DNA from: Cyanidioschyzon merolae
Lineage: Eukaryota
Reading direction: 5' to 3' (one strand)
DNA length: 64,000 nt
Assembly: GCA_000091205.1 (NCBI GenBank)
Contig: AP006501.2
How positions within the stretch are numbered: the stretch's first letter is position 1; the number at the start of each line of letters is the position of its first letter. Shown here piece after piece: positions 1 through 64,000 of this stretch. The notes beneath the pieces were generated by a model. The model was not told the origin of the DNA, made no database searches, and saw only the letters and a program-made list of their open reading frames with translations. The position numbers were made by a program, and so were the translations under genes.

Positions 1-680
1 GCGTTGCTCATTGGGAGGCGCCGTGAGAGGAGTATACCAAGTCCCGGTGGGCTCGTTTGCGAATGAATTTGTATTGTGGGAAGCATCGGGCATTCGCGAA
101 TTTTTTCAATCAACTGAGTGCCCTGAAGGAGAATCAAAGTGAGAGGTTGGTAGTGACGTACGGAGCAGGGCGCTGGATGACCCAAAAAGGAACTACGCCA
201 GCTCCAACGACGAGAACGTACAAGGAATGTGCAAGGCGTTTCGCTACGATGCCTGTAGATCGGTTCCGAACGTCCTATACACACCATGAACTGGGTTGTA
301 CACTACAGAGAGTCGAGATGGAAAAGTGCCAACGGAGCTTTGAGGACATAGCAAAGTACGGACCGATGACGGGGGAGCAAATGGAAACAAGGGCGAACGT
401 TCGTGGACTCCTTGCACTTGTTAGTACAGTCAATGGCAACGAAAAACGGATGGAGTATGTGAATCGTGACTTTAATGCCGCTCTCAATATAAGGAAATGT
501 GCGGTGCTGGAGAAAAGACCTCCAGAGTAGACAAGACGGAACTTTATCGGACAACCTCTCAAAGTCGAACTATATGAGAAAAAGTTGGAAGACGTAGTGG
601 GTGACCCGTCGAGAACGACTCGCAGCCGTCTGCACGTCAGTCGGACACGTCTTGTCCAAGGCGCAGTTGCTGCCACGACT
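1..680 (+). mobile_element. TnpB/Fanzor-like RuvC nuclease gene relic, copy A. Its 5' part is cut off by the window edge. ORF 57-530 is intact, and a frameshifted continuation runs to about 680.
   Basis: ORF 57-530 carries the TnpB/Cas12 'VDRFRTSYT' motif (compare VDPxyTSQTC), a degenerate zinc-finger region, and the RuvC-III motif 'NRDFNAALNIRK' (D-x-NAA-x-NI). After the stop, a +1 frame reads 'GQPLKVELYEKKLEDV', matching the C-terminal tails of copies B and C ('GHPLQLEVYTEKLKRTAG', 'GQPLRVEMYGEKVKSIAGG'). Confidence 0.5.
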
Positions 681-723
681 GTACACAGCCGGAAGCTGTG
701 ACTGAGATTACGCGAAAGCGCTC

Positions 724-1428
724 ATGGCGTCGACTGGATCTGCCCCTATTGAACACGCTCGGGAACCGTGTCCTGATCGGATTCTAGACGATGTCGGAGG
801 TGCGTTTTGCATGGGCGCCATCGGTGGTAGCATCTGGCACTTTGTAAAGGGCATGCGCAACTCCCCAAGGGGCCAGCGACTCCTGGGCAGCATCGACGCC
901 GTAAAGCTTCGCGCACCGACGCTCGGAGGCAGTTTTGCCGTCTGGGGCGGTCTTTTTTCCACTTTTGACTGTGCTATTGGCGGTCTACGCGGAGTCGAAG
1001 ACCCGTATAACGCCATCGCAAGCGGAGCGATCACCGGGGGTGTGCTCTCTGCGCGGAGCGGCCTCCGAGCGTCGGCACGCTCGGCGCTGATCGGTGGCGT
1101 CTTGCTAGCGATCATCGAAGGGCTCGGAATTATGTTGACCAGAATGACTGCGGAGATGGGCCCAACTCCGGAAGAGGTCGAGCGGATGCGGCGAGAGTTC
1201 GCGGAACAGCAGCATCGGCAGCGACTGGAAGGCGGTGCCGGTACCCGTACCGCCGACGGCTTTGCGGCTCCCGCTGATGAGCGTCTGGGCATGGGCGCGA
1301 ATGACGTCGTTTTGACAGAAAATTCTGGCGTTCGGGTCGGAGGCAGTGCGGACCCAAGCAGTCACAGTGGCCAGAACGAGCCTGAACGCCGCGGCGGTGG
1401 CTTTCTGCGTTCCCTTTTTGGTAGCTAG
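724..1428 (+). CDS. TIM17: Mitochondrial import inner membrane translocase subunit Tim17
   Basis: 234-aa ORF. Its N-terminus '[36 protein letters not shown]...[29 protein letters not shown]...[24 protein letters not shown]' fits the Tim17/Tim22/Tim23 family with typical Tim17 spacing. A Gly/Gln-rich C-terminal tail follows. Confidence 0.9.
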
Positions 1429-2782
1429 GGTGACTGCGCTCGACACATGATTGATTGCTTGGAGGTCATACCGATGCCAGGAAACAGTCCGATTGAATAG
1501 AGAAGCTGGCGGAGCGCCGCTCGCTTTCGTTGCATGAACGATTGCCTGTTCTGGTCACTGCTGCGATGCAAATCCAGTGAAACTTGTGCTTGGTTGACGG
1601 CCTTGCATGCGATGAGGCCCGGCGTGAAACGCATTTTGGCTCGAGCAGCCCGCGTAACGTCGTCAGGGTTTCGAACTAGAGCGCGCTCGTTATCGACCAA
1701 GCAGCTGGATGCCAAGCTCGTTACAGAAGCGAGCGATCACCACGCGAAAACATTAAGAAACCCGTTGTGTCGTTCAAGTAGACTCAGTCGTATTTCAGAA
1801 TACCGCTCGCATCTTGCGGCCTTCAGTACAAGATTGAGCGTCCCTTAGCACGGTGAACCCGCAAGATTTGCCTGCTGCGATGAAGGCCCGCAGTGCCTTT
1901 CATCTCCGCAAAACGCAAACGATAGACAGGAGACGCCCCAGCGGAATCAACCTCGAAGCCTGTCAACGCTGATGGACACGACTCATTTGGAGCAGCGACA
2001 CAGTGCACCTTGCGGGCCGGTGCCATTTGGCCTTTAGGGAAATCCAAAACGACTCGTCCAAAGCGCAAGATGCACCATCCAGCCGGCCAAGGCGTCAGCA
2101 GTTTGGACGGTACGTATGCCGGCCGTGGCTGCCCGGCACTCGCAAACCAGGTGCACACACTGGATTCGACGCCCGCGTGACCCTAACGAGGCCCCCAGAG
2201 CGGAGCCTACTGCAGCCAAGCCATCCAAGTAGCACTGCAACATTCGCCGATGCGCAAAAATGTGCCGCATTTGAACCCGGCACTCAGGTCGAGCGCTTGT
2301 GCAGGGCCTCGGCCGACTCCCCCGAGGGGGCAGGCTCCAGAATCGCCGCTCCAACGCAGCACTCGACCGAATGATACGCTATACGAGACTTGAGCTTTCC
2401 GCGTCGCTTTTGCACACGTGTTCTGGGCTGCTTGGAAGCGACCCCAGTTGCTCGACGACATGCCCCGGTGGATGCTGCTCAGCGCTGTGGCATCAGGTCG
2501 GATGCATCGCCAGCTCCTGAAACGATGCCACATGAGGGTGACCCATCAGAGCGGGAGCGATCGCTCTCCATCGCCGGACACCAGTCCCTGCGTCCATATA
2601 CGAATCTGAAAATGTTGGTCATACTGAGTCTCCGGGGCGACCAGGGTGCCGCACCTACAGCACAGCGGCTGCTCGCGCGACGTCATCATGTTCTGCTGCG
2701 GAGGCCGCGTTCCCGCTGGGCACCGACCGAGGTTCGCGAACGCGTAAAGCTGCCGTCCAGTGCCTATCGCTGACCGATAGCT

Positions 2783-5700
2783 TTAGACGGAACGCCCAAA
2801 CCAGTGACGACACCGACGCTGGAGCACTTGCAGCGCGTGCTCGTTCGTTGCACCCTCAGCCTCCGCAGCGATGATCAGGAGACGTTCGGCCAGATCAAGA
2901 ACGGCTTCACCGCAGCTCTCTCCGACTTGTGGCAAGTTGTGGCCAGTCAGGGGCCACGGACAGGCGTCTACCAACGCCGCAGAGCCTGTCCAAGCAACGT
3001 CCGGCGAATCAAGCATCGAACCTGCATCCTGGAGGAGATCATTCACGAGCACAGCGTCCGTGTAGAGCTCCCAGACGAGTTGCAAATCCACCGGCCGAAC
3101 GAGTTGCGTTGCGGTAACCGGCTGGATCAGTTCCTGTGCAGCAGCTGCGGGGCATGCGACACCAGCAAAGCCGTTCGCAAAAGCGAAAAGGTTCCGCTCT
3201 ACAATCAGGGTCAGACATTCCGCATCCAACGCATTGTGACGTTGCATCCGCCGCGACAAAGTGCGTTCCAGCGCCAGCATGGTATCGTAACGGAGGGTGC
3301 ATTCGAGTAACCGCACATAGAGCGCAAAACATCGAAACTGCCAGTACGCAAAGCAGTGGTTATCGTAGAGCAACGGTGCATGCGGCAACTGCTCCGGTGC
3401 TACCAGATACCGGTGGTTCCACATCAACCAAAAATAGCCGTGCCGCGAAGCGCTCGACGCATCCACACGAAACAACGGCTCCAGGGCAGTGATCGCTCGC
3501 GCAGCGTCCTGATAACCACAAAAGACGCCCAAGGCGTACAGGTAGGCACTGCGATACGACGGCAGCTCAGCAAGTTGCGTCAGCACAGACCCAAGCTCAT
3601 CGTTCGATCCATTCGACCTCGTCGACCGCGTCGTCGTCGTTCCAGGATGTGCGCTCTTCGAACTCGGGATCCAACCGAGCGCTTGGTAGAGCGCATTCGC
3701 CAGCACTGCGAGTCGGTACTCGAGCCACGGTGAGTACTGCAACTGGGCCTGGCCGTGCAGTTGCTGAGAAAGTCGCGGCAAAGCGTGTTCATAGCGCGCA
3801 AGTCGTTCGGCGATACGCTCGACACTGCTTGCGTACGACACGGGGGGCGCGGCTTCGCCAACCTCCCGTAACCATTGCCAGTAATCGAGCAGAAGCGCTA
3901 CTTCTGACTCCGCTGCTGGTGCGTCTTCCGCATCCGGGGTATCGTCTTTCCCGTGCGCTTGTTCCCGCAATGTGCACAGCAGGTTGGGCATGGAAGCACG
4001 CGCGGATTCAACTGCGCGCTTTGTATCCGGCGCAAGTGTATCCCAAGCAGCAGCCGGGATATGTATCGGAAGTAAGAGATAGGCACAGTAGAGTGCCTCC
4101 CAGTGAGCAGCAGTATGGACAGCGTGAGCGTTTGGTGTACGTTTTGCGCCCGTGGCGTGTCTGCATGAAACGGAAGCGGCTGCTTCAGGAGCCGACGCGT
4201 GTCCAGCGGTACCGCTGTGGCTCGTCATTATGATTACTGCATCCGGGGCGTGTTTGTTGCCACCAGACGCGATCGTCTGAACGCCCACAGCGAACCGATG
4301 TGCTGTGAGCAGCCACTCCACGTACCTGTGAAGACGAAAGCGGTTCGCGTTGCCAATAAGTTCCGCTGTTTCCAGTGAAAACTGTGCAGCATGACGCATA
4401 CAGGTCGCCAGTGCCAGTGTTAACTCGGAATCATCGAGTCGCGGACAGAGTGCGCGTCTGTCCTCGAGGTTTGATACTTCCGAGTTGCATGCGAGCTGCT
4501 GCTCGGTACGCTCAATCGTACCTTTGCCGGGATGATCAGCAACGATGCCAACAGCCGCGGTAGCAGCCTCAGAAGACGGAGCATCTATCGCAGAGGCAGA
4601 GGTATCTCGTGAAACAGCTTCCGGATCGACAGCCTCGACCGCTGCTACTCCTGCTTCGGATGCATTGCCCGAGCCGGTTGCTTTCCTTTGCGTTGCTGCC
4701 GCGGGAGCAGAAGCCGCTGTGCCCATTTCTGTAGCTGGCGTCGGGGCTGCGGCTGTCTCCGATGCTGTTTCCGTTGACGACTTGGCTGCACCGGGCGACT
4801 CGTGCCGTGTCGCCCGAAAATACGGGCTAATTCGTGGGGCTGGGTTGTCGGCCTCAGGGGACAACAGCCCCTGTAGGCGCTTCCGGCCAACACATCGTTC
4901 TTGCTGCGGAGCATCCTGCTTCAAAGCTGCCGATCCAATGAAGAAAGGAAGCAGCAACTCAATGAGTGTCTGAAGCGCGTCTAGCAGCTCGGTTGGTAGC
5001 AGTCGAGCCCGTCGCTCTGGTTCAGCCACTCTCTTGTACTCCAGGTCCAGGTACTCCATCTGCAGCCGGAAATGATACAGAAGCAGATCCCGATAACAGG
5101 GCAACAGATAGCGCTGCTCGATACCGCTTGCTGCTTGGATCAATTTCCCAGTCCATTGCCATAGCGTGCGAATACGGGGTCGTGAGCGACTCGCGAGCAC
5201 GTCGTCAAGTTCGGACTGACCGAGGGTCAGCGCCGGACAGAGCGCCTCCGGTGGAAGCACCATCTGCTCTGGACGCAGCGCTCTAGCCAAGGTCCATGCA
5301 CTGCAACTCGCTGCCACTGGTGGACCAGATTTCAGTCCGATCGCTGAGCAGTCTAGGCCATAAAGCACATGCAGGCATTGAATGCGCTCCCAGTCGAGAC
5401 GCGAAAACCAAGAAGGATCCCATTCCGGACTACACAGCGAACATCCAAGAAACCAACGCGCTCCTTGCTCTGCAGAGAGCCGCTCCCACAGCATTCCCGC
5501 ATAGAGCTGGTAAAGGAGGCTACAAGCCTGCCGCATTCGTTCGGAGGCTCTTCGTTCCATGGACAAGGCCGTCCCACGCTGTAGCCGCAGCGCCAAGCCG
5601 TGCAGAAGCTGATGCAGAAACGCACCGGCGGAGCAGCGAACAGCTTCATCCGAGTCTGAGAAAGCGTGCGTTCGGATGAAACGCTCTCGCCCAACAACAA

Positions 5701-8700
5701 AGAGACCAAACACTGCCGCCCATTCGACCAGGAGCTGATCATGCAGGTTTTGCTCAATGATCGACTCGGACGGGGCTACATCCCAGAGCAAGTCTAGGAT
5801 TCGCGGCAACGACACGCCGAGCATCTGATAGAGTTTGTGGCGCAGCTGAGCTGGCACCACGAGTGTCGCTTTCCCCAGGGCGTCAAGTTCCCGACGCAAG
5901 CTCTGCGCTAGAGCGGCTAGCTTTCGCCAGCGTGAAAGCGACGGCTCCCTACTGCGCTGGGCTTGCGCTTCCAATCGCGGAGACGAGTCCGGAGAGCGTG
6001 CAGTCGGAGCTGCAGACGCTGAAGCGGTTGCCGCCGTGACTCGCAACGTTACGCGCTGCAGCTCCTGCGCGGCAACGACTGCAGCACCGCCGGCATAGCG
6101 CGACAACAGCTGCCGCAATCTGACCTGAACAGTCTCGATTGGAAGATCCAAAAACGACAAGAGACGCATGAGCATCGCTTCCGAGTCCAGCATCTCGGTC
6201 TGAAACGTATCCTCGGAGGCGCCTAAACTCTTCCAGAGTTGTTCGAAGGCCGCATACTGGAGGCATCGAAGCAGGTCTATCTTGCCTAGGTGCAGCGATG
6301 TTTCTTCGGGGAGAGCGGCGTGCTCGAGGAGCTGATCCGGATGCAAGCCCGCCATCCAGCTGCATAGCACCTGGCATGCACTCGTTGCCTCCGGTCCGTT
6401 CTCCGCTGCAGTCGATGCGGAAACGCTACGGCAGCGCTCCTGTGCTCGACACGCCTCAGCGGATGCCAGCTGGGAAGCGTTCCCCGATGCCTCTGGCAAC
6501 TCCAGCAGTGCAGTGGATGCTGACGCTCGCCGGCGCAAGCGCCAGGCGCGCAGCAGCCTCTCGACTGGAGCATCGCTCTCCGTTACAGACATATCCTCGC
6601 AGAGCGGCGAGGTATCCTCGAAAACAAGTGCGTGTGTGGCTGTCGTCCCTGTGACAGGTGCAACCGTGTTCCTGCACCCCAGCGAAACAGACCCCTGAAT
6701 GGCTGTTTCCGTCCTTGCCGGATATTTCCCCGATGCTCGCCCGAAACGCTCCGTTGCTGCGTCATTTTGCAGCGCGTGTGCAGTGTCATCTGCAGTGTCT
6801 TTGGGATGCACTTCATCCGCTACGAACTGGCCTGCGGCGTGCCGCGGAACGGATATCTGCGACACCGATACCCCCGCAGCTGTGCTCTCATTCGCTTTGC
6901 TGGGTTCAGTCTGGTATTCTGCTTCCATGCTTGCTGCGATCGTGCATTCATTGTATCCGCTGGATGCTTGCAAAGCCTCTCTCTCAGCACAGGCTGACTG
7001 CTGACTGGTTGGCGGCTCCTGTGGCGACACCGATACCCGCTGAAGGCGCCCTGATGTACAACGTTTCCCTGCACTGTCCACGAAATGCGCTTCAGAAACG
7101 GTCGTATGATCACGTTGCAGGCGCTGAACATCTTCCCAGAGCGCGAGCGCTCTCTTGAGCGCATCCATCGCAGCGTTCCAATGCTTTTGCCGCAGCAAGT
7201 TCAGGGCGTGCAGGTACATGTACCGAATGAGCAACAGCATACGGATCGTGCTTGAAGGCAACAGGCCCTCCCGCATATAACCATCAAAGCAGGCTCGCGT
7301 CCTTGTGAGGACGTCGTCCACCAGTGACCAGTCTCCCGCCCAGAACGCAACCTCCAGGAGCGCTAGGCTACGCCACATCCATACCAGCCACCAGTGAGCG
7401 CGTTCCTCTTGTGGTATCGCGCTAGACGCTGGCGTGCCTAGCACGAACGACCCGGTACCGTTCGGATGCCAACTGATCCATAAATGATAAAGGCGACAGA
7501 GCTTTCGCGCTAGCGTCGTACGCATTCGCACTGGAATCGTCATCATTCGATCAAGTGCTTCGCCTAGTATTCGGTTCACGAGCGTTGTAAGCGGCAGAAG
7601 CGACTCGTGGAACTGAAAAGGCGCTCCCACGGAGCGCACAGCGTCGATGATTGTTGCGTTAGCTACCCGAGCTGTGGGCGTCTCTTGAACAGACTCGATC
7701 ACTTGTGCTGCCTGTGATGATGAAGCCGGATTCTGCTGCTCGGTAGCATCGTAGTCACGCAAGGCGTCGTGCAGCTGGCAACGCAGCTGTTCTAGAACTG
7801 CTGCTGCCTCTGGTGTTGCAGTTGCAGAAGCCGCATCTTGGTCGTTGGATGGCAGCAAACGCGATGCTGGTGCCGCTCCGTTGGCACCTGCGCCTCCGGG
7901 AATCTCACCAGCTGATATTCCTGCAATAATCATGGAACGTGGGACTGAAGAACTTCTAAGCGAAGCCTCTGTCTCGTACCGAAGAGACCGACGCGTTCTA
8001 CGGGCAGGTGACTCGCTTTCCGCAGTGGAAACACCAGCGCGGTTTGGCTCTGAACAAGTTTCCCCCGAACGGGAGCTTCGCGCCGGAGGCACCGTCGCCA
8101 CCGCCACCACCTGAGGGTCGCTCTCTACGCCGCCTCCTTGACACGTGGAGCATATTCCCCGTTGCTGCTGCTGCTGCTGCTGCATTGCTTCGTTCACCGT
8201 GACTGCAGCCGTTGCACTAGCAGCTCGACCGCGTGTCGAGGCCGTCAATGACGTCACAGGGTCACTGGTTGTACCACGAGTCGATTCGCATGCCGTTCGT
8301 TTCGAATGCTTGTGTTCCACTGGCTGCCGCTCTGCCGCTTCTGAGCCTTCCCTGGGTGATTCGCTAGCACCAGATGCACGGAGCTTGTTCGGTAACTTGG
8401 TCACTATCGCTTTCTTTGACGTTAATCCAGGCGCCGACTCTTGCGCCTCGGCCGGAACGCATGCACCTGCACGAAGCATGCCGCTATCCACCCGTTCTGA
8501 CACGCCTTCCTGCACGAACGAAGAAGATTCCGTCGTTGTCCGCATCACAGTAGCCACTCTTCCCGCCACCTGTTCAAAGGATGCAGCATCATCACCAACA
8601 CCACTAGACGGAAGCGCTGCAGCTCCTACACTAGAGAGCGGGGAGCGTCGAGCATCCGTTACGTGCCCGTGCGCGCCTTTGGCAGAAAAAGATGCTGCGG

Positions 8701-9991
8701 TTTCGCGTTCATCCCGTATGAACACATTGGCGGTGAGCAGCGGCTCTGCTGTATCCATTGCAAGACGCTTGTGTACCAATTGATCCACTTGATCGACTAC
8801 ATCGAAAACCAGTGCTCCGTCGTCATCCATTGGTATGATAGACAACACCGACGACTGCGACGATTCAGTTGCCTTCTCGCCCTGTGATTGTCGACGCCTC
8901 GTTCCTGCTGCCTCGCTTTCCAGCGTTTCATGCCGGCGTTTTCGTCGCCACGCCGCACTGCTCGCATGCGCTAGACAAGTAACTAGTCGTCGGTGCAGCT
9001 GTCTAAAAAGAATATTCCAGGCTGGCAGCGCCTTCTCGCTCTGACGCAGCAGTGCACGCGTCTGGCGCAGGGCGAAACAACACGCGCCTCGATACCCTGC
9101 AGCTTCAGCAGTAGCTGCGGCCTTCAGCCACAACAGCACGGTTTTCGGTTGGTAGTGCGTTGCCTTCGCGTACGCTTCGAAGGCTGCTGCGGGTTCACCG
9201 ATCCGTTCGTATACTTGTCCCAGGCTCCAGGCGCTCAGGTAACCTAGCCGCTTGATCCACGGGGCATCTCCCCGCTGCGGTCGGGAACTTGCCGACTCCA
9301 ACTTTTGTTGCTCAGCGAGCAGTCGCAAGACTCGTTCAAAACCGCTCGCTGCCTCGCTGAAACGTCCGTCTGCGAAAGCCTCGGCAGCTTGCGAGTATAG
9401 CCCTCGTAGTTCCGGCTCTAGCGGGAGTTTGGACGCAGGTTGATCACGTGTTACTTTGCTGGTTGCTTTCTCAGTTGATTCAATAGCAGATGCTGGCGCA
9501 AACCCCAGCATCTTCACACCCTGAGCCTTGTCAAGTCCAGTGAAGAGTGCGCGGGAACAACACGGCGTCGGTTTTTTTAATGGTGCGCACGAGCTATCAA
9601 CGTTTCGCTTTTTTTCGTTCTTCCGTGGACTCGGTTCAGATGAAAACGGAACCCTGAAGAGCGCGCTCGATTCGTTCATGCCGTCTTTCTTCCCCGGGAT
9701 TTTGGTACCTGTAAAGACTTGATATTCAATGAGCAGCATAGGAAGGTTTGCGGACTCATAGATTGGACTTGGATTCTCGGGCGTGTTTTCAGTTTGGCTG
9801 TTTCGACTTGCCGCCGCTGGGACATGAACGGTTCGCATCATCACGATGATTTGCGACGACCTCGAGCAACAGTTCGCAAAATACCCGAGCTTGTTATCGA
9901 TTCCATACATGGAAACGCCACTGTTCTCGCTTCGCTCTCCATAATATCCTCGAACCTGGTACGCCTCACCTGCTGGATCTTCAATCACCAA
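2783..9991 (-). CDS. Giant 2402-aa protein, low-complexity (Ala/Ser/Gln-rich) with N-terminal TPR-like repeats. It may be an HIR3/CABIN1-like scaffold, but identity is unresolved.
   Basis: One uninterrupted 7.2-kb ORF. TPR-like segment 'WSLGQVYERIGEPAAAFEAYAKATHYQPKTVLLWLKAAATAEAAG'. A polyQ run is encoded by (CTG)n at 8163-8185. The first ~118 codons lie inside the duplicated segment 9636-10958. Confidence 0.55.
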   Translation of the reverse strand: MVIEDPAGEAYQVRGYYGERSENSGVSMYGIDNKLGYFANCCSRSSQIIVMMRTVHVPAAASRNSQTENTPENPSPIYESANLPMLLIEYQVFTGTKIPGKKDGMNESSALFRVPFSSEPSPRKNEKKRNVDSSCAPLKKPTPCCSRALFTGLDKAQGVKMLGFAPASAIESTEKATSKVTRDQPASKLPLEPELRGLYSQAAEAFADGRFSEAASGFERVLRLLAEQQKLESASSRPQRGDAPWIKRLGYLSAWSLGQVYERIGEPAAAFEAYAKATHYQPKTVLLWLKAAATAEAAGYRGACCFALRQTRALLRQSEKALPAWNILFRQLHRRLVTCLAHASSAAWRRKRRHETLESEAAGTRRRQSQGEKATESSQSSVLSIIPMDDDGALVFDVVDQVDQLVHKRLAMDTAEPLLTANVFIRDERETAASFSAKGAHGHVTDARRSPLSSVGAAALPSSGVGDDAASFEQVAGRVATVMRTTTESSSFVQEGVSERVDSGMLRAGACVPAEAQESAPGLTSKKAIVTKLPNKLRASGASESPREGSEAAERQPVEHKHSKRTACESTRGTTSDPVTSLTASTRGRAASATAAVTVNEAMQQQQQQQRGICSTCQGGGVESDPQVVAVATVPPARSSRSGETCSEPNRAGVSTAESESPARRTRRSLRYETEASLRSSSVPRSMIIAGISAGEIPGGAGANGAAPASRLLPSNDQDAASATATPEAAAVLEQLRCQLHDALRDYDATEQQNPASSSQAAQVIESVQETPTARVANATIIDAVRSVGAPFQFHESLLPLTTLVNRILGEALDRMMTIPVRMRTTLARKLCRLYHLWISWHPNGTGSFVLGTPASSAIPQEERAHWWLVWMWRSLALLEVAFWAGDWSLVDDVLTRTRACFDGYMREGLLPSSTIRMLLLIRYMYLHALNLLRQKHWNAAMDALKRALALWEDVQRLQRDHTTVSEAHFVDSAGKRCTSGRLQRVSVSPQEPPTSQQSACAEREALQASSGYNECTIAASMEAEYQTEPSKANESTAAGVSVSQISVPRHAAGQFVADEVHPKDTADDTAHALQNDAATERFGRASGKYPARTETAIQGSVSLGCRNTVAPVTGTTATHALVFEDTSPLCEDMSVTESDAPVERLLRAWRLRRRASASTALLELPEASGNASQLASAEACRAQERCRSVSASTAAENGPEATSACQVLCSWMAGLHPDQLLEHAALPEETSLHLGKIDLLRCLQYAAFEQLWKSLGASEDTFQTEMLDSEAMLMRLLSFLDLPIETVQVRLRQLLSRYAGGAAVVAAQELQRVTLRVTAATASASAAPTARSPDSSPRLEAQAQRSREPSLSRWRKLAALAQSLRRELDALGKATLVVPAQLRHKLYQMLGVSLPRILDLLWDVAPSESIIEQNLHDQLLVEWAAVFGLFVVGRERFIRTHAFSDSDEAVRCSAGAFLHQLLHGLALRLQRGTALSMERRASERMRQACSLLYQLYAGMLWERLSAEQGARWFLGCSLCSPEWDPSWFSRLDWERIQCLHVLYGLDCSAIGLKSGPPVAASCSAWTLARALRPEQMVLPPEALCPALTLGQSELDDVLASRSRPRIRTLWQWTGKLIQAASGIEQRYLLPCYRDLLLYHFRLQMEYLDLEYKRVAEPERRARLLPTELLDALQTLIELLLPFFIGSAALKQDAPQQERCVGRKRLQGLLSPEADNPAPRISPYFRATRHESPGAAKSSTETASETAAAPTPATEMGTAASAPAAATQRKATGSGNASEAGVAAVEAVDPEAVSRDTSASAIDAPSSEAATAAVGIVADHPGKGTIERTEQQLACNSEVSNLEDRRALCPRLDDSELTLALATCMRHAAQFSLETAELIGNANRFRLHRYVEWLLTAHRFAVGVQTIASGGNKHAPDAVIIMTSHSGTAGHASAPEAAASVSCRHATGAKRTPNAHAVHTAAHWEALYCAYLLLPIHIPAAAWDTLAPDTKRAVESARASMPNLLCTLREQAHGKDDTPDAEDAPAAESEVALLLDYWQWLREVGEAAPPVSYASSVERIAERLARYEHALPRLSQQLHGQAQLQYSPWLEYRLAVLANALYQALGWIPSSKSAHPGTTTTRSTRSNGSNDELGSVLTQLAELPSYRSAYLYALGVFCGYQDAARAITALEPLFRVDASSASRHGYFWLMWNHRYLVAPEQLPHAPLLYDNHCFAYWQFRCFALYVRLLECTLRYDTMLALERTLSRRMQRHNALDAECLTLIVERNLFAFANGFAGVACPAAAAQELIQPVTATQLVRPVDLQLVWELYTDAVLVNDLLQDAGSMLDSPDVAWTGSAALVDACPWPLTGHNLPQVGESCGEAVLDLAERLLIIAAEAEGATNEHALQVLQRRCRHWFGRSV

Positions 9992-10958
9992 ACATAAGCG
10001 TGGGCATCGGGGAAGCTATCCAAACCGCTGGCTGGACGGAGAATCGTAGGCGGCTTCGCCACTTTTGTAAGCGGCTTTCACAAGCTGGTGCCTAAAGTTT
10101 ACTGACCCTGTCATGCCACATACTCGATTCTGTTCGAAACACGAATCCTCGTCCGGATATGCCAGCCGACACAATGGAACTCGACAGCAGCCGGATGAGG
10201 GTCACGACGCTTGCTGCCTGAGGCTCCCGACTCTAGTGTGTTCACGGCCAGGGGTCTTGGACTCGGACTCCAGGCATCGAGGCGGTCGTTTCCAATGGAC
10301 TTGTTGTGGTCGCCTTGCACGACGCGCAGGGAGTGCGGACGGATCGACGTTTCTCTACTTGTTCTGTAGGCTGGATTTTCCGTTCGGTCATTGCTTCACC
10401 AAGGGCAATATCGAGTTCGACTTGCTGCGTACCGAGTGGCGCAACGTGCGCTTGCACCAGCATCGAACAGCGTACGCACCGAGGAGATCGCCCAGAAGAA
10501 GCCCGTGGTGGTTCGGTATGACAACGGGCACGGAAACGGAGAAGAGCATCTGTGGAAGCCGCCTGTCGCGGTTAGGGGCATGGAGCGAGCGGCGAAGCAA
10601 GCCCTCACGGTCCATAGAGTGTACGTTATTGGCAAAGGTCTAGAGGTCATACGTGCACACCAGACCGCAAACAAGAGTGACCGCTTGAAAGAGCGCACCG
10701 GGTCTGTATGCAGAGAAGATGGGCATGGCGAACGAAGCGTGGATCGCGACTTGTACCTGTGCCTGATATGGGTCGATGAGAGCTGGAAACTGCGGGACCG
10801 GCACTTCAAACGCTGCCAACGATGTCCATCGCCTGCTGGCAACGGAGCTGGAGTGGCAGGAGTGTCCGGTGTACGCAGGTCCGCAGGAAAGCGACGGGGT
10901 ACGGAAGCGGCTCAAGAAAAGGTCCAAAACCGCAGGTTTCGTTGATCGTACCAAGATA
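9636..10958. repeat. Segmental duplication copy 1 (1.3 kb). It is a near-identical direct repeat of 19796-21118.
   Basis: Both copies start with 'tcagatgaaaacggaaccctgaagagcgcgctcgattcg' and run colinearly at about 98-99% identity for ~1320 bp, offset by 10160 bp. ORFs 10113-10643 and 20273-20803 are almost identical. Confidence 0.9.
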
Positions 10959-13749
10959 CCAAAAATATAGGGAGGGCGTCCGAATGGTCAGTCCTTGGTA
11001 TTTCAGACGGACATGTTAGCAGAGACTTTGAGCGCGGTTGAAAGACGCGGGCACTGCAATGGATCGCTTTCAAGACGAGCTGATGTGCTGCTGGGAAGCT
11101 GACAACGCTGGGTCTCGGCGAACAGCAAGCATCCAGGACTGTTCGTCTGGTAGGTAGACTCAGTGGTGACGAAAATTGGAGCACCATGCTGTCGCATATA
11201 TTGCCCAAGAAGATCGCTTTCTTTGTCTAGATACATCGCTGAGGCCTCGCGTACGATCTGCAGCTCCATACTTTTCCAGTGCCAGTCTCGAAGCGAAGAT
11301 GCCGCCGCTTGGCTCTTAGCCCCTGATCTTCTTTCATCGGATCTACTCAGTGTTTCAGCAAAATGCCCACACTGAGTATTCAACGATGATCTCGATAGGT
11401 CGCTCAAAAAAAGGCCGATGGACTGTATGGGAGCATGATAACTTTCCGGATGGTGATCGAGGCCTTGGAGTTGCGACGCGTAAAGTGCTATGACGCCTCG
11501 TTGCCGTTGGAATCACACCAAAGCAAGCGTCTCGGTTGACGACGGCCTTGCCCTCGGACGTTCGGTCAGCATTCCGTACACGATTTCGTGCATCTGTTTC
11601 AGTTTCATGCTTTCCTTGTATAGAGGTCCCATGGTACGTCGATGCTTGTGGTGTGTGTCTGTCGTCCTGAACGTATGCATGGGAATCGTACAACATCGAA
11701 TTCTGCACTCATCGCATGCTTTCGTCGAAGCAGCAAGAGTGCGACCTCTGCGCGCTCCAGCAAGTCCAGCATCGTAGGCTACAATGACACGACAAGACTC
11801 GGAGGTCATTTCCTTTCCCCATGCAATGAAAAACTCGGCAGAGGCATGCTTCTCGTGTTCTGAAAACTGCAGCTCGTAGCTACTTGAGCACTGTCTCGTG
11901 TAGGCCAGCCATGTGTATCGTCCGCAAGAGCCACTCGGATGTTCATATCCTCACTGGAAGAACCGTAGAAAGCATCTTCCTCTGCCGGACCTGGTACTCA
12001 GGACGTCAAGATAGGTCCTGACGCCGCTATTCCGCTTGTTGGTATGCCTGCTGCCTACGATCCTGCCCAGCTCTCGATGATTACGATCCCTGGGAAAATC
12101 AGATCATATTGCTTGTTCTGCATCGAGCATCAGTGGCGAGGTCATACGAGGGTTTCATCGAAGCATTTCAGAAGCGACTGGACAGCTGGTAGCCCTGCGT
12201 TCACAGCTCCTTCAAAGCGTTGCTTGACGACGTGCGTCCAAGCAAAGGCGGGGTAAGCAAGCTATGCTGGGCGACGATGCGACGCGAGCTTTCGTTGCGT
12301 CCTGCATCCCACATGTTGCGAGATTCTGCGCGTTACTATGTTTCTCATACAGAAACCTGTACAACAGTTTCAGGTTGATATGAACGCTTCGACGGTTCCT
12401 GCTTCCTGTCCCTCGCCGTCCTCTTTTCGGGAAGTTTAGTCGCTTGGTTGTTCTACGGTATCCTCTGCTGTTCAAATTCTCAGCGGAACGGAATAGCTAT
12501 GGTCGCTGTCCTCTGTATCCGTTGTTTACCGCGGACTCAGACTTACCGGATGGATGATGGAACCAAAAATTGCCTTCTCTATGTACAAAACTCCTCTCCC
12601 GCAAGTGCCTCTTCGGCACCCTCTCGTTCATGAACCGAGAGGCGAAAGAGCAGTTTAGGGCTGGTCTAGGTGCTGAGCGCCGCGTCGAAAATCTTGGGTT
12701 TCACAGATGCGAAGGACTCGTCTACTGATCCGTGAGCTTAGAAGCGGCGTTTTACAACGTCGTAGGAGACGCCTTGGACAGGATTGAAGCCAAGAGAATA
12801 GGCTGCCGCGAAGAGCTGCTCGACACCAGTGCCAGCTGCGCATACCTTGACCGCCTTTGGGTGCTGAAAAGCGACATTTTCTCAGGGCGGAACCGAAGAA
12901 TGTAGGAAATGAAAACCCCGAAATGCTTCGAAGAAGCGTGAGGTGCTCATCGATCCCAAGCGTTTGACGACTCGTGGGTGACTAGACAAAAGCATCGTTG
13001 ATGGGCCTGATATCCTTGGAATGCTCAATCATCTCTTCTTTGCGATCAGATGATTTTTCTTCTCTTTAAGGGTCCATAAACAAGCCTACCATTTCTCCCG
13101 AATGAATTTTCATGGAGTGAGACGAACACTCGGTTCTCCTGGAATAAGCGTTCCCATTTCAATACGAAAAATCAATGGAGTGATTAGGATCGTAAGGCGG
13201 TCTGTCGTAAAAGCGCGCTTTTTCTATCTGTGCCCATCCGAGTATCTTCATCGCTGGTTGTATCAAATGTGAAGAAACGTCACAGCCTGTGGATTCGCCG
13301 GTAGTATATCATGGACAACGTATGGGGTGCAATGGATTGCTGAGGATAACGTCGTTTCCATACCATATGATATGTACTGTTATGGGTGCAAGGCGTCCAG
13401 CATAAGGTCGATGAGAAGGTGCGTTCGTGCACCTGCTGTCGGTAGAATGACTCACTTTTAGCTGTAAAGCCTTTTGTCGCCAGCTATCAGTCAATACATC
13501 AAGTGTATCCACGACGTTCTTCTAATCTACAGAATCAACTTCTTTTCTTGGACATTTGCGTGAAAAACAATTCACGTCAACAATAACGTGTTGATACAGG
13601 AGGTCAAGCGCTCGCTGCGCTGACGATCATGCCAGGTACTTGCCCAGCAACGCTGCTCAGAGTCGTAGCGTTGCACGTTCTGCAGCGACGGGACGCGGGT
13701 ATTGATTCCATGGACGACGTGATAGTCTGTTAACGCACTTGGGCATTTC

Positions 13750-15411
13750 GTGTGTGTCCTTACACCAGAACCACCCTGTTCGTGCTTGCTATACCTTCAC
13801 AGCGGTGTGAGCGGTTGGCGGACCTTTGGCAGCTTCGTTCATAACTCGGAGGCGCTGTGCGTACGGCGTGCTCACCGGTCTGTTTACTCTGGGTGGCGAC
13901 GAACCTCTATGGGAACACGACATGCGTACGTTTCCCTGTCCGCATTGAGCCAAGGCTTAGCAAATCGACGCCCGTTTCACCCTACCGTCTTCGGAACTCT
14001 GGGATCGAAACAAAAGCGGCTTCAAAAGTGTTGCTTCTGTAACTGCGGTGGGCGTTTCCGAGTCACCATGCGTACAGTGCGCGGAGAAGGACCAGCCCAG
14101 CGGCGTCCTATGGTGGTTGTTATTGCAGGTCCCACTGCAGTAGGAAAATCGCAGTTGGCCCACGAACTCGCAGCTCGACTGAATGGTGAGATCATCTCTG
14201 CCGACTCGGTACAGGTTTATCGAGGGCTCGACATTGGCGCAAACAAGCCAAGCGCGTTAGAAAGATCGCTCATTCCCTATCATTTGGTGGACATACTGGA
14301 GCCGTCGAGAGACGCCTTCTCTGCTGGCAGTTTCTACGAGCTCGCTCGAGCGGCGACGACCGCTATCCTGGGTCGCCAACGTGTTCCCATCGTTGTTGGT
14401 GGCACCATGATGTACCTCCGATGGTATGTCTTGGGTAAACCCGCAACAACAGCACCGACACCGGAGATCACGCGCGCTGTTCTCGCTGAACTCGCCCTCG
14501 ACGAATGGGACTGGGACCGCTGCCTAGCGCGGCTGGCAGCGCACGACCCCGAACGAGCAGCAATGCTACATCGTAACGACTGGTATCGACTGCGACGGGC
14601 ACTCGAAGTCGTAAAAAGCACCGGTGGAATAGGTATTGGTGGCCTACCGCTCAGAGGCGGAGCGCCTTGTTCCCGTCGCGCAACTGCTGCGCCACTATCC
14701 GCAACGCACATGGCTGCAGGGCCGTCATCGTCGTCGGCATGGACCGACACCGCACCCCCTGCAACAATAACAACGAAAGCCCCTGACCTGGATGTGGACT
14801 TTCGTTGTTATTTCCTGAGCCTTCCCCGAGTGGAGCTGAACCGACGCATAGATGCTCGCTGTGAGGATATGGTGTGGCGAGGCCTGCTCCTGGAGACTGC
14901 AGGTCTGCTCCGGGGCCCATGGGCGGCTATTGAAACAGGTACGGGGCCGGAAGCGGGCCTCGATGCGGAAACATCCAAAGCGTTGAGTGCCTTTCGTGCC
15001 ATTGGGTATCGCCAAGCTATTGAGTACTTGCAGCACGGTGAACGGACCCCGGCTGGTTTGCGTGCCTTTCTTGCCAAGTTCATGCAAGCATCACGGCAAT
15101 ACGCACGAAGACAGATCCAGTGGTTTCGCTCAGAGACGCTTTTCCGCTGGAGAGCGGCAGACCAGCCGGATCTCGTGGATCGCATTGAGAATGAGCTGCA
15201 GCGTGTCTCGCCGGTCGACGCACATGACGATGCGGAGGACGCGCGACTTCGAATGGAGAGCCATCGAGAGGCGAAGCAAATGAAACGATACCAAAGTTGT
15301 TTGCAAATATTCCATGATGATAGCAGGGCATGGCAAGTGCTACGAGCGCTTGATCCTTCGAGACCCAGTGATCCTGGTGTGCATGCTCCACCATCGCTGC
15401 CGACGTCTTGA
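13750..15411 (+). CDS. tRNA dimethylallyltransferase (IPT; MiaA/Mod5 family) with an N-terminal extension of about 115 aa
   Basis: P-loop 'VVVIAGPTAVGKSQLAHELAARLNGEIISADSVQVYRGLDIGANKPS', 'PYHLVDILEP', 'VPIVVGGTMMYLRWYV', 'DWYRLRRALEVV'. All are hallmark IPT motifs. Confidence 0.85.
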   Translation: MCVLTPEPPCSCLLYLHSGVSGWRTFGSFVHNSEALCVRRAHRSVYSGWRRTSMGTRHAYVSLSALSQGLANRRPFHPTVFGTLGSKQKRLQKCCFCNCGGRFRVTMRTVRGEGPAQRRPMVVVIAGPTAVGKSQLAHELAARLNGEIISADSVQVYRGLDIGANKPSALERSLIPYHLVDILEPSRDAFSAGSFYELARAATTAILGRQRVPIVVGGTMMYLRWYVLGKPATTAPTPEITRAVLAELALDEWDWDRCLARLAAHDPERAAMLHRNDWYRLRRALEVVKSTGGIGIGGLPLRGGAPCSRRATAAPLSATHMAAGPSSSSAWTDTAPPATITTKAPDLDVDFRCYFLSLPRVELNRRIDARCEDMVWRGLLLETAGLLRGPWAAIETGTGPEAGLDAETSKALSAFRAIGYRQAIEYLQHGERTPAGLRAFLAKFMQASRQYARRQIQWFRSETLFRWRAADQPDLVDRIENELQRVSPVDAHDDAEDARLRMESHREAKQMKRYQSCLQIFHDDSRAWQVLRALDPSRPSDPGVHAPPSLPTS

Positions 15412-17860
15412 GCAATGCCTTGAGGCCTGTCGCAAGCGTGCGGAAGTTGCAATGTATGACGCAGGGCATCAACGTCAGCAGCTGTGGTTGCTTTCGCGAT
15501 TCTCCACGGTGTGCGTGTGTGCGCGGCGTCTGAAGCGAATACTCGCTGCAGCGTATTTCATGCCTTCTGGTCTGGAGAATCTGCTCCGCTGACGCAGAGT
15601 ATGGAGGTCAGCATGTGGGGTTGCTGTTGAAGAATCCGTACCGATTGTGAAGTGCGTGCTTCACTTGCGTCTGGAAGCGTGTGGCTTTGTCTGTATCCTA
15701 GTCGCCTCATGCTGCAGACGACTCGGATCCGCCAGATGCCAGAAATTCATAGACGCACTACTTCGTTCAGGTCCGGACTACATTTTGCAGTCATTGCGTG
15801 TGAGAAATCCAGTGCAACCTGCTGTACATGCGTAGTCGCGGTCCGCGAGTCTAATCAGGCAGTGTCTTGCTTCCGGATAAAGCACCTTGCCTGCAAGTGG
15901 GTACTCGTTGGTACACCAAACAACGTATTCATGGCAATATTGGGGCCTATAGATCACTGTGAAACCGTCGCACAGCTGTGAGCGAGTCCATCTTTTTCGG
16001 ACCGTTTCCGTCTCTCAAAATGCGTGTTTTTATAGAACCTTGCTCCGAAAGGTTTTCGACGTTACAGTGACTATCGGAATGCTGACATACCGACCGAGAC
16101 TGCCCGGCACCATACAGTGGACCCGGCGCCGCACCTAAAGGCTGTACCACGAGCGCTTCTTTTCGCTCGCCTTTTTTGCCCTCCAGTACGAGCCTATTCT
16201 AAAGCTCCGTGTCCCGCAACGCTGCACCATGCAATGTCCATGTTGTTGCGTTGATGCAGTGCCTGGTGCTGCGGAGAGCGCCTGCGATCCAGTTGCCCGC
16301 ATCGCATCCCTCGTAAGCAGTATCAGATGAAAAATGAACCACTGATGTGGTAGCTCTGTTGCTACCTCTGGGCTTTCTCTGGATTTTCTCCTAGATGTGA
16401 AGCCTCGGCATCCAAACTGCGGCGTTATGGGTGTTTGGATCCATACATAGATTTGGGAATTTATGAAGTGTTTTCGGAGGGGCTTTTTCGACACATTGCC
16501 AGTGTAATTCGATACATCGCTGCCATCAGCATGATTGACGACGTAGTGGTGAAAGGGATCGTAGCATATCGATATCATTGTCCAGTTCGTATGTACAGGC
16601 ATCCACGTATGTCCTCAAATTACGTGGAGCGTGTTCATGTCAGGTACTCTTCACGTTTCCTATTTTTCTGATTCAAGGCAACTCGTAGGCGCGGAAACTC
16701 GGGCTACAGGACTGACACGGAACACAAGTCGATGTCGTTCCTTGTCGACTTCTTTACGAACGCATACGGAAGCCGAAACGAATCTTTCGTGCCAAAAAAT
16801 CGATTTTACTCGAAAGAAAATTCCCCATTTCGTAGAGAGCATCGACGAAACGGCACTCGCGGCCATGATGGTACATCATAACGGGTACGCTCCCAGATGC
16901 TCACATTTCACCCATTTGCACGAAAATGGGGCTTTGACTCGGGACTCACTCAACGCAGCGATCGCTTCTGTTGTAGCGTGCGTTACCGCTTTTCGCGAAA
17001 TGCCGGAAGGCGGATCGATATTTCTCGACTTGTACTGCGACCTCGACCTATCTCTCGGTACTTTTCTTCCATCATGGACAAGGTCTGGTTCCAAAAGCCG
17101 TCAATCGAATGGCACGTCGTGCATTTGCAGGCACAACAGGCAGACTACTTTTCGGGGGAATTGCTCGCAAGAGACTTGCGATCATGGCGTACAGCACCGG
17201 GCGCTTGAGCGGAAGCGGCCTCCAAGCCAAGCCCTCTGTACGCATCAAGGGTATGGACAGAGCGATGAAACAAGCGTTCACGCTCCACAGAGCGCCTCTG
17301 GAAGGCGAACGAGGCGTGCCTGACATGTGGGACTCCTGACAGTAGCCAAATTTCCCGGCTGTGAAGCGCGCAAGGAGGTTGCATGCAAAGATGATGAACA
17401 TGGCAAGCGAAGCGCGGATCACAACTACCGCCTGTGCATAGAATACGCGATCAGTAGTCAAAAGCGGCAATATTAGGAATTGAACGCTGCCATCAACATG
17501 CTTTTTCTGCTGACAACCGAGCTGGAGGGACAGTAGAAATCAGCATGTTGAAAGCCGGAGAGCAGAGAGATCTGTAGGAGCCTGTCGTTGGAGAAACCTG
17601 CGAAAGGCTGGTATTGGTCACACTGGGAAGAAATACACAATTCTGTTTCTACACCCCTCGAGTTGCGTGCATGGAATCGTTTTATTTTTTCTCGCACGGA
17701 AGTATCGCCTTCTCCTTGCATCGAACGAGACGCTCCGTGGATGTGCAACCGCCGTCATTGACGTCGTCGCATTCGCTACGATCCGGGAACGGCTTGTTCG
17801 CAACTGCTTTGACGAGTTCGTACGGGTTAGTGCTTCTATACACTGGACAGGCAACCGCTT

Positions 17861-18649
17861 GTGATAATGGAAGCATCATCGATCCAGGTGGACCTCGGGC
17901 ACCTAAAAGTTATCGATAATCGAGCGGTAGAGGAGCAGTCCGACATCGATGCGCGAGCATCTACGGCGGTGCAGCGGCTCGTAGACGAGCTCTTCCAGCT
18001 GCCACCAGACACAGCTGCCACAGAGCAGGTGGGTTTTGGTCGGGTGGTGCGTCTTCCAGCGCCAATTGAGCGCCTTCCACGTGAGAAACCGCTTCCGAAA
18101 CGCGAACAGTTGCAGACCAGGTGGGAGCGTTTCGCCCAGGCCAAGGGCATTCAACGTCACAAGCGGGAGCGCTTCGTCTGGGACGAGACGTCTCAGTCTT
18201 GGCGCCCGCGCCACGGAGGTGGTAAAGCGCGTCCATCAATCCATTCTAAAGCTACTGAATGGATCATTGAGGATAAAGAAGAGGGACCACCCGGGCGGAA
18301 CCCGTTCCGCCGTCGGAAAGGATCACCAGAGAGCCGGAAAGCTGCTGCCGGGCCAACTGCCTCCGTCAAGAGCACCAAAGCGACCGCGAAGCGAGACCGT
18401 GTGAGGGAGGCACAGCAAAAGCTCTCGGAACGTATGAAGAGCGCCAAAGACGCCCTTGACCATCAACTTAGCATCGCCCAACGGAGCACTGCAAGTATGG
18501 GAGCGTACGACCGACGAATCGATGGTGAACGGGATCACCGGCAACGTGGCAAGTCACGGGCCGGGGAGCTGAACACTCCGTCCCAGTATGCTTCGGAGAG
18601 AAAGCGGGCCTTGCAGGTTGCAGATGCCGTACTCCAGGGAATTTCATAG
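17861..18649 (+). CDS. RRS1: Ribosome biogenesis regulatory protein RRS1
   Basis: 'DLGHLKVIDN...LVDELFQLP...LPREKPLPKREQLQTRWERFAQAKGIQRHKRERFVWDETSQSWRPRHG' matches the conserved RRS1 core (yeast 'LPREKPLPK...KWEKFAAKKGI...YDEASGEWVPKWGYK'). Confidence 0.8.
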   Translation: MIMEASSIQVDLGHLKVIDNRAVEEQSDIDARASTAVQRLVDELFQLPPDTAATEQVGFGRVVRLPAPIERLPREKPLPKREQLQTRWERFAQAKGIQRHKRERFVWDETSQSWRPRHGGGKARPSIHSKATEWIIEDKEEGPPGRNPFRRRKGSPESRKAAAGPTASVKSTKATAKRDRVREAQQKLSERMKSAKDALDHQLSIAQRSTASMGAYDRRIDGERDHRQRGKSRAGELNTPSQYASERKRALQVADAVLQGIS

Positions 18650-19338
18650 CGAAGAACGTGCGTGTACATCGGAGCCTGCATTCATGGAGCCGCATTCGTG
18701 GAAGGCCACCAGCAATGCGACGCCTGCGTAATATGGTGATGCAGTGTCCAGACGGACGGGGAATCTTAAAAGCAGGAAACTCGTTGGCGACTTGTGGTTA
18801 GAGGACGCGTGCAGCTGGTAGATATACGGCGCGCTCTGCGTGACAAAGACGATGTCCTCGTTCTATTCGAGATACGCTTGACAATCCTCGGATACTGAGA
18901 TGATATGAGACTTGTGATGATGCGCGTTGTCGCGAGCGCGTGGAGAAGTCCCGACCAGCAAACGCCATCGTACGCCATTACTTTCCTGTTTACGCATCCG
19001 CTCAAGACACGGGTATGCGGACATCCAAGAGTCAGCTGAATGAGAACTGCAGCGAGCTCCCAGGCGTGCTTTGAGGTTGAAACTCTCGCGTATACGGCGA
19101 GCTGCGCACGCAGTTTAAGAACACTGCAGTTGGCGCGAATGATGCGCAAATTATCCATGGATGCAGGTACGGAGCAAAAGCTGACCTAATGGAGATACAC
19201 TCCTGTAGACTGGTAGTAGTTCGCTCATGGACATGGCTCTTTCCATGTTCTGGATGAACAGCTACGAGTCCGCGATGGAGCGCAGTACCCCATGTTCCGA
19301 TATCTTGAAATACAGTGACATAAGAGACATATCGATCC

Positions 19339-19374
<36 letters not shown>
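19339..19374. repeat. (CGCA)9 microsatellite
   Basis: Direct read: cgcacgcacgcacgcacgcacgcacgcacgcacgca. Confidence 0.95.
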
Positions 19375-19375
<1 letters not shown>

Positions 19376-19470
19376 CTCGATCTGACACGCACGCAGTGGC
19401 CTCGACTAGGAACCAGAAGGCTCACGCGATCGATTCATCATTTCACTTCCAAACGGATCCTGATTATGAT

Positions 19471-20151
19471 TCATGGAATTGGCGAGTTTGACTCTACATC
19501 GAGTGTCGGTTGCTTCCGTGGTTGGTGGTAACCATCGTGCAACCCGAGGGTCCCAGGTAGCTTGATTGACCCTGCATCATTAGAAAGGCGACGAGAAGTA
19601 TGCCTTATGGGCGAGCGCCGCTTACCTACTGAGCCGAGTCGGCTACACTCTTCTCGACTCGCGATAAATTTTCCAACGATCGGTTGTTTGGTCGCAAGGA
19701 TTGGTATCAGTGACCAGGCACGTCGCGAGTGCGAATATCTCGTTGATGAAGGAATTGAAACTTGCGCGCTGTGTTGGGCACCAGCACGACACGCCTCAGA
19801 TGAAAACGGAACCCTGAAGAGCGCGCTCGATTCGTTCATGCCGTCTTTCTTCCCCGGGAGTTTGGTACCTGTAAAGACTCGATATTCAATAAGCAGCATT
19901 GGAAGGTTTGCGGACTCATAGATTGGACTTGGATTCTCGGGCGTGTTTTCAGTTTGGCTGTTTCGACTTGCTGCCGCTGGGACATGAACGGTTCGCATCA
20001 TCACGATGATTTGCGACGAGCTCGAGCAACAGTTCGCAAAATATCCGAGCTTATTATCGATTCCATACATGGAAACGCCACTGTTCTCGCTTCGCTCTCC
20101 ATAATATCCTCGAACCTGGTACGCCTCACCTGCTGGATCTTCAAGCACCAA
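19471..20151 (-). pseudogene. Partial duplicate of the 5' end of the giant gene. It is a chimeric 226-aa ORF: its first ~118 aa are ~97% identical to the N-terminus of ORF 2783-9991, then it reads into unique sequence.
   Basis: 'MVLEDPAGEAYQVRGYYGERSENSGVSMYGIDNKLGYFANCC...VPFSSE' matches the giant-ORF N-terminus. It diverges at the duplication boundary (19796). Confidence 0.45.
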
Positions 20152-21118
20152 ACATAAGCGTGGGCATCGGGGAAGCTATCCAAACCGCTGGCTGGACGGA
20201 GAATCGTAGGCGGCTTCGCCACTTTTGTAAGGGCGATCCACAAGCTGGTGCCTAAAGTTTACTGACCCTGTCATGCCACATACTCGATTCTGTTCGAAAC
20301 ACGAATCCTCGTCCGGATATGCCAGCCGACACAATGGAACTCGACAGCAGCCGGATGAGGGTCACGACGCTTGCTGCCTGAGGCTCCCGACTCTAGTGTG
20401 TTCACGGCCAGGGGTCTTGGACTCGGACTCCAGGCATCGAGGCGGTCGTTTCCAATGGACTTGTTGTGGTCGCCTTGCACGACGCGCAGGGAGTGCGGAC
20501 GGATCGACGTTTCTCTACTTGTTCTGTAGGCTGGATTTTCCGTTCGGTCATTGCTTCACCAAGGGCAATATCGCGTTCGACTTGCTGCGTACCGAGTGGC
20601 GCAACGTGCGCTTGCACCAGCATCGAACAGCGTACGCACCGCGGAGATCGCCCAGAAGAAGCCCGTGGTGGTTCGGCATGGCACCGGGCACGGAAACGGA
20701 GAAGAGCACCTGTGGAAGCCGCCTGTCGCGGTTAGGGGCATGGAGCGAGCGGCGAAGCAAGCCCTCACGGTCCATAGAGCGTACGTTATTGGCAAAGGTC
20801 TAGAGGTCATACGTGCACACCAGACCGCAAACAAGAGTGACCGCTTGAAAGAGCGCACCGGGTCTGTATGCAGAGAAGATGGGCATGGCGAACGAAGCGT
20901 GGATCGCGACTTGTACCTGTGCCTGATATGGGTCGATGAGAGCTGGAAACTGCGGGACCGGCACTTCAAACGCTGCCAACGATGTCCATCGCCTGCTGGC
21001 AACGGAGCTGGAGTGGCAGGAGTGTCCGGTGTACGCAGGTCCGCAGGAAAGCGACGGGGTACGGAAGCGGCTCAAGAAAAGGTCCAAAACCGCAGGTTTC
21101 GTTGACAGTACCAAGAGA
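19796..21118. repeat. Segmental duplication copy 2
   Basis: See copy 1. The few differences include 10414 a versus 20574 c, and 'tcgtaccaagatacc' versus 'cagtaccaagagatcc' at the distal end. Confidence 0.9.
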
Positions 21119-22013
21119 TCCACACTGTCATATGCGCACCCGAGTTTGAGCTCCTGTTCCATTTTATGCCGTGTGATGGATGTGATGCCGTGCACGAGAG
21201 GCGCGTTATCACCCAGGCAGGCAATCGCAGCGCTCCACCATTGCAAGTCAACGTCTCAGCGACAATCACGAGGCGATCCTAGGTATTTCTCTTGCTCATT
21301 CCAGTACGCTGCTGAGATTATTTGTAATGGATTACAGTGTTTGGGTGGTTTATCCGGATTCCATCAAGTTCCACAAAGCATATGCATATCGCCCGAAAAG
21401 ATCCAGAAGATGATTTTCTCATTTATGAGTATCTTGGTGGCAAGCTTATCGATCGGGAACGCCACCACACAAGTTTCACGCTATGTGGAAAAGTAAAACC
21501 CCCTCATGGATCTGTTATCAGTTCCTCGTATGGCAGTTACACGCGCATGAGCATGCCATTGTGTGACGAAGGCTGTTCGTTCGCAACGTCATCAGCCGAA
21601 ATACGACCCGAACAACATGCGTCATCGTTATGCCCCTTCCTGTGAGACACTTTATTTAAGTTAGTGGCTGAGCGAATGCACCTCATCCTCGTTCTCTAGA
21701 GGGTACGGCAACGATCACGGCGGCTGGGCTGATTCGGTCCAGCGCGCGATCCACCTCTCCGAATAGGCCCAAGTCGTCTAGAATCTGTACGATGCAAACA
21801 TTTTTCCTCGAACAGCGCAGAATCACGTCGTATCTGCCCATGCAGTACGCGTAGCTAGCTGGTTGCGGTGCTCGGCAAGACGATCTCGTTATAGCGCAGA
21901 CACTAATATCCGCGCGTGACGATCTGCGATCCCTAAGGTGGTTGTATACCGTATCATAGACGGTCTACGTAGTATCCAATGCCCAATATCCGCACAAAGC
22001 GACCTTATGTTGC

Positions 22014-23510
22014 CTAGTGCTCGCACTCTCGGATCAGCGCAAGCACATCGTAGATGATCCGAGCAGTCATTCCCCAGACAATTTTCCCGCTGCTGAGCTC
22101 TCGTGGTAGACAAAACATCGGTGCGGGGGCGGCCTCGGTCGAGAACTGTTCTAAGGGCGCTTGACGTTGCCCCGTCTCTTCTGGGGAGTCTCGCGCTGTT
22201 GTACCAACGATCTCCGAGGTTGTGTTTGCGCCTGCATGACTGGCTTCATTCACGAGATCCGTTCCCAGGGTCGTGTCCTCCCAAGTACAGTTACCTGATT
22301 CGGAGCGGCACGCCTCGAGAACACCGCGCGGCACCACAAGCAGGCTTTGAACCTCAGCCCGGTTCAACGCGAGTTGGCTTGGATTGACACGATCGTCCAA
22401 GTATCCGATGAATGACAAAACTCTAAAATTAGATGAGCGCAGAAGCGGCCGATACTCATGAAACTTTCCCAGTATGCGTATAAAACTAGGATCAAGTCCG
22501 ATCTCCTCTTGAGTCTCTCGCAAGGCGGTTTCCAGAAGAGAGCAATCCCCAGCGCGTACTTTCCCGCCAGGGCAGGAGATTTCGCCCCGGTGGATCCGAA
22601 CGAGCTTCGATCTCTCTGTGAGCACGAAAGCAACTTGGACGCAGGAGTCAGTCTCAGCCGCCTCGGGCCCGCGACAGAGTAAGACGAGCACAGCGGCATT
22701 CGGGGCCGCCACCGAGGGATCGTGATCCACGCGCACCGTGCGCAACGGCATTGTTCGCAGCCGCTGTTCTATGCGGTTCAAGAGATCACTGGTCCTCCTC
22801 GATCGAACATGAACGTGGCGTGCCCACGGCAAAGCTCGCTGAAGAAACGGCACCATGCGGATTTGGGTCCGGGTTCGTCCCAACGAGGTCGTCGACGACG
22901 CCAGCATTGGTTTCGACGGCACCTGTGATGGCGTCATTGTCACTGGTAACGACCTCGAATCTGTAGAATTCTGAGCAAGCGAGCGCCCCGGCATCGATGT
23001 GTTCGAGTTGAAGGCACTTGACCACCAGTTCCGCTGTGCCACCTTCCACAGTGTCTCGACCCAGTCACGCTCAAGAATACGGTGCTGAACAAAACGCACC
23101 AAGTTAGTAGCAAAGCCTCGCCGCGGCTTCCGCGACGTGGTGCATTGCAAGCCTGTAGTTGTGCGCCTCGGGCGCTGCCGTTTCGGTGGCTGGGCTGCCT
23201 GCGAAGCCGGTGGACGTGCTGGTTCAGGAACGAGCCGACCACAGAGTGAAGCGCGGGAGGCGCAACCAAGCGTCCTGTGCTCGACGGCGTCGCAAGCCTT
23301 TCTCAGCTGTACCCATGTGAAACTTGAAACCTTCAACAATCCTAAACCAGTCAGCGGAATGAAAAGCGTTGACAACACTCTAGCCCTGGGCGACTGCGCC
23401 GACACGCTGCCAACTCGCACGGGTGGCGCAGTTCCAACCTCGACTCCGGTCGTCGCCGGTGCCACCCCAGAGCAGAGCATCCCGCTCCCTTGACGTACCA
23501 GCCTACCCAT
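22014..23510 (-). CDS. Nudix hydrolase, CoA pyrophosphatase-like (NUDT7/8/PCD1 type). The N-terminal ~230 aa are low-complexity, so the true start may be internal.
   Basis: Nudix box 'GGKVRAGDCSLLETALRETQEEIGL' (GX5EX7REUXEEXGU). It follows 'AAVLVLLCRG...VAFVLTERS', as in CoA pyrophosphatases. Confidence 0.7.
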   Translation of the reverse strand: MGRLVRQGSGMLCSGVAPATTGVEVGTAPPVRVGSVSAQSPRARVLSTLFIPLTGLGLLKVSSFTWVQLRKACDAVEHRTLGCASRASLCGRLVPEPARPPASQAAQPPKRQRPRRTTTGLQCTTSRKPRRGFATNLVRFVQHRILERDWVETLWKVAQRNWWSSAFNSNTSMPGRSLAQNSTDSRSLPVTMTPSQVPSKPMLASSTTSLGRTRTQIRMVPFLQRALPWARHVHVRSRRTSDLLNRIEQRLRTMPLRTVRVDHDPSVAAPNAAVLVLLCRGPEAAETDSCVQVAFVLTERSKLVRIHRGEISCPGGKVRAGDCSLLETALRETQEEIGLDPSFIRILGKFHEYRPLLRSSNFRVLSFIGYLDDRVNPSQLALNRAEVQSLLVVPRGVLEACRSESGNCTWEDTTLGTDLVNEASHAGANTTSEIVGTTARDSPEETGQRQAPLEQFSTEAAPAPMFCLPRELSSGKIVWGMTARIIYDVLALIRECEH

Positions 23511-23619
23511 AAGATGCAGGGCCGGAAAAAGACTCTAGCGAGCTCCCAGCGGGCAACGAGTTTACACGTCGATAAAACGGCTGTGAACCGAGATTAGGTT
23601 TGGGATATCGCGGAGGTCG

Positions 23620-24690
23620 CTAGCCTGTGTAAGATTGTCCAATATCGTCGAGGACGCTATTGCTAGATTTGAACCTAAAGATATATATACATGCCAACTC
23701 ACAGACGCCTCCGAGTTTCTTACAACAGGCTCCTGCTGTCCGCTTCAGCTTTTCCGTGTACACCTCGAGCTGGAGAGGGTGTCCAGCAATGTTCGCTCGC
23801 ATCACATCCATGGGTCTCGTCTCCAGCACCGCATATCGTCTGATATTCATGGCGGCGTTCAAGTTGCGGTTCACCATTTCCGTTCGTTTATAGTTTCCGA
23901 TGGGACTCATCAATGCGAGGATTCCGAGAACTCGCGCCCCCAGTGCCTTTTGCTGCTCTGTATGGTTCCCGCGCTTTTCTATCGCCGGAGCGCACCGCTG
24001 CCTTATCTCCATCTCGGCCTTCTGAAGTGTACATCCTGGTTCATCCCTCGGATTTTCTATTTCCTCAAATGACCCCGATTGTCTAAGACCTTTGGTGATG
24101 ACCTAGCCGGAGGATGAGGGACTTGCGGAAGAGAGACGACATGTGTCCCGGTGTCACCGTGTGCTGAACGCTTCGGCGATTCGTCCAGTGCAGCGATTGT
24201 TACGTTTCACAATAGAAAACACTCTTCCGATGGAGTTCATCTACGGAGTGCACGGAGGAAGAGCATGCAGCTCTACCCCGATGGCATCGGAAAAAGACCG
24301 AACGCAACGGGTGTGGTCAAATGCCACGTTGTCGAACAGAGCGACGTTGCGAGACGTCAGCGAAAACTCTCTAATGGCTGGACGAAATTGCTGGTGCTGT
24401 TATATGAGCCTTCTGTACGAGCGAAACTAAGGCCGCCAAGTATATCCACTTCAGCTGGAAGAGAGGATAATGTCGTCGTTATCTTCGAGTTCGATCCTGC
24501 ATGGAACGGGCTCTATCTCCGCGACTACCCATATACGCTCCGAACGTCTTGTACGAAAAAAGTTTCATCGATCGAAACAAACCGCTCGATGCCCTCTGCT
24601 TCGTACTGATCGCGAGGTTCCAGGAACCCTGTCGTTGCGATTTCTTGTGGAAGATAGCGGAGTGTGAACTAGAACTTTTTTCCACTGTGT
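23620..24690 (-). mobile_element. TnpB/Fanzor-like gene relic, copy B. RuvC-III Asp is replaced by Asn, and the upstream part is frameshifted.
   Basis: ORF 23620-24012 (-): 'EIRQRCAPAIEKRGNHTEQQKALGARVLGILALMSPIGNYKRTEMVNRNLNAAMNIRRYAVLETRP...GHPLQLEVYTEKLKRTAG'. It aligns residue by residue with copy A ('EMEKCQRSFEDIAKYGPMTGEQMETRANVRGLLALVSTVNGNEKRMEYVNRDFNAALNIRKCAV'). Minus-strand frames at 24479-24685 ('SMKLFSYKTFGAYMGSRG') match copy A 'ERLVVTYGAGRWMTQKG' and copy C 'SMRLSWDETVGAYMDIRG'. Confidence 0.5.
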
Positions 24691-25427
24691 TCTAACGTTT
24701 TTAGGACCACACGAGCAAGCTGTTGCGAAAAATCGACGCGTGTGGCGACTAGCAGCGTCGCTTTTTGCTTTTCGTAAGGTTATCAACGGGTCCGTTGCTA
24801 CCAGTTACCGCAAACACGCTTTGAGCACATCGGTTTTTGGCGCGATGTGCATCTACTTTCTTTCAGTGTCTCTCAACCATCTGACTATTGTGGTATGTCA
24901 TACCTGAAGGAGAAGTGCTGTCCTCATTGCACTGTTCATTAAAGAATATATATATCCTACAGGCAAATCTAATACGATGCATACTGTAAAATGCATTGCG
25001 ATTCCGACCTCCTGCACTGCATCGCACCGGCGGTGGAACGAAACCAAGCTGGATGACGCGAAGCAGGCAGGCAAGGCAAATCATAGATGACTGAATTGTC
25101 TCTTCATTCGCGAATCTCTAACAAACAGCTCGTTCCTCGAAACTCCAGTTCTACACTCTCGCTTTCCAGCACCGTCTGTAGCGATGAACTCTGTCGATAT
25201 GGATCGCTGAGCGTGCTCTGTTTGACTGTCTCGCACGCTGCGGCAGTGGACACGCTCTTAGCTTGACACCTGGTGCAGCAGATGCGACTGCTGTACCTGT
25301 GAAACGGAGCCCGGTCGCCACCGCGCACTAGTCGCCGGGCTGGTTTTCCTGAGATCTGCGTTTCTATTTCTTCCCAGCGACGCTATTTGGAGCGAAATAA
25401 CGCAAACTTTTATTATTAGAGGAGTAA

Positions 25428-26183
25428 TTGAACGATTTCGGAGCTGTTCAACGGGGGAACGGTGAGGAGTTAGCGTCGCGGTTGCACACGCCGGTCAGCT
25501 GCACTTTTTGCACGCGCAGCGTAAACCCCGTGTCGCCCGGTTCCCAGAGACGGTTTTGGACCGAACTTATGGCCGCAGACTCCACTGAATCCAGCGACTT
25601 TGCTGTCATACCCTTTGGATCCGAGTACTTGCATTTTTTTGCGGTGAAGACGCTGATCGACGGCTTGCTGAGCGAGCCTTACTCCACGTTCACCTACCGG
25701 TACTTTCTACGCCAATGGAGCGAACTGTGTTTCCTAGCGGTTCGGAAACTTCCGCATGCTGCATCGTGTACACCGCTCCGATCTGAGGATTTGTTCGGTT
25801 GCATCATTGGCAAGGCAGAGGTGCACAGAGACTCGCTCCGCGGATATATTGCAATGATTGCCGTCGACATGACGCATCGTCGACGCGGTCTAGGCACATT
25901 ACTCGTACAGCGAACGCTGCAAGCCATGCAAGAGCGAGGATGTGATGAGGTAGTCCTCGAAACTGAAGTAACGAATCACTCCGCGCTACGAATGTATGAG
26001 AAGCTAGGCTTCTTGCGCGACAAGCGTCTCGAACGGTACTACTTGAACGGATCGGATGCGTTTCGACTGCGCCGCCGCCTGGTGCCGCTGCCGATGCCCA
26101 ACATCGACTCACCAGCACCCCAGCTGCCATTGAATCAGAAAACGTCGGAACCCGAGAGAATCACCGAAAGCTACTCTGATTGA
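25428..26183 (+). CDS. NAA30: N-alpha-acetyltransferase 30 (NatC catalytic subunit, MAK3-like), GNAT fold
   Basis: 'GYIAMIAVDMTHRRRGLGTLLVQRTLQAMQERGCDEVVLETEVTNHSALRMYEKLGFLRDKRLERYYLNGSDAFRL' shows GNAT motifs A and B with the MAK3/NAA30-type Q/RxxGxG/A. Confidence 0.8.
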   Translation: MNDFGAVQRGNGEELASRLHTPVSCTFCTRSVNPVSPGSQRRFWTELMAADSTESSDFAVIPFGSEYLHFFAVKTLIDGLLSEPYSTFTYRYFLRQWSELCFLAVRKLPHAASCTPLRSEDLFGCIIGKAEVHRDSLRGYIAMIAVDMTHRRRGLGTLLVQRTLQAMQERGCDEVVLETEVTNHSALRMYEKLGFLRDKRLERYYLNGSDAFRLRRRLVPLPMPNIDSPAPQLPLNQKTSEPERITESYSD

Positions 26184-26505
26184 AAAGAGCGTTCGAATAC
26201 GGGCTTTTCACAAGTGTTCCCGTGATTTGCATCCAGGTCCTAGTTGCTGTCGTCGAATATAATCTATACATCATCTCTGGGGAAGCCTGGGCTCCACCAG
26301 AAACGCGTTTGAAACAGTGTTTAGATGCGTATGTTCTTCGCGAGCTGAACGTCGCAGTACGACGCCTTCCATCGACTAACGTAAGTTGATGATGTGCCGC
26401 AGGCTACATCGCGAGGAACTCGCGCTTCTCGGATTGATTGCGCGATTTTATCCATTGTCGAGTAGGGAAGATACGCGCGGAAATCTTCCCTCTAGCCTCG
26501 AGTGG

Positions 26506-26810
26506 GTCATAGCGTTATCACCAACGCGATGCAGCCCACAAAGTTCTATTTGATGACATTTCACGTTGCGGAGTATATCTGCAGATGGCTTGTACGTGTG
26601 CGCATGTGCACATGTACATGCATCTACATTGGCATTACCGATTGTCATAGCGTTATTACCAACGCGATGCAACCTAGAAAGTTCTATTTGATGACATTTC
26701 ACGTTGCGGTGGATACCTGTGGATAGCTCATGCATGCATGCATGCATCATTGCATGTGTCCATGCGTGCACGCGCACGCATCTCCTTGGCGGCGGCGGCG
26801 GCGGCAATGA
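26506..26810. repeat. Composite repeat: an ~85-bp core present twice (26506-26590 and 26644-26728, period 138 bp), followed by (CATG)n and (GGC)6 microsatellites
   Basis: Direct read: 'gtcatagcgttatcaccaacgcgatgcagcccacaaagttctatttgatgacatttcacgttgcgg...' is repeated. Then 'catgcatgcatgcatgcat' and 'ggcggcggcggcggcggc'. Confidence 0.85.
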
Positions 26811-26910
26811 AGGTCATGGAGACACCTTGTATAACGATTGCGTTGCCGGGGTCCATGAGATGTTCTGCATGCCGCGTCAACTTTGACCTTTAGTTTTCGC
26901 TACTATCTTT

Positions 26911-28992
26911 GTGCGAGCTCGAGTGGCAAACTGTCGCGTTCGTTGCTTTTCAGCCTTGCGATTCCGTTCTTCAGGAATTCATTCATCCAGAGCCATTGCC
27001 TCGAACAGGCAACCTATGAAAGAAGCAAAGCTCATGGCGGGTGAAGTACTCGAGCGCTGGCCGGAGCCGACCTCTCTTCATGCACTCGTTGAGCGGCTGT
27101 TCGTCGAGCTCTTTAGATATGGCTCTTTATCAGCAATCGCGTTTCATTTCGACTTCAGTCTTGGAGTTCTGGAGCTGCACTGGCGCACAATCCCCGATAC
27201 GAACGCGGCACCGTCGCTTGACGTGAAGGATTGGCTCACGAACTGCTGCACGAGAACGGTTTTGGCTGCTTCTAGCCTGCGGATAGAGGGTGTATTCGCT
27301 CACCGTCCGATTATACGTCGCCAGCTCGAAGCGCAAGCCGGTCGGCTAGCCTCAGAATTGCTTTCGACCGTGTTGCGTCCGTGGGCTGCCCTATACGTAA
27401 ACGTCTCGTGGGAGGTAGCTCTCATGGGAAGCGGCACTCTCGCCTTTGCGCGGCACTTCAGATGGGATAATCCGAATGACGAGGCAGCATCCGAGCAGCC
27501 ATGGCTCCATCGAATGCGCCAATTGCTGAACGAAACAGCGGCTGTTGTGCGGTTTTCCACACACGTCATCGCGGGGAACTTGCCCGCGAGCCCGATGCCA
27601 TCAAGATCGGCATCGGGTGAATGGCATCTTGCTCTGGTCCACGGCTTCCGCCAATGCTGTTGGATCTTTGGCTGGAACGGGCGACCGTTGAAGATCGACA
27701 TCGAATGTCTGCAGCGGACGCTCGGCGTTCCGCATCGCGAGCAGCTTGCTTGCGGCATTGCACAGTGGCGTGACGGAAACGCTACATGGGGAGCATTCCA
27801 GGCAGATGGCTTCGATCATGCCCGAACAGCGGACTGCTGGTTGTGCAGTGGCCCAGCCGAATCATGCGAAGTGTTCCAAGCACTTCAGTTAAAGCTACGA
27901 GAACTCTTGGGGGTAAGCACCTCCACGTTGCAAACGGATTCGGTCTGGGGTAGCGTGCGCGAGCAAGCGCTGGCCAGTATCACTGCGTCTCGGCGGTCGT
28001 GCCAGCGACACGATGTCGTGCCGTCAACCGCGTCACTCCGCGATCCCGTACTCGCAGATGGCATTACGTCGACGACCCGCGCGCTGGCATTCTCCGAGAC
28101 CCTCGGCCGACCGCGAACGCCGCCAAGCCGATGCCGCACGCGTCCTTGCACGCGAGATACGTCGAACTTTCCGCCGTCGCTGAGCGTCTTCACGACGCGC
28201 GCCCTTGAGCGCCTACAGCCGGGCTGGGAGAGCGACCTCTACGGGGCGCAGGGACACTGCCCTGTGCCGATCCTCCCCGACCTTGACAATGCGCGCGTTG
28301 ATCCCACAGCTGCCAGAACGGCGGTCCAACTCCACGCCCGTGAACTTGAAGATGCAGTTGTCGTCGGTCAATTTGATGCCAAATTCATTGTGTTCCGAGT
28401 GCGCTCTGAAATTTTTCTATTGGATCAACACGCAGCGGATGAGCGGGCTCGTTTCGAGCAACTCACGCAGATGTATCAAGAGTCACTGGACCCCCGGAAG
28501 TACCCAACTGCTCTGAATCGCAGCGTTTCTCTTCGGGTCCCGTTGCTTGTCGATCTCGGTTCTCGTTGCCTATCTGCAACGACATGTGCATTCCTGCGGC
28601 ATTTTGGATGGTCCTGGGATGAAGCCTCATCCGAAAAGCCAATAGATACGCATATAGCGAGCACAGCTATCGCTGGTACTGAGCACCGATCGACTCTTCG
28701 AGTTCGCAGTGTGCCAAGCGTTCTCGGTCAGCAGCCGCTCCTCCAAGCTTCAGATCTGCTCGAGTGCATTGACTTGATGTTGGAAACGGATCACGCGGTT
28801 AGCATGGTACCTGCTGCACAGCGAGTCCTCGAAACGCTTGCTTGTCGTCACGCCATCATGTTCGGTGACCGTTTGGATCTCGCAGCCTGCCAACAGCTTT
28901 TGAAGCGTTTATCGAAATGCAGGTTGCCTTTCCAGTGCGCCCATGGGCGACCTTCGGTAGCTGCTCTGAGCTGCCCGAGGCGACCCCGGTGA
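26911..28992 (+). CDS. MutL-homolog C-terminal endonuclease domain protein (PMS1/PMS2/MLH3 type). No GHKL ATPase domain is recognisable in the 693-aa ORF.
   Basis: Endonuclease motifs are intact: 'DQHAADERARFEQL' (DQHAx2Ex4E), 'ACRHAIMFGDRL' (ACR/SCK motif), 'CAHGRPS' (CPHGRP), preceded by 'VVVGQFDAKFIVF'. The N-terminal 450 aa lack 'ELVENSLDA', 'DNGxGI' and 'GFRGEAL'. Confidence 0.75.
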   Translation: MRARVANCRVRCFSALRFRSSGIHSSRAIASNRQPMKEAKLMAGEVLERWPEPTSLHALVERLFVELFRYGSLSAIAFHFDFSLGVLELHWRTIPDTNAAPSLDVKDWLTNCCTRTVLAASSLRIEGVFAHRPIIRRQLEAQAGRLASELLSTVLRPWAALYVNVSWEVALMGSGTLAFARHFRWDNPNDEAASEQPWLHRMRQLLNETAAVVRFSTHVIAGNLPASPMPSRSASGEWHLALVHGFRQCCWIFGWNGRPLKIDIECLQRTLGVPHREQLACGIAQWRDGNATWGAFQADGFDHARTADCWLCSGPAESCEVFQALQLKLRELLGVSTSTLQTDSVWGSVREQALASITASRRSCQRHDVVPSTASLRDPVLADGITSTTRALAFSETLGRPRTPPSRCRTRPCTRDTSNFPPSLSVFTTRALERLQPGWESDLYGAQGHCPVPILPDLDNARVDPTAARTAVQLHARELEDAVVVGQFDAKFIVFRVRSEIFLLDQHAADERARFEQLTQMYQESLDPRKYPTALNRSVSLRVPLLVDLGSRCLSATTCAFLRHFGWSWDEASSEKPIDTHIASTAIAGTEHRSTLRVRSVPSVLGQQPLLQASDLLECIDLMLETDHAVSMVPAAQRVLETLACRHAIMFGDRLDLAACQQLLKRLSKCRLPFQCAHGRPSVAALSCPRRPR

Positions 28993-29456
28993 TCGCCAAT
29001 TCAGTGCTGCATCACCGAGAAGCTTGCGACAGAGCCTGCTTTTCTGTGCTTAAAGCGCTAGTTTCGTCACTCACGTATATCGACAATGATACTTGTGGAC
29101 TTGTTTCGGCTTTTCCATTGCGCGTGTTTGCAGGTTCGGAACAAACGCTAGCCATGCCGATGTTGCAGAGTTGGTTCGAAATCCACTAAACATGCCGCTT
29201 CACCATACGGAAGCACCAGCAAACCCATGAATGCATGCACGACCAGCGTGGACTTGGTCAACGGTTTGCAGGGCGTTCCCGTCGACAGCCCTGATGCGCG
29301 TACTTGAAACCGAGCTGGGTTAGCGTTCGGGCTTCACGTATATGCAAAGACCAGCATACCGCGTATACTCCGATGCTCGCTCCGTACACTATCGAGTACA
29401 AAGCAAATATCCAATGTACATTTTGTACATGATTGGAATCGCCGCTTATCAACATA

Positions 29457-31277
29457 CTATCTCCGTCCGTGCAAAAGCGCCAAAACAACGCGGCGCATTT
29501 TTTCATACGCTACCTCAATATCATCATTCACAATACGTAAATCGAAACCTGTAATTTTCTCAGCGATATCCATTTCCTGGCGGGCGGCCTCCAGGCGCCG
29601 ATCGAGTTCCGAGGGACTCTCGGTCTCGCGCCGCCGGAGTCGCTGCTCGAGCTCCATCAGCGAGGGCGGTGCAATCCAGATATAGAACGCATCCAATTCC
29701 TGTCGATCCATCATGGTTTGTGCACCCTGCAAATCCAGACTCAGAATGCAAACTCGAGGCGATGGCGATTGCGTAACAGCTCGCACAGCACCAAACGTCG
29801 TCCCGTAGTAGTTGCCGTAAACGCAGGCATATTCGATGAATTTGCCTGCGGCGACATCCGCCAAAAAATTTTCCTTCGACACGAAATGGTAAGACACACC
29901 GTCAACTTCTCCTGGACGCGGCGCTCGCGTTGTTGTCGATACCGAATAGCCCAGATGGTTCGGAAACTCTGCTAGAAGCCGCCCTATGAGCGTCGACTTG
30001 CCCACCCCAGAAGGGCCAGTTACCACAATGGCGGTTACAGCAGGCGGATTTCGCGCCAAATCTGGCAAGTTGCGGGCGCTGCGTGCAGCGCGTCGCGACG
30101 CCACGTCATGGTTGGAGGCGTATTCTGCGTGCTGTGATGCTGCATTGCGCGCTGCGCTCGCTGGTGCGATGCGTGCTGCCTCTGCATAGTCACGTATGGA
30201 AACATACCATAGGGGTATCTTGTACGAGAGAAACCCCAAGATGCATGAAAAGACCTGACTCGATGTCAGCGTGCCTCGCTGCGATAGCACGAGGCTCAGG
30301 ATTGCCACCATGGGCGCCGCATAGCGCGCAGCAGAGAAGACGGACACCGCGCGTGGCTGCTCGGTGGTACTCGCTGGAGCTGCCGCAGCGCCAGCCAGAT
30401 CAGTGGATCCAGCGATGGGCTGCAGGCGATCAACGGATCGCTGTAATAAGCGAAGATAGAGGACGCCAGCCGATGAGCCAGCCGCAAAAGCGAGAGCGTC
30501 GGCGATTCCCGCGCGCAGGAAACAAACACAGACGCCAATGCCGGACGTAACGAGTGTGCCCTGCAGGAGCCACCTCTTCAATTTCTGGTACTCTTGCAGG
30601 CCTTGGTCGCGCTCGGCGATCATCTCTGGGCTCAGCGGTGCGCTCCTAGCGGGTGGCGGAAGCGCCTCTAACGTCCACACTCGGTTCTGTGGGTCATACG
30701 CTACTCTGTCGCATACGACGATTTCGGTGCTCGTGCGCCATACTGTTTTTCGATTCGAACTCTCGATGAACTTGTTGGTATCGCCGACGCGTTCTAATGG
30801 CTTTATATCTGTAATAACCTGGACAGAGTTCGCACGTGGTGTGACGCCCTCCACAACGCCTATGAGACGCTCCTCTCGCCATCTGCCTGGATAGAGCACA
30901 ATATCTCCAACCTGTGGATCGTTACGTATCGCGTTCGCAGCGTTGTCTTGCTGCGCTGTCAACATCCGACTGGTGCTGTGTGGGGCTGCTTCCTGAGCGC
31001 CTCGCTGAAGCAGGCGAACTTGAGGGGCTCGCAGCTGGGCTCTCCGGCTTCTACAACCTAGCGCTGGACGCCGACTGGTGCTTTCACTGCGTCGTTTTTC
31101 GGAAGCGCGTCGCCTCAGCGAGTGGTCAGTCACCCGGCACGCTGTCGAGCGCAGCAAGGGCACGAAACTGAAAGTTGAGCGCGGTGGTCCACGGTGTGCT
31201 GGGTACCGCCTTCGTTCAACGCGACGCCCAAGTCCCCAAGGCGGTGACTCGTATAGTCGCCGTACGTTCGGTGACAT
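29457..31277 (-). CDS. Guanylate kinase (C-terminal ~200 aa) fused to an N-terminal extension of about 400 aa that contains predicted transmembrane segments
   Basis: GK motifs 'IVVTGPSGVGKSTLIGRLL', 'YSVSTTTRAPRPGEVDGVSYHFVSKENF', 'GKFIEYACVYGNYYGTT', 'ILSLDLQGAQTM'. The extension holds hydrophobic stretches 'LVTSGIGVCVCFLRAGIADALAFAAG' and 'PMVAILSLVLSQRG...VFSCILGFLSYKIPLWYV'. Confidence 0.85.
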   Translation of the reverse strand: MSPNVRRLYESPPWGLGRRVERRRYPAHRGPPRSTFSFVPLLRSTACRVTDHSLRRRASEKRRSESTSRRPALGCRSRRAQLRAPQVRLLQRGAQEAAPHSTSRMLTAQQDNAANAIRNDPQVGDIVLYPGRWREERLIGVVEGVTPRANSVQVITDIKPLERVGDTNKFIESSNRKTVWRTSTEIVVCDRVAYDPQNRVWTLEALPPPARSAPLSPEMIAERDQGLQEYQKLKRWLLQGTLVTSGIGVCVCFLRAGIADALAFAAGSSAGVLYLRLLQRSVDRLQPIAGSTDLAGAAAAPASTTEQPRAVSVFSAARYAAPMVAILSLVLSQRGTLTSSQVFSCILGFLSYKIPLWYVSIRDYAEAARIAPASAARNAASQHAEYASNHDVASRRAARSARNLPDLARNPPAVTAIVVTGPSGVGKSTLIGRLLAEFPNHLGYSVSTTTRAPRPGEVDGVSYHFVSKENFLADVAAGKFIEYACVYGNYYGTTFGAVRAVTQSPSPRVCILSLDLQGAQTMMDRQELDAFYIWIAPPSLMELEQRLRRRETESPSELDRRLEAARQEMDIAEKITGFDLRIVNDDIEVAYEKMRRVVLALLHGRR

Positions 31278-31769
31278 GAAGGTAAAGAAAGACTCAACGA
31301 GAAGGCGAACGAGTCAACACACTGCGAGCGGCAGCCAAGTACACTCGTCCCTGTCCGGAAATCCGCATTGCGCAGTGGAGGCAATGCATTCTGCGTCGCT
31401 GGCGCCTGTTATGGATCGTCCTCGGCGCTTGCGCTGTCCTTCATCCATCCAAGATTATAGTCTTTCAGCTCAATTGTGTTTCAATCCCGCTGCGGTTCGT
31501 AGCAGGAGATCGATATTATAATGCAATATACCGGCTAAATCGCAGACGAATTGCATGCAGGTTATATTCTTTTCTGAGTAGTTCAAGGAGATTTGGATTG
31601 CTCCTCCTGGCCAGTCATATCATAGGACTCTGATGGTTCAGGAACACTGAAAGAAACAAGAATATAGGCTCTGCATCAAAAACATGAATTCTCAAGGCGT
31701 GCTTGCGGTAAATGGTAGAAAACGGTCCGTCGATCAGCCTACGGAAAGCGAATAACGATAACAGTTGCT

Positions 31770-32905
31770 GACATGGGCGTTTCTGTTTCTCTGCCCTTGT
31801 TGGTGCGCTCCTGAAAACGCTGGGATCCAATCGCACATAAAGTCCTACCACACGAACAGCCATCATCCACCGAGTTCGCAACTACAGAGTTCCTGGAACG
31901 CAGCGATCGGTATGAATCACAGGAACGTCGGATTGTTTTCACAGTCGATGAGACTTTCTTGGGACGAAACGGTCGGAGCGTATATGGATATTCGAGGTGA
32001 AGGGAGCCCGCTGTATCCAGAATCGAACTCGAAGAGAACGAGGATATTACCGTCTGTTCTAGATGCAGAGGATTCCAGTCGCGGCCTCAGTTTCGCTCGT
32101 GGAGGAGGCTCATAAGACAGCATCCACTTTGTCGAATCATCGAAGACTTTCACCCTGACTCCTGGCGACTTCCTTCTATTGGACAACGTGGCATTTGACT
32201 ATTCGCTTTGCGTTCGGGCTCTTGCCTATTCTATCGGGTTTAGAGCTGCTTCTCATTCCTCGATACGCTCCGTGGCTGATTCAGATGAAAGTATCGTTTT
32301 CTATTGTGAAACCTAATGAGCGCTGCACCAAGCGGATTCCCAAAGCGTTCCGCACCCGGCGACACAAAGGCGCGTGTAGTCTTTCTTCCGTCGGTCCGTC
32401 TCCCGCCAGAAAGGTCCTGAAATAAGGGCATGAATAAGTGCGTCCATTTTCAAAAAAATCCAAGCGAAAGGCATGGACATGGAAGGCGAGGATCCTGGAG
32501 GGCAGTCATTGGTGGATGCCGGAAAAGAACAAAAAGACTCATCAGCTCTCTGACCATCGAGCAGAGAAGAGCATATGACAACGACGACGAAGAAGAAGAG
32601 GAGAGATGTGCAAGAAATGAGGTTTGCCCGTCGAGGCGACAATGAGACTGTAGTGACTCAGCGGGCATGAGTTCAAGGAATCCTCGCATTGATGAGTTCC
32701 ACCTCCGGCAATACACGCATGCCGTTCAGGAACCGAAACTTCAACGCCGCCATCAATACCAGACGATTTGTCGTACAAAAGACGAGAACCGAGAAGCTGA
32801 CACAAGCGAGCTTTTCGGGCAGCCTCTCAGGGTCGAGATGTACGGCGAGAAAGTGAAGTCGATAGCAGGCGGCCTTTCGCACAGGGCTGGGATGCCTTTG
32901 TGAGT
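31770..32905 (+). pseudogene. TnpB/Fanzor-like gene relic, copy C. It carries multiple frameshifts, and RuvC-III reads D->N.
   Basis: Frames pieced from ORFs 31765-32115, 32195-32425, 32430-32645 and 32667-32903: 'SMRLSWDETVGAYMDIRGEGSPLYPESNSKRTRI', 'VQGILALMSSTSGNTRMPFRNRNFNAAINTRRFVV', 'GQPLRVEMYGEKVKSIAGG'. These are colinear with copies A and B. Confidence 0.5.
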
Positions 32906-34980
32906 AGGTGTAAATATGTACGCTGTGGTGGTTGAGCATTTTTGTTTTCAACATCACGTGTAGAAGGCAGGCCTTGACAACGACTTCAAATTGATTTTTC
33001 CGATTTGAGAGTTTTGCTTTCCTGTCCTTCCTGGTCCTCTTCTCGGAGGAAGCTTTCTCTTCTCTGTCTGGTGGATTCGTTTTTTCTCCGTTACCTGGCA
33101 GGGTGGCATTGATGTGGTCGATAGTCAGTACGTCCATCGAACCGGGAAGAAGAGGCTTGCACGAACAGCCGGATCGGCACCATTCGCAGCTTTCTATACA
33201 TTGAACGTTCGTGATTGATGGAATGCGATGTTGCCCGACAACAGGACAGAAGAATTTGGGGGAGCGGAATCTTTGAAGAGTGCTTCAACCAACGATATAT
33301 TGATGTACGATCCCGTCCTTTGGGCGGTTTGTCAGCGACCACTCGATCGAATCACCACCAGGGCGAATGCTTACCTTATGCTCATTTCTTTTTTCTTTTC
33401 GAACACTGGTACATGGAGACTCCTCGAGCACCCATTTGCAGGAGTACCATTTCTCCCGAATCGGCTCTGATCGAGTGAGACAAACACATGCACTTTCTGT
33501 TGGCAGCGATCACGATTCAGGACAAAAACGACAGCAGGTGGTGTAGAATGTGCGACGATCACCCGCAGAAGCGTACTTGTACCTGTGTCCGCTCGTGTCT
33601 CTTCATAGCCAGTCGTTTGAGCGGTACAGAAACTTCACATACTGTGGCTACTTCCATAGTATTTCTCAAAAAACGGATGAAGTAGGAAGGGCTGATAAAG
33701 AGAGATTCATTGGGATGGAGTCTGGGAAGTGCTGCTATGGGTGCAGCACTTTCTGTATATGGGCGGGGTGAAGGGTGCCAGAGCCACTTGCTGAGCGTCG
33801 GATAACTGACTTGGACATGCAAGACCGTTTCACCGTATGCGACGAGCGACAGCGCCATGACATTCCTCGACTTTTAGCCAATCTGCAACATTCATTCGCT
33901 TTGCTCAATCTTCGCATGAAACACGGGCAAAACAGAAAAGGCTCGCTGGTGCAGGTATCCCAGAATTCACTGCTCTGAGTATAATGCCCTTTGACGGGTA
34001 GCAGAGCTTCTTTAGCACCGATCTTTCTGCCAGAATGAAGCGTGCAGTGAGAAAAAACTAGGGCCCACATCTCGTGCTCCTACCTGCGTATTTTTCACGC
34101 ACACAAGAACGAACAGCCTCTTAGCTCATTCTCAGTTTTCTATGCACCCAGCGCACGGACGCTTCTCGTTCTCGTATCTGAGAATGTTCGACGAATCATG
34201 ACGGGATGCGAAGTGTTTTACTAATTTATCAGTGTTTCGGCGACTCGGCTGCTGGCCAATAAGCTTCTGTCAACGTCCTAGATTGGTTGCTATTGAAGCC
34301 ATCCGAGGATAATTCCAAGCGGTGCAATGCAAGAGGGGGCACTCGAGCCGAATTCTCGCCTCAAAGAAAAAATTCTCGATTAGCTCGAATAGCCACGATT
34401 ATGCTTGAGTCTTGAGGCACGAGCTCTCATGCTGACCCATATCCTCCGTAAACTCAGGTGGAATGTATGCAGCGATTACACCAACCCACTCAAGAGCGAT
34501 CGGCAAGCTAGGGAATCGCCCCGAGTGCCGGGTGCACTCCTTTCGTGCGCTCAGCGACGCCGGATGACAAGCACTGCATAAGTCTTCCACGGAGCAAACG
34601 ATAAATAAAAGCTATCCACCGGATGTTCTCATCATCCTGTTGATTTTTGCGTGCGAACAGCAGCGTTCGACATGAGCCAGCACTCAACTGTCGAATACTG
34701 ATCCAGCACGACAGGTCAAGCATCGCGTCAAAACACCAGCCTACGAGAGCAAACGAGTTTTTCGCCACAGCGAACGGCATCCGTGGAGTCTTTGGCGTCT
34801 CATACCAGTGTCGACATCCTATCCACGTTTCCGATACGAATCATGGAAAGAGCACTCACCGGACTCGTGATGCATCGGCCGCGCGAATCGCTCCCCATGG
34901 AAAAATTGGTAATTGTTCCCGGGCTTGACGCTCCGCTGCTCTCCAATTGGAGCATTCTCCATAGCTAACGCATCGAACAC

Positions 34981-36165
34981 TTATGCTTCATCCTCATCTA
35001 CACCAGATTCGAGTTCCAGCTCCTCGTCTGCCAGAGACTGATGAACAGGTCTGGGGGCTTTGGCAGCGCTTCGTGCGCGCTGTTTTCGTCGCGTTCGCTT
35101 CCGCCCGCCGCGTCCACGTCGTTTTTCCCACGGGCGGGGAACCGCAACCGGCCGCAAGTAATCATACAACAGAGGTGTCGTGTTCGATGCCTCTGTTGTA
35201 TGCCACGCGGCGCAACGTGCTTCTTTGCGCCACAGGTCGAGGAGCTCCGCGTGTGCCCGAGCACCCATTTCACCCCTGCGATCCGTTGTTGTGCTCTCAA
35301 AAAGATCGACCCGAGCCATGAGTGCGATGCTGTTCGCTATTTTTCGGGCAATGCACCGAATGCGCCGTACGTTTGTTTCCGATCCGACCGCACCTGCGTT
35401 TTCTAAACCTGCAAGAATCTCACGGAGAAGGCTGCATTGAAAAATGGCCCCCCGTAGACACCGGGGGCCATAGAAAACGTACGTATCCCGCGCTCCGATG
35501 AGGCGCAACTGATCGGAAGGAAGTTTGGCCAAGGCCTCGAGGCCGCCGCACTCTGCGAGCACTCGCACCGCAAAGTTCTTCCCCGTCAGTGCGCACAAGT
35601 TGGGCGCCACAAACTCCACTTGGTCAAGTAATCGCATCATGAGCTCTTTCTCTTCCATCAAAAAACGCTTACTTCTCTGAATCAGTCTTGCAACTTGCTC
35701 CCAATCAGTCAGTGGCGGACCCAGTCTCCGGAGCAGCAGTGCAAGCCCCATGCTGACCTCTGGCGGCCACGAGCGCTCGCCAAGCACCGCTATGTCGATT
35801 GGTGGCGAACGGTTACCCAGAGCCTCAACGATTTCGAGTCCAAAAACTGGATCGCTCGTCAGTGTTCCCAAGCCCGGTAAGCGTTGTTCATAGGCGGCAA
35901 GCACTTGTCGACAGATCTCGCAAAGCCGGGAGTGCGTCTCCCGCACCGCTGCAGCGTTCCTCTCGAACGTTCTTTTCGTTTCCGAAAGCGTTTCCGCAGA
36001 AAACTTTACATCCTTAACAACTTTTTGGGAATCTTGGCTGGTTAAAAGCGTCCTGGCAGAAACGCCAGTGCTCATCAAACCCGAAAAGAGGCGACTGCAA
36101 CTGCGGTATTTGTCGTAGGAACGGCAACGCGTTCCGACGCGTGCGTTGCACTGCGGCTCCAGCAC
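34981..36165 (-). CDS. Nop-domain protein, PRP31-like (U4/U6 snRNP) and divergent
   Basis: 'APNLCALTGKNFAVRVLAECGGLEALAKLPSDQLRLIGARD...IRCIARKIANSIALMARVD' matches the Nop-domain consensus (LAKxPaStvqiLGAEK...IARxLAaKxALAaRvD). No NOP5 N-terminal domain is present. A basic C-terminal tail resembles PRP31_C. Confidence 0.5.
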   Translation of the reverse strand: MLEPQCNARVGTRCRSYDKYRSCSRLFSGLMSTGVSARTLLTSQDSQKVVKDVKFSAETLSETKRTFERNAAAVRETHSRLCEICRQVLAAYEQRLPGLGTLTSDPVFGLEIVEALGNRSPPIDIAVLGERSWPPEVSMGLALLLRRLGPPLTDWEQVARLIQRSKRFLMEEKELMMRLLDQVEFVAPNLCALTGKNFAVRVLAECGGLEALAKLPSDQLRLIGARDTYVFYGPRCLRGAIFQCSLLREILAGLENAGAVGSETNVRRIRCIARKIANSIALMARVDLFESTTTDRRGEMGARAHAELLDLWRKEARCAAWHTTEASNTTPLLYDYLRPVAVPRPWEKRRGRGGRKRTRRKQRARSAAKAPRPVHQSLADEELELESGVDEDEA

Positions 36166-36249
36166 AAACCTTCTTGTTGACGCGTATTACGTAGCACCAC
36201 AGCGTTCTGACCTCGCCTCACGAGATTTTTACAGACTTGTTCGGTCGCA

Positions 36250-37809
36250 GTGGTAAGCCAAGACAGAGAAAACGGCACAGGCTTCGGGTGGACCGGGCAG
36301 AAGCCGATGGTTTCCGCAGGCCCCCCTCAGCGAGCCTCAACGGGTGGCGGCGGCGGCTCCGGCGGTGGCAGCAGCAGCAGCAGCGAGGACTCAATGAAAC
36401 CTGCTGAGCTACCGGACCTTGCAGTTTGGCAGCCGATTTCACTGGTGCCTGCTCGCTTACGAAGTTCACGCCACAGCGTCTGGGACGCGAACGCGCTCGA
36501 AGACACGGTGTCGACGCTCGATGACCCCTGGTCGTTGCTCTCTGCAGCTTCGAAGCTTTTGGTGGAAAAAAGTCAGGGCAAGCGCCCGGAATCTGAGCAA
36601 GGCGCTCTCTACTCGCAGCGAGACGCAGACATAAGCGCTTTGGCTCCTGTGAAAGGTCTCCCACTTGAGTGGCTTCCGCAGCAGAGCCTTCGGAGCTTTG
36701 GCCTGCGAAACCTCGGAAACACCTGTTATGCCAATGCCGTTATCCAGGCGCTGCTGCATACGCCACCGTTGGTGCTGAAAGCGCTCTCCGATGGATGCGC
36801 CAGCGCCACTCCGCATACAGGCTTTTTCGATGCTATGGCAGCCTTCGTGCGTCTCTGCCGACAGCTGCTCGTTGTACGTCCCTCCGGAACGAATGCAGTT
36901 GCCCCGACGGAAATCATCCGCAACTTACCCGCAATCTGTCGAAGGTATCGAGTCGGACGGCAAGAAGATGCCCATGAGTTTCTCCGATTTCTCTTGGAGA
37001 GCATAGCGAGAAGCTGTAGTCGAAGGGGTGAGCGTCGTCTCCCTTCACAACAGGTCTCCAGTGATGAGCTGGTTGCTTCCGATTGTAATCATGGGACAGG
37101 TTGGATTACCCGCATTTTCGGAGGCCTACTCCGCAGTCGTGTCATATGTCGAACATGTCAGCACAAATCGTATCGAACTGAGCGGTTTTTGGACCTCAGT
37201 CTAGATTTTCGGCAGTCGGCCTCGATCTCCAAGTGCCTCGAACATTTCGCAGCGACGGAGTTGCTCGCAGGCCGAAATCGCTATGACTGTGCGGCATGCC
37301 ACGGTTACAGCGATGCGGAGAAGCAAATCCGCATTCGACAGGCTCCTGTTGTGCTCACGCTGCATCTGAAGCGCTTCCACGCGCTTCGAAAACTCTCTGG
37401 TGTTGTGCGCTTCTCCGAGTGGCTCGATCTGCGACCCTATATGGCTGAGGAGTTTGTGGCAGGCCCTGTGATGTATCGACTGTTTGCAGTGATCGTACAC
37501 GAGGGCCATTCGCTGTCCAGTGGCCACTACTATGCATTTGTTCGGAGTGCCAGTGGTGCCTGGTTGCGATGTGACGATGAGCACCTGTCACGAGTCGGTA
37601 TAGGCTCGGTTTTCGCGCAACAGGCGTACTTGCTGTTTTACTTACGCGTGGATGCTGTACCGGGCGAAAGCGCTATTGAGACTTCGGAGGTATCGACCGC
37701 AACATCTGAACCTGATACCAAAATCTCAGGTGGGGTTTCGACGGCCCCTGATTTCCAGGCGAGGCAAAGCAAAAAACCGCGATCAGAAGTGAAACGATTC
37801 GAGTCGTGA
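36250..37809 (+). CDS. Ubiquitin carboxyl-terminal hydrolase (USP/UBP, peptidase C19)
   Basis: Cys box 'GLRNLGNTCYANAVIQALLHTPPL', 'YDCAACHGYSDAEKQIRIRQAPVVLTLHLKRF', His box 'GHYYAFVRSASGAWLRCDDEHLSRV'. The N-terminus is Gly/Ser-rich, encoded by GGC/AGC repeats. Confidence 0.85.
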   Translation: MVSQDRENGTGFGWTGQKPMVSAGPPQRASTGGGGGSGGGSSSSSEDSMKPAELPDLAVWQPISLVPARLRSSRHSVWDANALEDTVSTLDDPWSLLSAASKLLVEKSQGKRPESEQGALYSQRDADISALAPVKGLPLEWLPQQSLRSFGLRNLGNTCYANAVIQALLHTPPLVLKALSDGCASATPHTGFFDAMAAFVRLCRQLLVVRPSGTNAVAPTEIIRNLPAICRRYRVGRQEDAHEFLRFLLESIARSCSRRGERRLPSQQVSSDELVASDCNHGTGWITRIFGGLLRSRVICRTCQHKSYRTERFLDLSLDFRQSASISKCLEHFAATELLAGRNRYDCAACHGYSDAEKQIRIRQAPVVLTLHLKRFHALRKLSGVVRFSEWLDLRPYMAEEFVAGPVMYRLFAVIVHEGHSLSSGHYYAFVRSASGAWLRCDDEHLSRVGIGSVFAQQAYLLFYLRVDAVPGESAIETSEVSTATSEPDTKISGGVSTAPDFQARQSKKPRSEVKRFES

Positions 37810-40800
37810 GTGTGTGTAGGCGTGCATCACACAGCGACTTGGAGAACTGTCTGGATTTGGTACGCGAGTCTAGCCGCAGTGACACCAATACTAGGTGATA
37901 ATCTAAATAGGTTGTACCTGACGGTGCATCTAGAACGCCATTTACAGCTTCCGAGACGTCCGTACTAGATGAATTTCCGGTATGGTTATAGATGAAGGCA
38001 CATTTTGTAAGCACTTTTTTCCGCCAAGATATCCGGAACAGGCTGCGCTCCTGTAAAGTTCCAGTTGTCGATATATTGGCGTTTTCAGCGAACCGCCTCG
38101 CGAGACCTGCGCGATTTCCTTTGAAGACTTGTGTTGAAGTGTATCGCTATGGCACGGTACCGCTCTGAACTCCGGACCGTCCTCCGGATTGCTCACGAGC
38201 GTGTCAGTTCAGGTTCATTCGCAAGTCATTGCGAGCTTCTGCGCTCCTCGAGCGACCTCTACTGAAACAGGTCTGTTTCCATTCCGTGCAACCGCCAGTG
38301 CCGATGACGAATCGCCTCTGGCTGTGGGTGCGGATCTCTTGAGCGATGCTCTACTCATTGGTCAGAGCCCGGTGTTCAAGGACTCGCAGCATTTGACCCG
38401 GATCCAACGCACCAGAAAGCGGAGGTAGAGCTAGGTTTTTTACCAGTCTCTATGTAGACGCAGCTTATAGTTTGCATTAGGCGCTTTGCTGACAGCCAGT
38501 TCCCGTTGCGCGCCAAGTGGTGCTGGATCCGATGCCATCTCGACGAGACTCGCGTAGCCTATGCAGCTGAGTCGATGAACTATGAATTGCCCGACGCTGA
38601 GCTGCTAAATACTATAAATAGATGTCTTTGCTCCTTGACGCTAGCATCTTGCATTTCATGGTCAATACGAGCACGAAATCGATTGCTGCCCCTGAGAGTC
38701 ATACGGACCCACGTGCAGCATCTGGTACATATGAAATCCTCTGGAAAAAGCCTTTTCCTGGGATATCTGGGGAGCATGGACATCCTTCCCAGCTGCTCAG
38801 CGGGGAATGGTAGGCACGTGCATTGCACCAGCACTTTCGCACTCAATGCCGCGACAAATTCGGGATACGAAAAGTGGCACGCGCCCGACGCATACATCAC
38901 GAAAGGCTCTTGAGTGTAGCCCTCGTTCCATATCAGATTCAGATGGATCACTGAGGTGCTCGCGCTGTTCCCCAATGTCGACTCTTTTCAGAACTTTTTG
39001 GTGATGTACAGCCTACATTTTCGAAATGGATCAATAGGGGCTCACGAATTCATACGTATTTCTGGAATGCTCGGTCGCCGTTTTGGAGTGACTCTTTCGA
39101 CGCGTTGCTGCTGGTATTAGTTGCTTCGCCATCATCAGGGCGATTCACGATGCTTTCGAACTAGGGTAAGAAACGTAATCGATATTATGATCCAGTTCAC
39201 ACCTGGGAGCTTCCACGCTTCCGCGTTGCATTCGTGCTGTATACCCAAATGACGTACTCTTCACGTTTGCGATCATTCTGTTTCAAGCGAACTTGTGGGC
39301 GCACAAATTGCAATACTGGATATTCGAGCAAGCAGAATACTCGACGTCGTCCTTTGACGATTCCCTCACGTGCTCGTTTCAGAACAACACGGAGCGTCTT
39401 ATTTCAAACAATCGTTTCGGGTGCAAACCCAAATTCTTCTCTGCTTGGGGCCATCGACGAAACCGCATTCCACAGCACAACGATACCTCTGCAAGTACAT
39501 GCCCTCAATGGCTCACATCGTTTCCCTTTGAATGGGACAAGGTCTTGGACTTTTACTTCAGTCATCGCAGGGATCGTTTCCAGCGGAGTATGCGTAAACG
39601 CCGTACGCGAACGGCGCACAGACTGATCGAAGTCTCTCGAGTTCTTCTTTAGACTGGATTTCGCCTGCAGTACTTGTTTCATCATGGACCAGCACCCTCT
39701 CATGGAGCAGCACGCGCTTGCACGTCCAGAGTACAGGGTACTCGCGAACAAGTCGGCCAGAGCAAGCTCGTGATTGCAGGTTACAGCATCCAGCGGGAAA
39801 ACGGAGGTGCATCGGAGAGACACGTTTTGTATCCGTCGACGGATTGTGCCGAGCGATGGAGAAAGCGTTCATCGGTCATGGAGCGCCCCACGAAGGTTGA
39901 GATACGATGGAAATATGGGAACACATGAGCGCTACAAAGAGCACACCGAAGCTGTATGCAAGGGACATGAAAATGGCAGGCGAACCCCGTAAGTCGTTAT
40001 GGCAACCCTGGCATGAAATGCTTACAAAACAGCCGGGAGCGTCGGAATAAAAAACTTTAACGCTGCGATGAACATCACTTGACTGCTAATACTAGTAAAG
40101 AGAGGGAACTGAGTCACCAATGTATTTAGAGCCGAAAATAAAAGAGAGTGAACGGCACTAATCACAGAAATCGTCCACAAATGCTTGTGTTGATATTCCA
40201 CAAAAGAAGAAATTCAAACTTCGAATGTACACCCAAGTTATATAAATAGACACGCTCCATTGTATCCCGATATGGCCGTATCCTCGGGTTGTGCACAGCA
40301 TAGAGCGCGCCACAAAATTTCATCCCGCATGGAACACTGTCCAGCGACTGTGCCTGCTACCTGCTCACCCGGGGCATCGGAGCTGTATACCATCGGACGC
40401 CCCATGAGATGAAGCGTCTGCAGCGCCAGTCGACGGATGCGTGCCACCACGAGCATGGATGCACAAAAGTTCAATACGATCTATTTATGTACATTTTGGA
40501 TCGAAATGGTTCTGCGCGGAGATACACGCACTGGCGCTTCTATCTCGGCAGCTACGGCCACGCGTCCGTGCCATCGCGAGCGCGCGGCTCTCGGCAGGCT
40601 GGACGTGAAATAGCTCAAATTTACGCCTTATCGAGTAGTTGTCCTTGCGTAGTCTCTGCTCCACAACCTATCTGACGCATGGCAAACGAAGACAAACCGG
40701 GAGCAACCCAAGAAACTGGAAGAACTAGTCGACTGCAGGATATGGCCGAGCGGTTCATGGCGGCGGGTGTCGGTACGTCGAGAGCCGGTTTCGACTTCGC

Positions 40801-42830
40801 ACCGGAGGCAAACGAGACGAGCCCCGAGGGCGGGGTCCCGATCCCTGGGGCCGGTTCGCCACCTCGAAGTAGCAGTCCCATGGCTCGCTCACCCTCGCAA
40901 GATATCTGGAAACGCACCTTTCATCCTGGCGGTCGCTCGCCACCAGATCGCAGTCTTTTCGACAGTGCAAGAGAGCACGTCGAAGGCGCGGCTAGCGGTC
41001 AGAGTGTAAGTGAGATATACGCCCAGAAACGCAACCAATATTATGTTGCGCCTCGAAAGGACTGAAGATTTTCTGGTGGCCTTGGAAGCGTCTGAGAACG
41101 AATTGGGCGAAAACTCCTGGTGCGGCGAAACACGCGTCCGAACTAGGAAGCACCTAGTCTGGTGTCTACCGTGCGCGTCGATAGTGTCGATGCTTTAGCA
41201 ACTTGCCGAGAGTCATGTTTTCATGACTTGCGTAAAGGGCTCTTTAGTGTTTTGGAAATGGACTCCTGATATGCCTTCTCGAACTGATGTCGTACCGATC
41301 CGAACTCGGAGCGGGACTTGCCGCGCGGTTGTTCGGCTCGCACGACTCCCCGCAAAGCGCGACGCATGGCGTGCAGGCTGCACTGTTAGCGTACCTGCGC
41401 GCTCACGTAGCGAGTCTTGAGGCCCTGTGGACGAGACACGGGTTCAAATACAGGATACATAGATTCGAAGCGAGCCTCCGATCCACTTGAAGCGTCATCT
41501 CAATGCGAGCAACCCTTTCGACACAAGATTCCAGGATACAGCTGGTCTGCTGCGCACATGACCAGAGCCACGGCGAGCGTCATGACTGCCACCTTGAGGT
41601 AGCGCAGCGTGTTTCTCACGAACGACCTCGGCCATGAGCCGCAGGTCACCAAGTCCACACTGGATATGCTCGCCGTAGCGACACGTGTGACGAATGCCGG
41701 CTCCCGCTGCCGTCAGCGGCGATAGCAGCTCTCGATATTCACGGAGCGTGAGATTGGTGTGCATGCATCAGCAGTTTCCCATAATGTATGGATAAAAGAC
41801 TCGTTTGCTCGTCATTCACGGCTGGTGTCCTTGTGGCAAATTCCGCGTTGTGACCGTTTTGCCCATATAGGCGCATCCAGAGACCGCTCGCGACGCATAT
41901 ATCTAGTCGAGGTACCGTCCAGCCTAAATATTGCAACATGCAGATCACACTTATGTATTTCACACGTGGAAGCATTTTTTGCTCCAGTAACCACACAAGT
42001 GGAGATGGATCCTGGCTTCCACCGCGTATCGTTCCCATGTTACGAATGCAAGCGGATATTGGAGACAGAGCGTAGCGGCTGACACAAAGAGCGATTGGCG
42101 GAGCAAAGGGTAACTCTACCTCGACATTTGCAAGCACGCATGACCAGCATATTGGCAACAAGACTTCCGTGTGCGGCCTCGCAAGCGATACTGGTGTGGC
42201 TTTTCTACGTGGAACCCCACCGTGAAGTGCACTAATCATGCGGGCACGATGCGCAACCACGACGCTTCTAGTGTACGCTTGGGTGCGTTTCTCGAACGGA
42301 TGACCTTAAGGTGCCACTGGGGCAAGCTCTTCTACGCCCATTGCCAGTGAGGATTCCCCCTTACCATGAGAGGCGCGCCCTTGAGGGCCAGCACCTTTAC
42401 CCATGTACGAGTATTCTCCTCTGCCAGATTTTTGAGCCTTCCAGCATCTCGTCGAACTGAGCTGGAGTGATTGGCCAGATACTGGCCTGTAGAACGCTCA
42501 CGAACACAACGTGGGCCGGGTTCACGGCAAGAATGGAGCTCACTGGGGATGATTTCGCGCACGTCGCTTCTCCAGGACAACAACGTGCTTTGGAATGATA
42601 CGCTTTGCATTCAGGGACTGGTCTAGACTTGTACTCCATTCGAGCCGATGAGGCCAATCTCCCCTGAGCGAAACAGTGACGCCATAATTTCGGAGCATGC
42701 GCAAAGAAGCAGCGTAGGAAATGGGTCCAATGCTCATTCATGGACTGAAAGGAGCATCATTCCCGCCGAATCCAACGCATATGTGTGCTCTCCTAAATCG
42801 ATACTTGAGGCCGCTACAAACGCTTACCTG

Positions 42831-43232
42831 CTTGTTGTTGACCGGGAATTTCTCTGAAGCGCGGAGCTTCCGATGGCGATTGTGAATCCCTGTGCCGATC
42901 CATACTGCCGTACTTGTTGTTGACCGAGAATTTCTCTGAAGCGGGGAGCTTCCGATGGCGATTGTGAATCCCTGTCCCGATCCATACTGCCATACTTGTT
43001 GTTGACCGAGAATTTCTCTGAAGCGCGGAGCTTCCGATGGCGATTGTGAATCCCTGTCCCGATCCATACTGCCATACTTGTTGTTGACCGAGAATTTCTC
43101 TGAAGCGGGGAGCTTCCGATGGCGATTGTGAATCCCTGTCCCGATCCATACTGCCATACTTGTTGTTGACCGAGAATTTCTCTGAAGCGGGGAGCTTCCG
43201 ATGGCGATTGTGAATCCCTGTCCCGATCCATA
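42831..43232. repeat. Minisatellite: 82-bp unit in about 5 tandem copies
   Basis: 'cttgttgttgaccgagaatttctctgaagcg[c/g]ggagcttccgatggcgattgtgaatccctgtcccgatccatactgccata' recurs at 42831, 42913, 42995, 43077 and 43159. The unit length is not a multiple of 3, which explains the three overlapping minus-strand ORFs 42738-43279 with rotating repetitive peptides. Confidence 0.9.
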
Positions 43233-43853
43233 CGTCCGTTATGCGTCCACGCTCGGCGCATGCGATGACTCGTCGGCAAGAGGCCTTGTCAAGCTACATC
43301 GGGCACGTGAATCGATCCGTCGTTCGCCAAGACACCCAAACACTCCACCAGACCTATGAGCGAGGGTCAAGCACAGCGGACCTTCTCCGGACCCACTCGT
43401 GAACTTCAGGGCAATTGCCTTGCTTCGTTTTCGTACTCCTGGGGCGAGCGACTCGCATGCAGTCTATGTTTGATAGCGGGATCACCAACCCCTGCACATT
43501 AGGCGCGCACGACAAGCTCGGCTCTCGTTGGAACACACAAAATCACAATAATTTCTGGGGAGCAGTATGTCTGGCATCAGGTGAAACTCGTACCTAGAGC
43601 GGTGAATCATGGATGCGCTGCGGTATGCAGATACCAATCCCGGAATCGGGGATCTCTTGTCAGTGGCATCGGTCTGTTGATCGAAAAAAAAAACTGAACC
43701 TCCACGAAATCGAGTTCAACGCGGCGCCAAATCATTCAACGTCGTTTCTCTGCAACAGCACGCAACTACGGTACTGTTTCCAAGCAAGCCGGGGTCTGCT
43801 CTTGCCCCGCACTGCCGCCGCTGGAAAGAACTGCTTGTGTACCTGTTTCACCA

Positions 43854-44948
43854 ATGTCTTCCACTCACGCCAGCTTACAGGTTTCAGAGGATTCAGTGAA
43901 GAAGCCCCTGGTGGTGGAGCGTGGTAAAGATTGCGCCCCCTCAAGGCCGAGTCTCTGGAGGCGGCTCGTACAGCACGGCAGCGCAGAGTACGTCACCGTA
44001 GGGAGTATGTGTCTTAACTTTTTCTCCTCTACTTGTATTGTGGTCGCGAACAAGTACGCGATGGATTCCCTGGGTTTTCGTTATGGATCAACTCTTACGC
44101 TCTTTCACTTTATCTGTACCTCAGCGCTTCTATACGTCAGTTCGCGCTGTTTTGGCCTGTTTGAACGAAAGCCGTGCGAGCTCTACAAGGTGGCAAAGCT
44201 CGCTGCTGGCGCTGCGGGCTTTGTCGTGCTGACCAACCTCTCCCTTCAGTATAACTCTGTGGGCTTCTACCAAGTCATGAAAGTGATGACAACGCCGACA
44301 ATAGTCGTGATCGAGGCTCTCTTTTACCAGAAGCAACTGGAGAACCGGCTGAAGCTAGCACTGACCCCGGTCTGTCTCGGGGTGGTGCTGACGACCGCTA
44401 CGGACTTTCGACTCAACCTGCACGGGACGCTGATTGCCTCCGCTGGTGTTATTGTAACATCCTTGTACCAGATTTGGTCTGGAACGATGCAAAAGACGTT
44501 GCAGTTGGATGCCCTCCAATTGCAGTACTACACGTCGCCTATGAGTGCGCTTTTTCTGCTGCCTTTTGTACCGCTCATGGATAATTGGCGGCCTGGAAGT
44601 CCCGATAGCATCTTCGCCTATGCATTCACACCATATCGCCTGGGAGTGATTCTGATGACGGGCGTGCTGGCATTTCTCGTGAACATCAGCATCTTCATGG
44701 TCATCGGACGGACCAGCCCTGTCACCTATAATGTTCTTGGGCACGCGAAAACCGCAGTCATTATATCCAGCGATTTCCTCTTCTTTGGTCGTCCAAGAGA
44801 TCTCCGAAATTTCGCTGGCGTGCTGCTCACCATGATCGGTGTGGTCTGGTACACGCATTTGAAGCTCGAAGACCAGCGTTCTGACGCCAAGTCAAAGGTG
44901 AATGATTCATCTGGATCGATTTGCAAGGCGAGCACTGCGAGTCCATGA
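43854..44948 (+). CDS. Nucleotide-sugar / triose-phosphate transporter family protein (TPT/DMT superfamily, SLC35-like), about 10 TM
   Basis: Multiple hydrophobic helices. The sequence architecture is typical of the family ('VANKYAMDSLGFRYGSTLTLFHFICTSALLYV', 'YNVLGHAKTAVIISSDFLFFG'). Confidence 0.65.
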   Translation: MSSTHASLQVSEDSVKKPLVVERGKDCAPSRPSLWRRLVQHGSAEYVTVGSMCLNFFSSTCIVVANKYAMDSLGFRYGSTLTLFHFICTSALLYVSSRCFGLFERKPCELYKVAKLAAGAAGFVVLTNLSLQYNSVGFYQVMKVMTTPTIVVIEALFYQKQLENRLKLALTPVCLGVVLTTATDFRLNLHGTLIASAGVIVTSLYQIWSGTMQKTLQLDALQLQYYTSPMSALFLLPFVPLMDNWRPGSPDSIFAYAFTPYRLGVILMTGVLAFLVNISIFMVIGRTSPVTYNVLGHAKTAVIISSDFLFFGRPRDLRNFAGVLLTMIGVVWYTHLKLEDQRSDAKSKVNDSSGSICKASTASP

Positions 44949-46289
44949 TTCCTCGCTGTGGGTGCGGATATCGCGGGGCAGGAGCAGTTGCGCGCTCCCC
45001 ACGAGATGGATCAGAGGTTTCTCGGCGGGCGCTGCACCATCCACAGCATATCTTCGTATTCGCCACAGCCGACACGCCCAGTCCTGATCGATAGATTCGT
45101 AAAACAGGTACTTGCCGGCCGGCTGTCTGCAGGAATCTCCGCATGTGTCACCGTTGACGAAGATGCAATCCTGCCTCCATCGGAAGCCGCGTATTGGCGG
45201 TTTAGCGATCTTCCTGTGACATAATTCGCTCGACGCTTCCGATGGGAGGCATCTCATATTTGAGACATCGGCAGTGCGAGACATTCCAGGCGAGGTAGCA
45301 TGCAAGCGCGTCTGCGCACTACTGTGCAGTCAAACCATGCGGTCGGTGCGGCTCATTACTGTCTACAACGAGCAGGTCATGATGGGAGAAATCGAGCCCT
45401 CAAGGCACCTCGGGCTGCTGGGTTTAAAGCCCGAAAATGAAGCCGGAGCCCCCGGGCCATCGCGCGACACAGCACTCCATATCGCCGCGCAGGCAAGGAT
45501 CATATTGTGCCTTGGGTTGCTCTGAATGCCGTCCGTATTCAGATCTCTGCAATCGACTAGACGAGCGCTGAATCCGCAGCTTACAGCCCAAGTCTGCGAG
45601 GTAAACAGTGGCTTTTCGATTGCCGCCCACCGCACCTGTGATCAGGATGCGCAACCGTTTGTATGATTGGCATCTGAGAGAAGGCGTCAAGAAGCGAGCC
45701 ATGCGCCCTGCTTGGCCGTCGTGCCATACTTCGACCAGGGCGCACAGGTCATTCACCAAAGGTGATGCATCAGCTGTGAGACATACCCAGCCATAACGAA
45801 TTTCTTTGGGCGCGGTTATAGCCGCCGGCAAGCGGTCTTCTAAAGGTGTCTTTCGCACACTCCCGCCGATGCACTCATCGCTTCGCGAATGGTAAACAGA
45901 GTCTGCATACCAACCACACGCAAAAGATCCAGTAATGAAGCGCTTCTAAATCGGGTCGTGCATCGGCATCGGAGACGCTGCACTAAGGATTCCCAACAAA
46001 GAAGCACTTCTGAGCTGGAGCGTGCACCGACATTAGAGAGGCTGCAACGGTAGCTTTCAAACATTTTGGGCATATGAACCGTTCCGAGTACATGCAGACA
46101 TTGCAGAACGGCCCCATCGCAATATGAATGCAATATGCAAGGCGGTACCCTAAAAACAGCCCGCTTCAGCGTCGATTGTGATACAGCGTCTCCTACGCAT
46201 AGGATCGCAAGTTTTCATCTGCTGAGACCGCATGCCGAATTCGCCGTCCACGCCGCCTTGAGATCCATTATGGGACACGATTCATGATG

Positions 46290-47363
46290 CTACGAAAAGA
46301 GGCGGCATAGGGCAGCTCGCTCAAGATTCGCTTCGATTGCCTTGGATGCCGACAGGTAGTACCATTCTTTCTTGCTCTGCCCAGTTAAGTAACTCTTTGC
46401 ATCTCCGTATTCAAAGAAATAAGGTGGCCAGAGCACTCTTGTAGTCGCCTTGTTATATATGACATCCACATCCGCGACGCCTCCCGATTGAATAACCTTG
46501 TTCACATCGATTGTGCTCAGACTCGCGTCCAGACGAAACCGCTGAAGAATCTGCTCTGCACCGAGCGCCGATATCGCGTATGCTGCAGTGCCATAAGTTA
46601 GATGCCGAATATGGGGCAGCACAAATCTCGCAGTACAATTGATGCCCAGAGTCTCGAGCTTGAGTTCCTCAGAATAGCCAGCACGCAGCAGAGACACCAG
46701 CTTCAATTCCATCTGTAAGACTGGTCGGTCTTTGGTACATGCTGCTGCAGCAAGATCGGCAACATTGCTTTCCCATAGCGGCAGAATTTCTAGCGAGGCG
46801 TCGTCTTCAAGTAAGAGCGCTGTTCGACAACCCGCACTGCGGACCCAGAGCAGTGCCAGTAAGTGCGAAACGGAGCACGCAACCTGCGCGTCTATTGACT
46901 CCAACTTGACCGGACCTGTGAACGCGAAGACGCGTTCCTGTCTTTCTGCCAAGGACCCAGTTTCGGCTATATCCCTTCGGTAAGCATCTTTCAGGTCCAC
47001 CTCTGAAACGCCTTGCAGGTGCAGCACGTTCGGCTGATGAGCGAACCATTGAACGACTTGCGCGAGCCCCGGGCTCCGTGGCGTCTTCTCGAGGCCTACG
47101 ACCACGAGACAGTGATCTTTTCTATCCAGCGATAGCTTTTCCAGAACCTGCTCCGTCAGTTCGTCACCTGTCTTCCAAAGGCGAAACGCGGGTTTCTCGA
47201 GTGCCGCGCTCACAGAAGGCAGCCGCCGCCGCTGCACGAAAAGGCGCCGGTGCAGCACCAGCGTTGCAGCGATGAGCACCAAGGCTACCAGAACAAGCAC
47301 CCGCAGGACCCGCCTCGATAACGGTCGACAGACAAGATATTCCATATTTTTGTCCTCACGCAT
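46290..47363 (-). CDS. Type II membrane protein, glycosyltransferase family 25-like
   Basis: N-terminal signal anchor 'VLRVLVLVALVLIAATLVL'. The segment 'ACSVSHLLALLWVRSAGCRTALLLEDDASLEI' resembles the GT25 'GCxxSHxxxW...xLIxEDDxxF' core. Confidence 0.35.
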   Translation of the reverse strand: MREDKNMEYLVCRPLSRRVLRVLVLVALVLIAATLVLHRRLFVQRRRLPSVSAALEKPAFRLWKTGDELTEQVLEKLSLDRKDHCLVVVGLEKTPRSPGLAQVVQWFAHQPNVLHLQGVSEVDLKDAYRRDIAETGSLAERQERVFAFTGPVKLESIDAQVACSVSHLLALLWVRSAGCRTALLLEDDASLEILPLWESNVADLAAAACTKDRPVLQMELKLVSLLRAGYSEELKLETLGINCTARFVLPHIRHLTYGTAAYAISALGAEQILQRFRLDASLSTIDVNKVIQSGGVADVDVIYNKATTRVLWPPYFFEYGDAKSYLTGQSKKEWYYLSASKAIEANLERAALCRLFS

Positions 47364-49195
47364 CCTACGAGCTCGGCGACCATACGCTCTGCAGCTTTCT
47401 TAGAGCCCTCCAAACTTCGGGGCTACACGTTTCGCACGCATGGCGCCGCACCGGACACGTGTCGCATTCTCATACGAATCGCCAGTGCTCGATGTCGAAT
47501 CGCCGACGGTGGCGTGTGCTGGGAAAGTGTCCATATGATACATGCTTGTTCTATCTTTGCCATTTATCTTCCTTGCGGGATGGATATTGATGTTCGGGCA
47601 TGCGTCCATCATGCTTCATGCTCCGTCCAAGTACCATAAACCAAACATTCTTTCGGATATACTGGTCATTCCGTATGTTCAATCGTGCACCAAGTGGCGG
47701 CCTTGCTGCGTCCCCAATAGCACCTGTACCGCTGGTACGGATCAAGTACGGAGACAGAACAGCTTTGCCACACCACTAAGAGCGTGGGCCCGAGGCCGAA
47801 TGTATTCGAAAACCGGGCCGGGATTCGTGATCATGCTGGGAGCCTGTAAGCTGCGCAGACAAAAACTACTGCCTGTGGCAGCGCGAAGCGATGTTGTACG
47901 GGTCCAATGCGACCTGGACGACGCCCAGACGCAGCCGATATGCTCCTAGTCCCAGACTAAACTGCGTTGCGGACGAGCTGCTCAGGTGTTACTCCAACGT
48001 CCGCCAATGGGGACGCACGAAGCGTTTGCCCAGCAGACTCGTCGAGCTCGCGGGACCTTCCGCCTACAAGGTAGACTTTAGAATTTACGGAAAACATTGC
48101 CCGCTTTCAACGCATACCGTTGAGGGGAAAGAAATCGTTATCTCATCGCTAGTTAGTGGTTCGTTTGTGTTCTTTACTATGAGGATCGTTCAACACCTCA
48201 TCCGTCGTCGATGCTTTCTTCGTGCCCTCTCCTTTGCACGAGAACAATGAATCTCCGAGCGGCATTCCAGATATCACTGCAGCGTGGCTGCTATCGCGAA
48301 GGTTCAGCACACTGTATCGGCCTTGTGTGACGTCTTGCGAACGTGCCCCTTGCGAAGGCGTGAGCAACGCAGGGTTGGGGCTCTAAATGCACTGAAAGAT
48401 GCAGCGATGGAAACTGGAGTGAGGGAGCTGAGCGACCGACCTCCCGTCGTACGTGGAACGTATTGAAACCCATCAAACAGAACGAAAGGGTAGCGTCGAA
48501 TGTGCGTGTGGTGGACATCGATGAATTGCGGACGTCGATCACGTGTTTTTGGTGCACAAGTTGCCTCCCGAAAATGACTGGGATGACGACGAGACTCATC
48601 ACCAACGACGCAACGAAAGAAAAAGATTGATGTCGTGTATTGCTCGGATCCCCAAAGTGCAGCTCCACTAGAGTGTCAGACGCCAGGGCAGAGGGTAATC
48701 TTCCAGCCGAGGCACCATATCAAACCGTGACAACAGTGGATGCTCCAGCACTTTGTAGCTGTTAAAGATCAGAATGAGAGGAGGTCAACAACCTGCATCG
48801 CTTCGTCGCACAAGAGAAATTAGAAATCCAAGCCCAGAGGGAAAAAGCTTATAATCCTCCCATACCAGAGTTCTTGATACGAGAGAATGGCTGTTGTGTC
48901 CTGGGTCTCGTACACAACGAGCATGATGTACTCTGATACAGCAATGAGACAGCATTGGTATCAGATCGTACGCAGAGCCTGGCGGAGGCACCCGCGAGCC
49001 GTCGCGAAGCGCAGCTCCTGATGCGCGCGTCGATGCTGCAATCTGAAAGCGGCGGCGGCATCGCGACGCTGCACCACAGAGACTGCTTCGAGACGTTCAT
49101 GCCTTACTGCTGTGATTCACGAGCGCTTCACCATAACCGTGCCTTACACTGCGGAAAACTTTTGGGACTCTTGTAAAGAGTGGTCTGGTTCCTAG

Positions 49196-50377
49196 ATGGT
49201 GCTAAATATACCTCGGCCGTTGAGCAAGGTTGCGGGTCCGCGGGAGATTGTTCGTCAGTTCGTGCCGAGCTGGTTTGCAGTGACCATGGGTACGGGGATC
49301 CTGGCGGTAGTCATTAAAGACTTCCCGTTCCAGTTTCCGCACCAAGACGACCTCGGCTGGGCGTATTGGTTCTTTAACGTCGGATTGTTTGGGATCTTTT
49401 CGATTCTCTTTCTGAGCCGATGGATTTTTTTCTTTAACGACGCCATCCCAATGTTCCATCATCCTGTTCAATCCATGTTTCTTGGCGCTATTCCAATGGG
49501 TCTTGCAACAATCGTTAACGGGTTGGTGCTCTTTGGCACGCCGCACTGGGGCAACAGTGCAACGATAGCGGCCATCGTGCTTTGGTTTGTGGATGTGGGC
49601 CTCGCGGTCCTTTGTGGGCTGCTTGTTCCGATATTCATGCTCACGACACATTCGCACGCTTTGGAAAGCATGAGCGCAGTCTGGCTTCTACCAGTGGTTC
49701 CTGGCGAAGTCGCAGCGGCCTCTGGAGGTCTCCTGCTCGCGGTCGTTCAGAACCAGCGGCTTGCTCAGAATATTGCGTTCATCAGCATGCTCTTATGGGG
49801 ATTTTCGGTCCCGCTCTCAATGAGCATTTTGGTGATATTCTTCTTGCGTCTCGTACTGCACAAGCTACCGCCATCAGATCTAATTATTAGTTGTCTCCTT
49901 CCGCTGGGCCCGATAGGTACCGGGGCGCTAGCTGCCACCGAACTGGGACTCTACGCGAAGCGCACCTTTGAGAACAGCGGTTATGGCGTCTCCGCGACAA
50001 CTTTCCAGAGCTTGGCCTCTGCCACCCCGGCAATTGCCATGTTCGTTGCTACTGCTTTGTGGGGCTATGGCGTCTGGTGGCTGGTGATTGCCATTTTTGC
50101 AATCGGGCACACGCTAAGAAACCGACTACCATTTAATCTGGGATGGTGGGGTTTGATCTTCCCTCTGGGCGTGTTCACTGCATCAACAGCAGATCTTTAC
50201 AAATTAACGGATTTCTATCTGTTTCGCATACCAGCAGCGGTGCTTATATGCATCCTATTCGTGCTGTGGTGGGTTGTTATGTTCCACACGGTGGTACGAG
50301 CTTATTCAGGGGAGTTATTTTATGCACCGTGCCTTGGACCACGACAGGCTTGTACGCAAAACGAGCTTGAGATTTGA
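49196..50377 (+). CDS. TDT-family transporter (tellurite-resistance/C4-dicarboxylate transporter; SLAC1/Mae1/Ssu1-like), 10 TM
   Basis: The hydrophobic profile and the segments 'VPSWFAVTMGTGIL', 'WLLPVVPGEVAAASGGLL' and 'LPLGPIGTGALAA' resemble TehA/Mae1/SLAC1 family signatures. Confidence 0.6.
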   Translation: MVLNIPRPLSKVAGPREIVRQFVPSWFAVTMGTGILAVVIKDFPFQFPHQDDLGWAYWFFNVGLFGIFSILFLSRWIFFFNDAIPMFHHPVQSMFLGAIPMGLATIVNGLVLFGTPHWGNSATIAAIVLWFVDVGLAVLCGLLVPIFMLTTHSHALESMSAVWLLPVVPGEVAAASGGLLLAVVQNQRLAQNIAFISMLLWGFSVPLSMSILVIFFLRLVLHKLPPSDLIISCLLPLGPIGTGALAATELGLYAKRTFENSGYGVSATTFQSLASATPAIAMFVATALWGYGVWWLVIAIFAIGHTLRNRLPFNLGWWGLIFPLGVFTASTADLYKLTDFYLFRIPAAVLICILFVLWWVVMFHTVVRAYSGELFYAPCLGPRQACTQNELEI

Positions 50378-51015
50378 GTGGGTCATCTATGAATAGTCAG
50401 CTGCAGTCGATAAAGTATCCACATTGTCGAAGTGAACTGGCAACACTTATGAATCTGCGGTTCAAGAAAATCAGTGCTGGATTTCAGGCCGCTCCAGCAG
50501 GTGCAAACCTTACCGTCCTTGACGCGGAAGCACGCGGCTGTCAGCGCTCCATATGCAGTCGTGCTCACAGAGTGCCGGATCAGGTAACTTGCGTAGTTAA
50601 ACAATTTAAATCAGTTCCGCATTCCAAGGTCCATGCAGAATGAACTAGAAGCATAAGGAATACACGCATACCCGAGCTCGCGAACTGGTGCGTGACTAGT
50701 TTGTTTACGACCAAGATGCATAACAAAACTACCATTAACTAGTTTTTTCCAGTGACAAACGTTTACTTAGGCCAGCGTTCTCCGAATATGCGCATTTTTT
50801 TCCATTGACAAAACTACCATTGACTAGTGGAATGCACGCCTCACTTGCCAACGCGCTGACCAGCGCTGATACCAGGACGCGCTGCTACGCAGCATCCGCT
50901 TCGGTGCTCCTAAACTTTAGGGCGATACTCCAGCGCTGTAGTGTTTGCTGGATCAGACCTGAATATGACTTAGTCAACTTTAAACGGTTCCTCTAGCGTC
51001 TTTCTCAATAGAGTT

Positions 51016-52308
51016 TTGAAGATGCGGATCGCGAGAGGTGTTTTGTTCTGGCTGCTCTGTGTGAACTTTTGCTGGTGCCACTTATCCATCGGTGCGCTGC
51101 GGGCGGTACGAGCGATTTCCGTGTCTGAGGAAGTCTCGCTTCCAGGGTTTCGCCTCTTTCCTCGGGTTCCTCAGTCTGAGGCGAGTACTATTTTCTTTCG
51201 GGATCTGCTGCTCCCGAAAAAAACTTACAGTATCGACTGGAGCGCGGAAGCTTCGAGCCGATCGCTGACGAGTGGCTTGCGCAATGATAGAGGCACGTTT
51301 ACGACAAGCGAGGGAAACGTTACGTACGTGCAGACGTTGCGGGACGCTGACGGACACCTCTATGTGTGTCGTGTACCAGCAGATGAGCCTGCAACGCCCA
51401 ACAACGTTGAGACGGTATCCATGGATGTGGAATCGGAGCCTACCATCGATCTGGACGCGGCTCTGCAGAAACAGCTGAAGGACAAGTGCTTCTACCGGCA
51501 GGGAGGTTGGCGGGTGTTCGAGTTCTGTTTTCACAGGCACGTGCGCCATTTTCACTGGGAGAGACGGCGCTCGATGCCTGCAGAGCGCGAGCGAATTCGT
51601 GCGGAGATTGAACAACTTCTGAAGGAGCACGTTTTCCCCGAAGGCCCGAATGGCGAACCTGGTAGAAAACGTTTCCTGCGGCTGCTGATACAGGCTCAAC
51701 AAATACCACCTGACGGGAGCCTGAACCTCATCATCAAGGACGAGGTCTGCATGGGCATGTACGATGAAGCACTCGACCGCGAAAGGATACGTAACGGCAC
51801 GAATTTGATCACCAGTGGTGCCTTTTTCAGCGGGCGACGCTGGCAGGCACCCCCGCAAGCAACCAACGGTGCTGCGTCGCGCGTCGACCGTGGGTCGGAC
51901 GCTGAGTACCGCCTGGAATCCGATGGACGTGTGCTCCCAGTTGCAGGGGAAGGTATCGGAAGCGCCGTCGCTTACTTGGTGCAACCGTATACGAGAGACG
52001 GGGATCATTGCGACATAACAGGACGTCCACGCCGCACGATGGTACGCTACCGTTGCATTGAGGATGTTCCGCGGATTGCAATTTTCGATCCATCCCCCGT
52101 GGTAAGCTCGTTCATTGCCTCCGTGCATGAGCGAAGCACCTGCGAATACGACCTCGTTTTTGTGACGGATGCGGTCTGCTCACATCCAGCTTTTGTTTCA
52201 CCTGCACGCCATTCGGTGCCCGTTGTATGCGAACGCATGTCATCTGAGATGGAAGCGATAAACATTTCGCCGGGTAGCGCGCAGCATCCTGCTCTGCATC
52301 GTAGTTGA
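51016..52308 (+). CDS. OS-9/Yos9-like ER lectin with mannose-6-phosphate receptor homology (MRH) domain. It is secretory (signal peptide present).
   Basis: Signal peptide 'MKMRIARGVLFWLLCVNFCWC'. MRH-type cysteine and aromatic pattern 'CFYRQGGWRVFEFCFHRHVRHFHWE' and 'CDITGRPRRTMVRYRCIE...IASVHERSTCEYDLVFVTDAVC'. Confidence 0.6.
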   Translation: MKMRIARGVLFWLLCVNFCWCHLSIGALRAVRAISVSEEVSLPGFRLFPRVPQSEASTIFFRDLLLPKKTYSIDWSAEASSRSLTSGLRNDRGTFTTSEGNVTYVQTLRDADGHLYVCRVPADEPATPNNVETVSMDVESEPTIDLDAALQKQLKDKCFYRQGGWRVFEFCFHRHVRHFHWERRRSMPAERERIRAEIEQLLKEHVFPEGPNGEPGRKRFLRLLIQAQQIPPDGSLNLIIKDEVCMGMYDEALDRERIRNGTNLITSGAFFSGRRWQAPPQATNGAASRVDRGSDAEYRLESDGRVLPVAGEGIGSAVAYLVQPYTRDGDHCDITGRPRRTMVRYRCIEDVPRIAIFDPSPVVSSFIASVHERSTCEYDLVFVTDAVCSHPAFVSPARHSVPVVCERMSSEMEAINISPGSAQHPALHRS

Positions 52309-53048
52309 CGATGGTGCTGCTATGAACGTGATTCCTTTCCAATTGCGAAGACATGGGGATGAAAGGGAGTCAAATGCATGTGCGTCTCTGGTACAATGAG
52401 GCGAGCTGAGCACTGCGACACGCTCTGCGGGTTGTGATGTTCATGGTTCCCGGCTACTGCCCGGCTAGGATCTAGGGTTCGCGTCGCCTCCAAGACTCGC
52501 CACTTCGGCAGAATCACTCATGGACAATGATCACCTGATGAAGATCGCATATTCGCTGGAGCATGCCTGACAGCTCTAGAGCCCGTCGATACGACGGGGG
52601 ATCGCCTACTCGACGGGCACATGCGATTGGAGCATTCTCCTCGAGCGGTATGCCTTCACTGGGATCCGCGCTTCGCTGCGACTTGTGAGTACAGCGCGAT
52701 ATCCAGCGGAATTGTTGGTCCTGTGTCGTTGCTCCGTAGGCGTCGGCGCTTTCGAATGCTTTGCGCTCTGGTGAGCAGTGGTTATCCATATGACCGAGTG
52801 CATCCGTTCATGCTGGAACCTGGAAGGCAAGCTGGGGTTTATCTGGATGTGGAGACGCTTTCATCGCTCCGGTAGCCTGGGCATCTCCTGGGATACGTCT
52901 GCAATCCATGCAACTGCTAGAAGAGCAACGTCTTTTACCGGATCTGGATGCGGCGACGCTGTCATAGCTGCGGGTACCCTGGCCATCTTCTGAGCTACAT
53001 TTGGACGGAGGCGCGGACTCATTTCATCAGAACACACGAAGCGCATCT

Positions 53049-55367
53049 TTAACGCCATTGAATGATGCTTAGACCGTCTCGAATAGGCAAAATGACCTGC
53101 GTAACGCGTGCATCTTCCAGTACGTGTTGGTTAAAGGCATGAACCGCGTCCATGAGCTTCCGACTGCGTAGCGCGATGCGCTCTGCATGTTCGCCAAATT
53201 CAACATCCTCCATTTGGGCGTGTTTCTGCTTCCCGTAAACAGGCCGAAACAGAACATTATCGACAAGCAACGCACCATTCGGAGATAAGAGTCTATGATC
53301 CAGGATGAAATCAAAGTAGGTGATGTACCGGCGCTTGTCAGCGTCGAGATATATGAGATCAAAAGGCGCAACAGCTTGGTCGCGGAAGCGCTCCAGTACA
53401 TCCAAAACGGCGCCTCGGTGCAGCTCAATAGGCGCCAGCTGACCAGCAACACATTTGAAGAACTGCTCGGCGGTGTCTGCAGCGTTGGGGTCCTGCTCAA
53501 CCGTCACCACAGTTTGGACGTGGTTCGGACCCATGGCGCCAGCAAAACACAACGTTGCATAACCGGTAAACGTGCCCAGCTCGAGCACACGTTGCGCTCG
53601 CAACAGCCTAGCGACCGCGTGCAGGACGGCACCTTGGACAGGTCCACTCATCATGTGCGCGGCTTGCGGGAACTTGCGATGCGTCTCGGCCGCGAGCTCC
53701 CGCAGGATTGGTGCTTCGGTACCCCAGGGAGCGGTGCGGCTCATGGTCTGTGCGTACCAGTGCAGCTCATTGCTAGCGCTTGCGAGTGCAAGCTCGAGAC
53801 CTCGCTGGCACTCGGGGCTACAGCATCCCGAGAGCCGGTGGCGACAACGTGCGCACTGGATCATCCGTCGATGGCAAGGTACATGCGCACAGTGCAAGAC
53901 GTCCAGTGCTGGGGCACTGCACGTTTCACATCGGCTCAAAATATCATTCGTCACCGGGGTTTTGAGGCGTTCATCGAATACATAGATGGATCCTTTGAAT
54001 TTGGGATCCCATCCTTGACGATGCGCCTCTGCGGCGTACGAAACGACGCCGCCGGCAAGTCGCTCCACGCGTTGAAATCCGAGGCGGTTCTCCAGATAGG
54101 CAGCTGCTTTGACACAGCGAATTCCGCCTGTGCAAAAAGTGAGTATCCGTCGATCTCGAGGCTCGTTTGCTAGACGCGCCTCAAGCGCTTTCCAAGTCTC
54201 CCGGTAGGTGCGGGTGTTCAGGGGGCGAGCCTCAGCGCTCCCGAAAAATGTTCCAAGCTGCGTCTCGTAATCATTCCTCACGTCGATCAGAATGGCGTGC
54301 GGGTCTTCCAAAGCCTGATGCCACTCTGCCGGGCTCAGCTCTCGACCAGCTTGCGTCAGATCAAGCGGCTCCTTGAGACCGTCAGCGACGATTTTCTGCC
54401 GACAACGGATATGTAGGTTACGAAACGGAGGCTGTGCAGCGAATTGAGCTGCCGACAGCAACTGTGGATCCAAGTTCAGATAGACACCAGCGAGTTCAAC
54501 CAGGTACGGAGACTCGGCTTCGAGCAACCGCTTCAACGCGTCGAGGCTACGCAGAGGAACTGCGACCTGCGCGTTGATGCCCTCCGGTGCTATGTAGATG
54601 CGACCGCGAATCGCCAGTGGTTTCAGGTAGAAACGTAGACGAGAGGCGAGCTCTTCCGGCTCTGCAATGGGCACAAAGCGATAGAATGAAAGCATTTGGA
54701 TATCTTCGTCTACGGCATCGAGCTCCTTGGCTGGATAAAATGGCGGCAACATCCGTGCCCGCTGCCGTTCTCGTACCCCGTCGGTGTTTCGGGGCCGCTG
54801 TCGAAACTCCTCTATCATAGAATCGCTGATTTGCGGGTCGAAACGCAGATACAGAGGGGCTTTGGCTTGCCAAGCCTCTTTTAACAGTGCATCAGAGTCA
54901 ACGAGCTCCAGCGAGTCTGGCCTGTGTGCAACAAGGACAACGTGAAGCGGTGTGCCCTCGAGTCGTTGCAGCGCTGAGAAGCGTTCCCATATCCCTTTTC
55001 GAAGCAATTCAAGACTCGGCTCGGTTCCGGGAACAAAGATGCGTCCTTTCCGGTCACTGGCCGCCACCCGAAGAGCAGCTCGTAGTTGCGGTGCTAAATA
55101 GACCCGAAATACCCACTGGGCACCCTGGAACTCGCGTTCTGGTTCACGAGTGCTTCCGGTCACATAAGCCAGATCCGGCACGTTTGCTGATAGGTGCCGA
55201 AGCACGCTCCGCTGCGACCGGCGACGGCATGCGGCGACCTTGAGACCTCGCCGAAACGCAAAACAGAAAGTTTTCGAAGGCGAACTTGTCCAGAAAGCGA
55301 CGGGTTGTGCGAAAGCGACTGCCTTCAACTGTGTACACGGCGACATCCACAGCATGAGCAAACGCAT
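53049..55367 (-). CDS. Fusion protein: TrhO/YceA-type rhodanese tRNA U34 hydroxylase domain plus C-terminal class I SAM-dependent O-methyltransferase (CCoAOMT/TrmR family). It also has an N-terminal extension of about 190 aa.
   Basis: TrhO part: 'SFYRFVPIAEPEE', 'GRIYIAPEGINAQVAVP', 'IRCRQKIVADGL', 'HAILIDVRNDYETQLG', 'ILTFCTGGIRCVKAAAYLENRLGFQRVERLAGGVVSYA', 'GSIYVFDERL', and a Cys-rich tail. E. coli YceA reads 'YCTGGIRCEKASAWM', 'GKNFVFDERM'. OMT part: 'RVLELGTFTGYATLCFAG', 'VVTVEQDPNAADTAEQFF', 'FDLIYLDADKRRYITYFDFILDHRLLSPNGALLVDNVLF'. Confidence 0.85.
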   Translation of the reverse strand: MRLLMLWMSPCTQLKAVAFAQPVAFWTSSPSKTFCFAFRRGLKVAACRRRSQRSVLRHLSANVPDLAYVTGSTREPEREFQGAQWVFRVYLAPQLRAALRVAASDRKGRIFVPGTEPSLELLRKGIWERFSALQRLEGTPLHVVLVAHRPDSLELVDSDALLKEAWQAKAPLYLRFDPQISDSMIEEFRQRPRNTDGVRERQRARMLPPFYPAKELDAVDEDIQMLSFYRFVPIAEPEELASRLRFYLKPLAIRGRIYIAPEGINAQVAVPLRSLDALKRLLEAESPYLVELAGVYLNLDPQLLSAAQFAAQPPFRNLHIRCRQKIVADGLKEPLDLTQAGRELSPAEWHQALEDPHAILIDVRNDYETQLGTFFGSAEARPLNTRTYRETWKALEARLANEPRDRRILTFCTGGIRCVKAAAYLENRLGFQRVERLAGGVVSYAAEAHRQGWDPKFKGSIYVFDERLKTPVTNDILSRCETCSAPALDVLHCAHVPCHRRMIQCARCRHRLSGCCSPECQRGLELALASASNELHWYAQTMSRTAPWGTEAPILRELAAETHRKFPQAAHMMSGPVQGAVLHAVARLLRAQRVLELGTFTGYATLCFAGAMGPNHVQTVVTVEQDPNAADTAEQFFKCVAGQLAPIELHRGAVLDVLERFRDQAVAPFDLIYLDADKRRYITYFDFILDHRLLSPNGALLVDNVLFRPVYGKQKHAQMEDVEFGEHAERIALRSRKLMDAVHAFNQHVLEDARVTQVILPIRDGLSIIQWR

Positions 55368-55612
55368 GAGAAGAGAACGTGTCTCGGAGACCCGATACCT
55401 CCCGTGTGTCTAGACGGAAGCCGTACCCCTGTTTCCCTTAAGCGCCGGTGCACGCGAACTCGTACCGAGTCGAGGCAACGACCAGACAAGCCGAGGTGCC
55501 GGTACGCTTTCACCAGCCTGTTCCGAGCTCCGAGTCCAATCAGTGCAGAAAACTTTTACAACGGCGTTTCGTTACCCTCTGGGCAGTGCAGGTGCCACGA
55601 AATGAAGGAACT

Positions 55613-55614
<2 letters not shown>

Positions 55615-55647
<33 letters not shown>
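55615..55647. repeat. (CAG)11 microsatellite, about 250 bp upstream of the TrhO-OMT start codon
   Basis: Direct read. Confidence 0.95.
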
Positions 55648-55650
<3 letters not shown>

Positions 55651-58574
55651 AGTATGTCGCGGTGTAAGGTTCGCGGAAACGCGAGCCTGAGGCAGTCGGT
55701 ATCCGCCGTCGAAGAGTTGGGTCCAAGCTTATGTGCGATACCTGCAGGTTCTGTGAGAAACTTCCTCCAACGCTTGTTTGTGTTTCTATAGCATCGGAGC
55801 TGCGAACCAGAGTCCAATGGATATGTGGATGCTATCTATACCCAGAGGGAGGTTTCCGATGTTCCGCAGACGCCTCCGGAACGCACCTACCCGTAGAACA
55901 ATCGTCTTCTCGAGGGGTGCGCGTTGAACGAACTGGCAACCGTCCCTGCGCCGAGCCTAACACCGGCTCTTGAAGCGGTGCTAAAAACTGCCTCCAAGTA
56001 CCTGGTGCCGTCACCTGGGAAGTAGCACGGCGAGCAATGCTCTTAGCCGCCACTATCACAAGAGGAGCGCACTTGATACTGCTAGGTTTTGTGCGTGCAC
56101 GAGCCAGTTGTCACAGCAAACTGCATACGTTTATGCGGTACCCCGTCTGAAGAAGCCCTGCAAGATAGCTCTGGGTTCAGATGCCTATCGCCGAGGTCCT
56201 CCACATGCAGTAAAGCTGATTCGGATAGAAATCAGCCCGTGCTACGCCCGTGGCGGTTTGAAATAGAAGCAGCTCCATCTTGTGCACCTGGACCTAATCG
56301 CTAAACTTTCGGTCTCTTCCCAGCGTCACAAACAGCAGCCCCTGCGAGCGTTGGCTGCGACTGCATCCTTTTCCTCTTTCTCGTATTCGGCACGAAAGAC
56401 GTCGGCCAATCTTTTGCCTCAAGGTGCATTGCCAGCAGTCGAAGGGCCGTGATAGCAGCATTCAAGTGTCAATTTCGTAGCTTCCCGCGGTTGTCTACAC
56501 ATCTGAAATGCAAGCGGATATTGCGCTTGACGAATCTTTGTCGTAGGCAGCCGAGGAACGCCCCTCGCAAAGGGTAACACTCGACTGTGGTCAGGCGCTC
56601 CTAAATATCCATCGAACCTCTTGATGTTCCGATTACCGCCCAGTTTTGCACGTAAACGGTTGGTTCATCGCCGGATACATGCCTTGGGCTGCTACAGATG
56701 GCTCTCAGCGATGCTCTCCTCGGTATTCGGGCACGCTGTCGTGTCCTTCGATCATGGGCTTCTTCTAAGTGGTCCCCAAGGTGCTGTCGCTGTCTGTTGT
56801 ACAAGAAAGCGAACGGAGCCTCATTGAATACAGGATTTGTGGCACGGCACCTTGTTCATCATGGACCAAGTACCGGATGGTTAAATATATTTTTCGGAGA
56901 ACAAGTTTACAAATTTCGATGCTTCTACGCAGCCTCTACCCACGGCTGTGACGCATTTTTCTCCAGAAGCAATCGTAGTGATCACTGAGGGCAGAGTGCA
57001 AGACCCTTTTGCATGCAAACAAAAGAGACGATATCGTCTGGAAGTATATCTTGTGACAGGTATCGAGTTGCGGTCGACAACTGTTTCTTGAATGCACACA
57101 AAGAGAGAAGGGTTTCTTTTTAGAACGAACTCTACTATTTGAGGTGAAAGGTTCAGCGAACTTTCAACAAGATCTTGCGAGCAAGACTTCAAAGGACGAA
57201 GTCGAGTACTTTTCATTATATATCCAGCGACGTGAATCGCTCCACCGGAGAGTTGCCCTGAGACAGGAGGATCCAAAACTTGAGCGATACGTGATCGAAT
57301 ACGCAGCAAAATAGGGAAAGGAGAAACGCACAGGCTGTAAGAATGAAATCGGACCATGATAATAGCGGTTACACGAACTCTTGTTTGCGAGCATCGCAAA
57401 TCATCTTGCTAATGACGGTGACGTAACGAAATCCAACGCAAACGCGTCGAATGAGCCAACCAGAAAAGTGCGGCGGAGAATCCTGAAACCATACATGAAT
57501 CCATACGCCCCTCTCCCTCCAGTTCGATTTTCGAGGCTTTGCATCACAGAAAATAACTCAGGGGAGACTCGAAACGCAGGAACAGAACGACAAGCTGAGT
57601 GTTCTATTCTCGTCCGACGCAGGTGGTACCACGTGCATGAAGCACACAGGTCGGAAGCTGTCGCTTCATGGACAAGTGCCCGTGAATGCGCCAAGAGGTT
57701 TTGCCACGCACGTACAAATATATTTTTATCGTATGGAATTCAGCACCAGTAGTTCCGCATCAGCACACATAACGCTGGCCAATGTTTCCGAAATGTGTCT
57801 ATACCACTGCATTGAGCAACACCAAGCCTTCTCTCTGGGTTCATCCATGCTCAGTGCCAATTCAATACTCTGGGAAAGAAAGTCTGGGCTCGCTTCAGCC
57901 AGAGCACAACTGGCGATCACCGGTCGGATATCCTAGCTTCAGTTGCGCGTGACGCCACCTGCCGGGGCACTCGCCAAACATGGCTACCTAGTGCACCCTC
58001 TTGCAGCAAATGCTCATCACACTTTGATGTATTCGCAAAATACCTCGTTCATAGCCTCGCTTCGCATAGAATGTCGGTCTTGGTCGCTGCCGGCGTTTAG
58101 CCTACTGAAATGTTTGCAGTATCGCCTGAGGCTCGGATCGACCAGGGCGCCTACCTTCCGTTCGGATACATTCCCGCGAAACGGATACGCACGCGGGGCC
58201 AGCACATGGTACACCTCTTCATTGGTGGATGACAAGCAAAAGCCCCGATCGCCAACCGACCATGCATTCCACACAGACACTTTTGTAAAGGAGTGATGCG
58301 GCGTGCAGCGCTCTTCCGAACAGCCACCTGTGTGCCACGCGCCGTGCCGCAACGGTACGCCTACCGACGTGCAGACGCTCCGAGTATAAGCCAGCGAACA
58401 CGAGTCCCGATTCTGCGTCTGATGAATGACACCTCAACTGGCCGCCCCCAAAGATATTTTGAAGTGCCAATATATCTCCGTGTTGTGTCTGCGCATCGAC
58501 GCTACAACTATGATTATCACGGACATTTACGGGCGACACGACGCACGGTGCAACGTACGCAGTGATAGGTTTGT

Positions 58575-59333
58575 ACAACGGAAATTATGGACCTTGGAAC
58601 CTGTACGTAGGGTGACGAGCGATGGATGCTAACCAGCATACCGGTCTCCGTGCCACTATGAAGCATTCGTGGTTACGATAAACATCCTATCAAATAAAAC
58701 AAGAACTTGAATAGAGCGAATCAGCGACGTACTGCACAAACACGACGTTTGGAGCGGCAGATACGACGGAAATTATGGACCTTGGAACCTGTACGTAGGG
58801 TGACGAGCGATGGATGCTATCCAGCATACAGGTCCCCGTGCCACTATGAAGCATTCGTGGTTACGATAAACATCCTATCAAATAAAACAAGAACTTGAAT
58901 AGAGCGAATCAGCGACGTACTGCACAAACACGACGTTTGGAGCGGCAGATACGACGGAAATTATGGACCTCGGAACCTGTACGTAGGGTGACGAGCGATG
59001 GATGCTATCCAGCATACAGGTCCCCGTGCCACTATGAAGCATTCGTGGTTACGATAAACATCCTATCAAATAAAACAAGAACTTGAATAGAGCGAATCAG
59101 CGACGTACTGCACAAACACGACGTTTGGAGCGGCAGATACGACGGAAATTATGGACCTTGGAACCTGTACGTAGGGTGACGAGCGATGGATGCTATCCAG
59201 CATACCGGTCTCCGTGCCACTATGAAGCATTCGTGGTTACGATAAACATTCTATCAAATAAAACAAGAACTTGAATAGAGCGAATCAGCGACGTACTGCA
59301 CAAACACGACGTTTGGAGCGGCAGATACGACGC
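58575..59333. repeat. Tandem array: 188-bp unit in about 4 copies
   Basis: 'gaaattatggaccttggaacctgtacgtagggtgacgagcgatggatgct...' recurs at 58581, 58769, 58957 and 59145 (period 188). Identical 63-aa ORFs recur at 58707, 58895, 59083 and 59271. The array ends about 100 bp before the likely start of the lunapark-like gene. Confidence 0.95.
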
Positions 59334-59337
59334 GCCA

Positions 59338-60723
59338 TTGGAGACGCATATCTGGAGCGTTCGCGGTATCGCTTGCGCTGCGCAGGCTGTGGGAAACTGC
59401 TTGTACTTGCCCATGGGTTTTCTATGGTGGTTGGGTATGGGATCAAGTCGTGAACCGCGCGAGAGTCGCCGACTAGCGCGTCTCGAGAAGCGCATATCGG
59501 TTCTCAGTGGTCGACTCGAGGCTTGGCGACGACGGAAAGAGCGAACGCTAGCCGCCTTCCGCCTTTACGCCTTCTTCTTTGTGTGCATCTGGACTGCTTA
59601 CGCCTTTACTTTCAATGACTTGTTGTTTCTGGGGGCATTTGCGAATAGCAGGCTCAGGGCTGTTCTCGTGCTGTCGACGAGTGGTGGTGCATACCTCTTT
59701 TTGTACAAGATCGCTTCGCTCTGGTATCGTTGGCGCATCGAGTCCGCCGAGGAGAGACTTGCCAAGTATCGGGAAGAAAAGGCCGAGCTTTTAGAACAGC
59801 TGAAAGAAAGCACCCGGTTCTACGAGACAATAAAGCTGCTGGAGAAGTACGGTGGTGTACCGGACGCGCTTCGCCCGATCAGCAGCGCGGAAGAGTCGAG
59901 GGCAGCGTCTCCAACGGCAACATCTGGCACACCTGGAGCAGTGCGGGCACCTGGAGAGCAAGAAACAGCTTCCAGCTCGGGCGTTGCATCACCTAGCGCA
60001 GGCACGAGTGGTTCTCCGAGAAGCTCTACAATTGCCCGCTTGACCAACCGCGTCGTTGATGTCCTAACCAAGGACGAAGAGGACTGGGATGAGCCCCAGA
60101 CTGCCCGTGAAGCGTTCCTTATAGGACGCCTGCGCGAAATGCGGGAAGCGCTCACACGTGAGCACAGCCAGCGTCTTCAGCTGCAACGTGCCCTCGAGAG
60201 CCTCGAACGGCAGCTGTGCGACTTACGGTCGCCGTCACATCCAGAGCCTGCAGCATGCCCTTCGGATCCTTCTAATCTGGAAAACAGGCGGATACCAGAG
60301 AACAATCCCGAGACTTCTGGCAGAGGTGTGAAGGCGGCAGCAGTCACCCTGTCCACGAGCAAGGCTGGTTCTCTTCATATGGAGGACGCGGGCGTGTCAC
60401 CGATCACTGGTCATGGACAGCGACGTGGCGTCTTGAATAATTCCCCAACTGAGCCGGTGTCGCGAGCACAGCTCAACGACGAACCCATGGATTCAGTATT
60501 GAGCTCCAGCGTGGATAGGTCAGCCCTGTCGCTGCACAAATCGAACGAGGATGAATCCGAAATCTGTGCACAGCGCAGCGGGCATCCACGGCAACCCAGC
60601 ACTGAGCAGAGCGGTACTCCCATTGGGCACGGCCCATCGAGCGGATCGCGGAACGAGTCGCCTCTGCAGACGATGCAAAAGCTCCGCCGCCAGCGCCTAA
60701 ACCCTTCTCGTACAGAGCGCTAA
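59338..60723 (+). CDS. Lunapark-like ER junction protein (N-terminal lunapark domain), divergent. The likely start is Met34 at 59437 ('MGSSRE', an N-myristoylation-type start).
   Basis: 'LARLEKRISVLSGRLEAWRRRKERTLAAFRLYAFFFVCIWTAYAF...LVLSTSGGAYLFLYKIASLWYRW...EKAELLEQLKESTRFYETIKLLEKYGG' parallels the lunapark N-terminus: a coiled coil, two TM hairpin segments, then 'ETYKTAKLILERFDP'. No CxxC zinc finger is evident in the Ser/Pro-rich C-terminal half. Confidence 0.5.
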   Translation: METHIWSVRGIACAAQAVGNCLYLPMGFLWWLGMGSSREPRESRRLARLEKRISVLSGRLEAWRRRKERTLAAFRLYAFFFVCIWTAYAFTFNDLLFLGAFANSRLRAVLVLSTSGGAYLFLYKIASLWYRWRIESAEERLAKYREEKAELLEQLKESTRFYETIKLLEKYGGVPDALRPISSAEESRAASPTATSGTPGAVRAPGEQETASSSGVASPSAGTSGSPRSSTIARLTNRVVDVLTKDEEDWDEPQTAREAFLIGRLREMREALTREHSQRLQLQRALESLERQLCDLRSPSHPEPAACPSDPSNLENRRIPENNPETSGRGVKAAAVTLSTSKAGSLHMEDAGVSPITGHGQRRGVLNNSPTEPVSRAQLNDEPMDSVLSSSVDRSALSLHKSNEDESEICAQRSGHPRQPSTEQSGTPIGHGPSSGSRNESPLQTMQKLRRQRLNPSRTER

Positions 60724-62083
60724 ATGAATCGGAAAACGCATCTTGGTGCCCTGGTTGGTGCAAGCACCTCTGGATATGGACTCGAATCGCTGACCAATGT
60801 CAGGGCTGCGATCATTCCGCGTCTACACGGGCAGCGAACGAGATGCGTTGTCCAGGTGGTGGTGTATAAGATGCCGCCAACGTAAATTGTCGGAGTGCCC
60901 AGGGATCGTTGTATTCCTGATCAAGTGTGCTCGACCGGCCAGTTGGATGGCGCTGCGCTCACTTGGCGAATCTCCCAACTCTTTGGAGGGGATACGTTGC
61001 CGGTCGCCTGTTCGGATGTGGGGCGTTCATTCGCAGGTGGCCGGCTAGAGAAGCATCGCGGAGGTTCCCCAGATCGACGTGCGGCGCTCGATGACGCTTT
61101 CATAGACTGAATGTGGGCTGGGACCTGCCCCGCAACAACGACTCTATTTGCGGCACTTGGCCAGTTCGTCCAGGAGAATGCGTCATTTGGCCGTCCTACT
61201 TGGAAAGACTCCTAGTCGTGTGCATCGCGGGTTTTCCCAACCACGGGAAACAACCCAAGCGCTCCATCGAAAATGCTTTGGAATAAAATTTGAACCACGA
61301 CATGCACACGAACATTCGCAGCGCATACCAGATTTCCCAGCAACAGCGTGACATAAAGTGGGCAACTGCGTATGCTGCTAGCGTTCGTTCCTCATATATT
61401 CAGATAGCAGCAGCAAAGAAAGGAGACCAACGCGTATGCTGCCGCTCAAGCACCGATACAGTGTCCACCACAACATGCACGAGGGACCAATCTTCCTGTC
61501 TGAGCGGGTTACAGTACTGCGAAAGTGCGGGAGCATCCAAGGACAGGCGACTGCTGGTTTGTTGTCTTGCTCACGAGTGGTCCCGCTTAGCGTCAGCAGC
61601 ATCGACAGTGGCACACCCACCGATGTGGCAATACGTCGCTGGTAGCACTCTGTTCATTCGCGTGCACGGCTGGGAATCGGTAGAAACTGTGGTTGCAGGC
61701 GTGGTATCCGGGGATCTCAACATGCAGCTTGTCGTATCCAGCCCCATATCGTCACTCCTGGAACGAGGTGATGCCTGTGTGCATACAGAGTCATTCACGA
61801 AACCTTGCAACGCCACCGAAGCGCTGCTGTAGAGACGTGTCTGCCTCATGATACGGAAAATAATCGTGCGCGTATACTTTTCCAATATACTGAGCACATT
61901 TCCCGTTAGCACAGACAAGTTCGATGGACGGGTATGACAGTGCGTGCTTTTGTTTCCATTTGGTCGTTGCAAATCACCCGTTAGCATAGACTAGGTCGAT
62001 ATACAAGCGCGAACGTACGTACCTTCGTTTCCATGTGTTGTTCACACATCTCTTGTTTGCCTAGACTAGGTTCTTTCGTCGAG

Positions 62084-63580
62084 TCAGTGGGGTACTGCAC
62101 CAGTGGGATCCGGCGGATTCGACTCTTGTCTATCGTATTGATGAAAGGCGCCCTCTCCGATGAGCTTTTGCGCAAACAGATGATCATAGATACGATACGC
62201 TTTCTTGTCGTCAATACCGAGCAACAGGCGTACATCTTTTCGACGGACAGCGCCTGTGCGAGCGTTCTCGCGCAAGAGGATCTCTTTGCACACCAGGTAC
62301 TGGTGCGGCGAAAGTCGCAGACCAGCACAGAGCTCGGTCTCACTCCTTGTCAAGAGTTCGATGCCATCCGTACAAAAGAGCTCTGGTCCAGACTGGCGTC
62401 GGAGACTGCTCACTTGCCCATTCCAGTACGCATACAGATCAATGCCGTTCACTTTCAGCACGCGTTCACGAATTTGCTCGGCATCCGGTCCCGTGAGCGC
62501 ACCATGTACTCGCTGCAGCAGTTCTTCTGAAGGCAACAGTCGACGACCGACCCCTGGGGTAAGTTTTGAAACGTCCACAAACGCTGCTGCCGCTGCCAGC
62601 TGCGTCGCCTGCAACTGCACTCGAGCTTGATAGAGCGCTTCGATGCGCTCTCGCAAATGGCGTTCACGAAGCATCCCTAACAGAAGATCTTCGTGAATTT
62701 GAGGGTTGAGCGAATGCCGAAAAAATGGTTTCGAGTGCTCCCAGAGGTCACGCAGATCTGGACTCATGGCTTTCTCTACACGACTCTTAGCCTTCAGGTC
62801 ACAGAAACCAGAACCCAGGGCGAAGCGTTTGCGCTCGACCCGCTCATCGAGGCAGTGATTGTAGATCTCCATGACGCGGGTCTTGAGTTCAACGTCACGA
62901 GCGTTTTCCGTGCGTTCGATTTCCATGTCTGCCACGATTTCCTCCCTTTCGTTATCCCATTCGTAGATAAAGTCACCACGCTTCGGCATGTATCCCGACA
63001 TTTCATCAATGGTGTACTCGTGCATCACTTTGAGACTTTTCGGGTCTGGCTCGGGTAGCTCTTGAATTTCTTGGGTAGCAGGTCGCGGCAGCAATGTTGG
63101 ACGAAAGATATCCGCGATTCCTGTTGGTGTGGCCTCCAGGTAAACACGCGTATAATGCAGTTCTGCGTAGCGTGCATTCTTGCCGCCTCCGATCATGGTC
63201 GAAACATCGGACCAGTTGCCGATGCCGTAGTATTCGAGCGCTTCGAGGAGACGTTCCTCCTCAGCACCCGTCCAGCTCTCTTCGAAAACGTCCACATCTA
63301 CGACCTCCAAAACTCGGTAATCGTGATTGGAACGATGATCATCAGTTTCTGCTCCGATGGAGAAACAGTCAATACAGAGGTCGTACTCGACGCAGACCGC
63401 ACATCGAATGCGGACGGTGTCTGAGATATCCCGAGCGCAGTTGTTACAGTGGTATCTGCCTGAAGTGCTCGTTACCGGTTGTTTGGATGACTTGCGAGCA
63501 CCTCCGCGACGTTTTCGGGAGCGTTTCACATCGATATCCGCAACGTCACTGCTAGCAGAGTGCCCTGCAGTGGAGTCCAT
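62084..63580 (-). CDS. ADA2: Transcriptional adapter ADA2 (SAGA/ADA complex), with ZZ zinc finger and SANT domain
   Basis: 'YHCNNCARDISDTVRIRCAVCVEYDLCIDCFSIGAETDDHRSNHDYRVLE' is the ZZ finger. 'WTGAEEERLLEALEYYGIGNWSDVSTMIGGGKNARYAELHYTRVYL' is the SANT/Myb domain. The C-terminal region is SWIRM-like. Confidence 0.85.
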   Translation of the reverse strand: MDSTAGHSASSDVADIDVKRSRKRRGGARKSSKQPVTSTSGRYHCNNCARDISDTVRIRCAVCVEYDLCIDCFSIGAETDDHRSNHDYRVLEVVDVDVFEESWTGAEEERLLEALEYYGIGNWSDVSTMIGGGKNARYAELHYTRVYLEATPTGIADIFRPTLLPRPATQEIQELPEPDPKSLKVMHEYTIDEMSGYMPKRGDFIYEWDNEREEIVADMEIERTENARDVELKTRVMEIYNHCLDERVERKRFALGSGFCDLKAKSRVEKAMSPDLRDLWEHSKPFFRHSLNPQIHEDLLLGMLRERHLRERIEALYQARVQLQATQLAAAAAFVDVSKLTPGVGRRLLPSEELLQRVHGALTGPDAEQIRERVLKVNGIDLYAYWNGQVSSLRRQSGPELFCTDGIELLTRSETELCAGLRLSPHQYLVCKEILLRENARTGAVRRKDVRLLLGIDDKKAYRIYDHLFAQKLIGEGAFHQYDRQESNPPDPTGAVPH

Positions 63581-64000
63581 TGGTGAACGTGGCGCCTGTA
63601 GCCGTGCTCTAGTATGTACTGAATCACAACGCTAGAGCGGAACACTAGATAAAACTGTACAAGCGCTAACAGCGCTAAAAAGGCAGCCGCTAGCGTCCGT
63701 GAAACGCTCGGTGGTCTTCACCACCAGACGGGAAACGAGTGCCTCGTTGTTACAACGGACACCTCGTTCACAAAACGCTCAGTCGAAACAGCAGAGACGC
63801 GCGCTTTCCCACCGAATACGATGAAGTCAGAAAAGGTCGCTCAGTCTCGCTATGGAGTCAGCGGCACACAGCGTAACAACGTCCACACCGCCGAGTACTC
63901 CCAGCTGGTGCGCTAACTGTGGGTGTACCCGCTGCTAGCAGGTGCCTCCCAGGCTCTCTAGAGACCTCGTGAGTTTCTTTCCGAGAAGCGTCGCTCAGCT

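Follow-up and report, generated by a model that had tools for sequence, protein, structure and literature searches.

The closest described system is CMe-1A, a Fanzor1 element of Cyanidioschyzon merolae that was reported by Bao and Jurka in 2013 (Mob DNA 4:12; PMC3627910), entered in Repbase, and is among the founding examples in the paper that named Fanzor. Its 3169-bp consensus encodes a Fanzor1 of 734 amino acids, and about 150 copies were described at around 80% identity to that consensus (PMC3627910). The element was reported without terminal inverted repeats (TIRs), with no transposase partner given and with 'classification unknown'; its 5′ module is TE-N2_CMe, a 635-bp repeat (PMC3627910). 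In Fanzor proteins an alternative RuvC-II glutamate is essential, and its mutation abolishes cleavage (Jiang et al. 2023, PMC10530073).

The window, by which we mean the whole 64,000-nucleotide stretch analysed, holds three loci that are, with high confidence, decayed copies of a transposon family encoding Fanzor1, a eukaryotic TnpB-like, RNA-guided nuclease, in the nucleus of C. merolae. Three proteins encoded in the window, Tim17, guanylate kinase and MAK3, match C. merolae 10D exactly (BAM83018.1, BAM83025.1 and BAM83023.1, respectively). Recognizing a Fanzor1 relic from the raw sequence alone, as the initial annotation had done, was a correct and non-trivial call; the family itself is not new, CMe-1A having been described in 2013.

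Fanzor1 relics in the window

Copy A (positions 1–720, + strand) corresponds to the last 720 bp of a CMe-1A element, with Fanzor1 residues ~517–734 and the 3′ tail, and is cut by the left edge of the window. By blastn, positions 1–692 correspond to consensus positions 2452–3143 at 85.5% DNA identity; by tblastn, copy A matches residues 517–734 of the CMe-1 protein at 81.7% identity (E 6e-113). The match to the consensus is secure as far as 692, with the end of the element falling between ~702 and 720. The initial annotation had each copy covering only the C-terminal ~300 residues, which for copy A is an artefact: it is seemingly truncated because the window starts inside the element. Extending it past the left edge, as that annotation had proposed, succeeded with the orthologous contig L021, which is 99.1% identical and carries the whole element. 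Contigs encoding the same Tim17 did not extend copy A, as their assemblies break inside the repeat, and the upstream part was supplied by L021. In the genome, full-length copy A is ~2.7 kb and lies directly upstream of the Tim17 gene.

In the L021 orthologue a single long reading frame of ~800 codons is interrupted just twice by stops. In copy A the first, a TGA at 24–26 (+), falls between HWEAP and EEY; the second, a TAG at 528–530 (+), falls between RPPE and TRR, where copy B reads through. The RuvC-I motif is intact in the orthologue (VVGADPGNT, at a position outside the window), and the RuvC-III motif NRDFNAALNI (462–491, +) keeps its Asp, with a weak match to Pfam Cas12f1-like_TNB at the motif (E 0.06). 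At VDRFRTS (255–275, +) the alternative RuvC-II Glu, present in the consensus as VDEFRTS, has become Arg, and the normal stop codon of the family is mutated. With two premature stops, this Glu-to-Arg change and the loss of the normal stop, copy A is a pseudogene; despite its RuvC-III Asp it is not catalytically competent, because the essential alternative Glu is gone.

Using copy A as a tblastn query found both other loci, copy B at 24042–23731 (−; 50% identity over 105 amino acids, E 5e-24) and copy C at 32662–32879 (+, with one frameshift; 46% and 43% identity, E 1e-10). The three are also related at the nucleotide level, as had been supposed: A and B are 67% identical over 236 nt, and B and C are 69% identical over ~1.33 kb. 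Copy B (23650–25015, −) is a composite relic in which a probable DDE_3 transposase relic (~24133–24719) is followed by a Fanzor1 C-terminal tail (23710–24042) matching CMe-1 residues 612–723 at 51% identity. Copy C (31502–32945, +) is the same composite, a DDE_3 relic (31779–32389) and then Fanzor1 pieces: a Fanzor1 5′ region and N-terminus (32436–32655, +) precede C-terminal residues ~640–729 (32644–32909), and CMe-1A consensus positions 869–968 and 2849–3019 correspond to 32436–32535 and 32670–32836. The stretches first read as TnpB-like at 24100–24720 (B) and 31780–32390 (C) are most probably these DDE_3 relics instead. The Fanzor content of B and C is only ~55–110 C-terminal residues, the upstream 900 bp being DDE_3 relic, and the two have one internal deletion in common that removed Fanzor residues ~56–611. 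Searched with a profile built from a diverse alignment of 42 intact relatives (A2), copy B returned only Fanzor positions 551–604 (E 3e-8), and copy C returned positions 555–603 and a weak N-terminal piece.

Several of the motifs originally listed as family hallmarks were borne out. The RuvC-III-type motif is present in all three copies, as NRDFNAALNI in A, NRNLNAAMNI in B (23871–23842) and NRNFNAAINT in C (32731–32760), with the Asp retained only in A (NRD, against NRN in B and C), and the C-terminal tail GxPLxxExYxEKxK was likewise found in A, B and C. The 'VDxxxTSxT' motif ascribed to all copies fared less well, occurring in A only (VDRFRTS) and, decayed, in a fourth relic described below (copy D), the region being absent from B and C. 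The alternative Glu is therefore lost in every window copy (VDRFRTS in A, MHTFRTT in D, no such region in B and C), and the GxDPG Asp was deleted with its region in B and C and is not recognizable in D.

Three further sequences had been missed in the initial annotation. Copy D (11419–12437, −) is a strongly decayed Fanzor1 relic covering profile positions ~391–566 (RVIVAYDAG...MHTFRTTDTHH), detected by tblastn (E 2e-8 and E 3e-13; 27% identity over 212 amino acids) and by the A2 profile (E 6e-9); directly upstream of it, in the same orientation, lies a DDE_3-type transposase relic (12705–13141, −; tblastn with the stitched DDE translations of B and C, E 6e-6). An isolated N-terminal Fanzor1 fragment (RKDRKAKLSNRKNQFEVVVKACLLH; 32895–33098, −) sits tail-to-tail with the end of copy C and matches A2 positions 4–63 (E 8e-8) and CMe-1 residues 14–60 at 40% identity (tblastn). 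A TE-N2_CMe copy (47573–48175, +) corresponds to CMe-1A consensus positions 38–636 at 79% identity (blastn, E 4e-142). Across the window, none of the Fanzor1 relics can any longer work as an RNA-guided nuclease.

Profile searches placed the family within Fanzor1, in line with the proposed TnpB/Fanzor relationship: copy A matches A2 with E 4e-49, and A2 matches the solved Fanzor1 proteins 9cf0 (E 7e-18), 8gkh (E 2e-9) and 9cer (E 1e-4). Single sequences and a shallow profile of 21 close homologues (A1) gave nothing significant in Pfam or PDB; ankyrin matches of A1 in these databases were noise, and an AlphaFold model built from A1 was uninformative (pLDDT 40), so the diverse A2 alignment was needed. 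Against Pfam and NCBIfam, copy A alone yielded only the sub-threshold Cas12f1-like_TNB match at its NRD motif and a spurious match to tagaturonate reductase; matches to Cas12f1-like_TNB were sub-threshold throughout (E 0.002–0.2). The AlphaFold model of an intact relative, P0122 (43% identical to CMe-1), reached a pLDDT of 84.4 and a pTM of 0.83. Compared at the level of the family, on this intact relative and not on the window relics, the model showed the WED/REC/RuvC fold of Fanzor1 and aligned over its full length with SpuFz, PpFz and GtFz (Foldseek E 5e-16 to 4e-14, TM 0.53–0.73), with the Spizellomyces Fanzor1 SpuFz at E 5e-16 and TM 0.62/0.73, and matched TnpB, Cas12f and Fanzor2 only at E ~1e-3.

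The three catalytic residues, D of GxDPG, E of VDEFRT and D of NRD, are invariant across the 42 intact relatives. RuvC-II of the consensus is rearranged (VVAYGAG ... VDEFRTS), the canonical Glu being replaced and the alternative Glu lying ~35–45 residues downstream. The same 42 relatives have no conserved CxxC pairs that would form the C4 zinc ribbon placed by Bao and Jurka between the [TS][TS] motif and RD, and CMe-1 has THHELGC...EKC only; what had been noted as a degenerate zinc-finger spacer is a degeneracy of the cysteines throughout the clade. On its sequences, the CMe-1 clade is a zinc-finger-less Fanzor1 lineage. It is also large: 194 protein clusters matched at E ≤ 0.01, and 370 loci were confirmed in metagenomes. 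Paralogous copies number in the hundreds, at 60–90% identity and with frameshifts, and the right boundary of the element is sharp and common to all copies. One locus, L030, is near-intact, with 778 open codons and all three catalytic residues.

A candidate omega RNA at the 3′ end

Every Fanzor tested so far binds RNA from exactly the 3′ position at which the CMe-1 family carries a conserved RNA-like domain (PMC10530073, PMC10432273). Across the family, the sense strand of the last 150 nt folds better than shuffled and reverse-complement controls. In this family-level comparison a 99-nt domain folds at −37.0 kcal/mol, where its reverse complement reaches −28.3 and shuffled versions −30.8, and its terminal hairpin at −18.5, against −13.7 and −14.5, with 3.2 versus 0.8 G·U pairs; p-values of the folding tests are inflated because the copies are related by descent. 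The 3′ end of one locus, L065, reaches a z of −3.33. In the consensus the arms of the closing stem are CAGTAGTGG and CCACTACTG, and in this 9-bp stem a non-coding motif base-pairs with coding sequence ~90 nt upstream.

Copy A retains a decayed counterpart of the domain at 575–720 (+), with closing-stem arms, the motif CCACGACTGTACAC at 672–685 and a short terminal hairpin, CACAGCcggaaGCTGTG, at ~684–700. Its closing stem is complementary at 6 of 9 positions and has a pairing probability of 0.00. The tails of the three window copies fold no better than shuffles (z −0.07 for copy A, +0.22 and −1.40); the structured RNA that had been predicted in the 3′ flanks has support for the family only. RNAalifold detected no covarying structure in 49 aligned 3′ ends, its sole output being a 3-bp stem that is invariant and lacks compensatory changes, and no part of the window matched a known RNA in Rfam. 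A small hairpin near the stop codon, AGACnnnnnGTCT, was rejected: it falls within the coding sequence, and in the window copy the pairing is in another register. These data suggest that the family 3′ end resembles an omega RNA in its fold, a property that the window copies have lost.

The conserved foldable end might instead act at the DNA level, as a transposon end with strand-specific subterminal hairpins for a transposase, as in IS200/IS605 or Helitron2, or might be an mRNA 3′-end or terminator element, and not an omega RNA. We consider this a serious possibility, though a rather unlikely one. CMe-1 has no TIRs (PMC3627910). A hairpin also opens the left end of its core (GCGCTCagtGAGCGC; GCGCGgtcgataCGCGC in other subfamilies), and terminal palindromes that differ between subfamilies lie at the right end; such hairpins at either end are the signature of Helitron2 and IS200/IS605, and the missing covariation in RNAalifold points the same way. 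A classification of either type was considered on account of these hairpins, and the fetched loci contained no Rep/Hel or Y1 gene. Against it stand the many G·U (G·T) pairs of the stems and a sense strand 5–9 kcal/mol more stable than its complement, which fit an RNA or one particular strand of DNA; a closing stem that spans the end of the open reading frame, as in omega RNAs that overlap it; and the binding of RNA from exactly this position by every Fanzor tested (PMC10530073, PMC10432273). As the omega RNA of TnpB and Fanzor systems is the transcript of a transposon end, the two readings are compatible.

Probable DDE_3 transposase relics and the fate of copy A

The stitched translations of copies B and C match Pfam DDE_3 with E 2e-5 and 4e-6 over positions 2–134 of the 146 in the profile, scoring 24.8 and 27.2 bits, just below the Pfam gathering score of 28.6. 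The first two acidic motifs are readable (DET.., L.DN) and the third has decayed. One locus, L085, combines DDE_3 with a full-length Fanzor gene, and has the same junction, at consensus position 869, as copy C and a further locus, L040.

The DDE_3 and Fanzor parts of B, C and D could also have come together through chance nesting of two transposons that are unrelated. Adjacent or nested repeats are common in C. merolae: TE-N2_CMe adjoins the CMe-1 core in either orientation, and a Fanzor N-terminal fragment adjoins copy C. Nor do TIRs surround the pair; a search around B, C and D, from which element boundaries had been expected, gave only short chance pairs, and the absence of TIRs from CMe-1A is itself unexpected for an element mobilized by a Tc1/mariner transposase. 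Nesting is nonetheless improbable in our judgement, given that the same order and orientation recur at three window loci as well as in L040 and L085, that the junction to consensus position 869 is identical in C, L040 and L085, and that B and C have both parts in common at a uniform 69% identity. A mariner transposase followed by Fanzor1 is, moreover, a documented architecture (PUl-1, PGv-1). Read as one composite, the DDE_3-linked CMe-1 relics hint at which transposase moved a family of open classification; these relatives (B, C, D and L085) are absent from Bao and Jurka 2013 (PMC3627910).

Copy A ends within ~25 nt of the Tim17 start codon, and a transposon end fixed directly before that codon is a modest addition to what is known of the family. 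The element was present in all six related contigs (6/6), and no empty, pre-insertion site was found upstream of Tim17. This presence in every related strain or metagenome contig sampled, together with a long frame interrupted by two stops only, would fit copy A or the family being a domesticated host gene of Fanzor descent, which we regard as very improbable. Copy A has lost its alternative Glu and its normal stop, its paralogues number in the hundreds and carry frameshifts, and the family, with its sharp right boundary, was published as a repeat (PMC3627910). The in-frame stops, the ~150 copies at ~80% identity and the hundreds of decayed metagenome copies exclude the domesticated gene that the initial annotation had offered beside a transposon passenger; the old, multi-copy family, its Fanzor ancestry and the transposon stand. 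It is hardly credible that copy A still functions as a nuclease locus, by stop-codon read-through for instance: it has kept the RuvC-III Asp, and its orthologue the RuvC-I GADPG, but the two stops, the Glu-to-Arg change at a residue whose mutation abolishes Fanzor cleavage (PMC10530073) and the broken closing stem of the 3′ domain all stand against it.

The living family and known systems

By analogy with characterized Fanzor1 systems, the protein of the living family would have been a single-RuvC, RNA-guided dsDNA endonuclease, with catalysis by the GADPG Asp, the alternative Glu in VDEFRTS and the NRDFNAA Asp. Its omega RNA would have comprised the last ~95 nt of its own open reading frame and a 60–70-nt tail reaching the right end of the transposon, with the flanking DNA beyond that end providing the guide. 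The candidate RNA, a sense-strand segment of ~160 nt, is closed by the stem CAGUAGUGG/CCACUACUG, contains internal hairpins and finishes at the right end in a G·U-rich terminal hairpin. The source of copies B, C and D is probably an older, related element type in which an IS630/Tc1-mariner-type DDE_3 transposase gene lay upstream of Fanzor1.

A wider reading combines four proposals: that the CMe-1 lineage started out as an autonomous element joining IS630/Tc1-mariner (DDE_3) to Fanzor1; that its zinc-finger-less Fanzor1 uses the ~160-nt sense RNA; that a few near-intact copies in Cyanidioschyzon populations, such as L030, are still active RNA-guided nucleases at ~42–45 °C; and, separately, that the fixed copy A may by now supply the 5′ untranslated region or promoter of the essential Tim17 gene. 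We hold it improbable that all four are true together. A DDE_3 plus Fanzor1 origin, if true, would settle the 'classification unknown' status of CMe-1A, and a candidate omega RNA domain for a zinc-finger-less Fanzor1 clade of a thermoacidophilic alga may be of interest for compact, heat-tolerant editors. The additions made here (the DDE_3 link, the candidate omega RNA and the Tim17 insertion) are modest and leave the current view of Fanzor biology unchanged.

Copy A is closest to CMe-1A itself, of which it is a member, from the same organism and with the same 3′ end (...CCACTACTGTACAC...GAAAGGCG). It differs as a decayed individual, in its stops, the Glu-to-Arg change at the alternative Glu and a divergent last ~30 nt; nothing essential differs. 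The solved Fanzor1 proteins SpuFz1 (8GKH, 9CEU–9CEZ), PpFz1 (9CF0–3) and GtFz1 (9CER–T) have the same whole-length fold as the CMe-1 family (TM 0.53–0.73). They also have the same active site, with the RuvC-I Asp, a canonical RuvC-II Glu replaced by Gly, an alternative Glu in (V/L)DE(F/Y)(R/K)T(S/T) and a RuvC-III Asp in NRD, and, like CMe-1, they are multi-copy and transposon-borne. The CMe-1 clade differs in its low sequence identity to them (only 13–16%), in having lost the CxxC...CxxC zinc ribbon that separates the alternative Glu from RuvC-III, and in an acidic 25-residue tandem repeat inserted before RuvC-I.

The bacterial IS200/IS605 TnpB of ISDra2 (8H1J), which works with an omega RNA, has in common with CMe-1 the RuvC core and, presumably, a guide RNA drawn from the gene's 3′ end together with the element's right end; in both element types TIRs are absent and hairpins lie close to either end. 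Structurally the two are only distantly similar (Foldseek E 2e-3, TM 0.18–0.30), the Glu position differs, and the CMe-1 protein is ~330 residues longer; no Y1 TnpA is present with it. In gene order, copies B, C and D resemble PUl-1 of Pythium ultimum and PGv-1 (Bao and Jurka 2013; Jiang et al. 2023), with Fanzor1 lying downstream of a DDE transposase gene in the same orientation. PUl-1 is bounded by 24-bp TIRs and shows TA duplications, whereas no TIRs were found around B, C and D; and, unlike in the PUl-1 and PGv-1 composites, every DDE_3 transposase copy of C. merolae is decayed and scores slightly below the Pfam threshold. Fanzor-only, non-autonomous derivatives accompany both lineages, PUl-4 beside PUl-1 and CMe-1A in C. 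merolae.

Copy A within a published Fanzor1 family

Three proteins encoded in the window, Tim17 (724–1428, BAM83018.1), guanylate kinase (29457–31277, minus strand, BAM83025.1) and a MAK3-like acetyltransferase (BAM83023.1), match Cyanidioschyzon merolae strain 10D exactly, and the chromosome bearing them measures 1.28 Mb. This places the window in the compact, intron-poor nuclear genome of the thermoacidophilic red alga C. merolae; the G+C content of the window is 50–60% along the whole length.

In frame 3, the relic at the left edge (copy A, 3–713) reads ...RLVVTYGAGRW...VDRFRTSYTHHELGC...NRDFNAALNIRKCAVLEKRPPE*TRRNFIGQPLKVELYEKKLE.... Using this translation as a tblastn query against the window yielded four matches, among them copy B (24042–23731, minus strand, 50% identity, E = 5e-24), copy C (32662–32879, plus strand, one frameshift, E = 1e-10) and a relic missing from the initial annotation, copy D (about 11845–11419, minus strand, E = 2e-8). 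With DNA identities of 67% between A and B over 236 nt and 69% between B and C over about 1.33 kb, these matches bear out the proposed kinship of A, B and C. The RuvC-III-like motif and C-terminal tail are both real, and copy A alone does keep the RuvC-III aspartate (NRD, compared to NRN in B and C).

In Pfam, copy A alone gave a sub-threshold match to Cas12f1-like_TNB (E = 0.06), placed at the NRD motif. A large protein collection contained 194 related clusters at 60–90% identity, all metagenomic and none with a Pfam domain, the longer members reaching N-terminally to a RuvC-I-like motif (...NDFVVGADPGNTNIITIA...). A profile of close copies (A1), too shallow, matched nothing in the PDB or Pfam, and the AlphaFold model from it had a pLDDT of 40; an exhaustive HMMER search with A1 recovered 1108 relatives, many intact at 600–700 aa. 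In an alignment of 42 intact relatives (A2), three acidic residues never vary: Asp in GxDPG, Glu in VDEFRT and Asp in NRD. The A2 profile matched the solved Fanzor1 proteins of Parasitella (9cf0, E = 7e-18), Spizellomyces (8gkh, E = 2e-9) and Guillardia (9cer, E = 1e-4). Built with A2, the AlphaFold model of P0122, a metagenome relative sharing 43% identity with the C. merolae consensus across 665 aa, reached a pLDDT of 84.4 and a pTM of 0.83 and aligned over its full length to SpuFz, PpFz and GtFz (E = 5e-16 to 4e-14, TM 0.53–0.73), whereas TnpB, Cas12f and Fanzor2 gave E values of only about 1e-3. The sequence VVAYGAG ... VDEFRTS is the rearranged active site of Fanzor proteins, in which glycine stands in place of the canonical RuvC-II glutamate and an alternative glutamate, about 35–45 residues further on, is indispensable (Jiang et al. 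2023, PMC10530073). Together, the profile matches, the fold and this rearranged active site place the family in Fanzor1 and support the Fanzor interpretation offered initially. In one departure, the CMe-1 clade does not conserve the CxxC...CxxC zinc ribbon (42 intact relatives). Of the more than a thousand relatives of this clade in public metagenomes (for example, P0122, P0131 and P0148), none scores above threshold in Pfam. An acidic unit of about 25 aa (..KHEEKKEADPATQEVQENDFVVD..) directly precedes RuvC-I in one to four tandem copies, differing in number among elements (L004:1610–1850, L021:4073–4370 and L030 protein positions 410–505, all in related metagenome loci), and is the source of a coverage peak across reference loci.

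The paper that named Fanzor lists C. merolae and describes its CMe-1A family, with roughly 150 copies at about 80% identity to a consensus of 3169 bp, a 734-aa Fanzor1 protein and some copies that remain intact; it reports no TIRs, assigns neither a class nor target duplications, and finds the 5′ 635 bp identical to a separate repeat, TE-N2_CMe, of about 70 copies (Bao and Jurka, Mob DNA 2013, PMC3627910). Taking DNA and protein sequences from its supplements, we aligned consensus positions 2452–3143 with window 1–692 (85.5% identity) and CMe-1 protein residues 517–734 with copy A (81.7% identity); this makes copy A one unexceptional copy of a repeat already on record. A TE-N2_CMe copy lies at 47573–48175 (plus strand, 79% identical to consensus positions 38–636).

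Among 80 related metagenome loci retrieved, L021 represents the copy A locus in a close relative (99.1% identical to window 1–4000, its position 4644 being window position 1). Its element is full length, with an inverted TE-N2 fragment followed by the core from consensus 648 to the end, so that copy A, thought to be reduced to its C-terminal part, is cut by the window edge and not by decay. The frame of about 800 codons in L021 has only two stops (HWEAP*EEY and RPPE*TRR), and both fall within the window, at 24–26 and 528–530 of copy A. Copy A has lost the family stop codon, so its frame extends to 699–701, and arginine replaces the alternative glutamate (VDRFRTS, 255–275). The retained RuvC-III aspartate therefore gives no catalytic competence.

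A reversed TE-N2 fragment abuts the CMe-1 core in L021 and L013, and other CMe-1 copies carry 5′ modules unrelated to TE-N2_CMe; the core therefore starts near consensus 640, and what precedes it can be exchanged. Two further loci retain long frames, L030 with 778 open codons (GADPG, DEFRTS and NRDFNA intact; start codon and last ~30 codons missing) and L034 with 772 (N-terminus and RuvC-III motif decayed), which agrees with the published remark on nearly or fully intact copies.

Probable transposase–Fanzor relics at copies B, C and D

In six-frame translation, the A2 profile located B in the window at 23770–23940 (minus strand, profile 551–604, E = 3e-8), C at 32674–32826 (plus strand, 555–603, E = 9e-6) with a weak N-terminal piece at 32575–32655 (plus strand, 5–31, E = 0.47), and D at 11497–12091 (minus strand, 391–566, E = 6e-9) with a very weak N-terminal piece at 12354–12437 (minus strand). 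An N-terminal Fanzor1 fragment at 32895–33098 (minus strand, profile match to 33059, 4–63, E = 8e-8) sits beside C, which suggests nested or abutting insertions; it lies inside an ORF (32673–33137, minus strand), tail-to-tail with the end of C.

The roughly 900 bp upstream of the Fanzor tail in both B and C encode, across frameshifts, ...FVSIDETFF...VYGxSRR...LFDNVAFDH...LPPCTPxMNSIGRVFSIVK..., and Pfam DDE_3 matched the frame-stitched B and C over nearly the whole domain (E = 2e-5 and 4e-6), both just below the gathering score. These stretches are in all probability a transposase relic, and so the 'VDxxxTSxT' motif and zinc-finger spacer read there in B and C fall away. A DDE_3-type relic also lies upstream of D (12705–13141), and in L085 a full-length CMe-1-type Fanzor gene comes immediately after one. 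In L085, as in C and in a second copy within L040, the relic meets the Fanzor part at consensus 869; B, C and the L040 copy have one internal deletion in common, joining Fanzor residues ~1–55 to ~612/640–734. No TIRs were found around B, C or D. The order of transposase then Fanzor1 is the same as in Mariner–Fanzor1 elements such as PUl-1 and PGv-1 (PMC3627910).

Overall, the initial observation is partly confirmed: the family is already described, and every copy in the window is dead. Three inferences go slightly further than the 2013 description, all of them incremental: the DDE_3–Fanzor composites, a candidate domain for an omega RNA and the location before Tim17.

The insertion before Tim17

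Homology between copy A and the consensus stops at 692, followed by a short hairpin at about 684–700 and a GAAAGCG that resembles the end of the consensus and stops at 720. The right end of copy A thus falls between about 702 and 720, 4–22 nt before the ATG (724) of Tim17, an essential mitochondrial import gene. All six related Tim17-encoding contigs carry the insertion and none has an empty site, so it is old and fixed; the Tim17 5′ UTR, and perhaps its promoter, must accordingly either sit within the transposon or be read across it. Elsewhere, a 503-aa FtsZ-type gene (Tubulin and FtsZ_C; L004:2922–4433) begins about 100 nt past another CMe-1 copy, and is one more host gene directly behind such an element in a compact genome.

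The 3′ end of the element

Coverage of reference loci by other copies falls sharply 115–130 nt past ...ELYEKK. The common tail comprises, in order, GGGAGGCGTCTGCACGTCAGTTGGAGACGTTTTGTCTAG (the ORF end), GGCG...CGCC, ACTACTGTACAC and a subfamily-specific terminal palindrome (for example, CGTTGGCGTCGTTCGActtTCGAACGGCGTTGATG, AACGTTTTTCttttGAAAGACGTT or GCGAGCACGCGCtcgtGCGCGTGCTCGC). From 49 unique 3′ ends, RNAalifold recovered just one stem, invariant and 3 bp long, without compensatory changes; energy comparisons were more informative. Among copies that share descent, the 55 nt after the motif folded at −18.5 kcal/mol in the sense orientation, −13.7 as reverse complement and −14.5 when shuffled (46 copies; G·U pairs 3.2 versus 0.8), and at −18.1, −14.7 and −14.8 in 21 cluster representatives (p ~0.002–0.003). 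For a 99-nt domain from GAAGCAGTAGTGG to CGCCACTACTGTACAC, the corresponding values were −37.0, −28.3 and −30.8 kcal/mol (mean z −1.8). The 9-bp closing stem of this domain (CAGUAGUGG/CCACUACUG; mean pairing probability 0.55) pairs a coding segment with a conserved non-coding motif. In L065, a copy in good preservation, folding gave z = −3.33.

These energies are consistent with, but not proof of, a candidate omega RNA that overlaps the end of the ORF and extends as far as the right end; a DNA hairpin formed by one particular strand of the transposon end would produce much the same pattern. The structured RNA expected at the 3′ flanks thus finds a folding signal at the family level, but the tails within the window behave as shuffles (z = −0.07, +0.22 and −1.40 in A, B and C, respectively). 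Copy A has a broken closing stem, and Rfam matched nothing in the whole window.

The left end common to CMe-1 cores, outside the window (L013:2602–2640, L022:2613–2650 and equivalents), opens with a hairpin, whose stem differs by subfamily (GCGCTCagtGAGCGC in some, GCGCGgtcgataCGCGC in others). With a left hairpin, a right terminal palindrome and no TIRs, CMe-1 recalls the ends of IS200/IS605 or Helitron2 elements.

Follow-up and report, generated by a model that had tools for sequence, protein, structure and literature searches.

Fanzor1 is a TnpB-like nuclease of eukaryotes that is guided by RNA. Fanzor1 genes carried in Mariner/Tc1 transposons are established (PMC3627910; Jiang et al. 2023, PMC10530073, where the group is Fanzor1c-Mariner/Tc1), an association that was not reported for Cyanidioschyzon merolae in PMC3627910. 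From this genome, Bao and Jurka (2013, Mobile DNA 4:12; PMC3627910) described ∼150 degraded copies of CMe-1A; each is ∼80% identical to a consensus of 3169 bp, which specifies a protein of 734 aa, and the class of the element was left unknown in 2013. The signature given in the same paper comprises a [TS][TS] motif with an alternative RuvC-II Glu and a C4 zinc finger. In Pythium ultimum, the element PUl-1 carries a ∼300-aa DDE transposase gene followed by a Fanzor1 gene on the same strand and is intact, having both 24-bp TIRs and TA duplications. In bacteria, nuclease-dead TnpB homologs, called TldR, were reportedly found by Wiegand et al. in 2024 to have been exapted as RNA-guided repressors. 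TldR proteins have a full RNA- and DNA-binding body, are under purifying selection and lie at conserved loci.

Self-comparison of the window, the whole stretch of 64,000 nucleotides that was analyzed, revealed three related pieces, which we call copies A, B and C; copy B is the subject of this report. Copy B resembles CMe-1A in that both reside in the same genome, share a homologous Fanzor1 C terminus (51% at the amino acid and 70% at the nucleotide level over 347 bp) that continues past RuvC-III into the same tail, lack the C4 zinc-finger cysteines, and are old, degraded and multicopy with no detectable TIRs. It differs from CMe-1A in lacking CMe-1A nt 1 to 782 (including the TE-N2_CMe part) and Fanzor codons 1 to 610, in having a DDE_3 pseudogene, and in reading RN instead of RD at RuvC-III. 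With PUl-1 it shares the order of transposase and Fanzor1 on one strand and a homologous transposase; however, its transposase is a pseudogene and its ends are not recognizable. Like TldR, it is a TnpB-family sequence in which a catalytic residue of RuvC has been lost, but it is a 15% fragment that evolves neutrally. On the evidence below, it is very probable that copy B is a fixed, nonfunctional relic of a composite mariner-plus-Fanzor1 cut-and-paste transposon and that the 130-codon ORF within it encodes nothing functional.

Position and composition of copy B

The ORFs that neighbor copy B are exact matches to the C. merolae 10D proteins BAM83022 to BAM83025 (1,282,939-bp chromosome). Because these accessions are consecutive, there is no annotated gene in the interval between the NUDIX and MAK3 genes, which is the site of copy B. 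The features of the locus are as follows.

22014 to 23510, minus strand: NUDIX gene, BAM83022 (exact 10D protein match)
23620 to 24012, minus strand: ATG-initiated ORF of 130 aa (open reading frame list)
23680 to 25064 (approximate ends), minus strand: the whole relic copy B, ∼1.39 kb, with a 5′ terminal motif, DDE_3 pseudogene, Fanzor1 5′UTR-like remnant and C-terminal fragment (alignments to copy C and two metagenome paralogs)
23702 to 24044, minus strand: Fanzor1 C-terminal fragment, codons ∼611 to 723 of the 734-aa CMe-1 consensus, with the RuvC-III segment and conserved tail (blastn, tblastn and four-way alignment)
23863 to 23865, minus strand: AAC (Asn) at the position of the RuvC-III catalytic Asp, D672 (four-way alignment)
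24045 to 24102, minus strand: deletion junction, A-rich 5′UTR-like GAGGAAATAGAAAATCCGAGG fused to Fanzor codon ∼611, start codon gone (read from alignments to the 4-copy family consensus and CMe-1A)
24163 to 24954, minus strand: DDE_3 (IS630/Tc1/mariner-type) transposase pseudogene (tblastn of P0192; Pfam PF13358)
24479 to 24685, minus strand: 68-aa ORF over the transposase pseudogene, out of frame with it (blast frame −1 versus frame −3 for the DDE_3 homology)
25020 to 25064, minus strand: degenerate 5′ terminal motif (TATAGTCTTTCAGCTCAATTGTGTTTCAA in copy C), also found inside CMe-1A at consensus nt 783 to 817
25569 to 26183, plus strand: MAK3 N-acetyltransferase gene, BAM83023 (exact 10D protein match)
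27016 to 28992, plus strand: MutL-like gene, BAM83024 (exact 10D protein match)
29457 to 31277, minus strand: guanylate kinase gene, BAM83025 (exact 10D protein match)

The CMe-1 consensus DNA and protein were taken from supplementary files 2 and 3 of PMC3627910 and mapped onto the window. In tblastn, the consensus protein matched copy B over aa 612 to 723 (51% identity, E = 1.8e-24), and in blastn, nt 2737 to 3083 of the CMe-1A consensus matched window positions 24044 to 23702 (69.8% over 347 bp). Over this 347-bp aligned part, copy B falls below the ∼80% identity typical of CMe-1A, a figure that refers to the 3169-bp consensus. The family as a whole was linked to Fanzor1 by hhalign, which aligned CMe-1 with a green-algal Fanzor1 profile (97.5% probability, E = 8e-12), pairing VDEFRTS with IDEYKTS and NRDFNAAINIR with NRDVSAANVIR; CRe-1, a member of that profile, matches Pfam PF07282 at 8e-9. 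Copy B alone aligned with the profile only over an 18-aa RuvC-III stretch, with a probability of 21%. Direct matches to PF07282 were below threshold for the copy A fragment (E = 0.046) and the full CMe-1 consensus (E = 0.52), and PDB sequence and profile searches with the CMe-1 family and consensus returned no Fanzor or TnpB structure. AlphaFold2, given the shallow family alignment, produced no usable model of P0025 (mean pLDDT of 36.8).

Fanzor codons 1 to 610 of 734 are missing from copy B, and with them RuvC-I and the WED/REC body. Specifically, the consensus segment VVGADPGNTN, which contains the RuvC-I Asp in its DPG motif, has no counterpart in copy B, and VDEFRTS (consensus aa ∼600 to 607), which holds the TS motif and the alternative RuvC-II Glu, falls within the deletion. 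About 15% of the Fanzor protein is left; the ∼85% of the nuclease that was deleted includes all of the body that binds RNA and DNA. The C4 zinc-finger cysteines are missing even from the CMe-1 consensus (TSYTHHELGC ... RGLLALVSTT). An ATA at 24058 to 24060 was considered as a mutated Fanzor start codon and rejected, because the alignment to the 4-copy consensus puts it in the A-rich 5′UTR.

The 915 bp from 24100 to 25015 showed no significant similarity to CMe-1A, as DNA or as protein, and match a transposase. In tblastn, aa 12 to 274 of P0192, an intact 303-aa relative, aligned with positions 24954 to 24163 (E = 1.5e-28), with the homology in copy B broken into three pieces by two frameshifts and interrupted by seven in-frame stops. 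The stitched translation of copy B scored 25.7 bits against Pfam PF13358 (E = 1.2e-5), which is under the cut-off of 28.6, and the stitched consensus of four copies, described below, scored 60.1 bits (E = 2.9e-16; same cut-off). The four copies yield a majority consensus with an open frame of 171 aa, and a database search with the 4-copy consensus retrieved DDE_3 (PF13358) proteins, including intact transposases of ∼300 aa. P0192 is 27% identical over 298 aa to the Mariner transposase of PUl-1 (E = 1e-23), which the family consensus matches with E = 7e-11. The first-pass annotation of this DNA had read the frames at 24479 to 24685 as the broken upstream part of the TnpB/Fanzor gene; these positions belong instead to the DDE_3 pseudogene, and the 68-aa ORF, in which Pfam found nothing meaningful, lies in a different frame. 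We also rejected 24100 to 25015 as a very diverged Fanzor N terminus, given its lack of CMe-1 similarity and its clear DDE_3 match.

Related copies and the ancestral element

Copy B has relatives in the window and beyond it. Those in the window are as follows.

1 to 692, plus strand: copy A, an edge-cut CMe-1A member (85.5% to consensus nt 2452 to 3143)
13530 to 12648, minus strand: transposase of relic D, followed by a Fanzor-like segment at 12097 to 11462 (27% amino acid identity to CMe-1)
31453 to 32917, plus strand: copy C, a paralog of copy B with 69% nucleotide identity (self-comparison and CMe-1A mapping)
33831 to 33212, minus strand: transposase of relic E′, followed by a segment like a Fanzor N terminus at 33098 to 32961

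A protein search with copy A returned 215 fragmentary metagenome ORFs at 55 to 90% identity, indicating that copy A belongs to a high-copy decayed repeat. Copy C matches the CMe-1A consensus at nt 786 to 817, 869 to 968 and 2842 to 3083; the first of these matches, at 31456 to 31487, is 90.6% identical and corresponds to the 5′ terminal motif. Copy C has the same transposase pseudogene as copy B, at 31526 to 32311, after which Fanzor codons ∼1 to 55 are fused to codons ∼633 to 729 with two stops and one frameshift. It matches the 24100 to 25015 region of copy B at 69%, and the mismatches in this region are spread over the codon positions without periodicity (20/21/22). Copy C is inverted relative to copy B across the MAK3, MutL-like and guanylate kinase genes. 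A segmental inverted duplication was nevertheless rejected as the origin of the pair, since paralogs exist elsewhere and the deletion junctions differ. When metagenomes were scanned with a 20-mer diagnostic of B and C, two more paralogs were identified, one on L023 and the other on L029, L023 and L026, and the resulting four B/C-type copies are ∼70% identical pairwise. Relics D and E′ are far more diverged than these copies. The order of transposase then Fanzor on the same strand is thus found four times in the window, in B, C, D and E′.

The same comparisons bear on whether copy B could be a 5′-truncated CMe-1A, with the upstream 915 bp being unrelated flank or a separate nested insertion. 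The alignment of its Fanzor fragment to consensus nt 2737 to 3083 and the ∼150 degraded CMe-1A copies reported by Bao and Jurka (PMC3627910) would fit such an origin, which is nonetheless very improbable: copy B is 70% identical to the consensus versus 85% for the genuine member, copy A; many derived characters, along with a 3-bp deletion, are common to B and C and set them apart from the consensus and copy A; the transposase-Fanzor order is kept in the four B/C-type paralogs and in relics D and E′; and the CMe-1A consensus contains no DDE_3 transposase remnant. By sequence relationship, copy B is instead best placed as a member of a lineage sister to CMe-1A, in one family with copy C and the two metagenome paralogs. 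Because CMe-1A has no transposase remnant but contains the B/C-type 5′ motif internally (nt 783 to 817), we infer that CMe-1A may be a transposase-deleted derivative of a B/C-type element that kept the old 5′ terminal motif. The transposase-Fanzor relics would thereby suggest how the abundant CMe-1A family should be classified and from what it is likely to have originated.

An inverted-repeat search of copies B and C detected no TIRs, and no target-site duplications were found; it is transposase homology that suggests the ends of the B element and its putative mariner classification. A TA precedes the 5′ motif in copy C and in the L029 paralog, the ends being too decayed to define. Relics B, C, D and E′ point to a C. 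merolae Fanzor1 lineage that once traveled in Tc1/mariner-type (DDE_3) transposons.

The history that we propose for the relic is as follows. The ancestral element would have carried a Tc1/mariner-type (DDE_3) transposase gene and then, on the same strand, a Fanzor1 gene of a lineage sister to the published CMe-1A, and would have moved by means of its DDE transposase. Either before the element inserted between NUDIX and MAK3 or afterward, an internal deletion would have removed Fanzor codons 1 to 610 and left the last ∼112 codons, in which the RuvC-III motif had changed from RD to RN by then or did so later. The transposase gene would then have gained its two frameshifts and seven stops. The 130-codon ORF presumably persists only for want of a stop so far in 10D, other strains having already been hit.

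The 130-aa open frame and its polymorphism

The open frame flagged in the first-pass annotation is real, an ATG-initiated frame of 130 aa at 23620 to 24012 on the minus strand that contains the MVNRNLNAAMNIRR motif; MVNRNLNAAMNIRRYAVLETRP is likewise present in it. The frame starts at what was an internal Met, M622, in the ancestral Fanzor1 CMe-1 protein. At the other end, the last ∼20 codons appear to lie in flanking DNA, similarity to the family ending on the 3′ side at ∼23680 (approximate); this flanking DNA therefore probably supplies the stop codon. The length of the ORF is at chance level: 24% of simulated 1.5-kb sequences of the same composition contained an ATG-initiated ORF of 130 aa or more, and ∼15 such ORFs are expected per 64 kb at this composition. 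Zero stops occur in the 111-codon Fanzor fragment versus seven in 261 codons of the adjacent transposase part, at whose stop density ∼3 would be expected in the fragment (Poisson P about 0.05). The stop-free fragment is only mildly unusual, and the comparison is a weak, post hoc one on a segment picked for its openness. A TTG-initiated ORF of 145 aa lies antisense to the 130-aa ORF.

The ORF has no annotation in strain 10D, and its exact product is absent from protein and gene collections, although the 10D proteins of the neighboring genes are present there. Pfam found nothing meaningful in it, and a search of 5.8 billion proteins with the copy B fragment returned only its own orthologs.

Ten orthologous environmental haplotypes were fetched by way of the NUDIX protein, giving 11 haplotypes with 10D. 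They are 98.7 to 99.1% identical to the window over copy B and about 99.3 to 99.6% over a 4.2-kb region. Copy B lies at the same place in all 11. Of the alternatives raised in the first-pass annotation, a syntenic (domesticated) or a polymorphic (mobile) locus, synteny thus holds, but at a divergence of only ∼1% it shows fixation and not selection. The number of variable sites per 100 bp in each part of the region is as follows.

130-aa ORF of copy B: 3.56
Upstream part of copy B: 2.68
Intergenic DNA: 1.9 to 3.7
MAK3 coding sequence: 1.19
NUDIX coding sequence: 0.47

Polymorphism in the ORF is 7.6 times as dense as in the NUDIX gene (Fisher p = 6e-6). Its 14 variants, among haplotypes ∼1% apart, comprise 11 nonsynonymous and 3 synonymous changes spread over the codon positions as 4/6/4, giving a pN/pS of 1.08. 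In comparison, the NUDIX gene has one nonsynonymous and six synonymous variants (pN/pS of 0.06; ORF versus NUDIX, Fisher p = 0.016), and the pN/pS of MAK3 is 0.26. A premature stop, Q81*, segregates in two of the 11 haplotypes (L020 and L021), with the ORF open in the other nine.

Comparisons between copies gave dN/dS values of 1.13 for B versus C, 0.39 for B versus the consensus and 0.24 for A versus the consensus. By branch, the lineage shared by B and C accumulated 13 synonymous and 9 nonsynonymous changes (omega about 0.21), the B-only branch 3 and 13 (omega about 1.3), and the C-only branch 7 and 20 (omega about 0.9); the contrast between shared and terminal branches has p = 0.006. An omega of ∼0.21 on the shared branch versus ∼1 on the terminal ones argues that the gene worked until about the time the copies were deposited and has drifted since.

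These data weigh on the proposal that copy B is a domesticated, nuclease-dead Fanzor-derived gene, its 130-aa ORF kept by the host, with the RuvC-III Asp changed to Asn, for a noncutting function. The proposal can draw on the replaced catalytic Asp, on an ORF that is open in 9 of 11 haplotypes at a locus syntenic in all of them, and on the fewer stops in the fragment than in its surroundings. We regard it as extremely improbable. By the Ka/Ks comparison that the first-pass annotation had itself suggested, the ORF behaves neutrally (pN/pS of 1.08, variants even over codon positions, B versus C at 1.13 and Q81* segregating), which supports the simple pseudogene that it had offered as the other possibility. 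The polymorphism density of the ORF is equal to or higher than that of intergenic DNA; the 15% of the protein that is left has no RuvC-I, RuvC-II, WED/REC or nucleic-acid-binding part; and the ORF is unannotated in 10D, without a Pfam domain, matched only by its own orthologs among 5.8 billion proteins, and of chance length. Being a neutral fossil, copy B carries no weight as a candidate for a domesticated nuclease. It provides a worked example in which an open frame and a lost catalytic residue in a transposon fragment are no evidence of exaptation, because ORFs of such length are expected by chance at this composition.

In a noncoding role, copy B might still supply guide (omega) RNA to active CMe-1A Fanzors, or promoter sequence to the NUDIX gene. 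In a Fanzor gene, the 3′ part and the guide (omega) RNA normally overlap. The deletions in B and in the C-type copies, which arose independently, both spared the last ∼350 bp on the 3′ side as well as the 5′ region, as would be expected from TnpB/Fanzor biology (PMC10530073) if these ends were needed in cis or encoded guide RNA. Copy B also lies ∼110 to 170 bp upstream of the NUDIX ATG at 23510, its 3′ end being ∼170 bp away. Against both roles, polymorphism is as high here as anywhere in the region, at 3.3 variable sites per 100 bp in 23620 to 24044 and 3.7 in the NUDIX spacer, and the 3′ region is ∼70% identical to CMe-1A. An Rfam scan of the window gave no match, although Fanzor guide RNAs may be missing from Rfam; a tRNA scan of the window was likewise empty. 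We consider a noncoding role very improbable, and the neutral relic remains the preferred reading.

The Asp-to-Asn change at RuvC-III

The first-pass annotation was also correct in reading an Asp-to-Asn change at RuvC-III. In the four-way alignment, the AAC of copy B aligns with the D672 codon, which is GAC in the CMe-1 consensus and in copy A and AAC in copies B and C. With the preceding codon, copy B reads R-N (CGC AAC), and the consensus and copy A read R-D (CGA GAC). In the relic, the change is moot for function and has no consequence of its own, because the deletion took away ∼85% of the nuclease and, with it, the other catalytic motifs.

The change could have mattered earlier if it predates dispersal of the B/C family. 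In that case, a mariner-borne Fanzor1 with a dead RuvC would have propagated under selection, and copy B would be its fossil. The AAC common to B and C and the omega of about 0.2 on the branch to the B/C ancestor are in its favor, and the junctions of the B and C-type copies differ (codon ∼611 in B; codons ∼55 to ∼633 in C), indicating that the ancestor of both carried a longer Fanzor gene. An early selected dead-RuvC Fanzor1, if real, would point to a nuclease-independent role such as RNA-guided binding; we consider this history unlikely. Among the other B/C-type copies, codon 672 is GAA in the third paralog and deleted in the fourth, and positions 23863 to 23865 are invariant in the 11 haplotypes.

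Placement of copies B and C among host genes

Copies B (23680-25064, -), which combines a DDE_3 transposase pseudogene with a Fanzor1 C-terminal fragment, and C (31453-32917, +), its paralog, are mutually inverted, with their 5' ends pointing inward, and bracket three host genes, encoding MAK3, a MutL-like protein and guanylate kinase. Each copy occupies most of one short intergenic or promoter region: the NUDIX ATG lies ~170 bp from the 3' end of copy B, and the guanylate kinase ATG ~175 bp from the 5' end of copy C.

Within the annotated MAK3 N-acetyltransferase CDS, two environmental haplotypes (L018 and L019) carry a TGG->TGA change (Trp to stop) at 25716-25718, which affects W50 of the 204-aa protein BAM83023. 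Both also show an L->F change close to this stop, and the gene callers give a MAK3 product of only 109 aa on these contigs.

Other composite transposase-Fanzor relics

Two further relics in the window join a transposase pseudogene to Fanzor-like sequence.

Composite relics
11462-13530 (-), relic D: DDE_3 transposase pseudogene, then a Fanzor1-like fragment
32961-33831 (-), relic E': transposase pseudogene, then a stretch resembling the Fanzor N-terminus

Relic D has the gene order of copies B and C and is a far more diverged composite. Its transposase pseudogene (13530-12648, -) matches the intact DDE_3 transposase P0192 with E=1e-27, and its Fanzor1-like fragment (12097-11462, -), in which stops are present, has 27% amino acid identity to residues 464-662 of CMe-1, the Fanzor1 protein of the CMe-1A family. 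In relic E', the transposase pseudogene (33831-33212, -; E=3e-18) is followed by the N-terminus-like stretch at 33098-32961 (-). Copy C and relic E' adjoin tail-to-tail, and their junction is spanned by a 154-aa ORF (32673-33137, -) that metagenome annotations call a 'hypothetical protein.' A weak additional DDE_3-like remnant lies at 56827-57477 (-), with 24% identity to P0192 residues 23-227 (E=2e-7); the 172-aa ORF overlapping it has no Pfam match.

The CMe-1A family in the window

Matches to the CMe-1A consensus
1-692 (+), copy A: ordinary CMe-1A member, 85.5% to nt 2452-3143
47573-48175 (+), TE-N2_CMe copy: short element equivalent to nt 38-636, 79% identity
58406-58692 (-), second, weak TE-N2_CMe match: 58.6% to nt 4-282

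Copy A is cut by the window start. Its RD motif, which contains the RuvC-III catalytic Asp, is intact, and its conserved tail is interrupted by an in-frame TAG (528-530). The dN/dS of copy A versus the consensus is 0.24, in agreement with the remark of Bao and Jurka that CMe-1A is an old family whose coding capacity was long retained (PMC3627910).

The published Fanzor/TnpB signature includes four zinc-finger cysteines (PMC3627910). These are absent even from the intact CMe-1 consensus protein (TSYTHHELGC ... RGLLALVSTTSDG; PMC3627910 suppl. 3), considered with its metagenome relatives P0001-P0120, and Pfam PF07282 does not detect this protein. Nevertheless, the family dN/dS is ~0.24.

Duplications and repeats

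A 1.33-kb segment is directly duplicated at a spacing of 10.16 kb; its two overlapping ORFs (176 and 184 aa) have no Pfam match. Self-comparison of the window identified the tandem or near-tandem repeats.

Duplicated and repeated sequences
9628-10956 and 19788-21116 (same orientation): direct duplication, 98% identity
26506-26728: 85-bp unit repeated 138 bp apart, 88% identity, adjoining CA-rich sequence
42831-43239: tandem or near-tandem repeat, 82 bp offset, ~98% identity
58574-59332: tandem or near-tandem repeat, 188 bp offset, ~98% identity

Follow-up and report, generated by a model that had tools for sequence, protein, structure and literature searches.

A putative MLH3 orthologue of Cyanidioschyzon merolae combining an endonuclease domain with a predicted, degenerate MutL N-terminal domain

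The locus and its gene model

The 64-kb window (the whole stretch of DNA analyzed here) is eukaryotic and gene-dense, with approximately 54% G+C and long uninterrupted open reading frames (ORFs). One of these ORFs occupies positions 26911 to 28992 of the + strand and was first called as a protein of 693 aa. The upstream gene codes for NAA30 (PDB 7mx2, E = 5e-42) and ends at 26183. It is followed by an intergenic repeat block, in which two copies of a 101-nt direct repeat at 26506–26744 precede low-complexity sequence that is rich in CATG and GGC. The end of the NAA30 gene and the position of the repeat block had both been given in an earlier note on this DNA, and both were borne out. The two features that frame the following analysis are:

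26506–26810, no strand: non-coding intergenic repeat block upstream of the MLH3 gene, 2 x 101-nt direct repeat followed by CATG-rich and GGC-rich runs
27016–28992, + strand: coding sequence of the putative MLH3 orthologue, single exon, 658 codons plus stop

The true start codon is probably the ATG at 27016, which yields a protein of 658 instead of 693 aa, because this position agrees with the deposited C. merolae protein and aligns with the start of the Cyanidiococcus yangmingshanensis orthologue (M1 and E3 are invariant). Translation of 27016–28989 is 100% identical to XP_005539060.1/BAM83024.1 of C. merolae 10D, which is annotated as “similar to DNA mismatch repair protein,” and the in-frame stretch 26911–27015 is absent from both deposited proteins, that of C. 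merolae and that of Cyanidiococcus. The GTG at 26911 was taken as a start only because ORFs were called by bacterial rules. The open frame that had been reported is therefore real and uninterrupted, while its GTG start has to be given up; with the 658-aa protein as reference, the residue numbers of the earlier note are shifted by 35. The gene had been annotated before, and Mlh3 is already listed for Cyanidioschyzon, together with Mlh1, Mlh2, Pms1, Msh4, and Msh5, in a survey whose supplement gives no accession for C. merolae Mlh3 (Malik et al., 2008; PMC2488364). The Cyanidiococcus orthologue is found in conserved synteny (NUDIX, NAA30, the gene under study, guanylate kinase/CGL160, Nop, UCH) and is of nearly equal length (654 aa compared to 658 aa in C. 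merolae).

The C-terminal endonuclease domain

The only Pfam match in the entire protein is MutL_C (PF08676; E = 1.5e-12), which scores 47.8 bits where the cut-off is 25. The C-terminal domain (CTD) contains the following elements, numbered according to the 658-aa protein:

28291–28989, + strand: MutL C-terminal dimerization/endonuclease domain, MLH3 type by similarity (aa 426–658), defined by Pfam and by the match to the yeast Mlh3 CTD
28423–28458, + strand: DQHAADERARFE, the DQHA(x)2E(x)4E metal-binding motif (aa 470–481), invariant in an alignment of 21 CTDs
28840–28848, + strand: ACR motif (aa 609–611)
28936–28953, + strand: CAHGRP motif inside PFQCAHGRPS (aa 641–646), common to MLH3-type CTDs

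Together with the sequence QFDAKFIV at aa 452–459, these motifs confirm the MutL endonuclease signatures that had been read at the C-terminus. In the alignment of 21 CTDs, DQHA(A/V)(D/H)ER....E, ACR, and CAHGRP are invariant among the MLH3-type sequences. Judged from its sequence, no residue of the MutL endonuclease metal site has been lost from the domain, which carries the motifs that characterize the MutL endonuclease subgroup.

The best solved relative of the domain is the CTD of yeast Mlh3 (6shx/6rmn; E = 3.8e-14, 55 bits), behind which the yeast Pms1 CTD (3.5e-8, 35 bits) and the bacterial MutL CTDs are ranked. A search with the CTD only retrieved 68 relatives, and all named proteins among them are MLH3. 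In addition, the 21-CTD alignment revealed that “AIMFGD” and “PFQCAHGRPS” set MLH3-type CTDs apart from bacterial MutL, which exhibits CPHGRP, a variant that is also present in the aligned Pms1 sequence. The domain thus appears to be of the MLH3 type and closer to MLH3 than to PMS1, an assignment by similarity ranking and not by phylogeny, as is the orthology of the protein to MLH3 over PMS1. The earlier note had considered an “extremely divergent MLH3/PMS-type subunit,” and it is the MLH3 side of this proposal that the scores support.

It could be argued that the gene codes for a PMS1/PMS2-type (MutL-alpha) subunit, i.e., the main mismatch-repair nuclease, since PMS1 and PMS2 carry the same endonuclease motifs and since the best structural matches of the N-terminal model described below are the N-terminal domains (NTDs) of Pms1 and PMS2. 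The latter ranking cannot discriminate between the two families, because no MLH3 NTD was among the solved structures retrieved by a MutL-NTD sequence query, and a full-length AlphaFold2 (AF2) model is too weak in the CTD to tell Mlh3 from Pms1 structurally. The difference between 55 and 35 bits, the names of the close CTD relatives and the shared CAHGRP and AIMFGD elements all point to MLH3, and a separate Pms1 is listed in Cyanidioschyzon (Malik et al., PMC2488364). A PMS1/PMS2-type identity is consequently highly improbable.

A predicted MutL fold in the N-terminal region

The part of the protein that precedes the CTD can be divided as follows, with the NTD assignments based on prediction and on comparison by eye where indicated:

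27058–27720, + strand: predicted degenerate MutL NTD (aa ~15–235), composed of a shrunken GHKL subdomain and a transducer subdomain
27076–27117, + strand: helix LHALVERLFVELFR (aa 21–34) at the position of GHKL motif I (ELVENSLDA), from predicted secondary structure
27292–27321, + strand: VFAHRPIIRR (aa 93–102), putative relic of the MutL “LFxNxPxRxK” motif at the ATPase/transducer junction, in the same register in two comparisons that are each non-significant
27661–27687, + strand: WIFGWNGRP (aa 216–224), possible relic of the transducer motif “LFVNGR,” assigned by eye in a region of low pLDDT
27721–28185, + strand: linker (aa 236–390), probably disordered (pLDDT < 40) and poorly conserved (39 gapped columns compared to Cyanidiococcus)
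28186–28290, + strand: conserved pre-CTD motif TTRALERLQPGWESDLYGAQGHCPVPILPDL (aa 391–425)

A motif resembling TTRALERLQPGWESDLYGAQGHCPVPILPDL also opens the ORF of a third relative.

None of the GHKL ATP-binding motifs I–IV that characterize the MutL family (ExxxNxxD, DxGxG, the GxxGxG/GFRGEAL lid, and GT-x-V) is recognizable in the N-terminal part. A regular-expression scan for E...N..D, D.G.G, G..G.[GA], and GFRGE, which matched all GHKL motifs in a bacterial MutL control, returned nothing from the first 445 aa of either the C. merolae or the Cyanidiococcus protein, and Pfam returned nothing at E ≤ 10, including HATPase_c_3 and DNA_mis_repair. The absence of GHKL ATPase motifs from the ~450 aa preceding the CTD, as it had been noticed at first sight, therefore holds for both orthologues. 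An exhaustive phmmer search of 1.84 billion representative proteins with the N-terminal 445 aa identified relatives in Cyanidioschyzon and Cyanidiococcus only (34% identity), and since Cyanidiococcus is the only relative, no deep alignment of this region could be built. Apart from the query, a word-indexed homologue search with the full protein retrieved a single bacterial MutL, and a metagenome scan for remoter relatives yielded only C. merolae-like contigs. An ATPase domain encoded elsewhere was likewise not found: a hidden Markov model (HMM) of the MutL NTD, built from 121 bacterial sequences and run at maximum sensitivity, gave no match in the six-frame translations of the 64-kb window and of an 18-kb Cyanidiococcus locus. 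This argues against a hidden ATPase exon and agrees with the earlier statement that there is no room for one upstream.

Comparisons of profiles revealed a faint resemblance to MutL. A profile of three red-algal NTDs matched the yeast Pms1 NTD (3h4l) in the PDB at a non-significant E-value of 0.59, and hhalign against a profile of 121 bacterial MutL NTDs gave a local match only, which is non-significant as well (P = 0.051). Both comparisons agree in register and place “LRIEGVFAHRPIIRRQL” on the MutL sequence “GT.V.V.dLFyNtPaRrKFL.” As 11 of 200 column shuffles reached the hhalign score, the sequence evidence for homology of the NTD is suggestive only. Global and alternative hhalign alignments were uninformative, and hmmalign to the MutL NTD HMM was unstable, placing “KLMAGEVLER” of C. 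merolae, which is not conserved in Cyanidiococcus, on the MutL sequence “KIAAGEVV,” a suggestive placement. By eye, two more relics can be made out in collinear order: the longer C. merolae stretch “KLMAGEVLER..P.TSLHALVER,” which resembles MutL “kIAAGEVVeRPasVVKELVEN” in this species only, and WIFGWNGRP.

Stronger indications came from structure prediction. An AF2 model of aa 1–255, built without templates from an alignment of the three red-algal sequences only, reached a pTM of 0.62, with pLDDT values mostly between 70 and 90 over aa 15–170, a mean of 61, and values below 50 after aa 174. In a structural comparison, the NTDs of Pms1 and PMS2 matched this model best, and GyrB, ParE, topoisomerase II, Topo VI-B, Hsp90, and MORC came next, so that the GHKL superfamily is ranked as its degrees of kinship would lead one to expect. 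A Foldseek search identified 21 matches at E ≤ 1e-3, all of them NTDs of Pms1, PMS2, or MutL (best 1.5e-5). The same fold families were matched by the separate full-length AF2 model, which is poor (mean pLDDT 43). The predicted fold is that of a GHKL (Bergerat) domain with a transducer subdomain, as is characteristic of the MutL family, though derived from very shallow alignments.

In the model, helix 21–34 is followed by a hairpin (38–58), a 20-residue loop, strands at 80–91, helices at 98–126, and strands at 131–150. In E. coli LN40, the motif-II strand is separated from the “GT.V.V” strand by about 85 residues, which fold into helix B, the ATP lid, two or three strands, and the GFRGEAL helix. 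Compared to this topology, we infer that the corresponding segment of the model has collapsed from ~85 to ~25 residues, and the domain is about 50–100 residues shorter than canonical NTDs, apparently because the ATP-lid region has been lost. The helix LHALVERLFVELFR lacks an E...N pattern and a conserved Mg-binding Asn, with the counterparts of E29, N33, and D58 (E. coli numbering) matched by eye and not by superposition. WIFGWNGRP, conserved in both genera, is located 125 aa past the VFAHRPIIRR relic, compared to 114 aa for the corresponding distance in bacterial MutL. The N-terminal 235 aa are predicted to form a shrunken MutL NTD in which the GHKL/transducer fold is kept and all four Bergerat ATP-binding motifs are gone.

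This prediction bears on the proposal of a stand-alone MutL-CTD nuclease, in which the first 440 aa would constitute a novel domain unrelated to MutL. The lack of any Pfam or HMMER similarity in this part, its restriction to Cyanidioschyzon and Cyanidiococcus in the phmmer search, and the non-significant profile-profile similarity to MutL NTDs would all fit such a domain. However, the GHKL-like fold refutes it as far as prediction allows, making a stand-alone nuclease very unlikely. The earlier note, which had raised this proposal, had itself named a remote GHKL fold as the observation that would speak against a novel N-terminal region, and a structure-prediction search detected such a fold, at the predicted level. 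Its description of a protein “without an ATPase domain” is appropriate with regard to function, as no ATP-binding motifs are left, and inappropriate with regard to structure and evolution, as a degenerate version of the domain still appears to be present.

Conservation, proposed function, and comparison with known systems

At four-fold degenerate sites, the genes of the two genera are 33% identical compared to 25% expected from composition, so that neutral sites are essentially saturated. Despite this saturation, the proteins are 40.6% identical in the NTD core, 58.8% in the pre-CTD motif, and 57.3% in the CTD, while identity drops to 28.6% with many gaps in the linker. It is a pattern that speaks against a pseudogene and in favor of purifying selection acting on both the nuclease domain and the degenerate NTD. 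Metagenome contigs carry the same protein with 4–6 substitutions, and the 10 full-length variants examined out of a cluster with 35 members are all intact. Between the window and the metagenome alleles, four non-synonymous and 4–8 synonymous changes were counted, too few for a dN/dS estimate and with no excess of replacements.

These data also bear on the possibility that the gene is a decaying relic, i.e., an MLH3 that is losing its function in a lineage without meiosis and whose degenerate NTD reflects erosion. Such decay would fit with the fact that no sexual cycle is known for C. merolae. In addition, one metagenomic variant (P0003) exhibits a large in-frame deletion, and the ATP motifs that are essential for yeast Mlh3 are gone (PMC3538346). 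Nevertheless, decay appears unlikely: the ORF has remained intact and of similar length in two genera with saturated synonymous sites, the NTD core and the CTD are both conserved between them, the catalytic residues are all kept, and the 10 metagenomic variants are undisrupted with 5–6 residue differences. The allele changes, too few for a test, include no excess of replacements.

Taken together, the gene is with good probability the C. merolae MLH3 orthologue, coding for a MutL-gamma-type nuclease subunit that combines an intact endonuclease CTD with a pseudo-ATPase NTD. In the mechanism proposed here, MLH3 would form a heterodimer with MLH1, which is not encoded in the window, and would be unable to bind or hydrolyze ATP. 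Its NTD may have been kept as a passive structural module, for instance to close the N-terminal clamp together with MLH1, to bind DNA, or to contact partners. Every conformational change driven by nucleotides would then be under the control of MLH1, as an extreme form of the asymmetry known for the ATPase sites of MutL heterodimers (PMC3538346). The role of the CTD would be the nicking of DNA that is known from other MutL-gamma complexes. By analogy to the family, the complex might function in meiotic crossover resolution with MSH4-MSH5 and/or have a minor part in mismatch repair.

ATP binding and hydrolysis in both subunits are regarded as the driving force of MutL heterodimers. In yeast, the mlh3 ATP-binding mutants N35A, A41F, G63R, and K80E are null for crossing over/meiosis and for mismatch repair (PMC3538346), which renders a selected MLH3 without ATP-binding residues unexpected. 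A human PMS2 variant that binds ATP without hydrolyzing it is still repair-proficient (PMC9034662). Our more specific suggestion, which is put forward tentatively, is that the MLH3 proteins of Cyanidioschyzon and Cyanidiococcus are naturally ATP-blind, that MLH1 is the single active ATPase of their MutL-gamma, and that selection keeps the NTD solely for a structural, clamp-forming, or DNA-binding role. If true, ATP binding by the nuclease subunit, essential in yeast Mlh3, would not be universal for MutL-gamma. No published description of a degenerate MLH3 ATPase domain was found in the full-text literature, the coverage of which is incomplete. A conserved and selected MLH3 that has the fold but not the nucleotide-binding motifs would provide a natural experiment on which functions of the NTD need ATP, as well as a compact version of the MutL NTD (about 235 aa), and the gene bears on whether the class-I crossover machinery still works in C. 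merolae, for which no sexual cycle has been described. Since homologous recombination makes this alga genetically tractable, the question is directly testable.

Among known systems, the short “MLH3” entries of oomycetes and metagenomes consist of MutL_C only and apparently lack an ATPase domain, whereas in C. merolae one ORF holds the complete gene. The idea that MLH3 proteins consisting of a CTD only are frequent was rejected for Phytophthora citrophthora, the only case resolved, where the gene model is split: HATPase_c_3 is found in the upstream neighboring model, and “GTKIAVANLFSKLPVRSKDL” is encoded by an ORF located there. At the Pythium brassicae locus, no such upstream HATPase_c_3-type match was identified. 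Bacterial MutL (B. subtilis, Aquifex, Neisseria) has the metal-site motifs of the CTD and the predicted NTD fold in common with the C. merolae protein. However, it is a homodimer with two active ATPase sites, CPHGRP, and a canonical NTD, in contrast to CAHGRP and a degenerate NTD in C. merolae. The NTDs of yeast PMS1 and human PMS2 (3h4l, 1h7s) keep all ATP-binding motifs and bind ATP, unlike the C. merolae NTD with its lack of motifs, and their CTDs are less similar to the C. merolae protein than that of Mlh3.

The closest counterpart is MLH3 itself (S. cerevisiae Mlh3, 6shx/6rmn, and the human and plant proteins), which is the best sequence match of the C. merolae protein among solved structures and named database proteins. 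The canonical MLH3 NTD comprises ~330–350 aa compared to ~235 aa in C. merolae, where its sequence is undetectable by HMMER or Pfam, and yeast Mlh3 needs the GHKL ATP-binding motifs (PMC3538346), of which C. merolae MLH3 has none. The order of domains (NTD, disordered linker, CTD) is nevertheless the same, and the CTD motifs DQHA(x)2E(x)4E, ACR, and C(A)HGRP as well as “PFQCAHGRPS” and “AIMFGD” are common to both.

A conserved segment ahead of the endonuclease domain

The C-terminal endonuclease domain (CTD, MutL_C) of the predicted C. merolae MLH3 is directly preceded by a short motif that is 58.8% identical to its Cyanidiococcus counterpart, a conservation equal to that of the catalytic domain, and that is also present in L008, a high-GC contig from a different sample. 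The features concerned are:

window 28186-28290, +, pre-CTD motif, 35 aa, TTRALERLQPGWESDLYGAQGHCPVPILPDL, directly upstream of the CTD
L008:131-1057, +, MutL_C ORF, 308 aa
L008:1109-2920, -, guanylate-kinase/CGL160 gene, adjoining the MutL_C ORF

The MutL_C ORF of L008 starts with LLPRWTNPCFGAHPHLPPVDIL, which matches the pre-CTD motif of the window; an in-frame stop is found upstream of this ORF, but the contig runs out there after 130 nt. The arrangement of the two L008 genes is the same as that in the window, and L008 probably represents a third cyanidialean relative.

Short MLH3-like proteins

Outside of the cyanidialeans, the nearest relative of the CTD is P0020 (391 aa, 35% identity), which carries about 170 non-MutL residues ahead of this domain. 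It is encoded at locus L007:

L007:3-773, +, RING-finger gene, upstream neighbor of P0020
L007:935-2110, +, P0020, starting 162 nt after the RING-finger gene on the same strand

P0020 may be a eukaryotic, MLH3-like gene that truly lacks the N-terminal domain (NTD), or it may be an intron-containing gene.

Short “MLH3” entries also exist for oomycetes. The 346-aa entry of Phytophthora citrophthora derives from a split gene model (L013:1300-7147, +): HATPase_c_3 is located in the upstream model, which is fused to a protein kinase, and ORF 4485-4733 of the same locus encodes GTKIAVANLFSKLPVRSKDL. In P. citrophthora, the sole case resolved, the short database entry is an annotation artefact. At the Pythium brassicae locus (L014), no comparable HATPase_c_3 match was identified upstream of the short “MLH3” entry.

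A 268-aa variant of the C. merolae protein itself, P0003, is encoded on a JGI metagenome contig of 1637 bp. Here, the reading frame passes directly from aa 211 to aa 598, which leaves aa 1-211 and 598-658 (window 27016-27648 and 28807-28989) and deletes the NTD beyond aa 211, the entire linker and the greater part of the CTD. P0003 represents a deletion allele or, alternatively, an artefact of the assembly.

Further features of the window

Three additional features were noted:

26506-26810, intergenic block, two 101-nt direct repeats and, after them, (CATG)n-like palindromic and (GGC)6 runs
2783-9991, -, uninterrupted ORF, 2402 aa (ORF call)
29457-31277, -, fusion protein, CGL160_C-like domain at the N-terminus followed by a guanylate kinase domain

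The direct repeats are 83% identical and 138 nt apart, and no further copy was found within the 64-kb window. The 2402-aa ORF matched no Pfam family at E<=1e-5. The guanylate kinase fusion exhibits the same architecture in Cyanidiococcus (L006) and in L008; CGL160 proteins constitute a family of chloroplast ATP-synthase assembly factors.

Follow-up and report, generated by a model that had tools for sequence, protein, structure and literature searches.

The guanylate kinase (GK) fusion gene of Cyanidioschyzon merolae 10D is a complete single-exon ORF of 606 codons on the minus strand (29457..31277) of the window, i.e. the whole 64,000-nt stretch of DNA that was analysed, and it almost certainly encodes a real fused protein. 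The product (BAM83025.1 / XP_005539061.1 / M1V7E7) is annotated in the databases as "similar to guanylate kinase" and nothing more, yet it is made of five parts: a leader, a barrel, a membrane module, a linker and the guanylate kinase. The interpretation that we prefer, with confidence evenly balanced, is that of a tripartite plastid membrane protein which would act as a guanylate kinase and also have a putative CGL160/Atp1-like role at the ATP synthase; its localisation and topology are likewise predicted. The features of the gene are the following:

29457..31277, minus strand: complete ORF, 606 aa plus stop; frame, ATG and length are the same in close strains
30924..31277, minus strand: residues 1-118, Arg/Ser/Ala/Pro-rich leader, presumed from composition and non-conservation to be a plastid transit peptide
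30633..30923, minus strand: residues 119-215, soluble Tudor/SH3-like beta-barrel, with strands in residues 126-203
30192..30632, minus strand: residues 216-362, four-helix membrane module of the CGL160_C / ATP-synt_I (Atp1/UncI) superfamily (PF24763, hhalign, motifs)
30510..30566, minus strand: TM helix 1, residues 238-256 (hydropathy; AF2 helix 217-256)
30441..30500, minus strand: TM helix 2, residues 260-279 (hydropathy, AF2)
30282..30341, minus strand: TM helix 3, residues 313-332 (hydropathy, AF2)
30195..30254, minus strand: TM helix 4, residues 342-361 (hydropathy, AF2)
30042..30191, minus strand: residues 363-412, helix extension and then a disordered Ala/Arg/Ser-rich linker (pLDDT <50 at residues 374-402)
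29460..30041, minus strand: residues 413-606, eukaryote-type guanylate kinase domain with its catalytic set intact
29994..30017, minus strand: P-loop GPSGVGKS, residues 421-428 (active-site residue check)

The fused gene and its distribution

The first-pass annotation had described one uninterrupted ORF between positions 29457 and 31277, and this description stands: the frame lies on the minus strand, opens with ATG, codes for 606 aa and closes with a stop codon at 29457-29459. It is intact in six independent contigs from close strains (L003-L008), with the same ATG, the same length and zero indels. The syntenic orthologue (P0016, contig L001) is 607 aa long and has an identical five-part layout. 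Identity between the two proteins amounts to 81% in the GK domain, 53% in the TM module, 46% in the soluble segment and 35% in the linker, and is at noise level in the leader (24% for residues 1-104, 7% for residues 105-119). No ATG from which a GK-only product could be started occurs between codon 219 and the beginning of the GK domain. Scans of the whole window for tRNAs and Rfam families returned zero RNA genes.

An exhaustive profile search with the non-GK part of the protein gave 159 matches. The barrel, TM and GK combination was present in 41 of 165 typed proteins, 13 of the 41 being C. merolae's own cluster. A comparison of orthologue architectures, which had been proposed earlier as a check, disclosed the same fusion in the syntenic orthologue, in Porphyridium purpureum (KAA8495622.1), in a Compsopogon MMETSP transcript (the fusion is therefore transcribed as one mRNA in that alga) and in ~25 further clusters. 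Ochrophyte members come from Pelagophyceae sp. CCMP2097, Aureoumbra and Chrysoparadoxa, and the fusion is common to Rhodophyta and algae with red-derived plastids.

The gene is a genuine nuclear gene, and on the sequences compared the conservation of the fusion in relatives excludes that its upstream ORF is an annotation or read-through artefact. The earlier alternative of a "fused upstream gene" is correct in the evolutionary sense, as a separate module of CGL160_C / Atp1-UncI type joined to a eukaryote-type GK, but fails in the sense of an artefact. That the N-terminal ~400 codons are untranslated and their frame open by chance, or that a sequencing error merged two genes, with a ~200-aa GK as the true product, has a negligible probability and is effectively refuted by the in-frame Pfam domain, the confident AF2 fold of the N-terminal part, the conservation of barrel and TM parts (46-53%) against a leader at noise level, the indel-free frame in the strain contigs, the missing GK-only ATG after codon 219 and the recurrence of the fusion in proteins derived from the transcriptomes of other red-lineage algae.

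The GMP site is lost in many complex-plastid (ochrophyte-type) members and the P-loop Lys is also lost in some of them, although their C-terminal domain is still GK-derived (hhalign probability 99.5%, E = 2e-22). In the cryptophyte form the GK is absent altogether. Barrel and membrane module persist where the kinase site is degenerate, so that these two parts, and not the enzyme, are the conserved core; retention of the C-terminal domain in spite of a lost GMP site suggests that it has a role beyond catalysis. The family offers a natural experiment on a kinase fold, with a GK predicted to be active in red algae and degenerate at its GMP site in ochrophytes. A group of ~600-aa pseudo-GK proteins (P0047/P0048) was also noticed among the relatives.

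Composition of the protein

The C-terminal domain had been called a canonical GK on first inspection, and rightly so. Residues 413-606 adopt the GK fold; residues 416-598 match PF00625 (E = 1.1e-48, 165.8 bits versus a cutoff of 25.2), and the score with the TIGR03263 equivalog is 190.3 bits versus a cutoff of 160.45. The active site was checked by aligning the domain with yeast 1gky and mouse 1lvg: 21 out of 21 P-loop, GMP-site and LID positions, which we take to be the equivalents of yeast S34, R38, R41, Y50, E69, Y78 and D100 and of the LID arginines, are present. To judge from these residues, the C. merolae domain should be catalytically competent. It is ~50% identical to fungal GKs and aligns with E ~1e-47 to the mouse and yeast enzymes versus ~1e-30 to bacterial GKs. 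A search for homologues of the GK domain listed only cytosolic-type eukaryotic GKs of ~50% identity; a second C. merolae GK was not listed by this word-limited search, which missed even the protein's own cluster. We know of no earlier membrane-embedded nucleoside-monophosphate kinase of this kind.

Two groups of GK proteins invite comparison. MAGUKs combine an SH3 domain with a GK-like domain that lacks the full catalytic set, whereas the C. merolae GK keeps its catalytic residues and is separated from the barrel by four TM helices; a PDZ domain was not found in the C. merolae protein by Pfam search. The ochrophyte forms, in which the GMP site is lost and the P-loop often kept, show a pattern opposite to that of MAGUKs. 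GKpm of plants (At3g06200; rice VIRESCENT-2) is a nucleus-encoded, organelle-targeted GK, as the C. merolae enzyme probably is, and is the likely counterpart of the latter for plastid GDP/GTP supply. However, GKpm is small and soluble, and its annotation is that of an ordinary guanylate kinase without a CGL160-type domain, whereas the C. merolae GK resembles cytosolic-type eukaryotic GKs. GKpm is inhibited by ppGpp (PMC10107265).

Upstream of the GK, at least three or four hydrophobic helices had been noted from the sequence. There are four (residues ~238-256, 260-279, 313-332 and 342-361), in hydropathy plots as well as in the AF2 model. They are preceded by an amphipathic pre-helix which carries the motif EYxxLKxxLL, and the loop before TM helix 3 (residues 289-308) is predicted to be disordered. 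The N-flank, loop 2-3 and the C-flank together contain 10 K+R residues versus 1 on loops 1-2 and 3-4. The domain search that had been recommended for this region identified CGL160_C (PF24763) at residues 217-354, with 37.0 bits where the gathering score is 34.2; scores of orthologues reach 52 bits. The C. merolae score is only slightly over the threshold. Three motifs of the C. merolae module (EYQKLKRWLL, LYLRLLQRSVDRL and LGFLSYK) agree with the CGL160_C family consensus, and the alignment of the red-lineage module with other CGL160_C proteins has an hhalign probability of 99.9% (E = 1.7e-35). Among these other proteins, 60 of 61 match CGL160_C and 31 of 61 match ATP-synt_I (PF03899; best E = 7.6e-9); the C. 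merolae protein itself has no match to PF03899 at E<=1.

A characterised relative is CGL160 (Arabidopsis At2g31040), a thylakoid CF1-CFo assembly factor with four predicted TM helices and an N-domain whose stromal exposure has been demonstrated (PMC4383579, PMC9806626). Common to both proteins are the PF24763 four-helix module with the motifs EYxxLKxxLL, LYLxLLxRSVDxL and LGFLxYK, the cyanobacterial Atp1 ancestry of this module, an organelle-targeting leader (presumed in C. merolae) and a domain N-terminal to the module that is stromal in CGL160 and would be so in C. merolae. They differ in that the N-domain of the C. merolae protein is a Tudor/SH3-like barrel and that a whole guanylate kinase has been added C-terminally. 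Atp1 (UncI, "ATP synthase protein I", PF03899) represents the ancestral four-helix module; it is a stand-alone protein of ~120 aa encoded in the atp operon, whereas the C. merolae protein has two extra soluble domains. Another family of green proteins, with DUF7755 before CGL160_C (e.g. Stephania yunnanensis KAK9169347.1), likewise places a soluble N-domain ahead of a homologous module (hhalign probability 99.7%, E = 2.7e-27), but that N-domain is unrelated to the red barrel and there is no GK. No literature on DUF7755 was found. Against the green families the red module gives hhalign probabilities of 99.7-99.9%, and it lies equally far from CGL160 proper and the uncharacterised DUF7755 + CGL160_C family, which makes it a candidate orthologue, and not an established one, of the characterised CGL160.

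CGL160 belongs to the GreenCut2 class "CGL", defined by absence from C. merolae and diatoms (PMC12636532), and its label "Conserved only in the Green Lineage" goes back to the failure to detect an orthologue in these organisms; reviews and primary papers regard its stromal domain as a green innovation (PMC9806626). An Atp1/CGL160-type membrane module is nevertheless present, hidden in a "guanylate kinase", in the same red reference genome that was used for this label, which questions it. A red-lineage family (red algae, pelagophytes, Chrysoparadoxa and a cryptophyte) shares the module, with different stromal domains.

The segment between leader and membrane module had been singled out as soluble and conserved. 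With 46% identity to the orthologue versus 24% noise in the leader this is borne out, and the segment, which includes "GDIVLYPGRW...", folds in the AF2 model as a barrel of seven strands (residues 126-203), mostly with pLDDT >90. The predicted fold is a generic Tudor/SH3-like one. Relationship of the barrel to CGL160N was considered and rejected: an hhalign probability of 98.7% was obtained at first, with a comparison set that included P0042, P0153 and P0161, and dropped to 0.1-3.7% after purification of the set. P0042 and P0153 did not belong in the set of CGL160-proper N-regions, and P0161 likewise proved to have a red-type barrel. The green-lineage CGL160N domain, which binds CF1-beta, was not found when the red barrel profile was aligned with the N-region of the CGL160-like protein P0154, one verified CGL160-proper-like sequence (hhalign probability 0.1%). 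A relationship to DUF7755 was rejected as well (hhalign probability 1.9%), and PF24938 (DUF7755) has no match in the C. merolae protein at E<=1. With no relationship between barrel and CGL160N, homology gives no ground for assigning CF1 recruitment to the barrel.

The head of the protein, described earlier as basic, contains 26 Arg in residues 1-118 and has a net charge of +20. Its sequence is not conserved, although its length is (118 aa versus 117 aa in the ATG-initiated open leader of the syntenic orthologue), and all relatives have leaders of 40-120 aa. In close strains the leader has 1 synonymous and 3 non-synonymous substitutions, too few for dN/dS. Of 15 complex-plastid members that begin with a hydrophobic signal peptide, 12 have F or Y where cleavage is predicted and one more has W; a signal peptide with Phe at the cleavage site follows the ASAFAP rule for complex plastids (PMC4329603, PMC6995639). 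Transit peptides of red algae typically have an early Phe (PMC2222254), which is present in leaders of primary red algal members but not in that of C. merolae, whose first Phe is residue 36. Taken with the bipartite signals of the relatives, the leader indicates that the C. merolae protein is probably targeted to the plastid. The main suggestion of the first-pass annotation, a targeting signal and a membrane domain placed before a real GK, agrees with all that was observed.

Proposed role and alternatives

In the tripartite interpretation, the ~118-aa Arg-rich leader would mediate plastid import, after which the four-helix module of CGL160_C/Atp1(UncI) type would insert into a plastid membrane, of which the thylakoid is the likeliest. 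The number of helices is even, which would place barrel and guanylate kinase on the same side of the membrane, and both would be stromal, in keeping with the positive-inside count of K+R residues (10 versus 1) and with the stromal N-domain of plant CGL160. GMP + ATP would be converted to GDP + ADP at the membrane surface, while the module would associate with, and chaperone, the c-ring/b subunits of CFo in the plastid ATP synthase; barrel and kinase would occupy the place held in plants by the green-lineage-specific CGL160N, the CF1 recruiter. For the ATP-synthase-related function of the module, suggested by its sequence, we would put the chances slightly below even. Synechocystis Atp1 can substitute for the membrane domain of CGL160 (PMC9806626). 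With this gene there is a concrete candidate for the missing CFo assembly factor of red-type plastids, and gene targeting by homologous recombination, which is routine in C. merolae, makes each of the hypotheses considered here directly testable. No paper was found on a guanylate kinase-CGL160 fusion, the sole co-mention being in a paper on rice YL1 (PMC5009372), and a search for GK, ATP-synthase assembly factor and alga together found nothing.

Alternatively, the helices may have no ATP-synthase function and simply tether a red-algal plastid GK to the membrane, for example for production of GDP/GTP near nucleoids or ribosomes. The GK is after all the most conserved part (81% identity versus 53% in the TM module) and has a complete active site, in plants chloroplast biogenesis and ppGpp control depend on a plastid GK (PMC10107265), and the CGL160_C score of C. 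merolae is marginal. However, signature motifs kept across red algae, ochrophytes and green plants are unexpected for a mere anchor, and it is the kinase site that decays in many complex-plastid members, and the GK that is missing in the cryptophyte, while barrel and membrane module stay. We therefore consider this alternative rather unlikely; if it were true, the protein would be a modest curiosity of plastid nucleotide metabolism.

An extension of the tripartite interpretation is that the GK fold and the Tudor-like barrel form the stromal arm of a red-lineage CGL160 counterpart, in which the GK would serve to dock or recruit CF1, or to couple assembly or activity of the ATP synthase to the guanine-nucleotide/ppGpp state of the plastid. 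This is improbable as it stands; if true, it would physically link stringent-response nucleotide metabolism to the photosynthetic ATP synthase.

Cleavage of a precursor after import, within the linker (residues ~374-402), would yield a soluble stromal GK and a separate barrel/CGL160-like membrane protein. The linker is indeed long, of low complexity, predicted to be disordered and just 35% identical to that of the orthologue, but a conserved cleavage motif was not seen in it, and in ochrophyte lineages the degenerate GK-like domain stays attached, which suggests that the domains work together; we regard cleavage as very unlikely.

A different destination, be it mitochondria, both organelles (as for plant GKpm/V2) or the plastid envelope instead of thylakoids, has a similarly small probability. 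Arg-rich leaders can also direct proteins to mitochondria, that of C. merolae is Arg-rich and has no early Phe, and plant GKpm has been reported to be dual-targeted. Against this, the bipartite signals on complex-plastid orthologues are plastid-specific, and every CGL160_C relative that has been characterised is a thylakoid protein with a cyanobacterial ancestor (PMC4383579, PMC9806626).

Layout of the fused gene

The first-pass annotation had described a single uninterrupted ORF at 29457..31277, and the ORF listing does contain one there, on the minus strand, which starts with ATG and codes for 606 aa. An exact-sequence match identified it as Cyanidioschyzon merolae 10D BAM83025.1 / XP_005539061.1 / UniProt M1V7E7, which sits on a record of 1.28 Mb and is annotated as "similar to guanylate kinase" and nothing more. 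The window comes from the nuclear genome of a red alga, where introns are rare, so a single-exon reading of the gene is suitable. The guanylate kinase (GK) was, as had been claimed, canonical and C-terminal: PF00625 covers residues 416-598 (E = 1.1e-48) and TIGR03263 scores 190.3 bits (cutoff 160.45 bits). Within the N-terminal ~410 residues, the Arg-rich head and the conserved soluble segment were found as proposed; the hydrophobic helices number four, not three, according to hydropathy and AlphaFold2. The anatomy listed below is based on hydropathy, orthologue alignment and an AlphaFold2 model of residues 105-606 built on a family alignment of 42 sequences (mean pLDDT 86).

Parts of the C. 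merolae protein (gene on minus strand; residue numbers)
1-118: leader; 26 Arg, net charge +20, Ser/Ala/Pro-rich
119-215: Tudor/SH3-like beta-barrel; seven strands over 126-203, pLDDT above 90 for most
216-362: membrane module; amphipathic helix continuing into TM1, disordered loop between TM2 and TM3
238-256: TM1 (hydropathy, AlphaFold2)
260-279: TM2 (hydropathy, AlphaFold2)
313-332: TM3 (hydropathy, AlphaFold2)
342-361: TM4 (hydropathy, AlphaFold2)
363-412: linker; extended helix, then disorder at 374-402 (pLDDT below 50)
413-606: GK; pLDDT about 95-98

Conservation and surroundings of the fusion

Five lines of evidence (a syntenic orthologue, close strains, distant relatives, named members and the lack of a GK-only start) show that the fusion is real; an artefact is a minor alternative. 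The orthologue lies on L001, a metagenomic contig of another, related cyanidialean alga, within the same six-gene neighbourhood (window 22014-37809: NUDIX, GNAT acetyltransferase, MutL_C, the fusion gene, Nop and UCH). From its own ATG it codes for 607 aa with a layout matching that of C. merolae. The two proteins agree best in the GK (81% identity), then in the membrane module (53%), the barrel (46%) and the linker (35%); the 24% identity of the leaders is noise. The orthologue's leader (117 aa, equal in length to that of C. merolae) contains no further ATG; translation of the leader is therefore needed for the conserved barrel to be made. The six close-strain contigs keep the 606-codon frame and the same ATG with zero indels, and their GK substitutions are 10 synonymous versus 2 non-synonymous. 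No ATG that would give a GK-only product is present from codon 219 to the GK start in the C. merolae sequence.

Two internal positions bear on the choice of start. Codon 82 (window 31032-31034) carries L82M in some natural strains, and the internal ATG so created was taken as the start by a prokaryotic gene caller, which explains the 525-aa database entries. Met105 of C. merolae (window 30963-30965), absent from the orthologue, lies 16 residues ahead of the barrel; a start there could, in principle, yield an isoform lacking the leader.

With the non-GK part as HMM query, an exhaustive search through 1.84 billion representative proteins gave 159 matches. Local typing of 165 proteins assigned 41 to barrel, TM and GK (13 of them from C. 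merolae's own cluster), 18 to barrel and TM, and 97 to TM alone. Among the fusion members are Porphyridium purpureum KAA8495622.1 (559 aa) and a 528-aa Compsopogon caeruleus member which is an MMETSP transcript, so that the fusion is carried there on one mRNA; ochrophyte forms occur in Pelagophyceae sp. CCMP2097, Aureoumbra lagunensis and Chrysoparadoxa australica. The cryptophyte Teleaulax amphioxeia (P0022 / P0168, 437-489 aa) has the barrel and membrane module without GK; its listed N-terminus is acidic, unlike a signal peptide, and the gene model may be 5'-incomplete. Directly before the barrel, most red-lineage members (P0019, P0021, P0025-P0027, P0032, P0022 and others) conserve a motif, (E/T)xDxRGF(V/L), which may mark the mature N-terminus or be a binding motif. 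It is missing from C. merolae (AIRNDPQVGD there) and its close orthologue.

The ATG of the fusion gene is separated from the Nop-domain gene (34981-36165, minus strand) by a 3.7-kb intergenic stretch (window 31278-34980) with no ORF of at least 180 aa, where GC falls to about 0.50 and scans for tRNA genes and Rfam families found nothing; its L001 counterpart is only about 1.1 kb. On the other side, the MutL_C gene, a 693-aa ORF at 26911-28992 (plus strand), is convergent with the fusion gene, the stop codons being 465 bp apart. Its match to the MutL C-terminal dimerisation model is confined to model positions 1-41 (residues 485-525), and at E<=1e-4 the search reported no N-terminal ATPase domain. 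A divergent MLH/PMS-type protein is one possible identity, and the GTG listed for this ORF is probably not the true start.

Identity of the membrane and kinase domains

Residues 217-354 gave an unexpected and marginal Pfam match to PF24763 ("CGL160, C-terminal"; 37.0 bits, gathering score 34.2 bits). Orthologues reach 52 bits with the same model, hhalign of the red-lineage module profile against green CGL160_C-type profiles gave a probability of 99.7-99.9% (E = 2.7e-27 and 1.7e-35), and CGL160_C is matched by 60 of 61 green and other relatives of the red module, bacterial ATP-synt_I by 31 of the 61 (best E = 7.6e-9). In C. merolae, the consensus motifs of the family (EYxxLKxxLL, LYLxLLxRSVDxL, LGFLxYK) take the forms EYQKLKRWLL, LYLRLLQRSVDRL and LGFLSYK. 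Because orthologue scores, hhalign, Pfam matches of relatives and motifs all back the marginal score, the membership of the red module in the CGL160_C/Atp1 superfamily is solid. Its orthology to CGL160 proper is not solid: by hhalign the module is about equally distant from CGL160 proper and from a second, uncharacterised green-plant family which combines a DUF7755 N-domain with the same kind of module. Members of that family include P0044, P0073, P0061, P0039, P0056 and about 20 more, e.g. Stephania yunnanensis KAK9169347.1; a full-text literature search found DUF7755 mentioned in no paper. Kinship of the barrel with DUF7755 was rejected (hhalign probability 1.9%), as was kinship with the N-region of a CGL160-like protein (0.1%), for which an initial positive result was traced to contamination of the sequence set.

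The GK active site of C. merolae is intact. The domain matches mouse and yeast enzymes with E about 1e-47 and bacterial ones with about 1e-30, and its best database relatives are fungal GKs (about 50% identity). By these comparisons it is classed as eukaryotic cytosolic; the fusion thus brought together a host-type GK and a module descended from cyanobacteria. The top PDB sequence match to the protein was 7n6g_6M (Chlamydomonas central-pair protein FAP42), rejected as a specific relative since its rank is due only to the summed scores of several tandem GK-like domains.

Ochrophyte-type members keep a C-terminal GK-derived domain which is degenerate. Pelagophyte-type sequences retain the P-loop and have lost the GMP site (S447W, T493L, E482 lost); in a ~600-aa group, the P-loop reads GxxAxGR (Lys to Arg) and Pfam detects no GK. 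The C-terminal domain of this group, aligned by hhalign to the red GK (99.5%, E = 2.1e-22), is on that evidence still GK-derived. Among orthologues from complex red plastids, the GMP site is lost while barrel and membrane module are kept in P0033, P0036, P0043 and P0046 (pelagophytes, Chrysoparadoxa), and likewise in P0047, P0048 (coding region L002:3001-4773), P0058, P0062, P0065 and P0085 of the ~600-aa group. These domains look like pseudo-kinases or kinases of altered specificity, and retention of a decayed kinase fold beside a conserved barrel and membrane module argues for a domain role beyond catalysis.

Targeting, topology and proposed role

Among complex-plastid members, 15 begin with a hydrophobic signal peptide; the predicted cleavage site carries F or Y in 12 of these and W in another (e.g. 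...CIYS|F, ...CALG|F, ...SLA|F, ...RCNA|F, ...PSAP|F, ...GGAA|Y). Such leaders read as "ASAFAP", the bipartite signal that directs proteins into red-derived complex plastids (PMC4329603, PMC6995639). Most primary red-algal members place a Phe within about ten residues of the start, in line with transit peptides of red algae and glaucophytes (PMC2222254). In C. merolae the leader is rich in Arg and has no Phe before residue 36, which makes its own signal less diagnostic and leaves a mitochondrial or dual destination as a minor alternative. From its relatives, we infer that the C. merolae protein is plastid-localised, probably in the thylakoid membrane.

Four helices place both protein ends on one side of the membrane. 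K+R residues number 10 over the N-flank, loop 2-3 and C-flank versus 1 over the two short loops, a bias in line with the finding that the N-terminus of CGL160 is stromal (PMC9806626); barrel and GK should therefore both face the stroma. Cleavage within the linker is a minor alternative.

CGL160 is a thylakoid assembly factor for chloroplast ATP synthase that promotes formation of the c-ring. It has a membrane domain of four predicted helices, derived from cyanobacterial Atp1/UncI, and a stroma-facing N-terminal domain which recruits CF1 (PMC4383579, PMC9806626). By analogy, the red module would associate with CFo subunits, as its relatives do, the two stromal domains would occupy the place of CGL160N in plants, and the red-algal C-terminal domain would be a working guanylate kinase making GDP at the membrane next to the ATP source. 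As the main rival reading, the module may do no more than anchor a plastid GK. Conservation of its motifs from green plants to ochrophytes speaks against this, as does the fact that decay or loss affects the enzyme site instead.

The GreenCut2 class "CGL" comprises proteins that green algae and plants share and that lack an orthologue in the red alga C. merolae and in diatoms (PMC12636532), and CGL160 or its N-domain has been termed green-lineage-specific, in papers where red algae and guanylate kinase are unmentioned (PMC4383579, PMC9806626). The GK-CGL160_C architecture appears undiscussed: full-text searches on guanylate kinase with CGL160, red-algal thylakoids and ATP-synthase assembly yielded no description of the fusion. 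Both Pfam domains are already automatically assigned to fusion proteins, so the architecture is visible to anyone looking.

Follow-up and report, generated by a model that had tools for sequence, protein, structure and literature searches.

The window, that is, the whole 64,000-nucleotide stretch of DNA that was analysed, is part of chromosome 19 of Cyanidioschyzon merolae 10D, and six of its long ORFs were identical to annotated proteins of this strain (CMS genes, for example CMS489C at 46290–47363). The locus under study, copy C, lies within a 3.7-kb stretch without annotated genes, between a guanylate kinase gene (29457–31277, minus strand) and the next gene. A leader, a transposase pseudogene, a short "stub", the end of a Fanzor1 gene and a terminal non-coding segment follow one another in the same orientation (Table 1). 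Related copies, named A, B, D and E, were present in the same window.

Two features of the surroundings were observed in passing. The first 80 or so residues of the guanylate kinase (annotated at 606 aa) are Arg-rich and junk-like, and in many metagenome orthologues the predicted protein has 525 aa and starts at a Met further downstream; the start codon in 10D may be over-extended toward the transposon relics. Elsewhere in the window, a 1.3-kb segment was duplicated with 98% identity (9628–10956 and 19788–21116). It covers the 5' end and the upstream region of a 2402-aa ORF (2783–9991, minus strand), giving a shortened 226-aa ORF at 19471–20151, and a third partial copy with 68% identity was found at 39541–39687. 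Two near-perfect tandem arrays at 42831–43239 and 58574–59332 contained an 82-bp unit repeated about five times and a 188-bp unit repeated about four times, respectively (94–98% identity).

Table 1. Segments of copy C and related copies in the window.
Feature	Position	Strand	Evidence or content
5' leader of copy C	31455–31525	+	paralog homology begins here (TATAGTCTTTCAG...) in 4- and 7-copy alignments
Transposase pseudogene of copy C	31526–32433	+	frameshift-aware profile alignment, six-frame hmmsearch, tblastn, Pfam DDE_3
Stub of copy C, ATG and Lys/Glu-rich stretch (MDMEGEDPGG...)	32473–32595	+	DNA homology to the Fanzor1 gene start of CMe-1A-type elements
Fanzor1 C-terminal relic of copy C (profile ~545–620)	32596–32909	+	hmmsearch, tblastn, translation
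3' terminal non-coding segment of copy C	32910–32957	+	paralog alignment homology stops past ...ATCAC; end fuzzy by ~20 nt
Copy A, truncated by the window edge: last (3') third of a CMe-1A-type Fanzor1 element, from profile 454 to the end	1–692	+	83% nt identity to L001 5069–5760; hmmsearch E 7e-66
Copy B, paralog of C	23683–25015	−	transposase pseudogene 24988–24095; Fanzor tail 24102–23710
Copy D, more complete composite, divergent subfamily	11410–13521	−	transposase relic 13521–12642; Fanzor profile 5–112 at 12449–12110 and 393–599 at 12097–11410
Copy E, abutting the 3' end of C	32940–33858	−	transposase relic 33858–33200 (profile 13–231); Fanzor N-terminal fragment 33059–32940 (profile 7–46)

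The transposase pseudogene

When frameshifts were allowed for, copy C aligned between 31529 and 32424 with positions 2–299 of a profile of its intact transposase relatives, with a score of 623.6. The frame was interrupted by 10 frameshifts and three in-frame stops, ended at a stop codon at 32431–32433, and began with ATA instead of ATG. Its pieces reached an E-value of 8.8e-18 in a six-frame hmmsearch, and in tblastn copy C was matched by relatives of approximately 300 aa (P0298, P0301 and P0319). The intact relatives P0298, P0301 and P0310, also of about 300 aa, showed N-terminal HTH matches and exceeded the 100-bit cut-off of the NCBIfam IS630 equivalog NF033545 (127, 121 and 108 bits, respectively). 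P0319, to which positions 31526–31834 were 50% identical, matched HTH_Tnp_Tc3_2 (PF01498) with 31.6 bits for a cut-off of 31.5. The Pfam domain DDE_3 (PF13358) was found in a consensus of four family copies with E 3.2e-18 (66 bits, cut-off 28.6) and in the stitched translation of copy C itself with E 2.5e-4. The catalytic domain of Sleeping Beauty gave a weak match to the IS630-like transposase.

The four-paralog consensus could be read in one frame (...FSVDETFFGRNGRSVYGYS...LLLDNVAFDHSRCVRAFADSIGLELLFIPRYAPLLNPIEGVFSIVKR...) with 35 residues from the second D to the E (DD35E), which is the signature of IS630/Tc1-mariner transposases. In copy C, the first catalytic D was found at 31947–31949 (TVDET) and the second at 32182–32184 (LLLDNVAFDY); the catalytic E was replaced by K at 32288–32290 (LNPIE to LIQMK), so that the D, D, E triad is not intact. 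The segment is an IS630/Tc1-mariner-type DDE (DD35E) transposase pseudogene, full length but ruined, and is not a Fanzor sequence.

An antisense gene was considered for the 152-aa opposite-strand ORF of copy B (24151–24609), which has counterparts in C. It showed no Pfam match and no codon periodicity, and it was rejected as the reverse complement of the transposase frame. A more distant DDE_3/IS630-type transposase relic was observed at 56827–57477 on the minus strand (24–26% identity to P0298 and P0301, hmmsearch E 4e-4), with no adjoining Fanzor piece detected.

The sequence-only reading had taken the whole of 31770–32905 for a single Fanzor/TnpB gene that was colinear with intact copies and differed from them only in having been disrupted by in-place frameshifts. 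The homologous peptide segments that it had noticed in multiple plus-strand frames do exist; they occupied all three frames and were homologous to locus B. The supposed colinearity with Fanzor/TnpB over approximately 1.1 kb did not hold. In a purpose-written frameshift-tolerant profile-to-DNA aligner with shuffled controls, 31400–32640 scored 39.6 against the Fanzor1 profile, marginally above chance (shuffles 32.9 ± 2.8, maximum 38.8), and the best segment, 32427–32634, corresponded to the transposase stop, the spacer and the stub, outside the transposase-coding 31526–32424. The only trace favouring a single gene was a weak, non-significant likeness to the region after RuvC-I, seen in copy B ('...SAIFHKKSQRQGSWNLAIS' against the profile 'sgifkarkkte.kWnkgi'), with a score of 45.6 for shuffles of 33.4 ± 4.6 reaching 47.9. 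Against it, 31526–32433 aligned over its full length to the DDE transposase profile with a score about 15 times higher, the stop-to-stop pieces upstream of 32671 held no significant Fanzor match (best E 8.9, not colinear), and the motif order of the paralog consensus was DE...DN...PIE and not DPG...E...RD. The DDE_3 match, the tblastn matches to transposase relatives and the transposase profile alignment refute a Fanzor identity of 31526–32433, and the probability of one Fanzor gene across the whole interval is negligible. The Fanzor1-derived relic is confined to the last 310 nt or so of copy C (32596–32909), and about 660 of the 1135 flagged bases belong to the frameshifted transposase pseudogene.

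Stub, Fanzor1 tail and leader

A Fanzor1 HMM of 653 nodes was run on all stop-to-stop six-frame pieces of the window. It matched copy C only at 32671–32853 (profile 559–609), with E 1.8e-8, or 8.3e-8 in the six-frame hmmsearch. The tail corresponds to the last 95 or so codons of Fanzor1, in two frames and with one internal stop, and was also matched in tblastn by the copy A ORF, CMe-1A-type fragments and the reconstruction of L001, a CMe-1A-type locus. Homology to copy A and CMe-1A began only about three codons before the 'RGLLAL' motif. The RuvC-III-like motif NRNFNAAINT reported earlier is real; it lies at 32731–32760 inside the piece matching the Fanzor1 profile, and in translation its catalytic D has become N. 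Since the consensus of seven copies (FVNRDFNAAIN) restores RDFNAAIN, the ancestor had the RuvC-III Asp. Upstream of the tail, no significant match was found to the RuvC-I Asp (DPG motif), expected some 250 aa before RuvC-III, and the transposase gene occupies that position; the RuvC-II Glu ([TS][TS] motif, 'DEFRTS') and the zinc-finger region were absent from copy C.

The stub consensus of the family was 70–71% identical over approximately 105 nt to each of four CMe-1A-type loci (blastn, E 2e-7 to 8e-7), exactly at the start of their Fanzor gene. The stub of copy C itself showed 69.6% identity over 92 nt in blastn, and tblastx matches in three frames. This homology, about 70% over some 100 nt of Lys/Glu-rich (purine-rich) sequence, existed only at the DNA level and with CMe-1A-type loci, a broad Fanzor N-terminal profile giving no significant match. 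At the other end, the first 28 nt of the leader were found again within the 5' part of CMe-1A-type Fanzor elements (23/28 identical, score 18 for a shuffle maximum of 13, 0/300). From this leader segment to the Fanzor gene start there were only about 57 nt in the CMe-1A-type elements, compared to about 1 kb, including the transposase gene, in the family of copy C.

Paralogs, deletion and decay

Blastn of 31300–33400 against the window retrieved one other locus, copy B, with 69.2% identity over 936 nt (31502–32416 against 25015–24100, E 4e-90) and 69.4% over 258 nt (32663–32917 against 23939–23683). Alignment at the DNA level beyond short motifs, which had been expected of three loci, was obtained for B and C; copy A has only the last 240 nt or so in common with C. 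In tblastn the copy A ORF (57–530), which ends in NRDFNAALNI, was 55% identical to B over 78 aa and 51% identical to C over 43 aa, only in the 3' parts of both.

To find further members, metagenome contigs were scanned for exact occurrences of a 21-mer common to B and C, which brought up orthologous contigs with 99% identity as well as new paralogs. Six-frame searches with the transposase and Fanzor profiles over the retrieved loci showed one layout in at least seven paralogs. In B, C, F1 (L008), F2 (L014), G1 (L021), G2 (L025) and G3 (L027), the transposase was followed some 230–360 bp downstream, on the same strand, by positions ~555–607 only of the Fanzor profile; the tail of F2 carried a further deletion. 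Because at least seven paralogs have this deleted layout in common, the deletion is older than the copies. RuvC-I and RuvC-II were lost before the family spread, and the deleted element of about 1.5 kb multiplied as a unit. The idea of a gene decaying in place thus applies to the frameshifts and stops of copy C and not to its missing RuvC-I and RuvC-II motifs. The ancestral extent of at least 1.1 kb suggested by the sequence-only reading is also superseded, as the family unit measures about 1.5 kb (31455 to ~32957) and the ancestor would have been at least 3 kb long. Copy B keeps about 40 more Fanzor codons (EPGCTLQKAEME...) and has a shorter stub than C, and because of this it may come from a separate deletion; at least two deletion events, or later indels, would then be needed. 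The stretch after RuvC-II is also kept in B (EPGCTLQ...), the RuvC-II motif itself being missing.

A transposase-only element might instead have landed beside an unrelated Fanzor fragment, the two being neighbours by chance and not one element. The region is a transposon graveyard in which nested insertions clearly occur, copy E lying directly downstream of C in the opposite orientation. However, the transposase–stub–tail junction recurred with similar spacing and continuous DNA homology in at least seven paralogs with unrelated flanks, and F1 aligned with copy C over 1,432 contiguous nt, junction included, which makes a fortuitous juxtaposition very improbable. We regard copy C (~31455–32957, plus strand), with a probability of about 0.85, as a dead member of a composite DNA-transposon family of about 1.5 kb, in which an IS630/Tc1-mariner-type DDE transposase gene (~300 aa, DD35E) precedes the first ~40 and the last ~95 codons of a Fanzor1 gene.

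Several observations concern nesting. Directly to the left of C, a weak match to Fanzor profile 111–152 was seen on the minus strand at 31312–31437 (…RISGQGRVYLAAARSVLT against RhlgDrniYsagaikylT; 2/400 shuffles reached its score), and directly to the right, on the same strand, lies the Fanzor fragment of copy E; copy C may have inserted inside the Fanzor gene of copy E. In L027, the B/C-type copy (3914–5164, plus strand) was followed by an opposite-strand Fanzor fragment (6079–6604, minus strand, profile 321–487), resembling the C/E arrangement, which may hint at insertion into Fanzor elements.

The family copies differed from the seven-copy consensus by approximately 17–19%, evenly across the three codon positions. 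No codon-position bias was present in the differences between B and C or between the seven copies and the consensus, and this flat distribution indicates a neutral decay of the copies. Their in-place changes are neutral point mutations and small indels.

It is conceivable that the Fanzor tail was kept for a function in cis, as the right end and/or an omega-RNA scaffold gene, or that the shortened gene encoded a small working protein. The B/C type and CMe-1A, although distinct families in other respects, have the 3' 240 nt or so in common, and in C, G1 and G3 a single reading frame linked the ATG of the stub to the RuvC-III region. In TnpB/Fanzor systems, the gene for this guide-RNA scaffold overlaps the 3' end of the nuclease gene. 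Omega-RNAs have been located at Fanzor 3' ends in published work (PMC10530073). Ten aligned tails, however, showed no conserved RNA structure (RNAalifold −5.4 kcal/mol, no covariation support), Rfam and tRNA scans of the window gave no match, and in the seven copies compared to the consensus the tail was no better conserved than the transposase part and had no codon-position bias. An in-frame "mini-Fanzor" ORF was rejected, the majority consensus losing the single frame through the repetitive Lys/Glu region. A tail retained in cis or as a mini-protein is accordingly quite unlikely. A broader proposal would make the ~1.5 kb family an autonomous IS630-like transposon keeping a "mini-Fanzor" module, made up of the start of the gene joined to its RuvC-III end together with the 3' ~240 nt common with CMe-1A. 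The tail would then serve both families as the guide-RNA scaffold and right end they require, and the transposase would be the enzyme mobilising the ~150 "unclassified" CMe-1A Fanzor elements; we consider this proposal unlikely. Retention of the tail as guide RNA, end module or mini-protein is speculation.

Tc1/mariner elements are characterised by terminal inverted repeats (TIRs) and TA target duplications. The family boundaries showed no TIRs in four copies, nor, by eye, in the seven-copy alignment. TA dinucleotides were present near both ends of copy C (…GAT/TA/TAGTC… and …CGTG/TA/GAAGG…), at boundaries uncertain by about 20 nt.

CMe-1A, the proposed ancestor and known composite elements

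Copy A had about 190 close relatives among metagenome proteins. Locus L001 contained a frameshifted Fanzor gene of ~640–700 aa, and searching with its reconstruction yielded full-length relatives of 580–700 aa. A profile of 35 such relatives matched the Fanzor1 structures 9cf0 (Parasitella parasitica, E 1.7e-17) and 9cer (Guillardia theta, E 0.011); a single reconstructed CMe-1A-type protein found no match in Pfam or PDB, and the 35-sequence profile was needed to reach these structures. The profile matched the solved nucleases across the REC/WED–RuvC region and the RuvC-III end. Unlike them, copy C has neither RuvC-I nor RuvC-II; what it keeps corresponds only to the final ~95 residues, in which RD has become RN.

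CMe-1A is a Fanzor1 family of C. merolae with about 150 copies, each about 80% identical to a consensus of about 3 kb; it was left unclassified, has no TIRs or target site duplications (TSDs), and includes some intact copies (Bao & Jurka 2013, PMC3627910). Our comparisons were made against CMe-1A-type loci such as L001. The family of copy C, found in the same genome, is linked to CMe-1A by the shared 28-nt leader segment, the stub and the 3' 240 nt or so, where the tail of copy C was 71–72% identical to the CMe-1A 3' end; the stub resembles the gene start and the leader segment the 5' region. The ages appear similar (~17–19% from the consensus, compared to ~20% reported for CMe-1A) and neither family has TIRs. 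CMe-1A, however, is about 3 kb long and carries a full Fanzor1 gene and no transposase, whereas the family of copy C measures about 1.5 kb and has a transposase and only the two ends of Fanzor1. By comparison of sequences, copy C belongs to a related family and is not a CMe-1A copy, since only three segments are homologous, at ~70–72% instead of the ~80% expected along the element. Upstream of four full-length CMe-1A-type copies, neither a transposase nor an intact transposase + Fanzor1 composite was found.

Two peculiarities of the CMe-1A-type 3' ends were observed. A peptide past the stop after '...EKRPPE' (TRxNFxGQPLKVELYEKKL...GRRLHV; window 528–690, L001 5590–5777) was conserved across the copies and the B/C-type tails, and the stop was read through in some copies (P0011, and L017, where the codon is one for Ser). 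In the ancestral Fanzor1, the C-terminus probably extended about 45 aa beyond that of the copy A ORF. The part coding for '...VLEKRPPE' (98–125 region of the tails, for example window 480–505) contained a potential hairpin, CTGGAG-N7-CTCCAG, in 5/5 CMe-1A-type tails; this hairpin was not conserved in the B/C-type tails.

Four loci of the window (B, C, D and E) carry different Fanzor pieces downstream of a transposase. The N-terminal Fanzor piece of copy D scored 76.9 (shuffles 28.6 ± 3.3, 0/200) and the Fanzor piece of copy E reached E 5e-7. Read from these arrangements, copy D, with both an N-terminal and a C-terminal Fanzor portion behind its transposase, points to an ancestral transposase + Fanzor1 transposon, and copy E is consistent with it. 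Among the loci retrieved, no intact element with a transposase and a full-length Fanzor1 was found, and the ancestor is rebuilt from relics. We propose that this transposon would have carried the transposase and a complete Fanzor1 gene in the same orientation, an arrangement known from Mariner + Fanzor1 elements. In one derivative, ~500 codons would have been deleted from the middle of Fanzor1, among them those for RuvC-I, RuvC-II and the zinc-finger region; this derivative would have kept the transposase and then multiplied by cut-and-paste transposition, presumably mobilised by its own enzyme. The other, CMe-1A, would have kept Fanzor1 and lost the transposase. After its insertion, copy C decayed neutrally, losing its start codon and catalytic Glu, acquiring 10 frameshifts and three stops, and changing the RuvC-III Asp to Asn; no part of it can function today.

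The annotation of the locus is corrected to that of a transposase pseudogene for the most part, not a Fanzor pseudogene, and its missing RuvC motifs reflect an inherited deletion, not local decay. Copy C is ordinary transposon debris, a kind of relic known before. Together, B, C, D and E, all in one 64-kb window, and the further paralogs connect the Fanzor1 lineage of C. merolae, which had been left without a classification in 2013, with an IS630/Tc1-mariner transposon. They also provide a candidate transposase for CMe-1A mobilisation; the copies seen here are all dead, and the practical and conceptual gain is therefore small.

The transposase resembles the IS630/Tc1-mariner enzymes in its HTH-HTH-DDE domain order, its length of about 300 aa and the DD35E spacing of the family consensus; it departs from them in that the third catalytic residue and the reading frame of copy C are destroyed and no TIRs were detected. 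Composite elements have been described elsewhere: PGv-1 and PUl-1 are Mariner-type elements with both a transposase and Fanzor1 (Bao & Jurka 2013, PMC3627910), and Fanzor1c–Mariner/Tc1 associations were reported by Jiang et al. (2023, PMC10530073). Unlike the family studied here, for which neither was found, those elements possess TIRs and TA duplications. The copies in the window are all dead, and the lineage of copy C is without the nuclease core. The described elements have in common with the arrangement seen in copy D a DDE transposase of the IS630–Tc1–mariner superfamily followed by Fanzor1 downstream in one element. The new point is modest: the unclassified Fanzor family of C. merolae is linked to an IS630-like transposon, an association already documented for Fanzor1 elsewhere.
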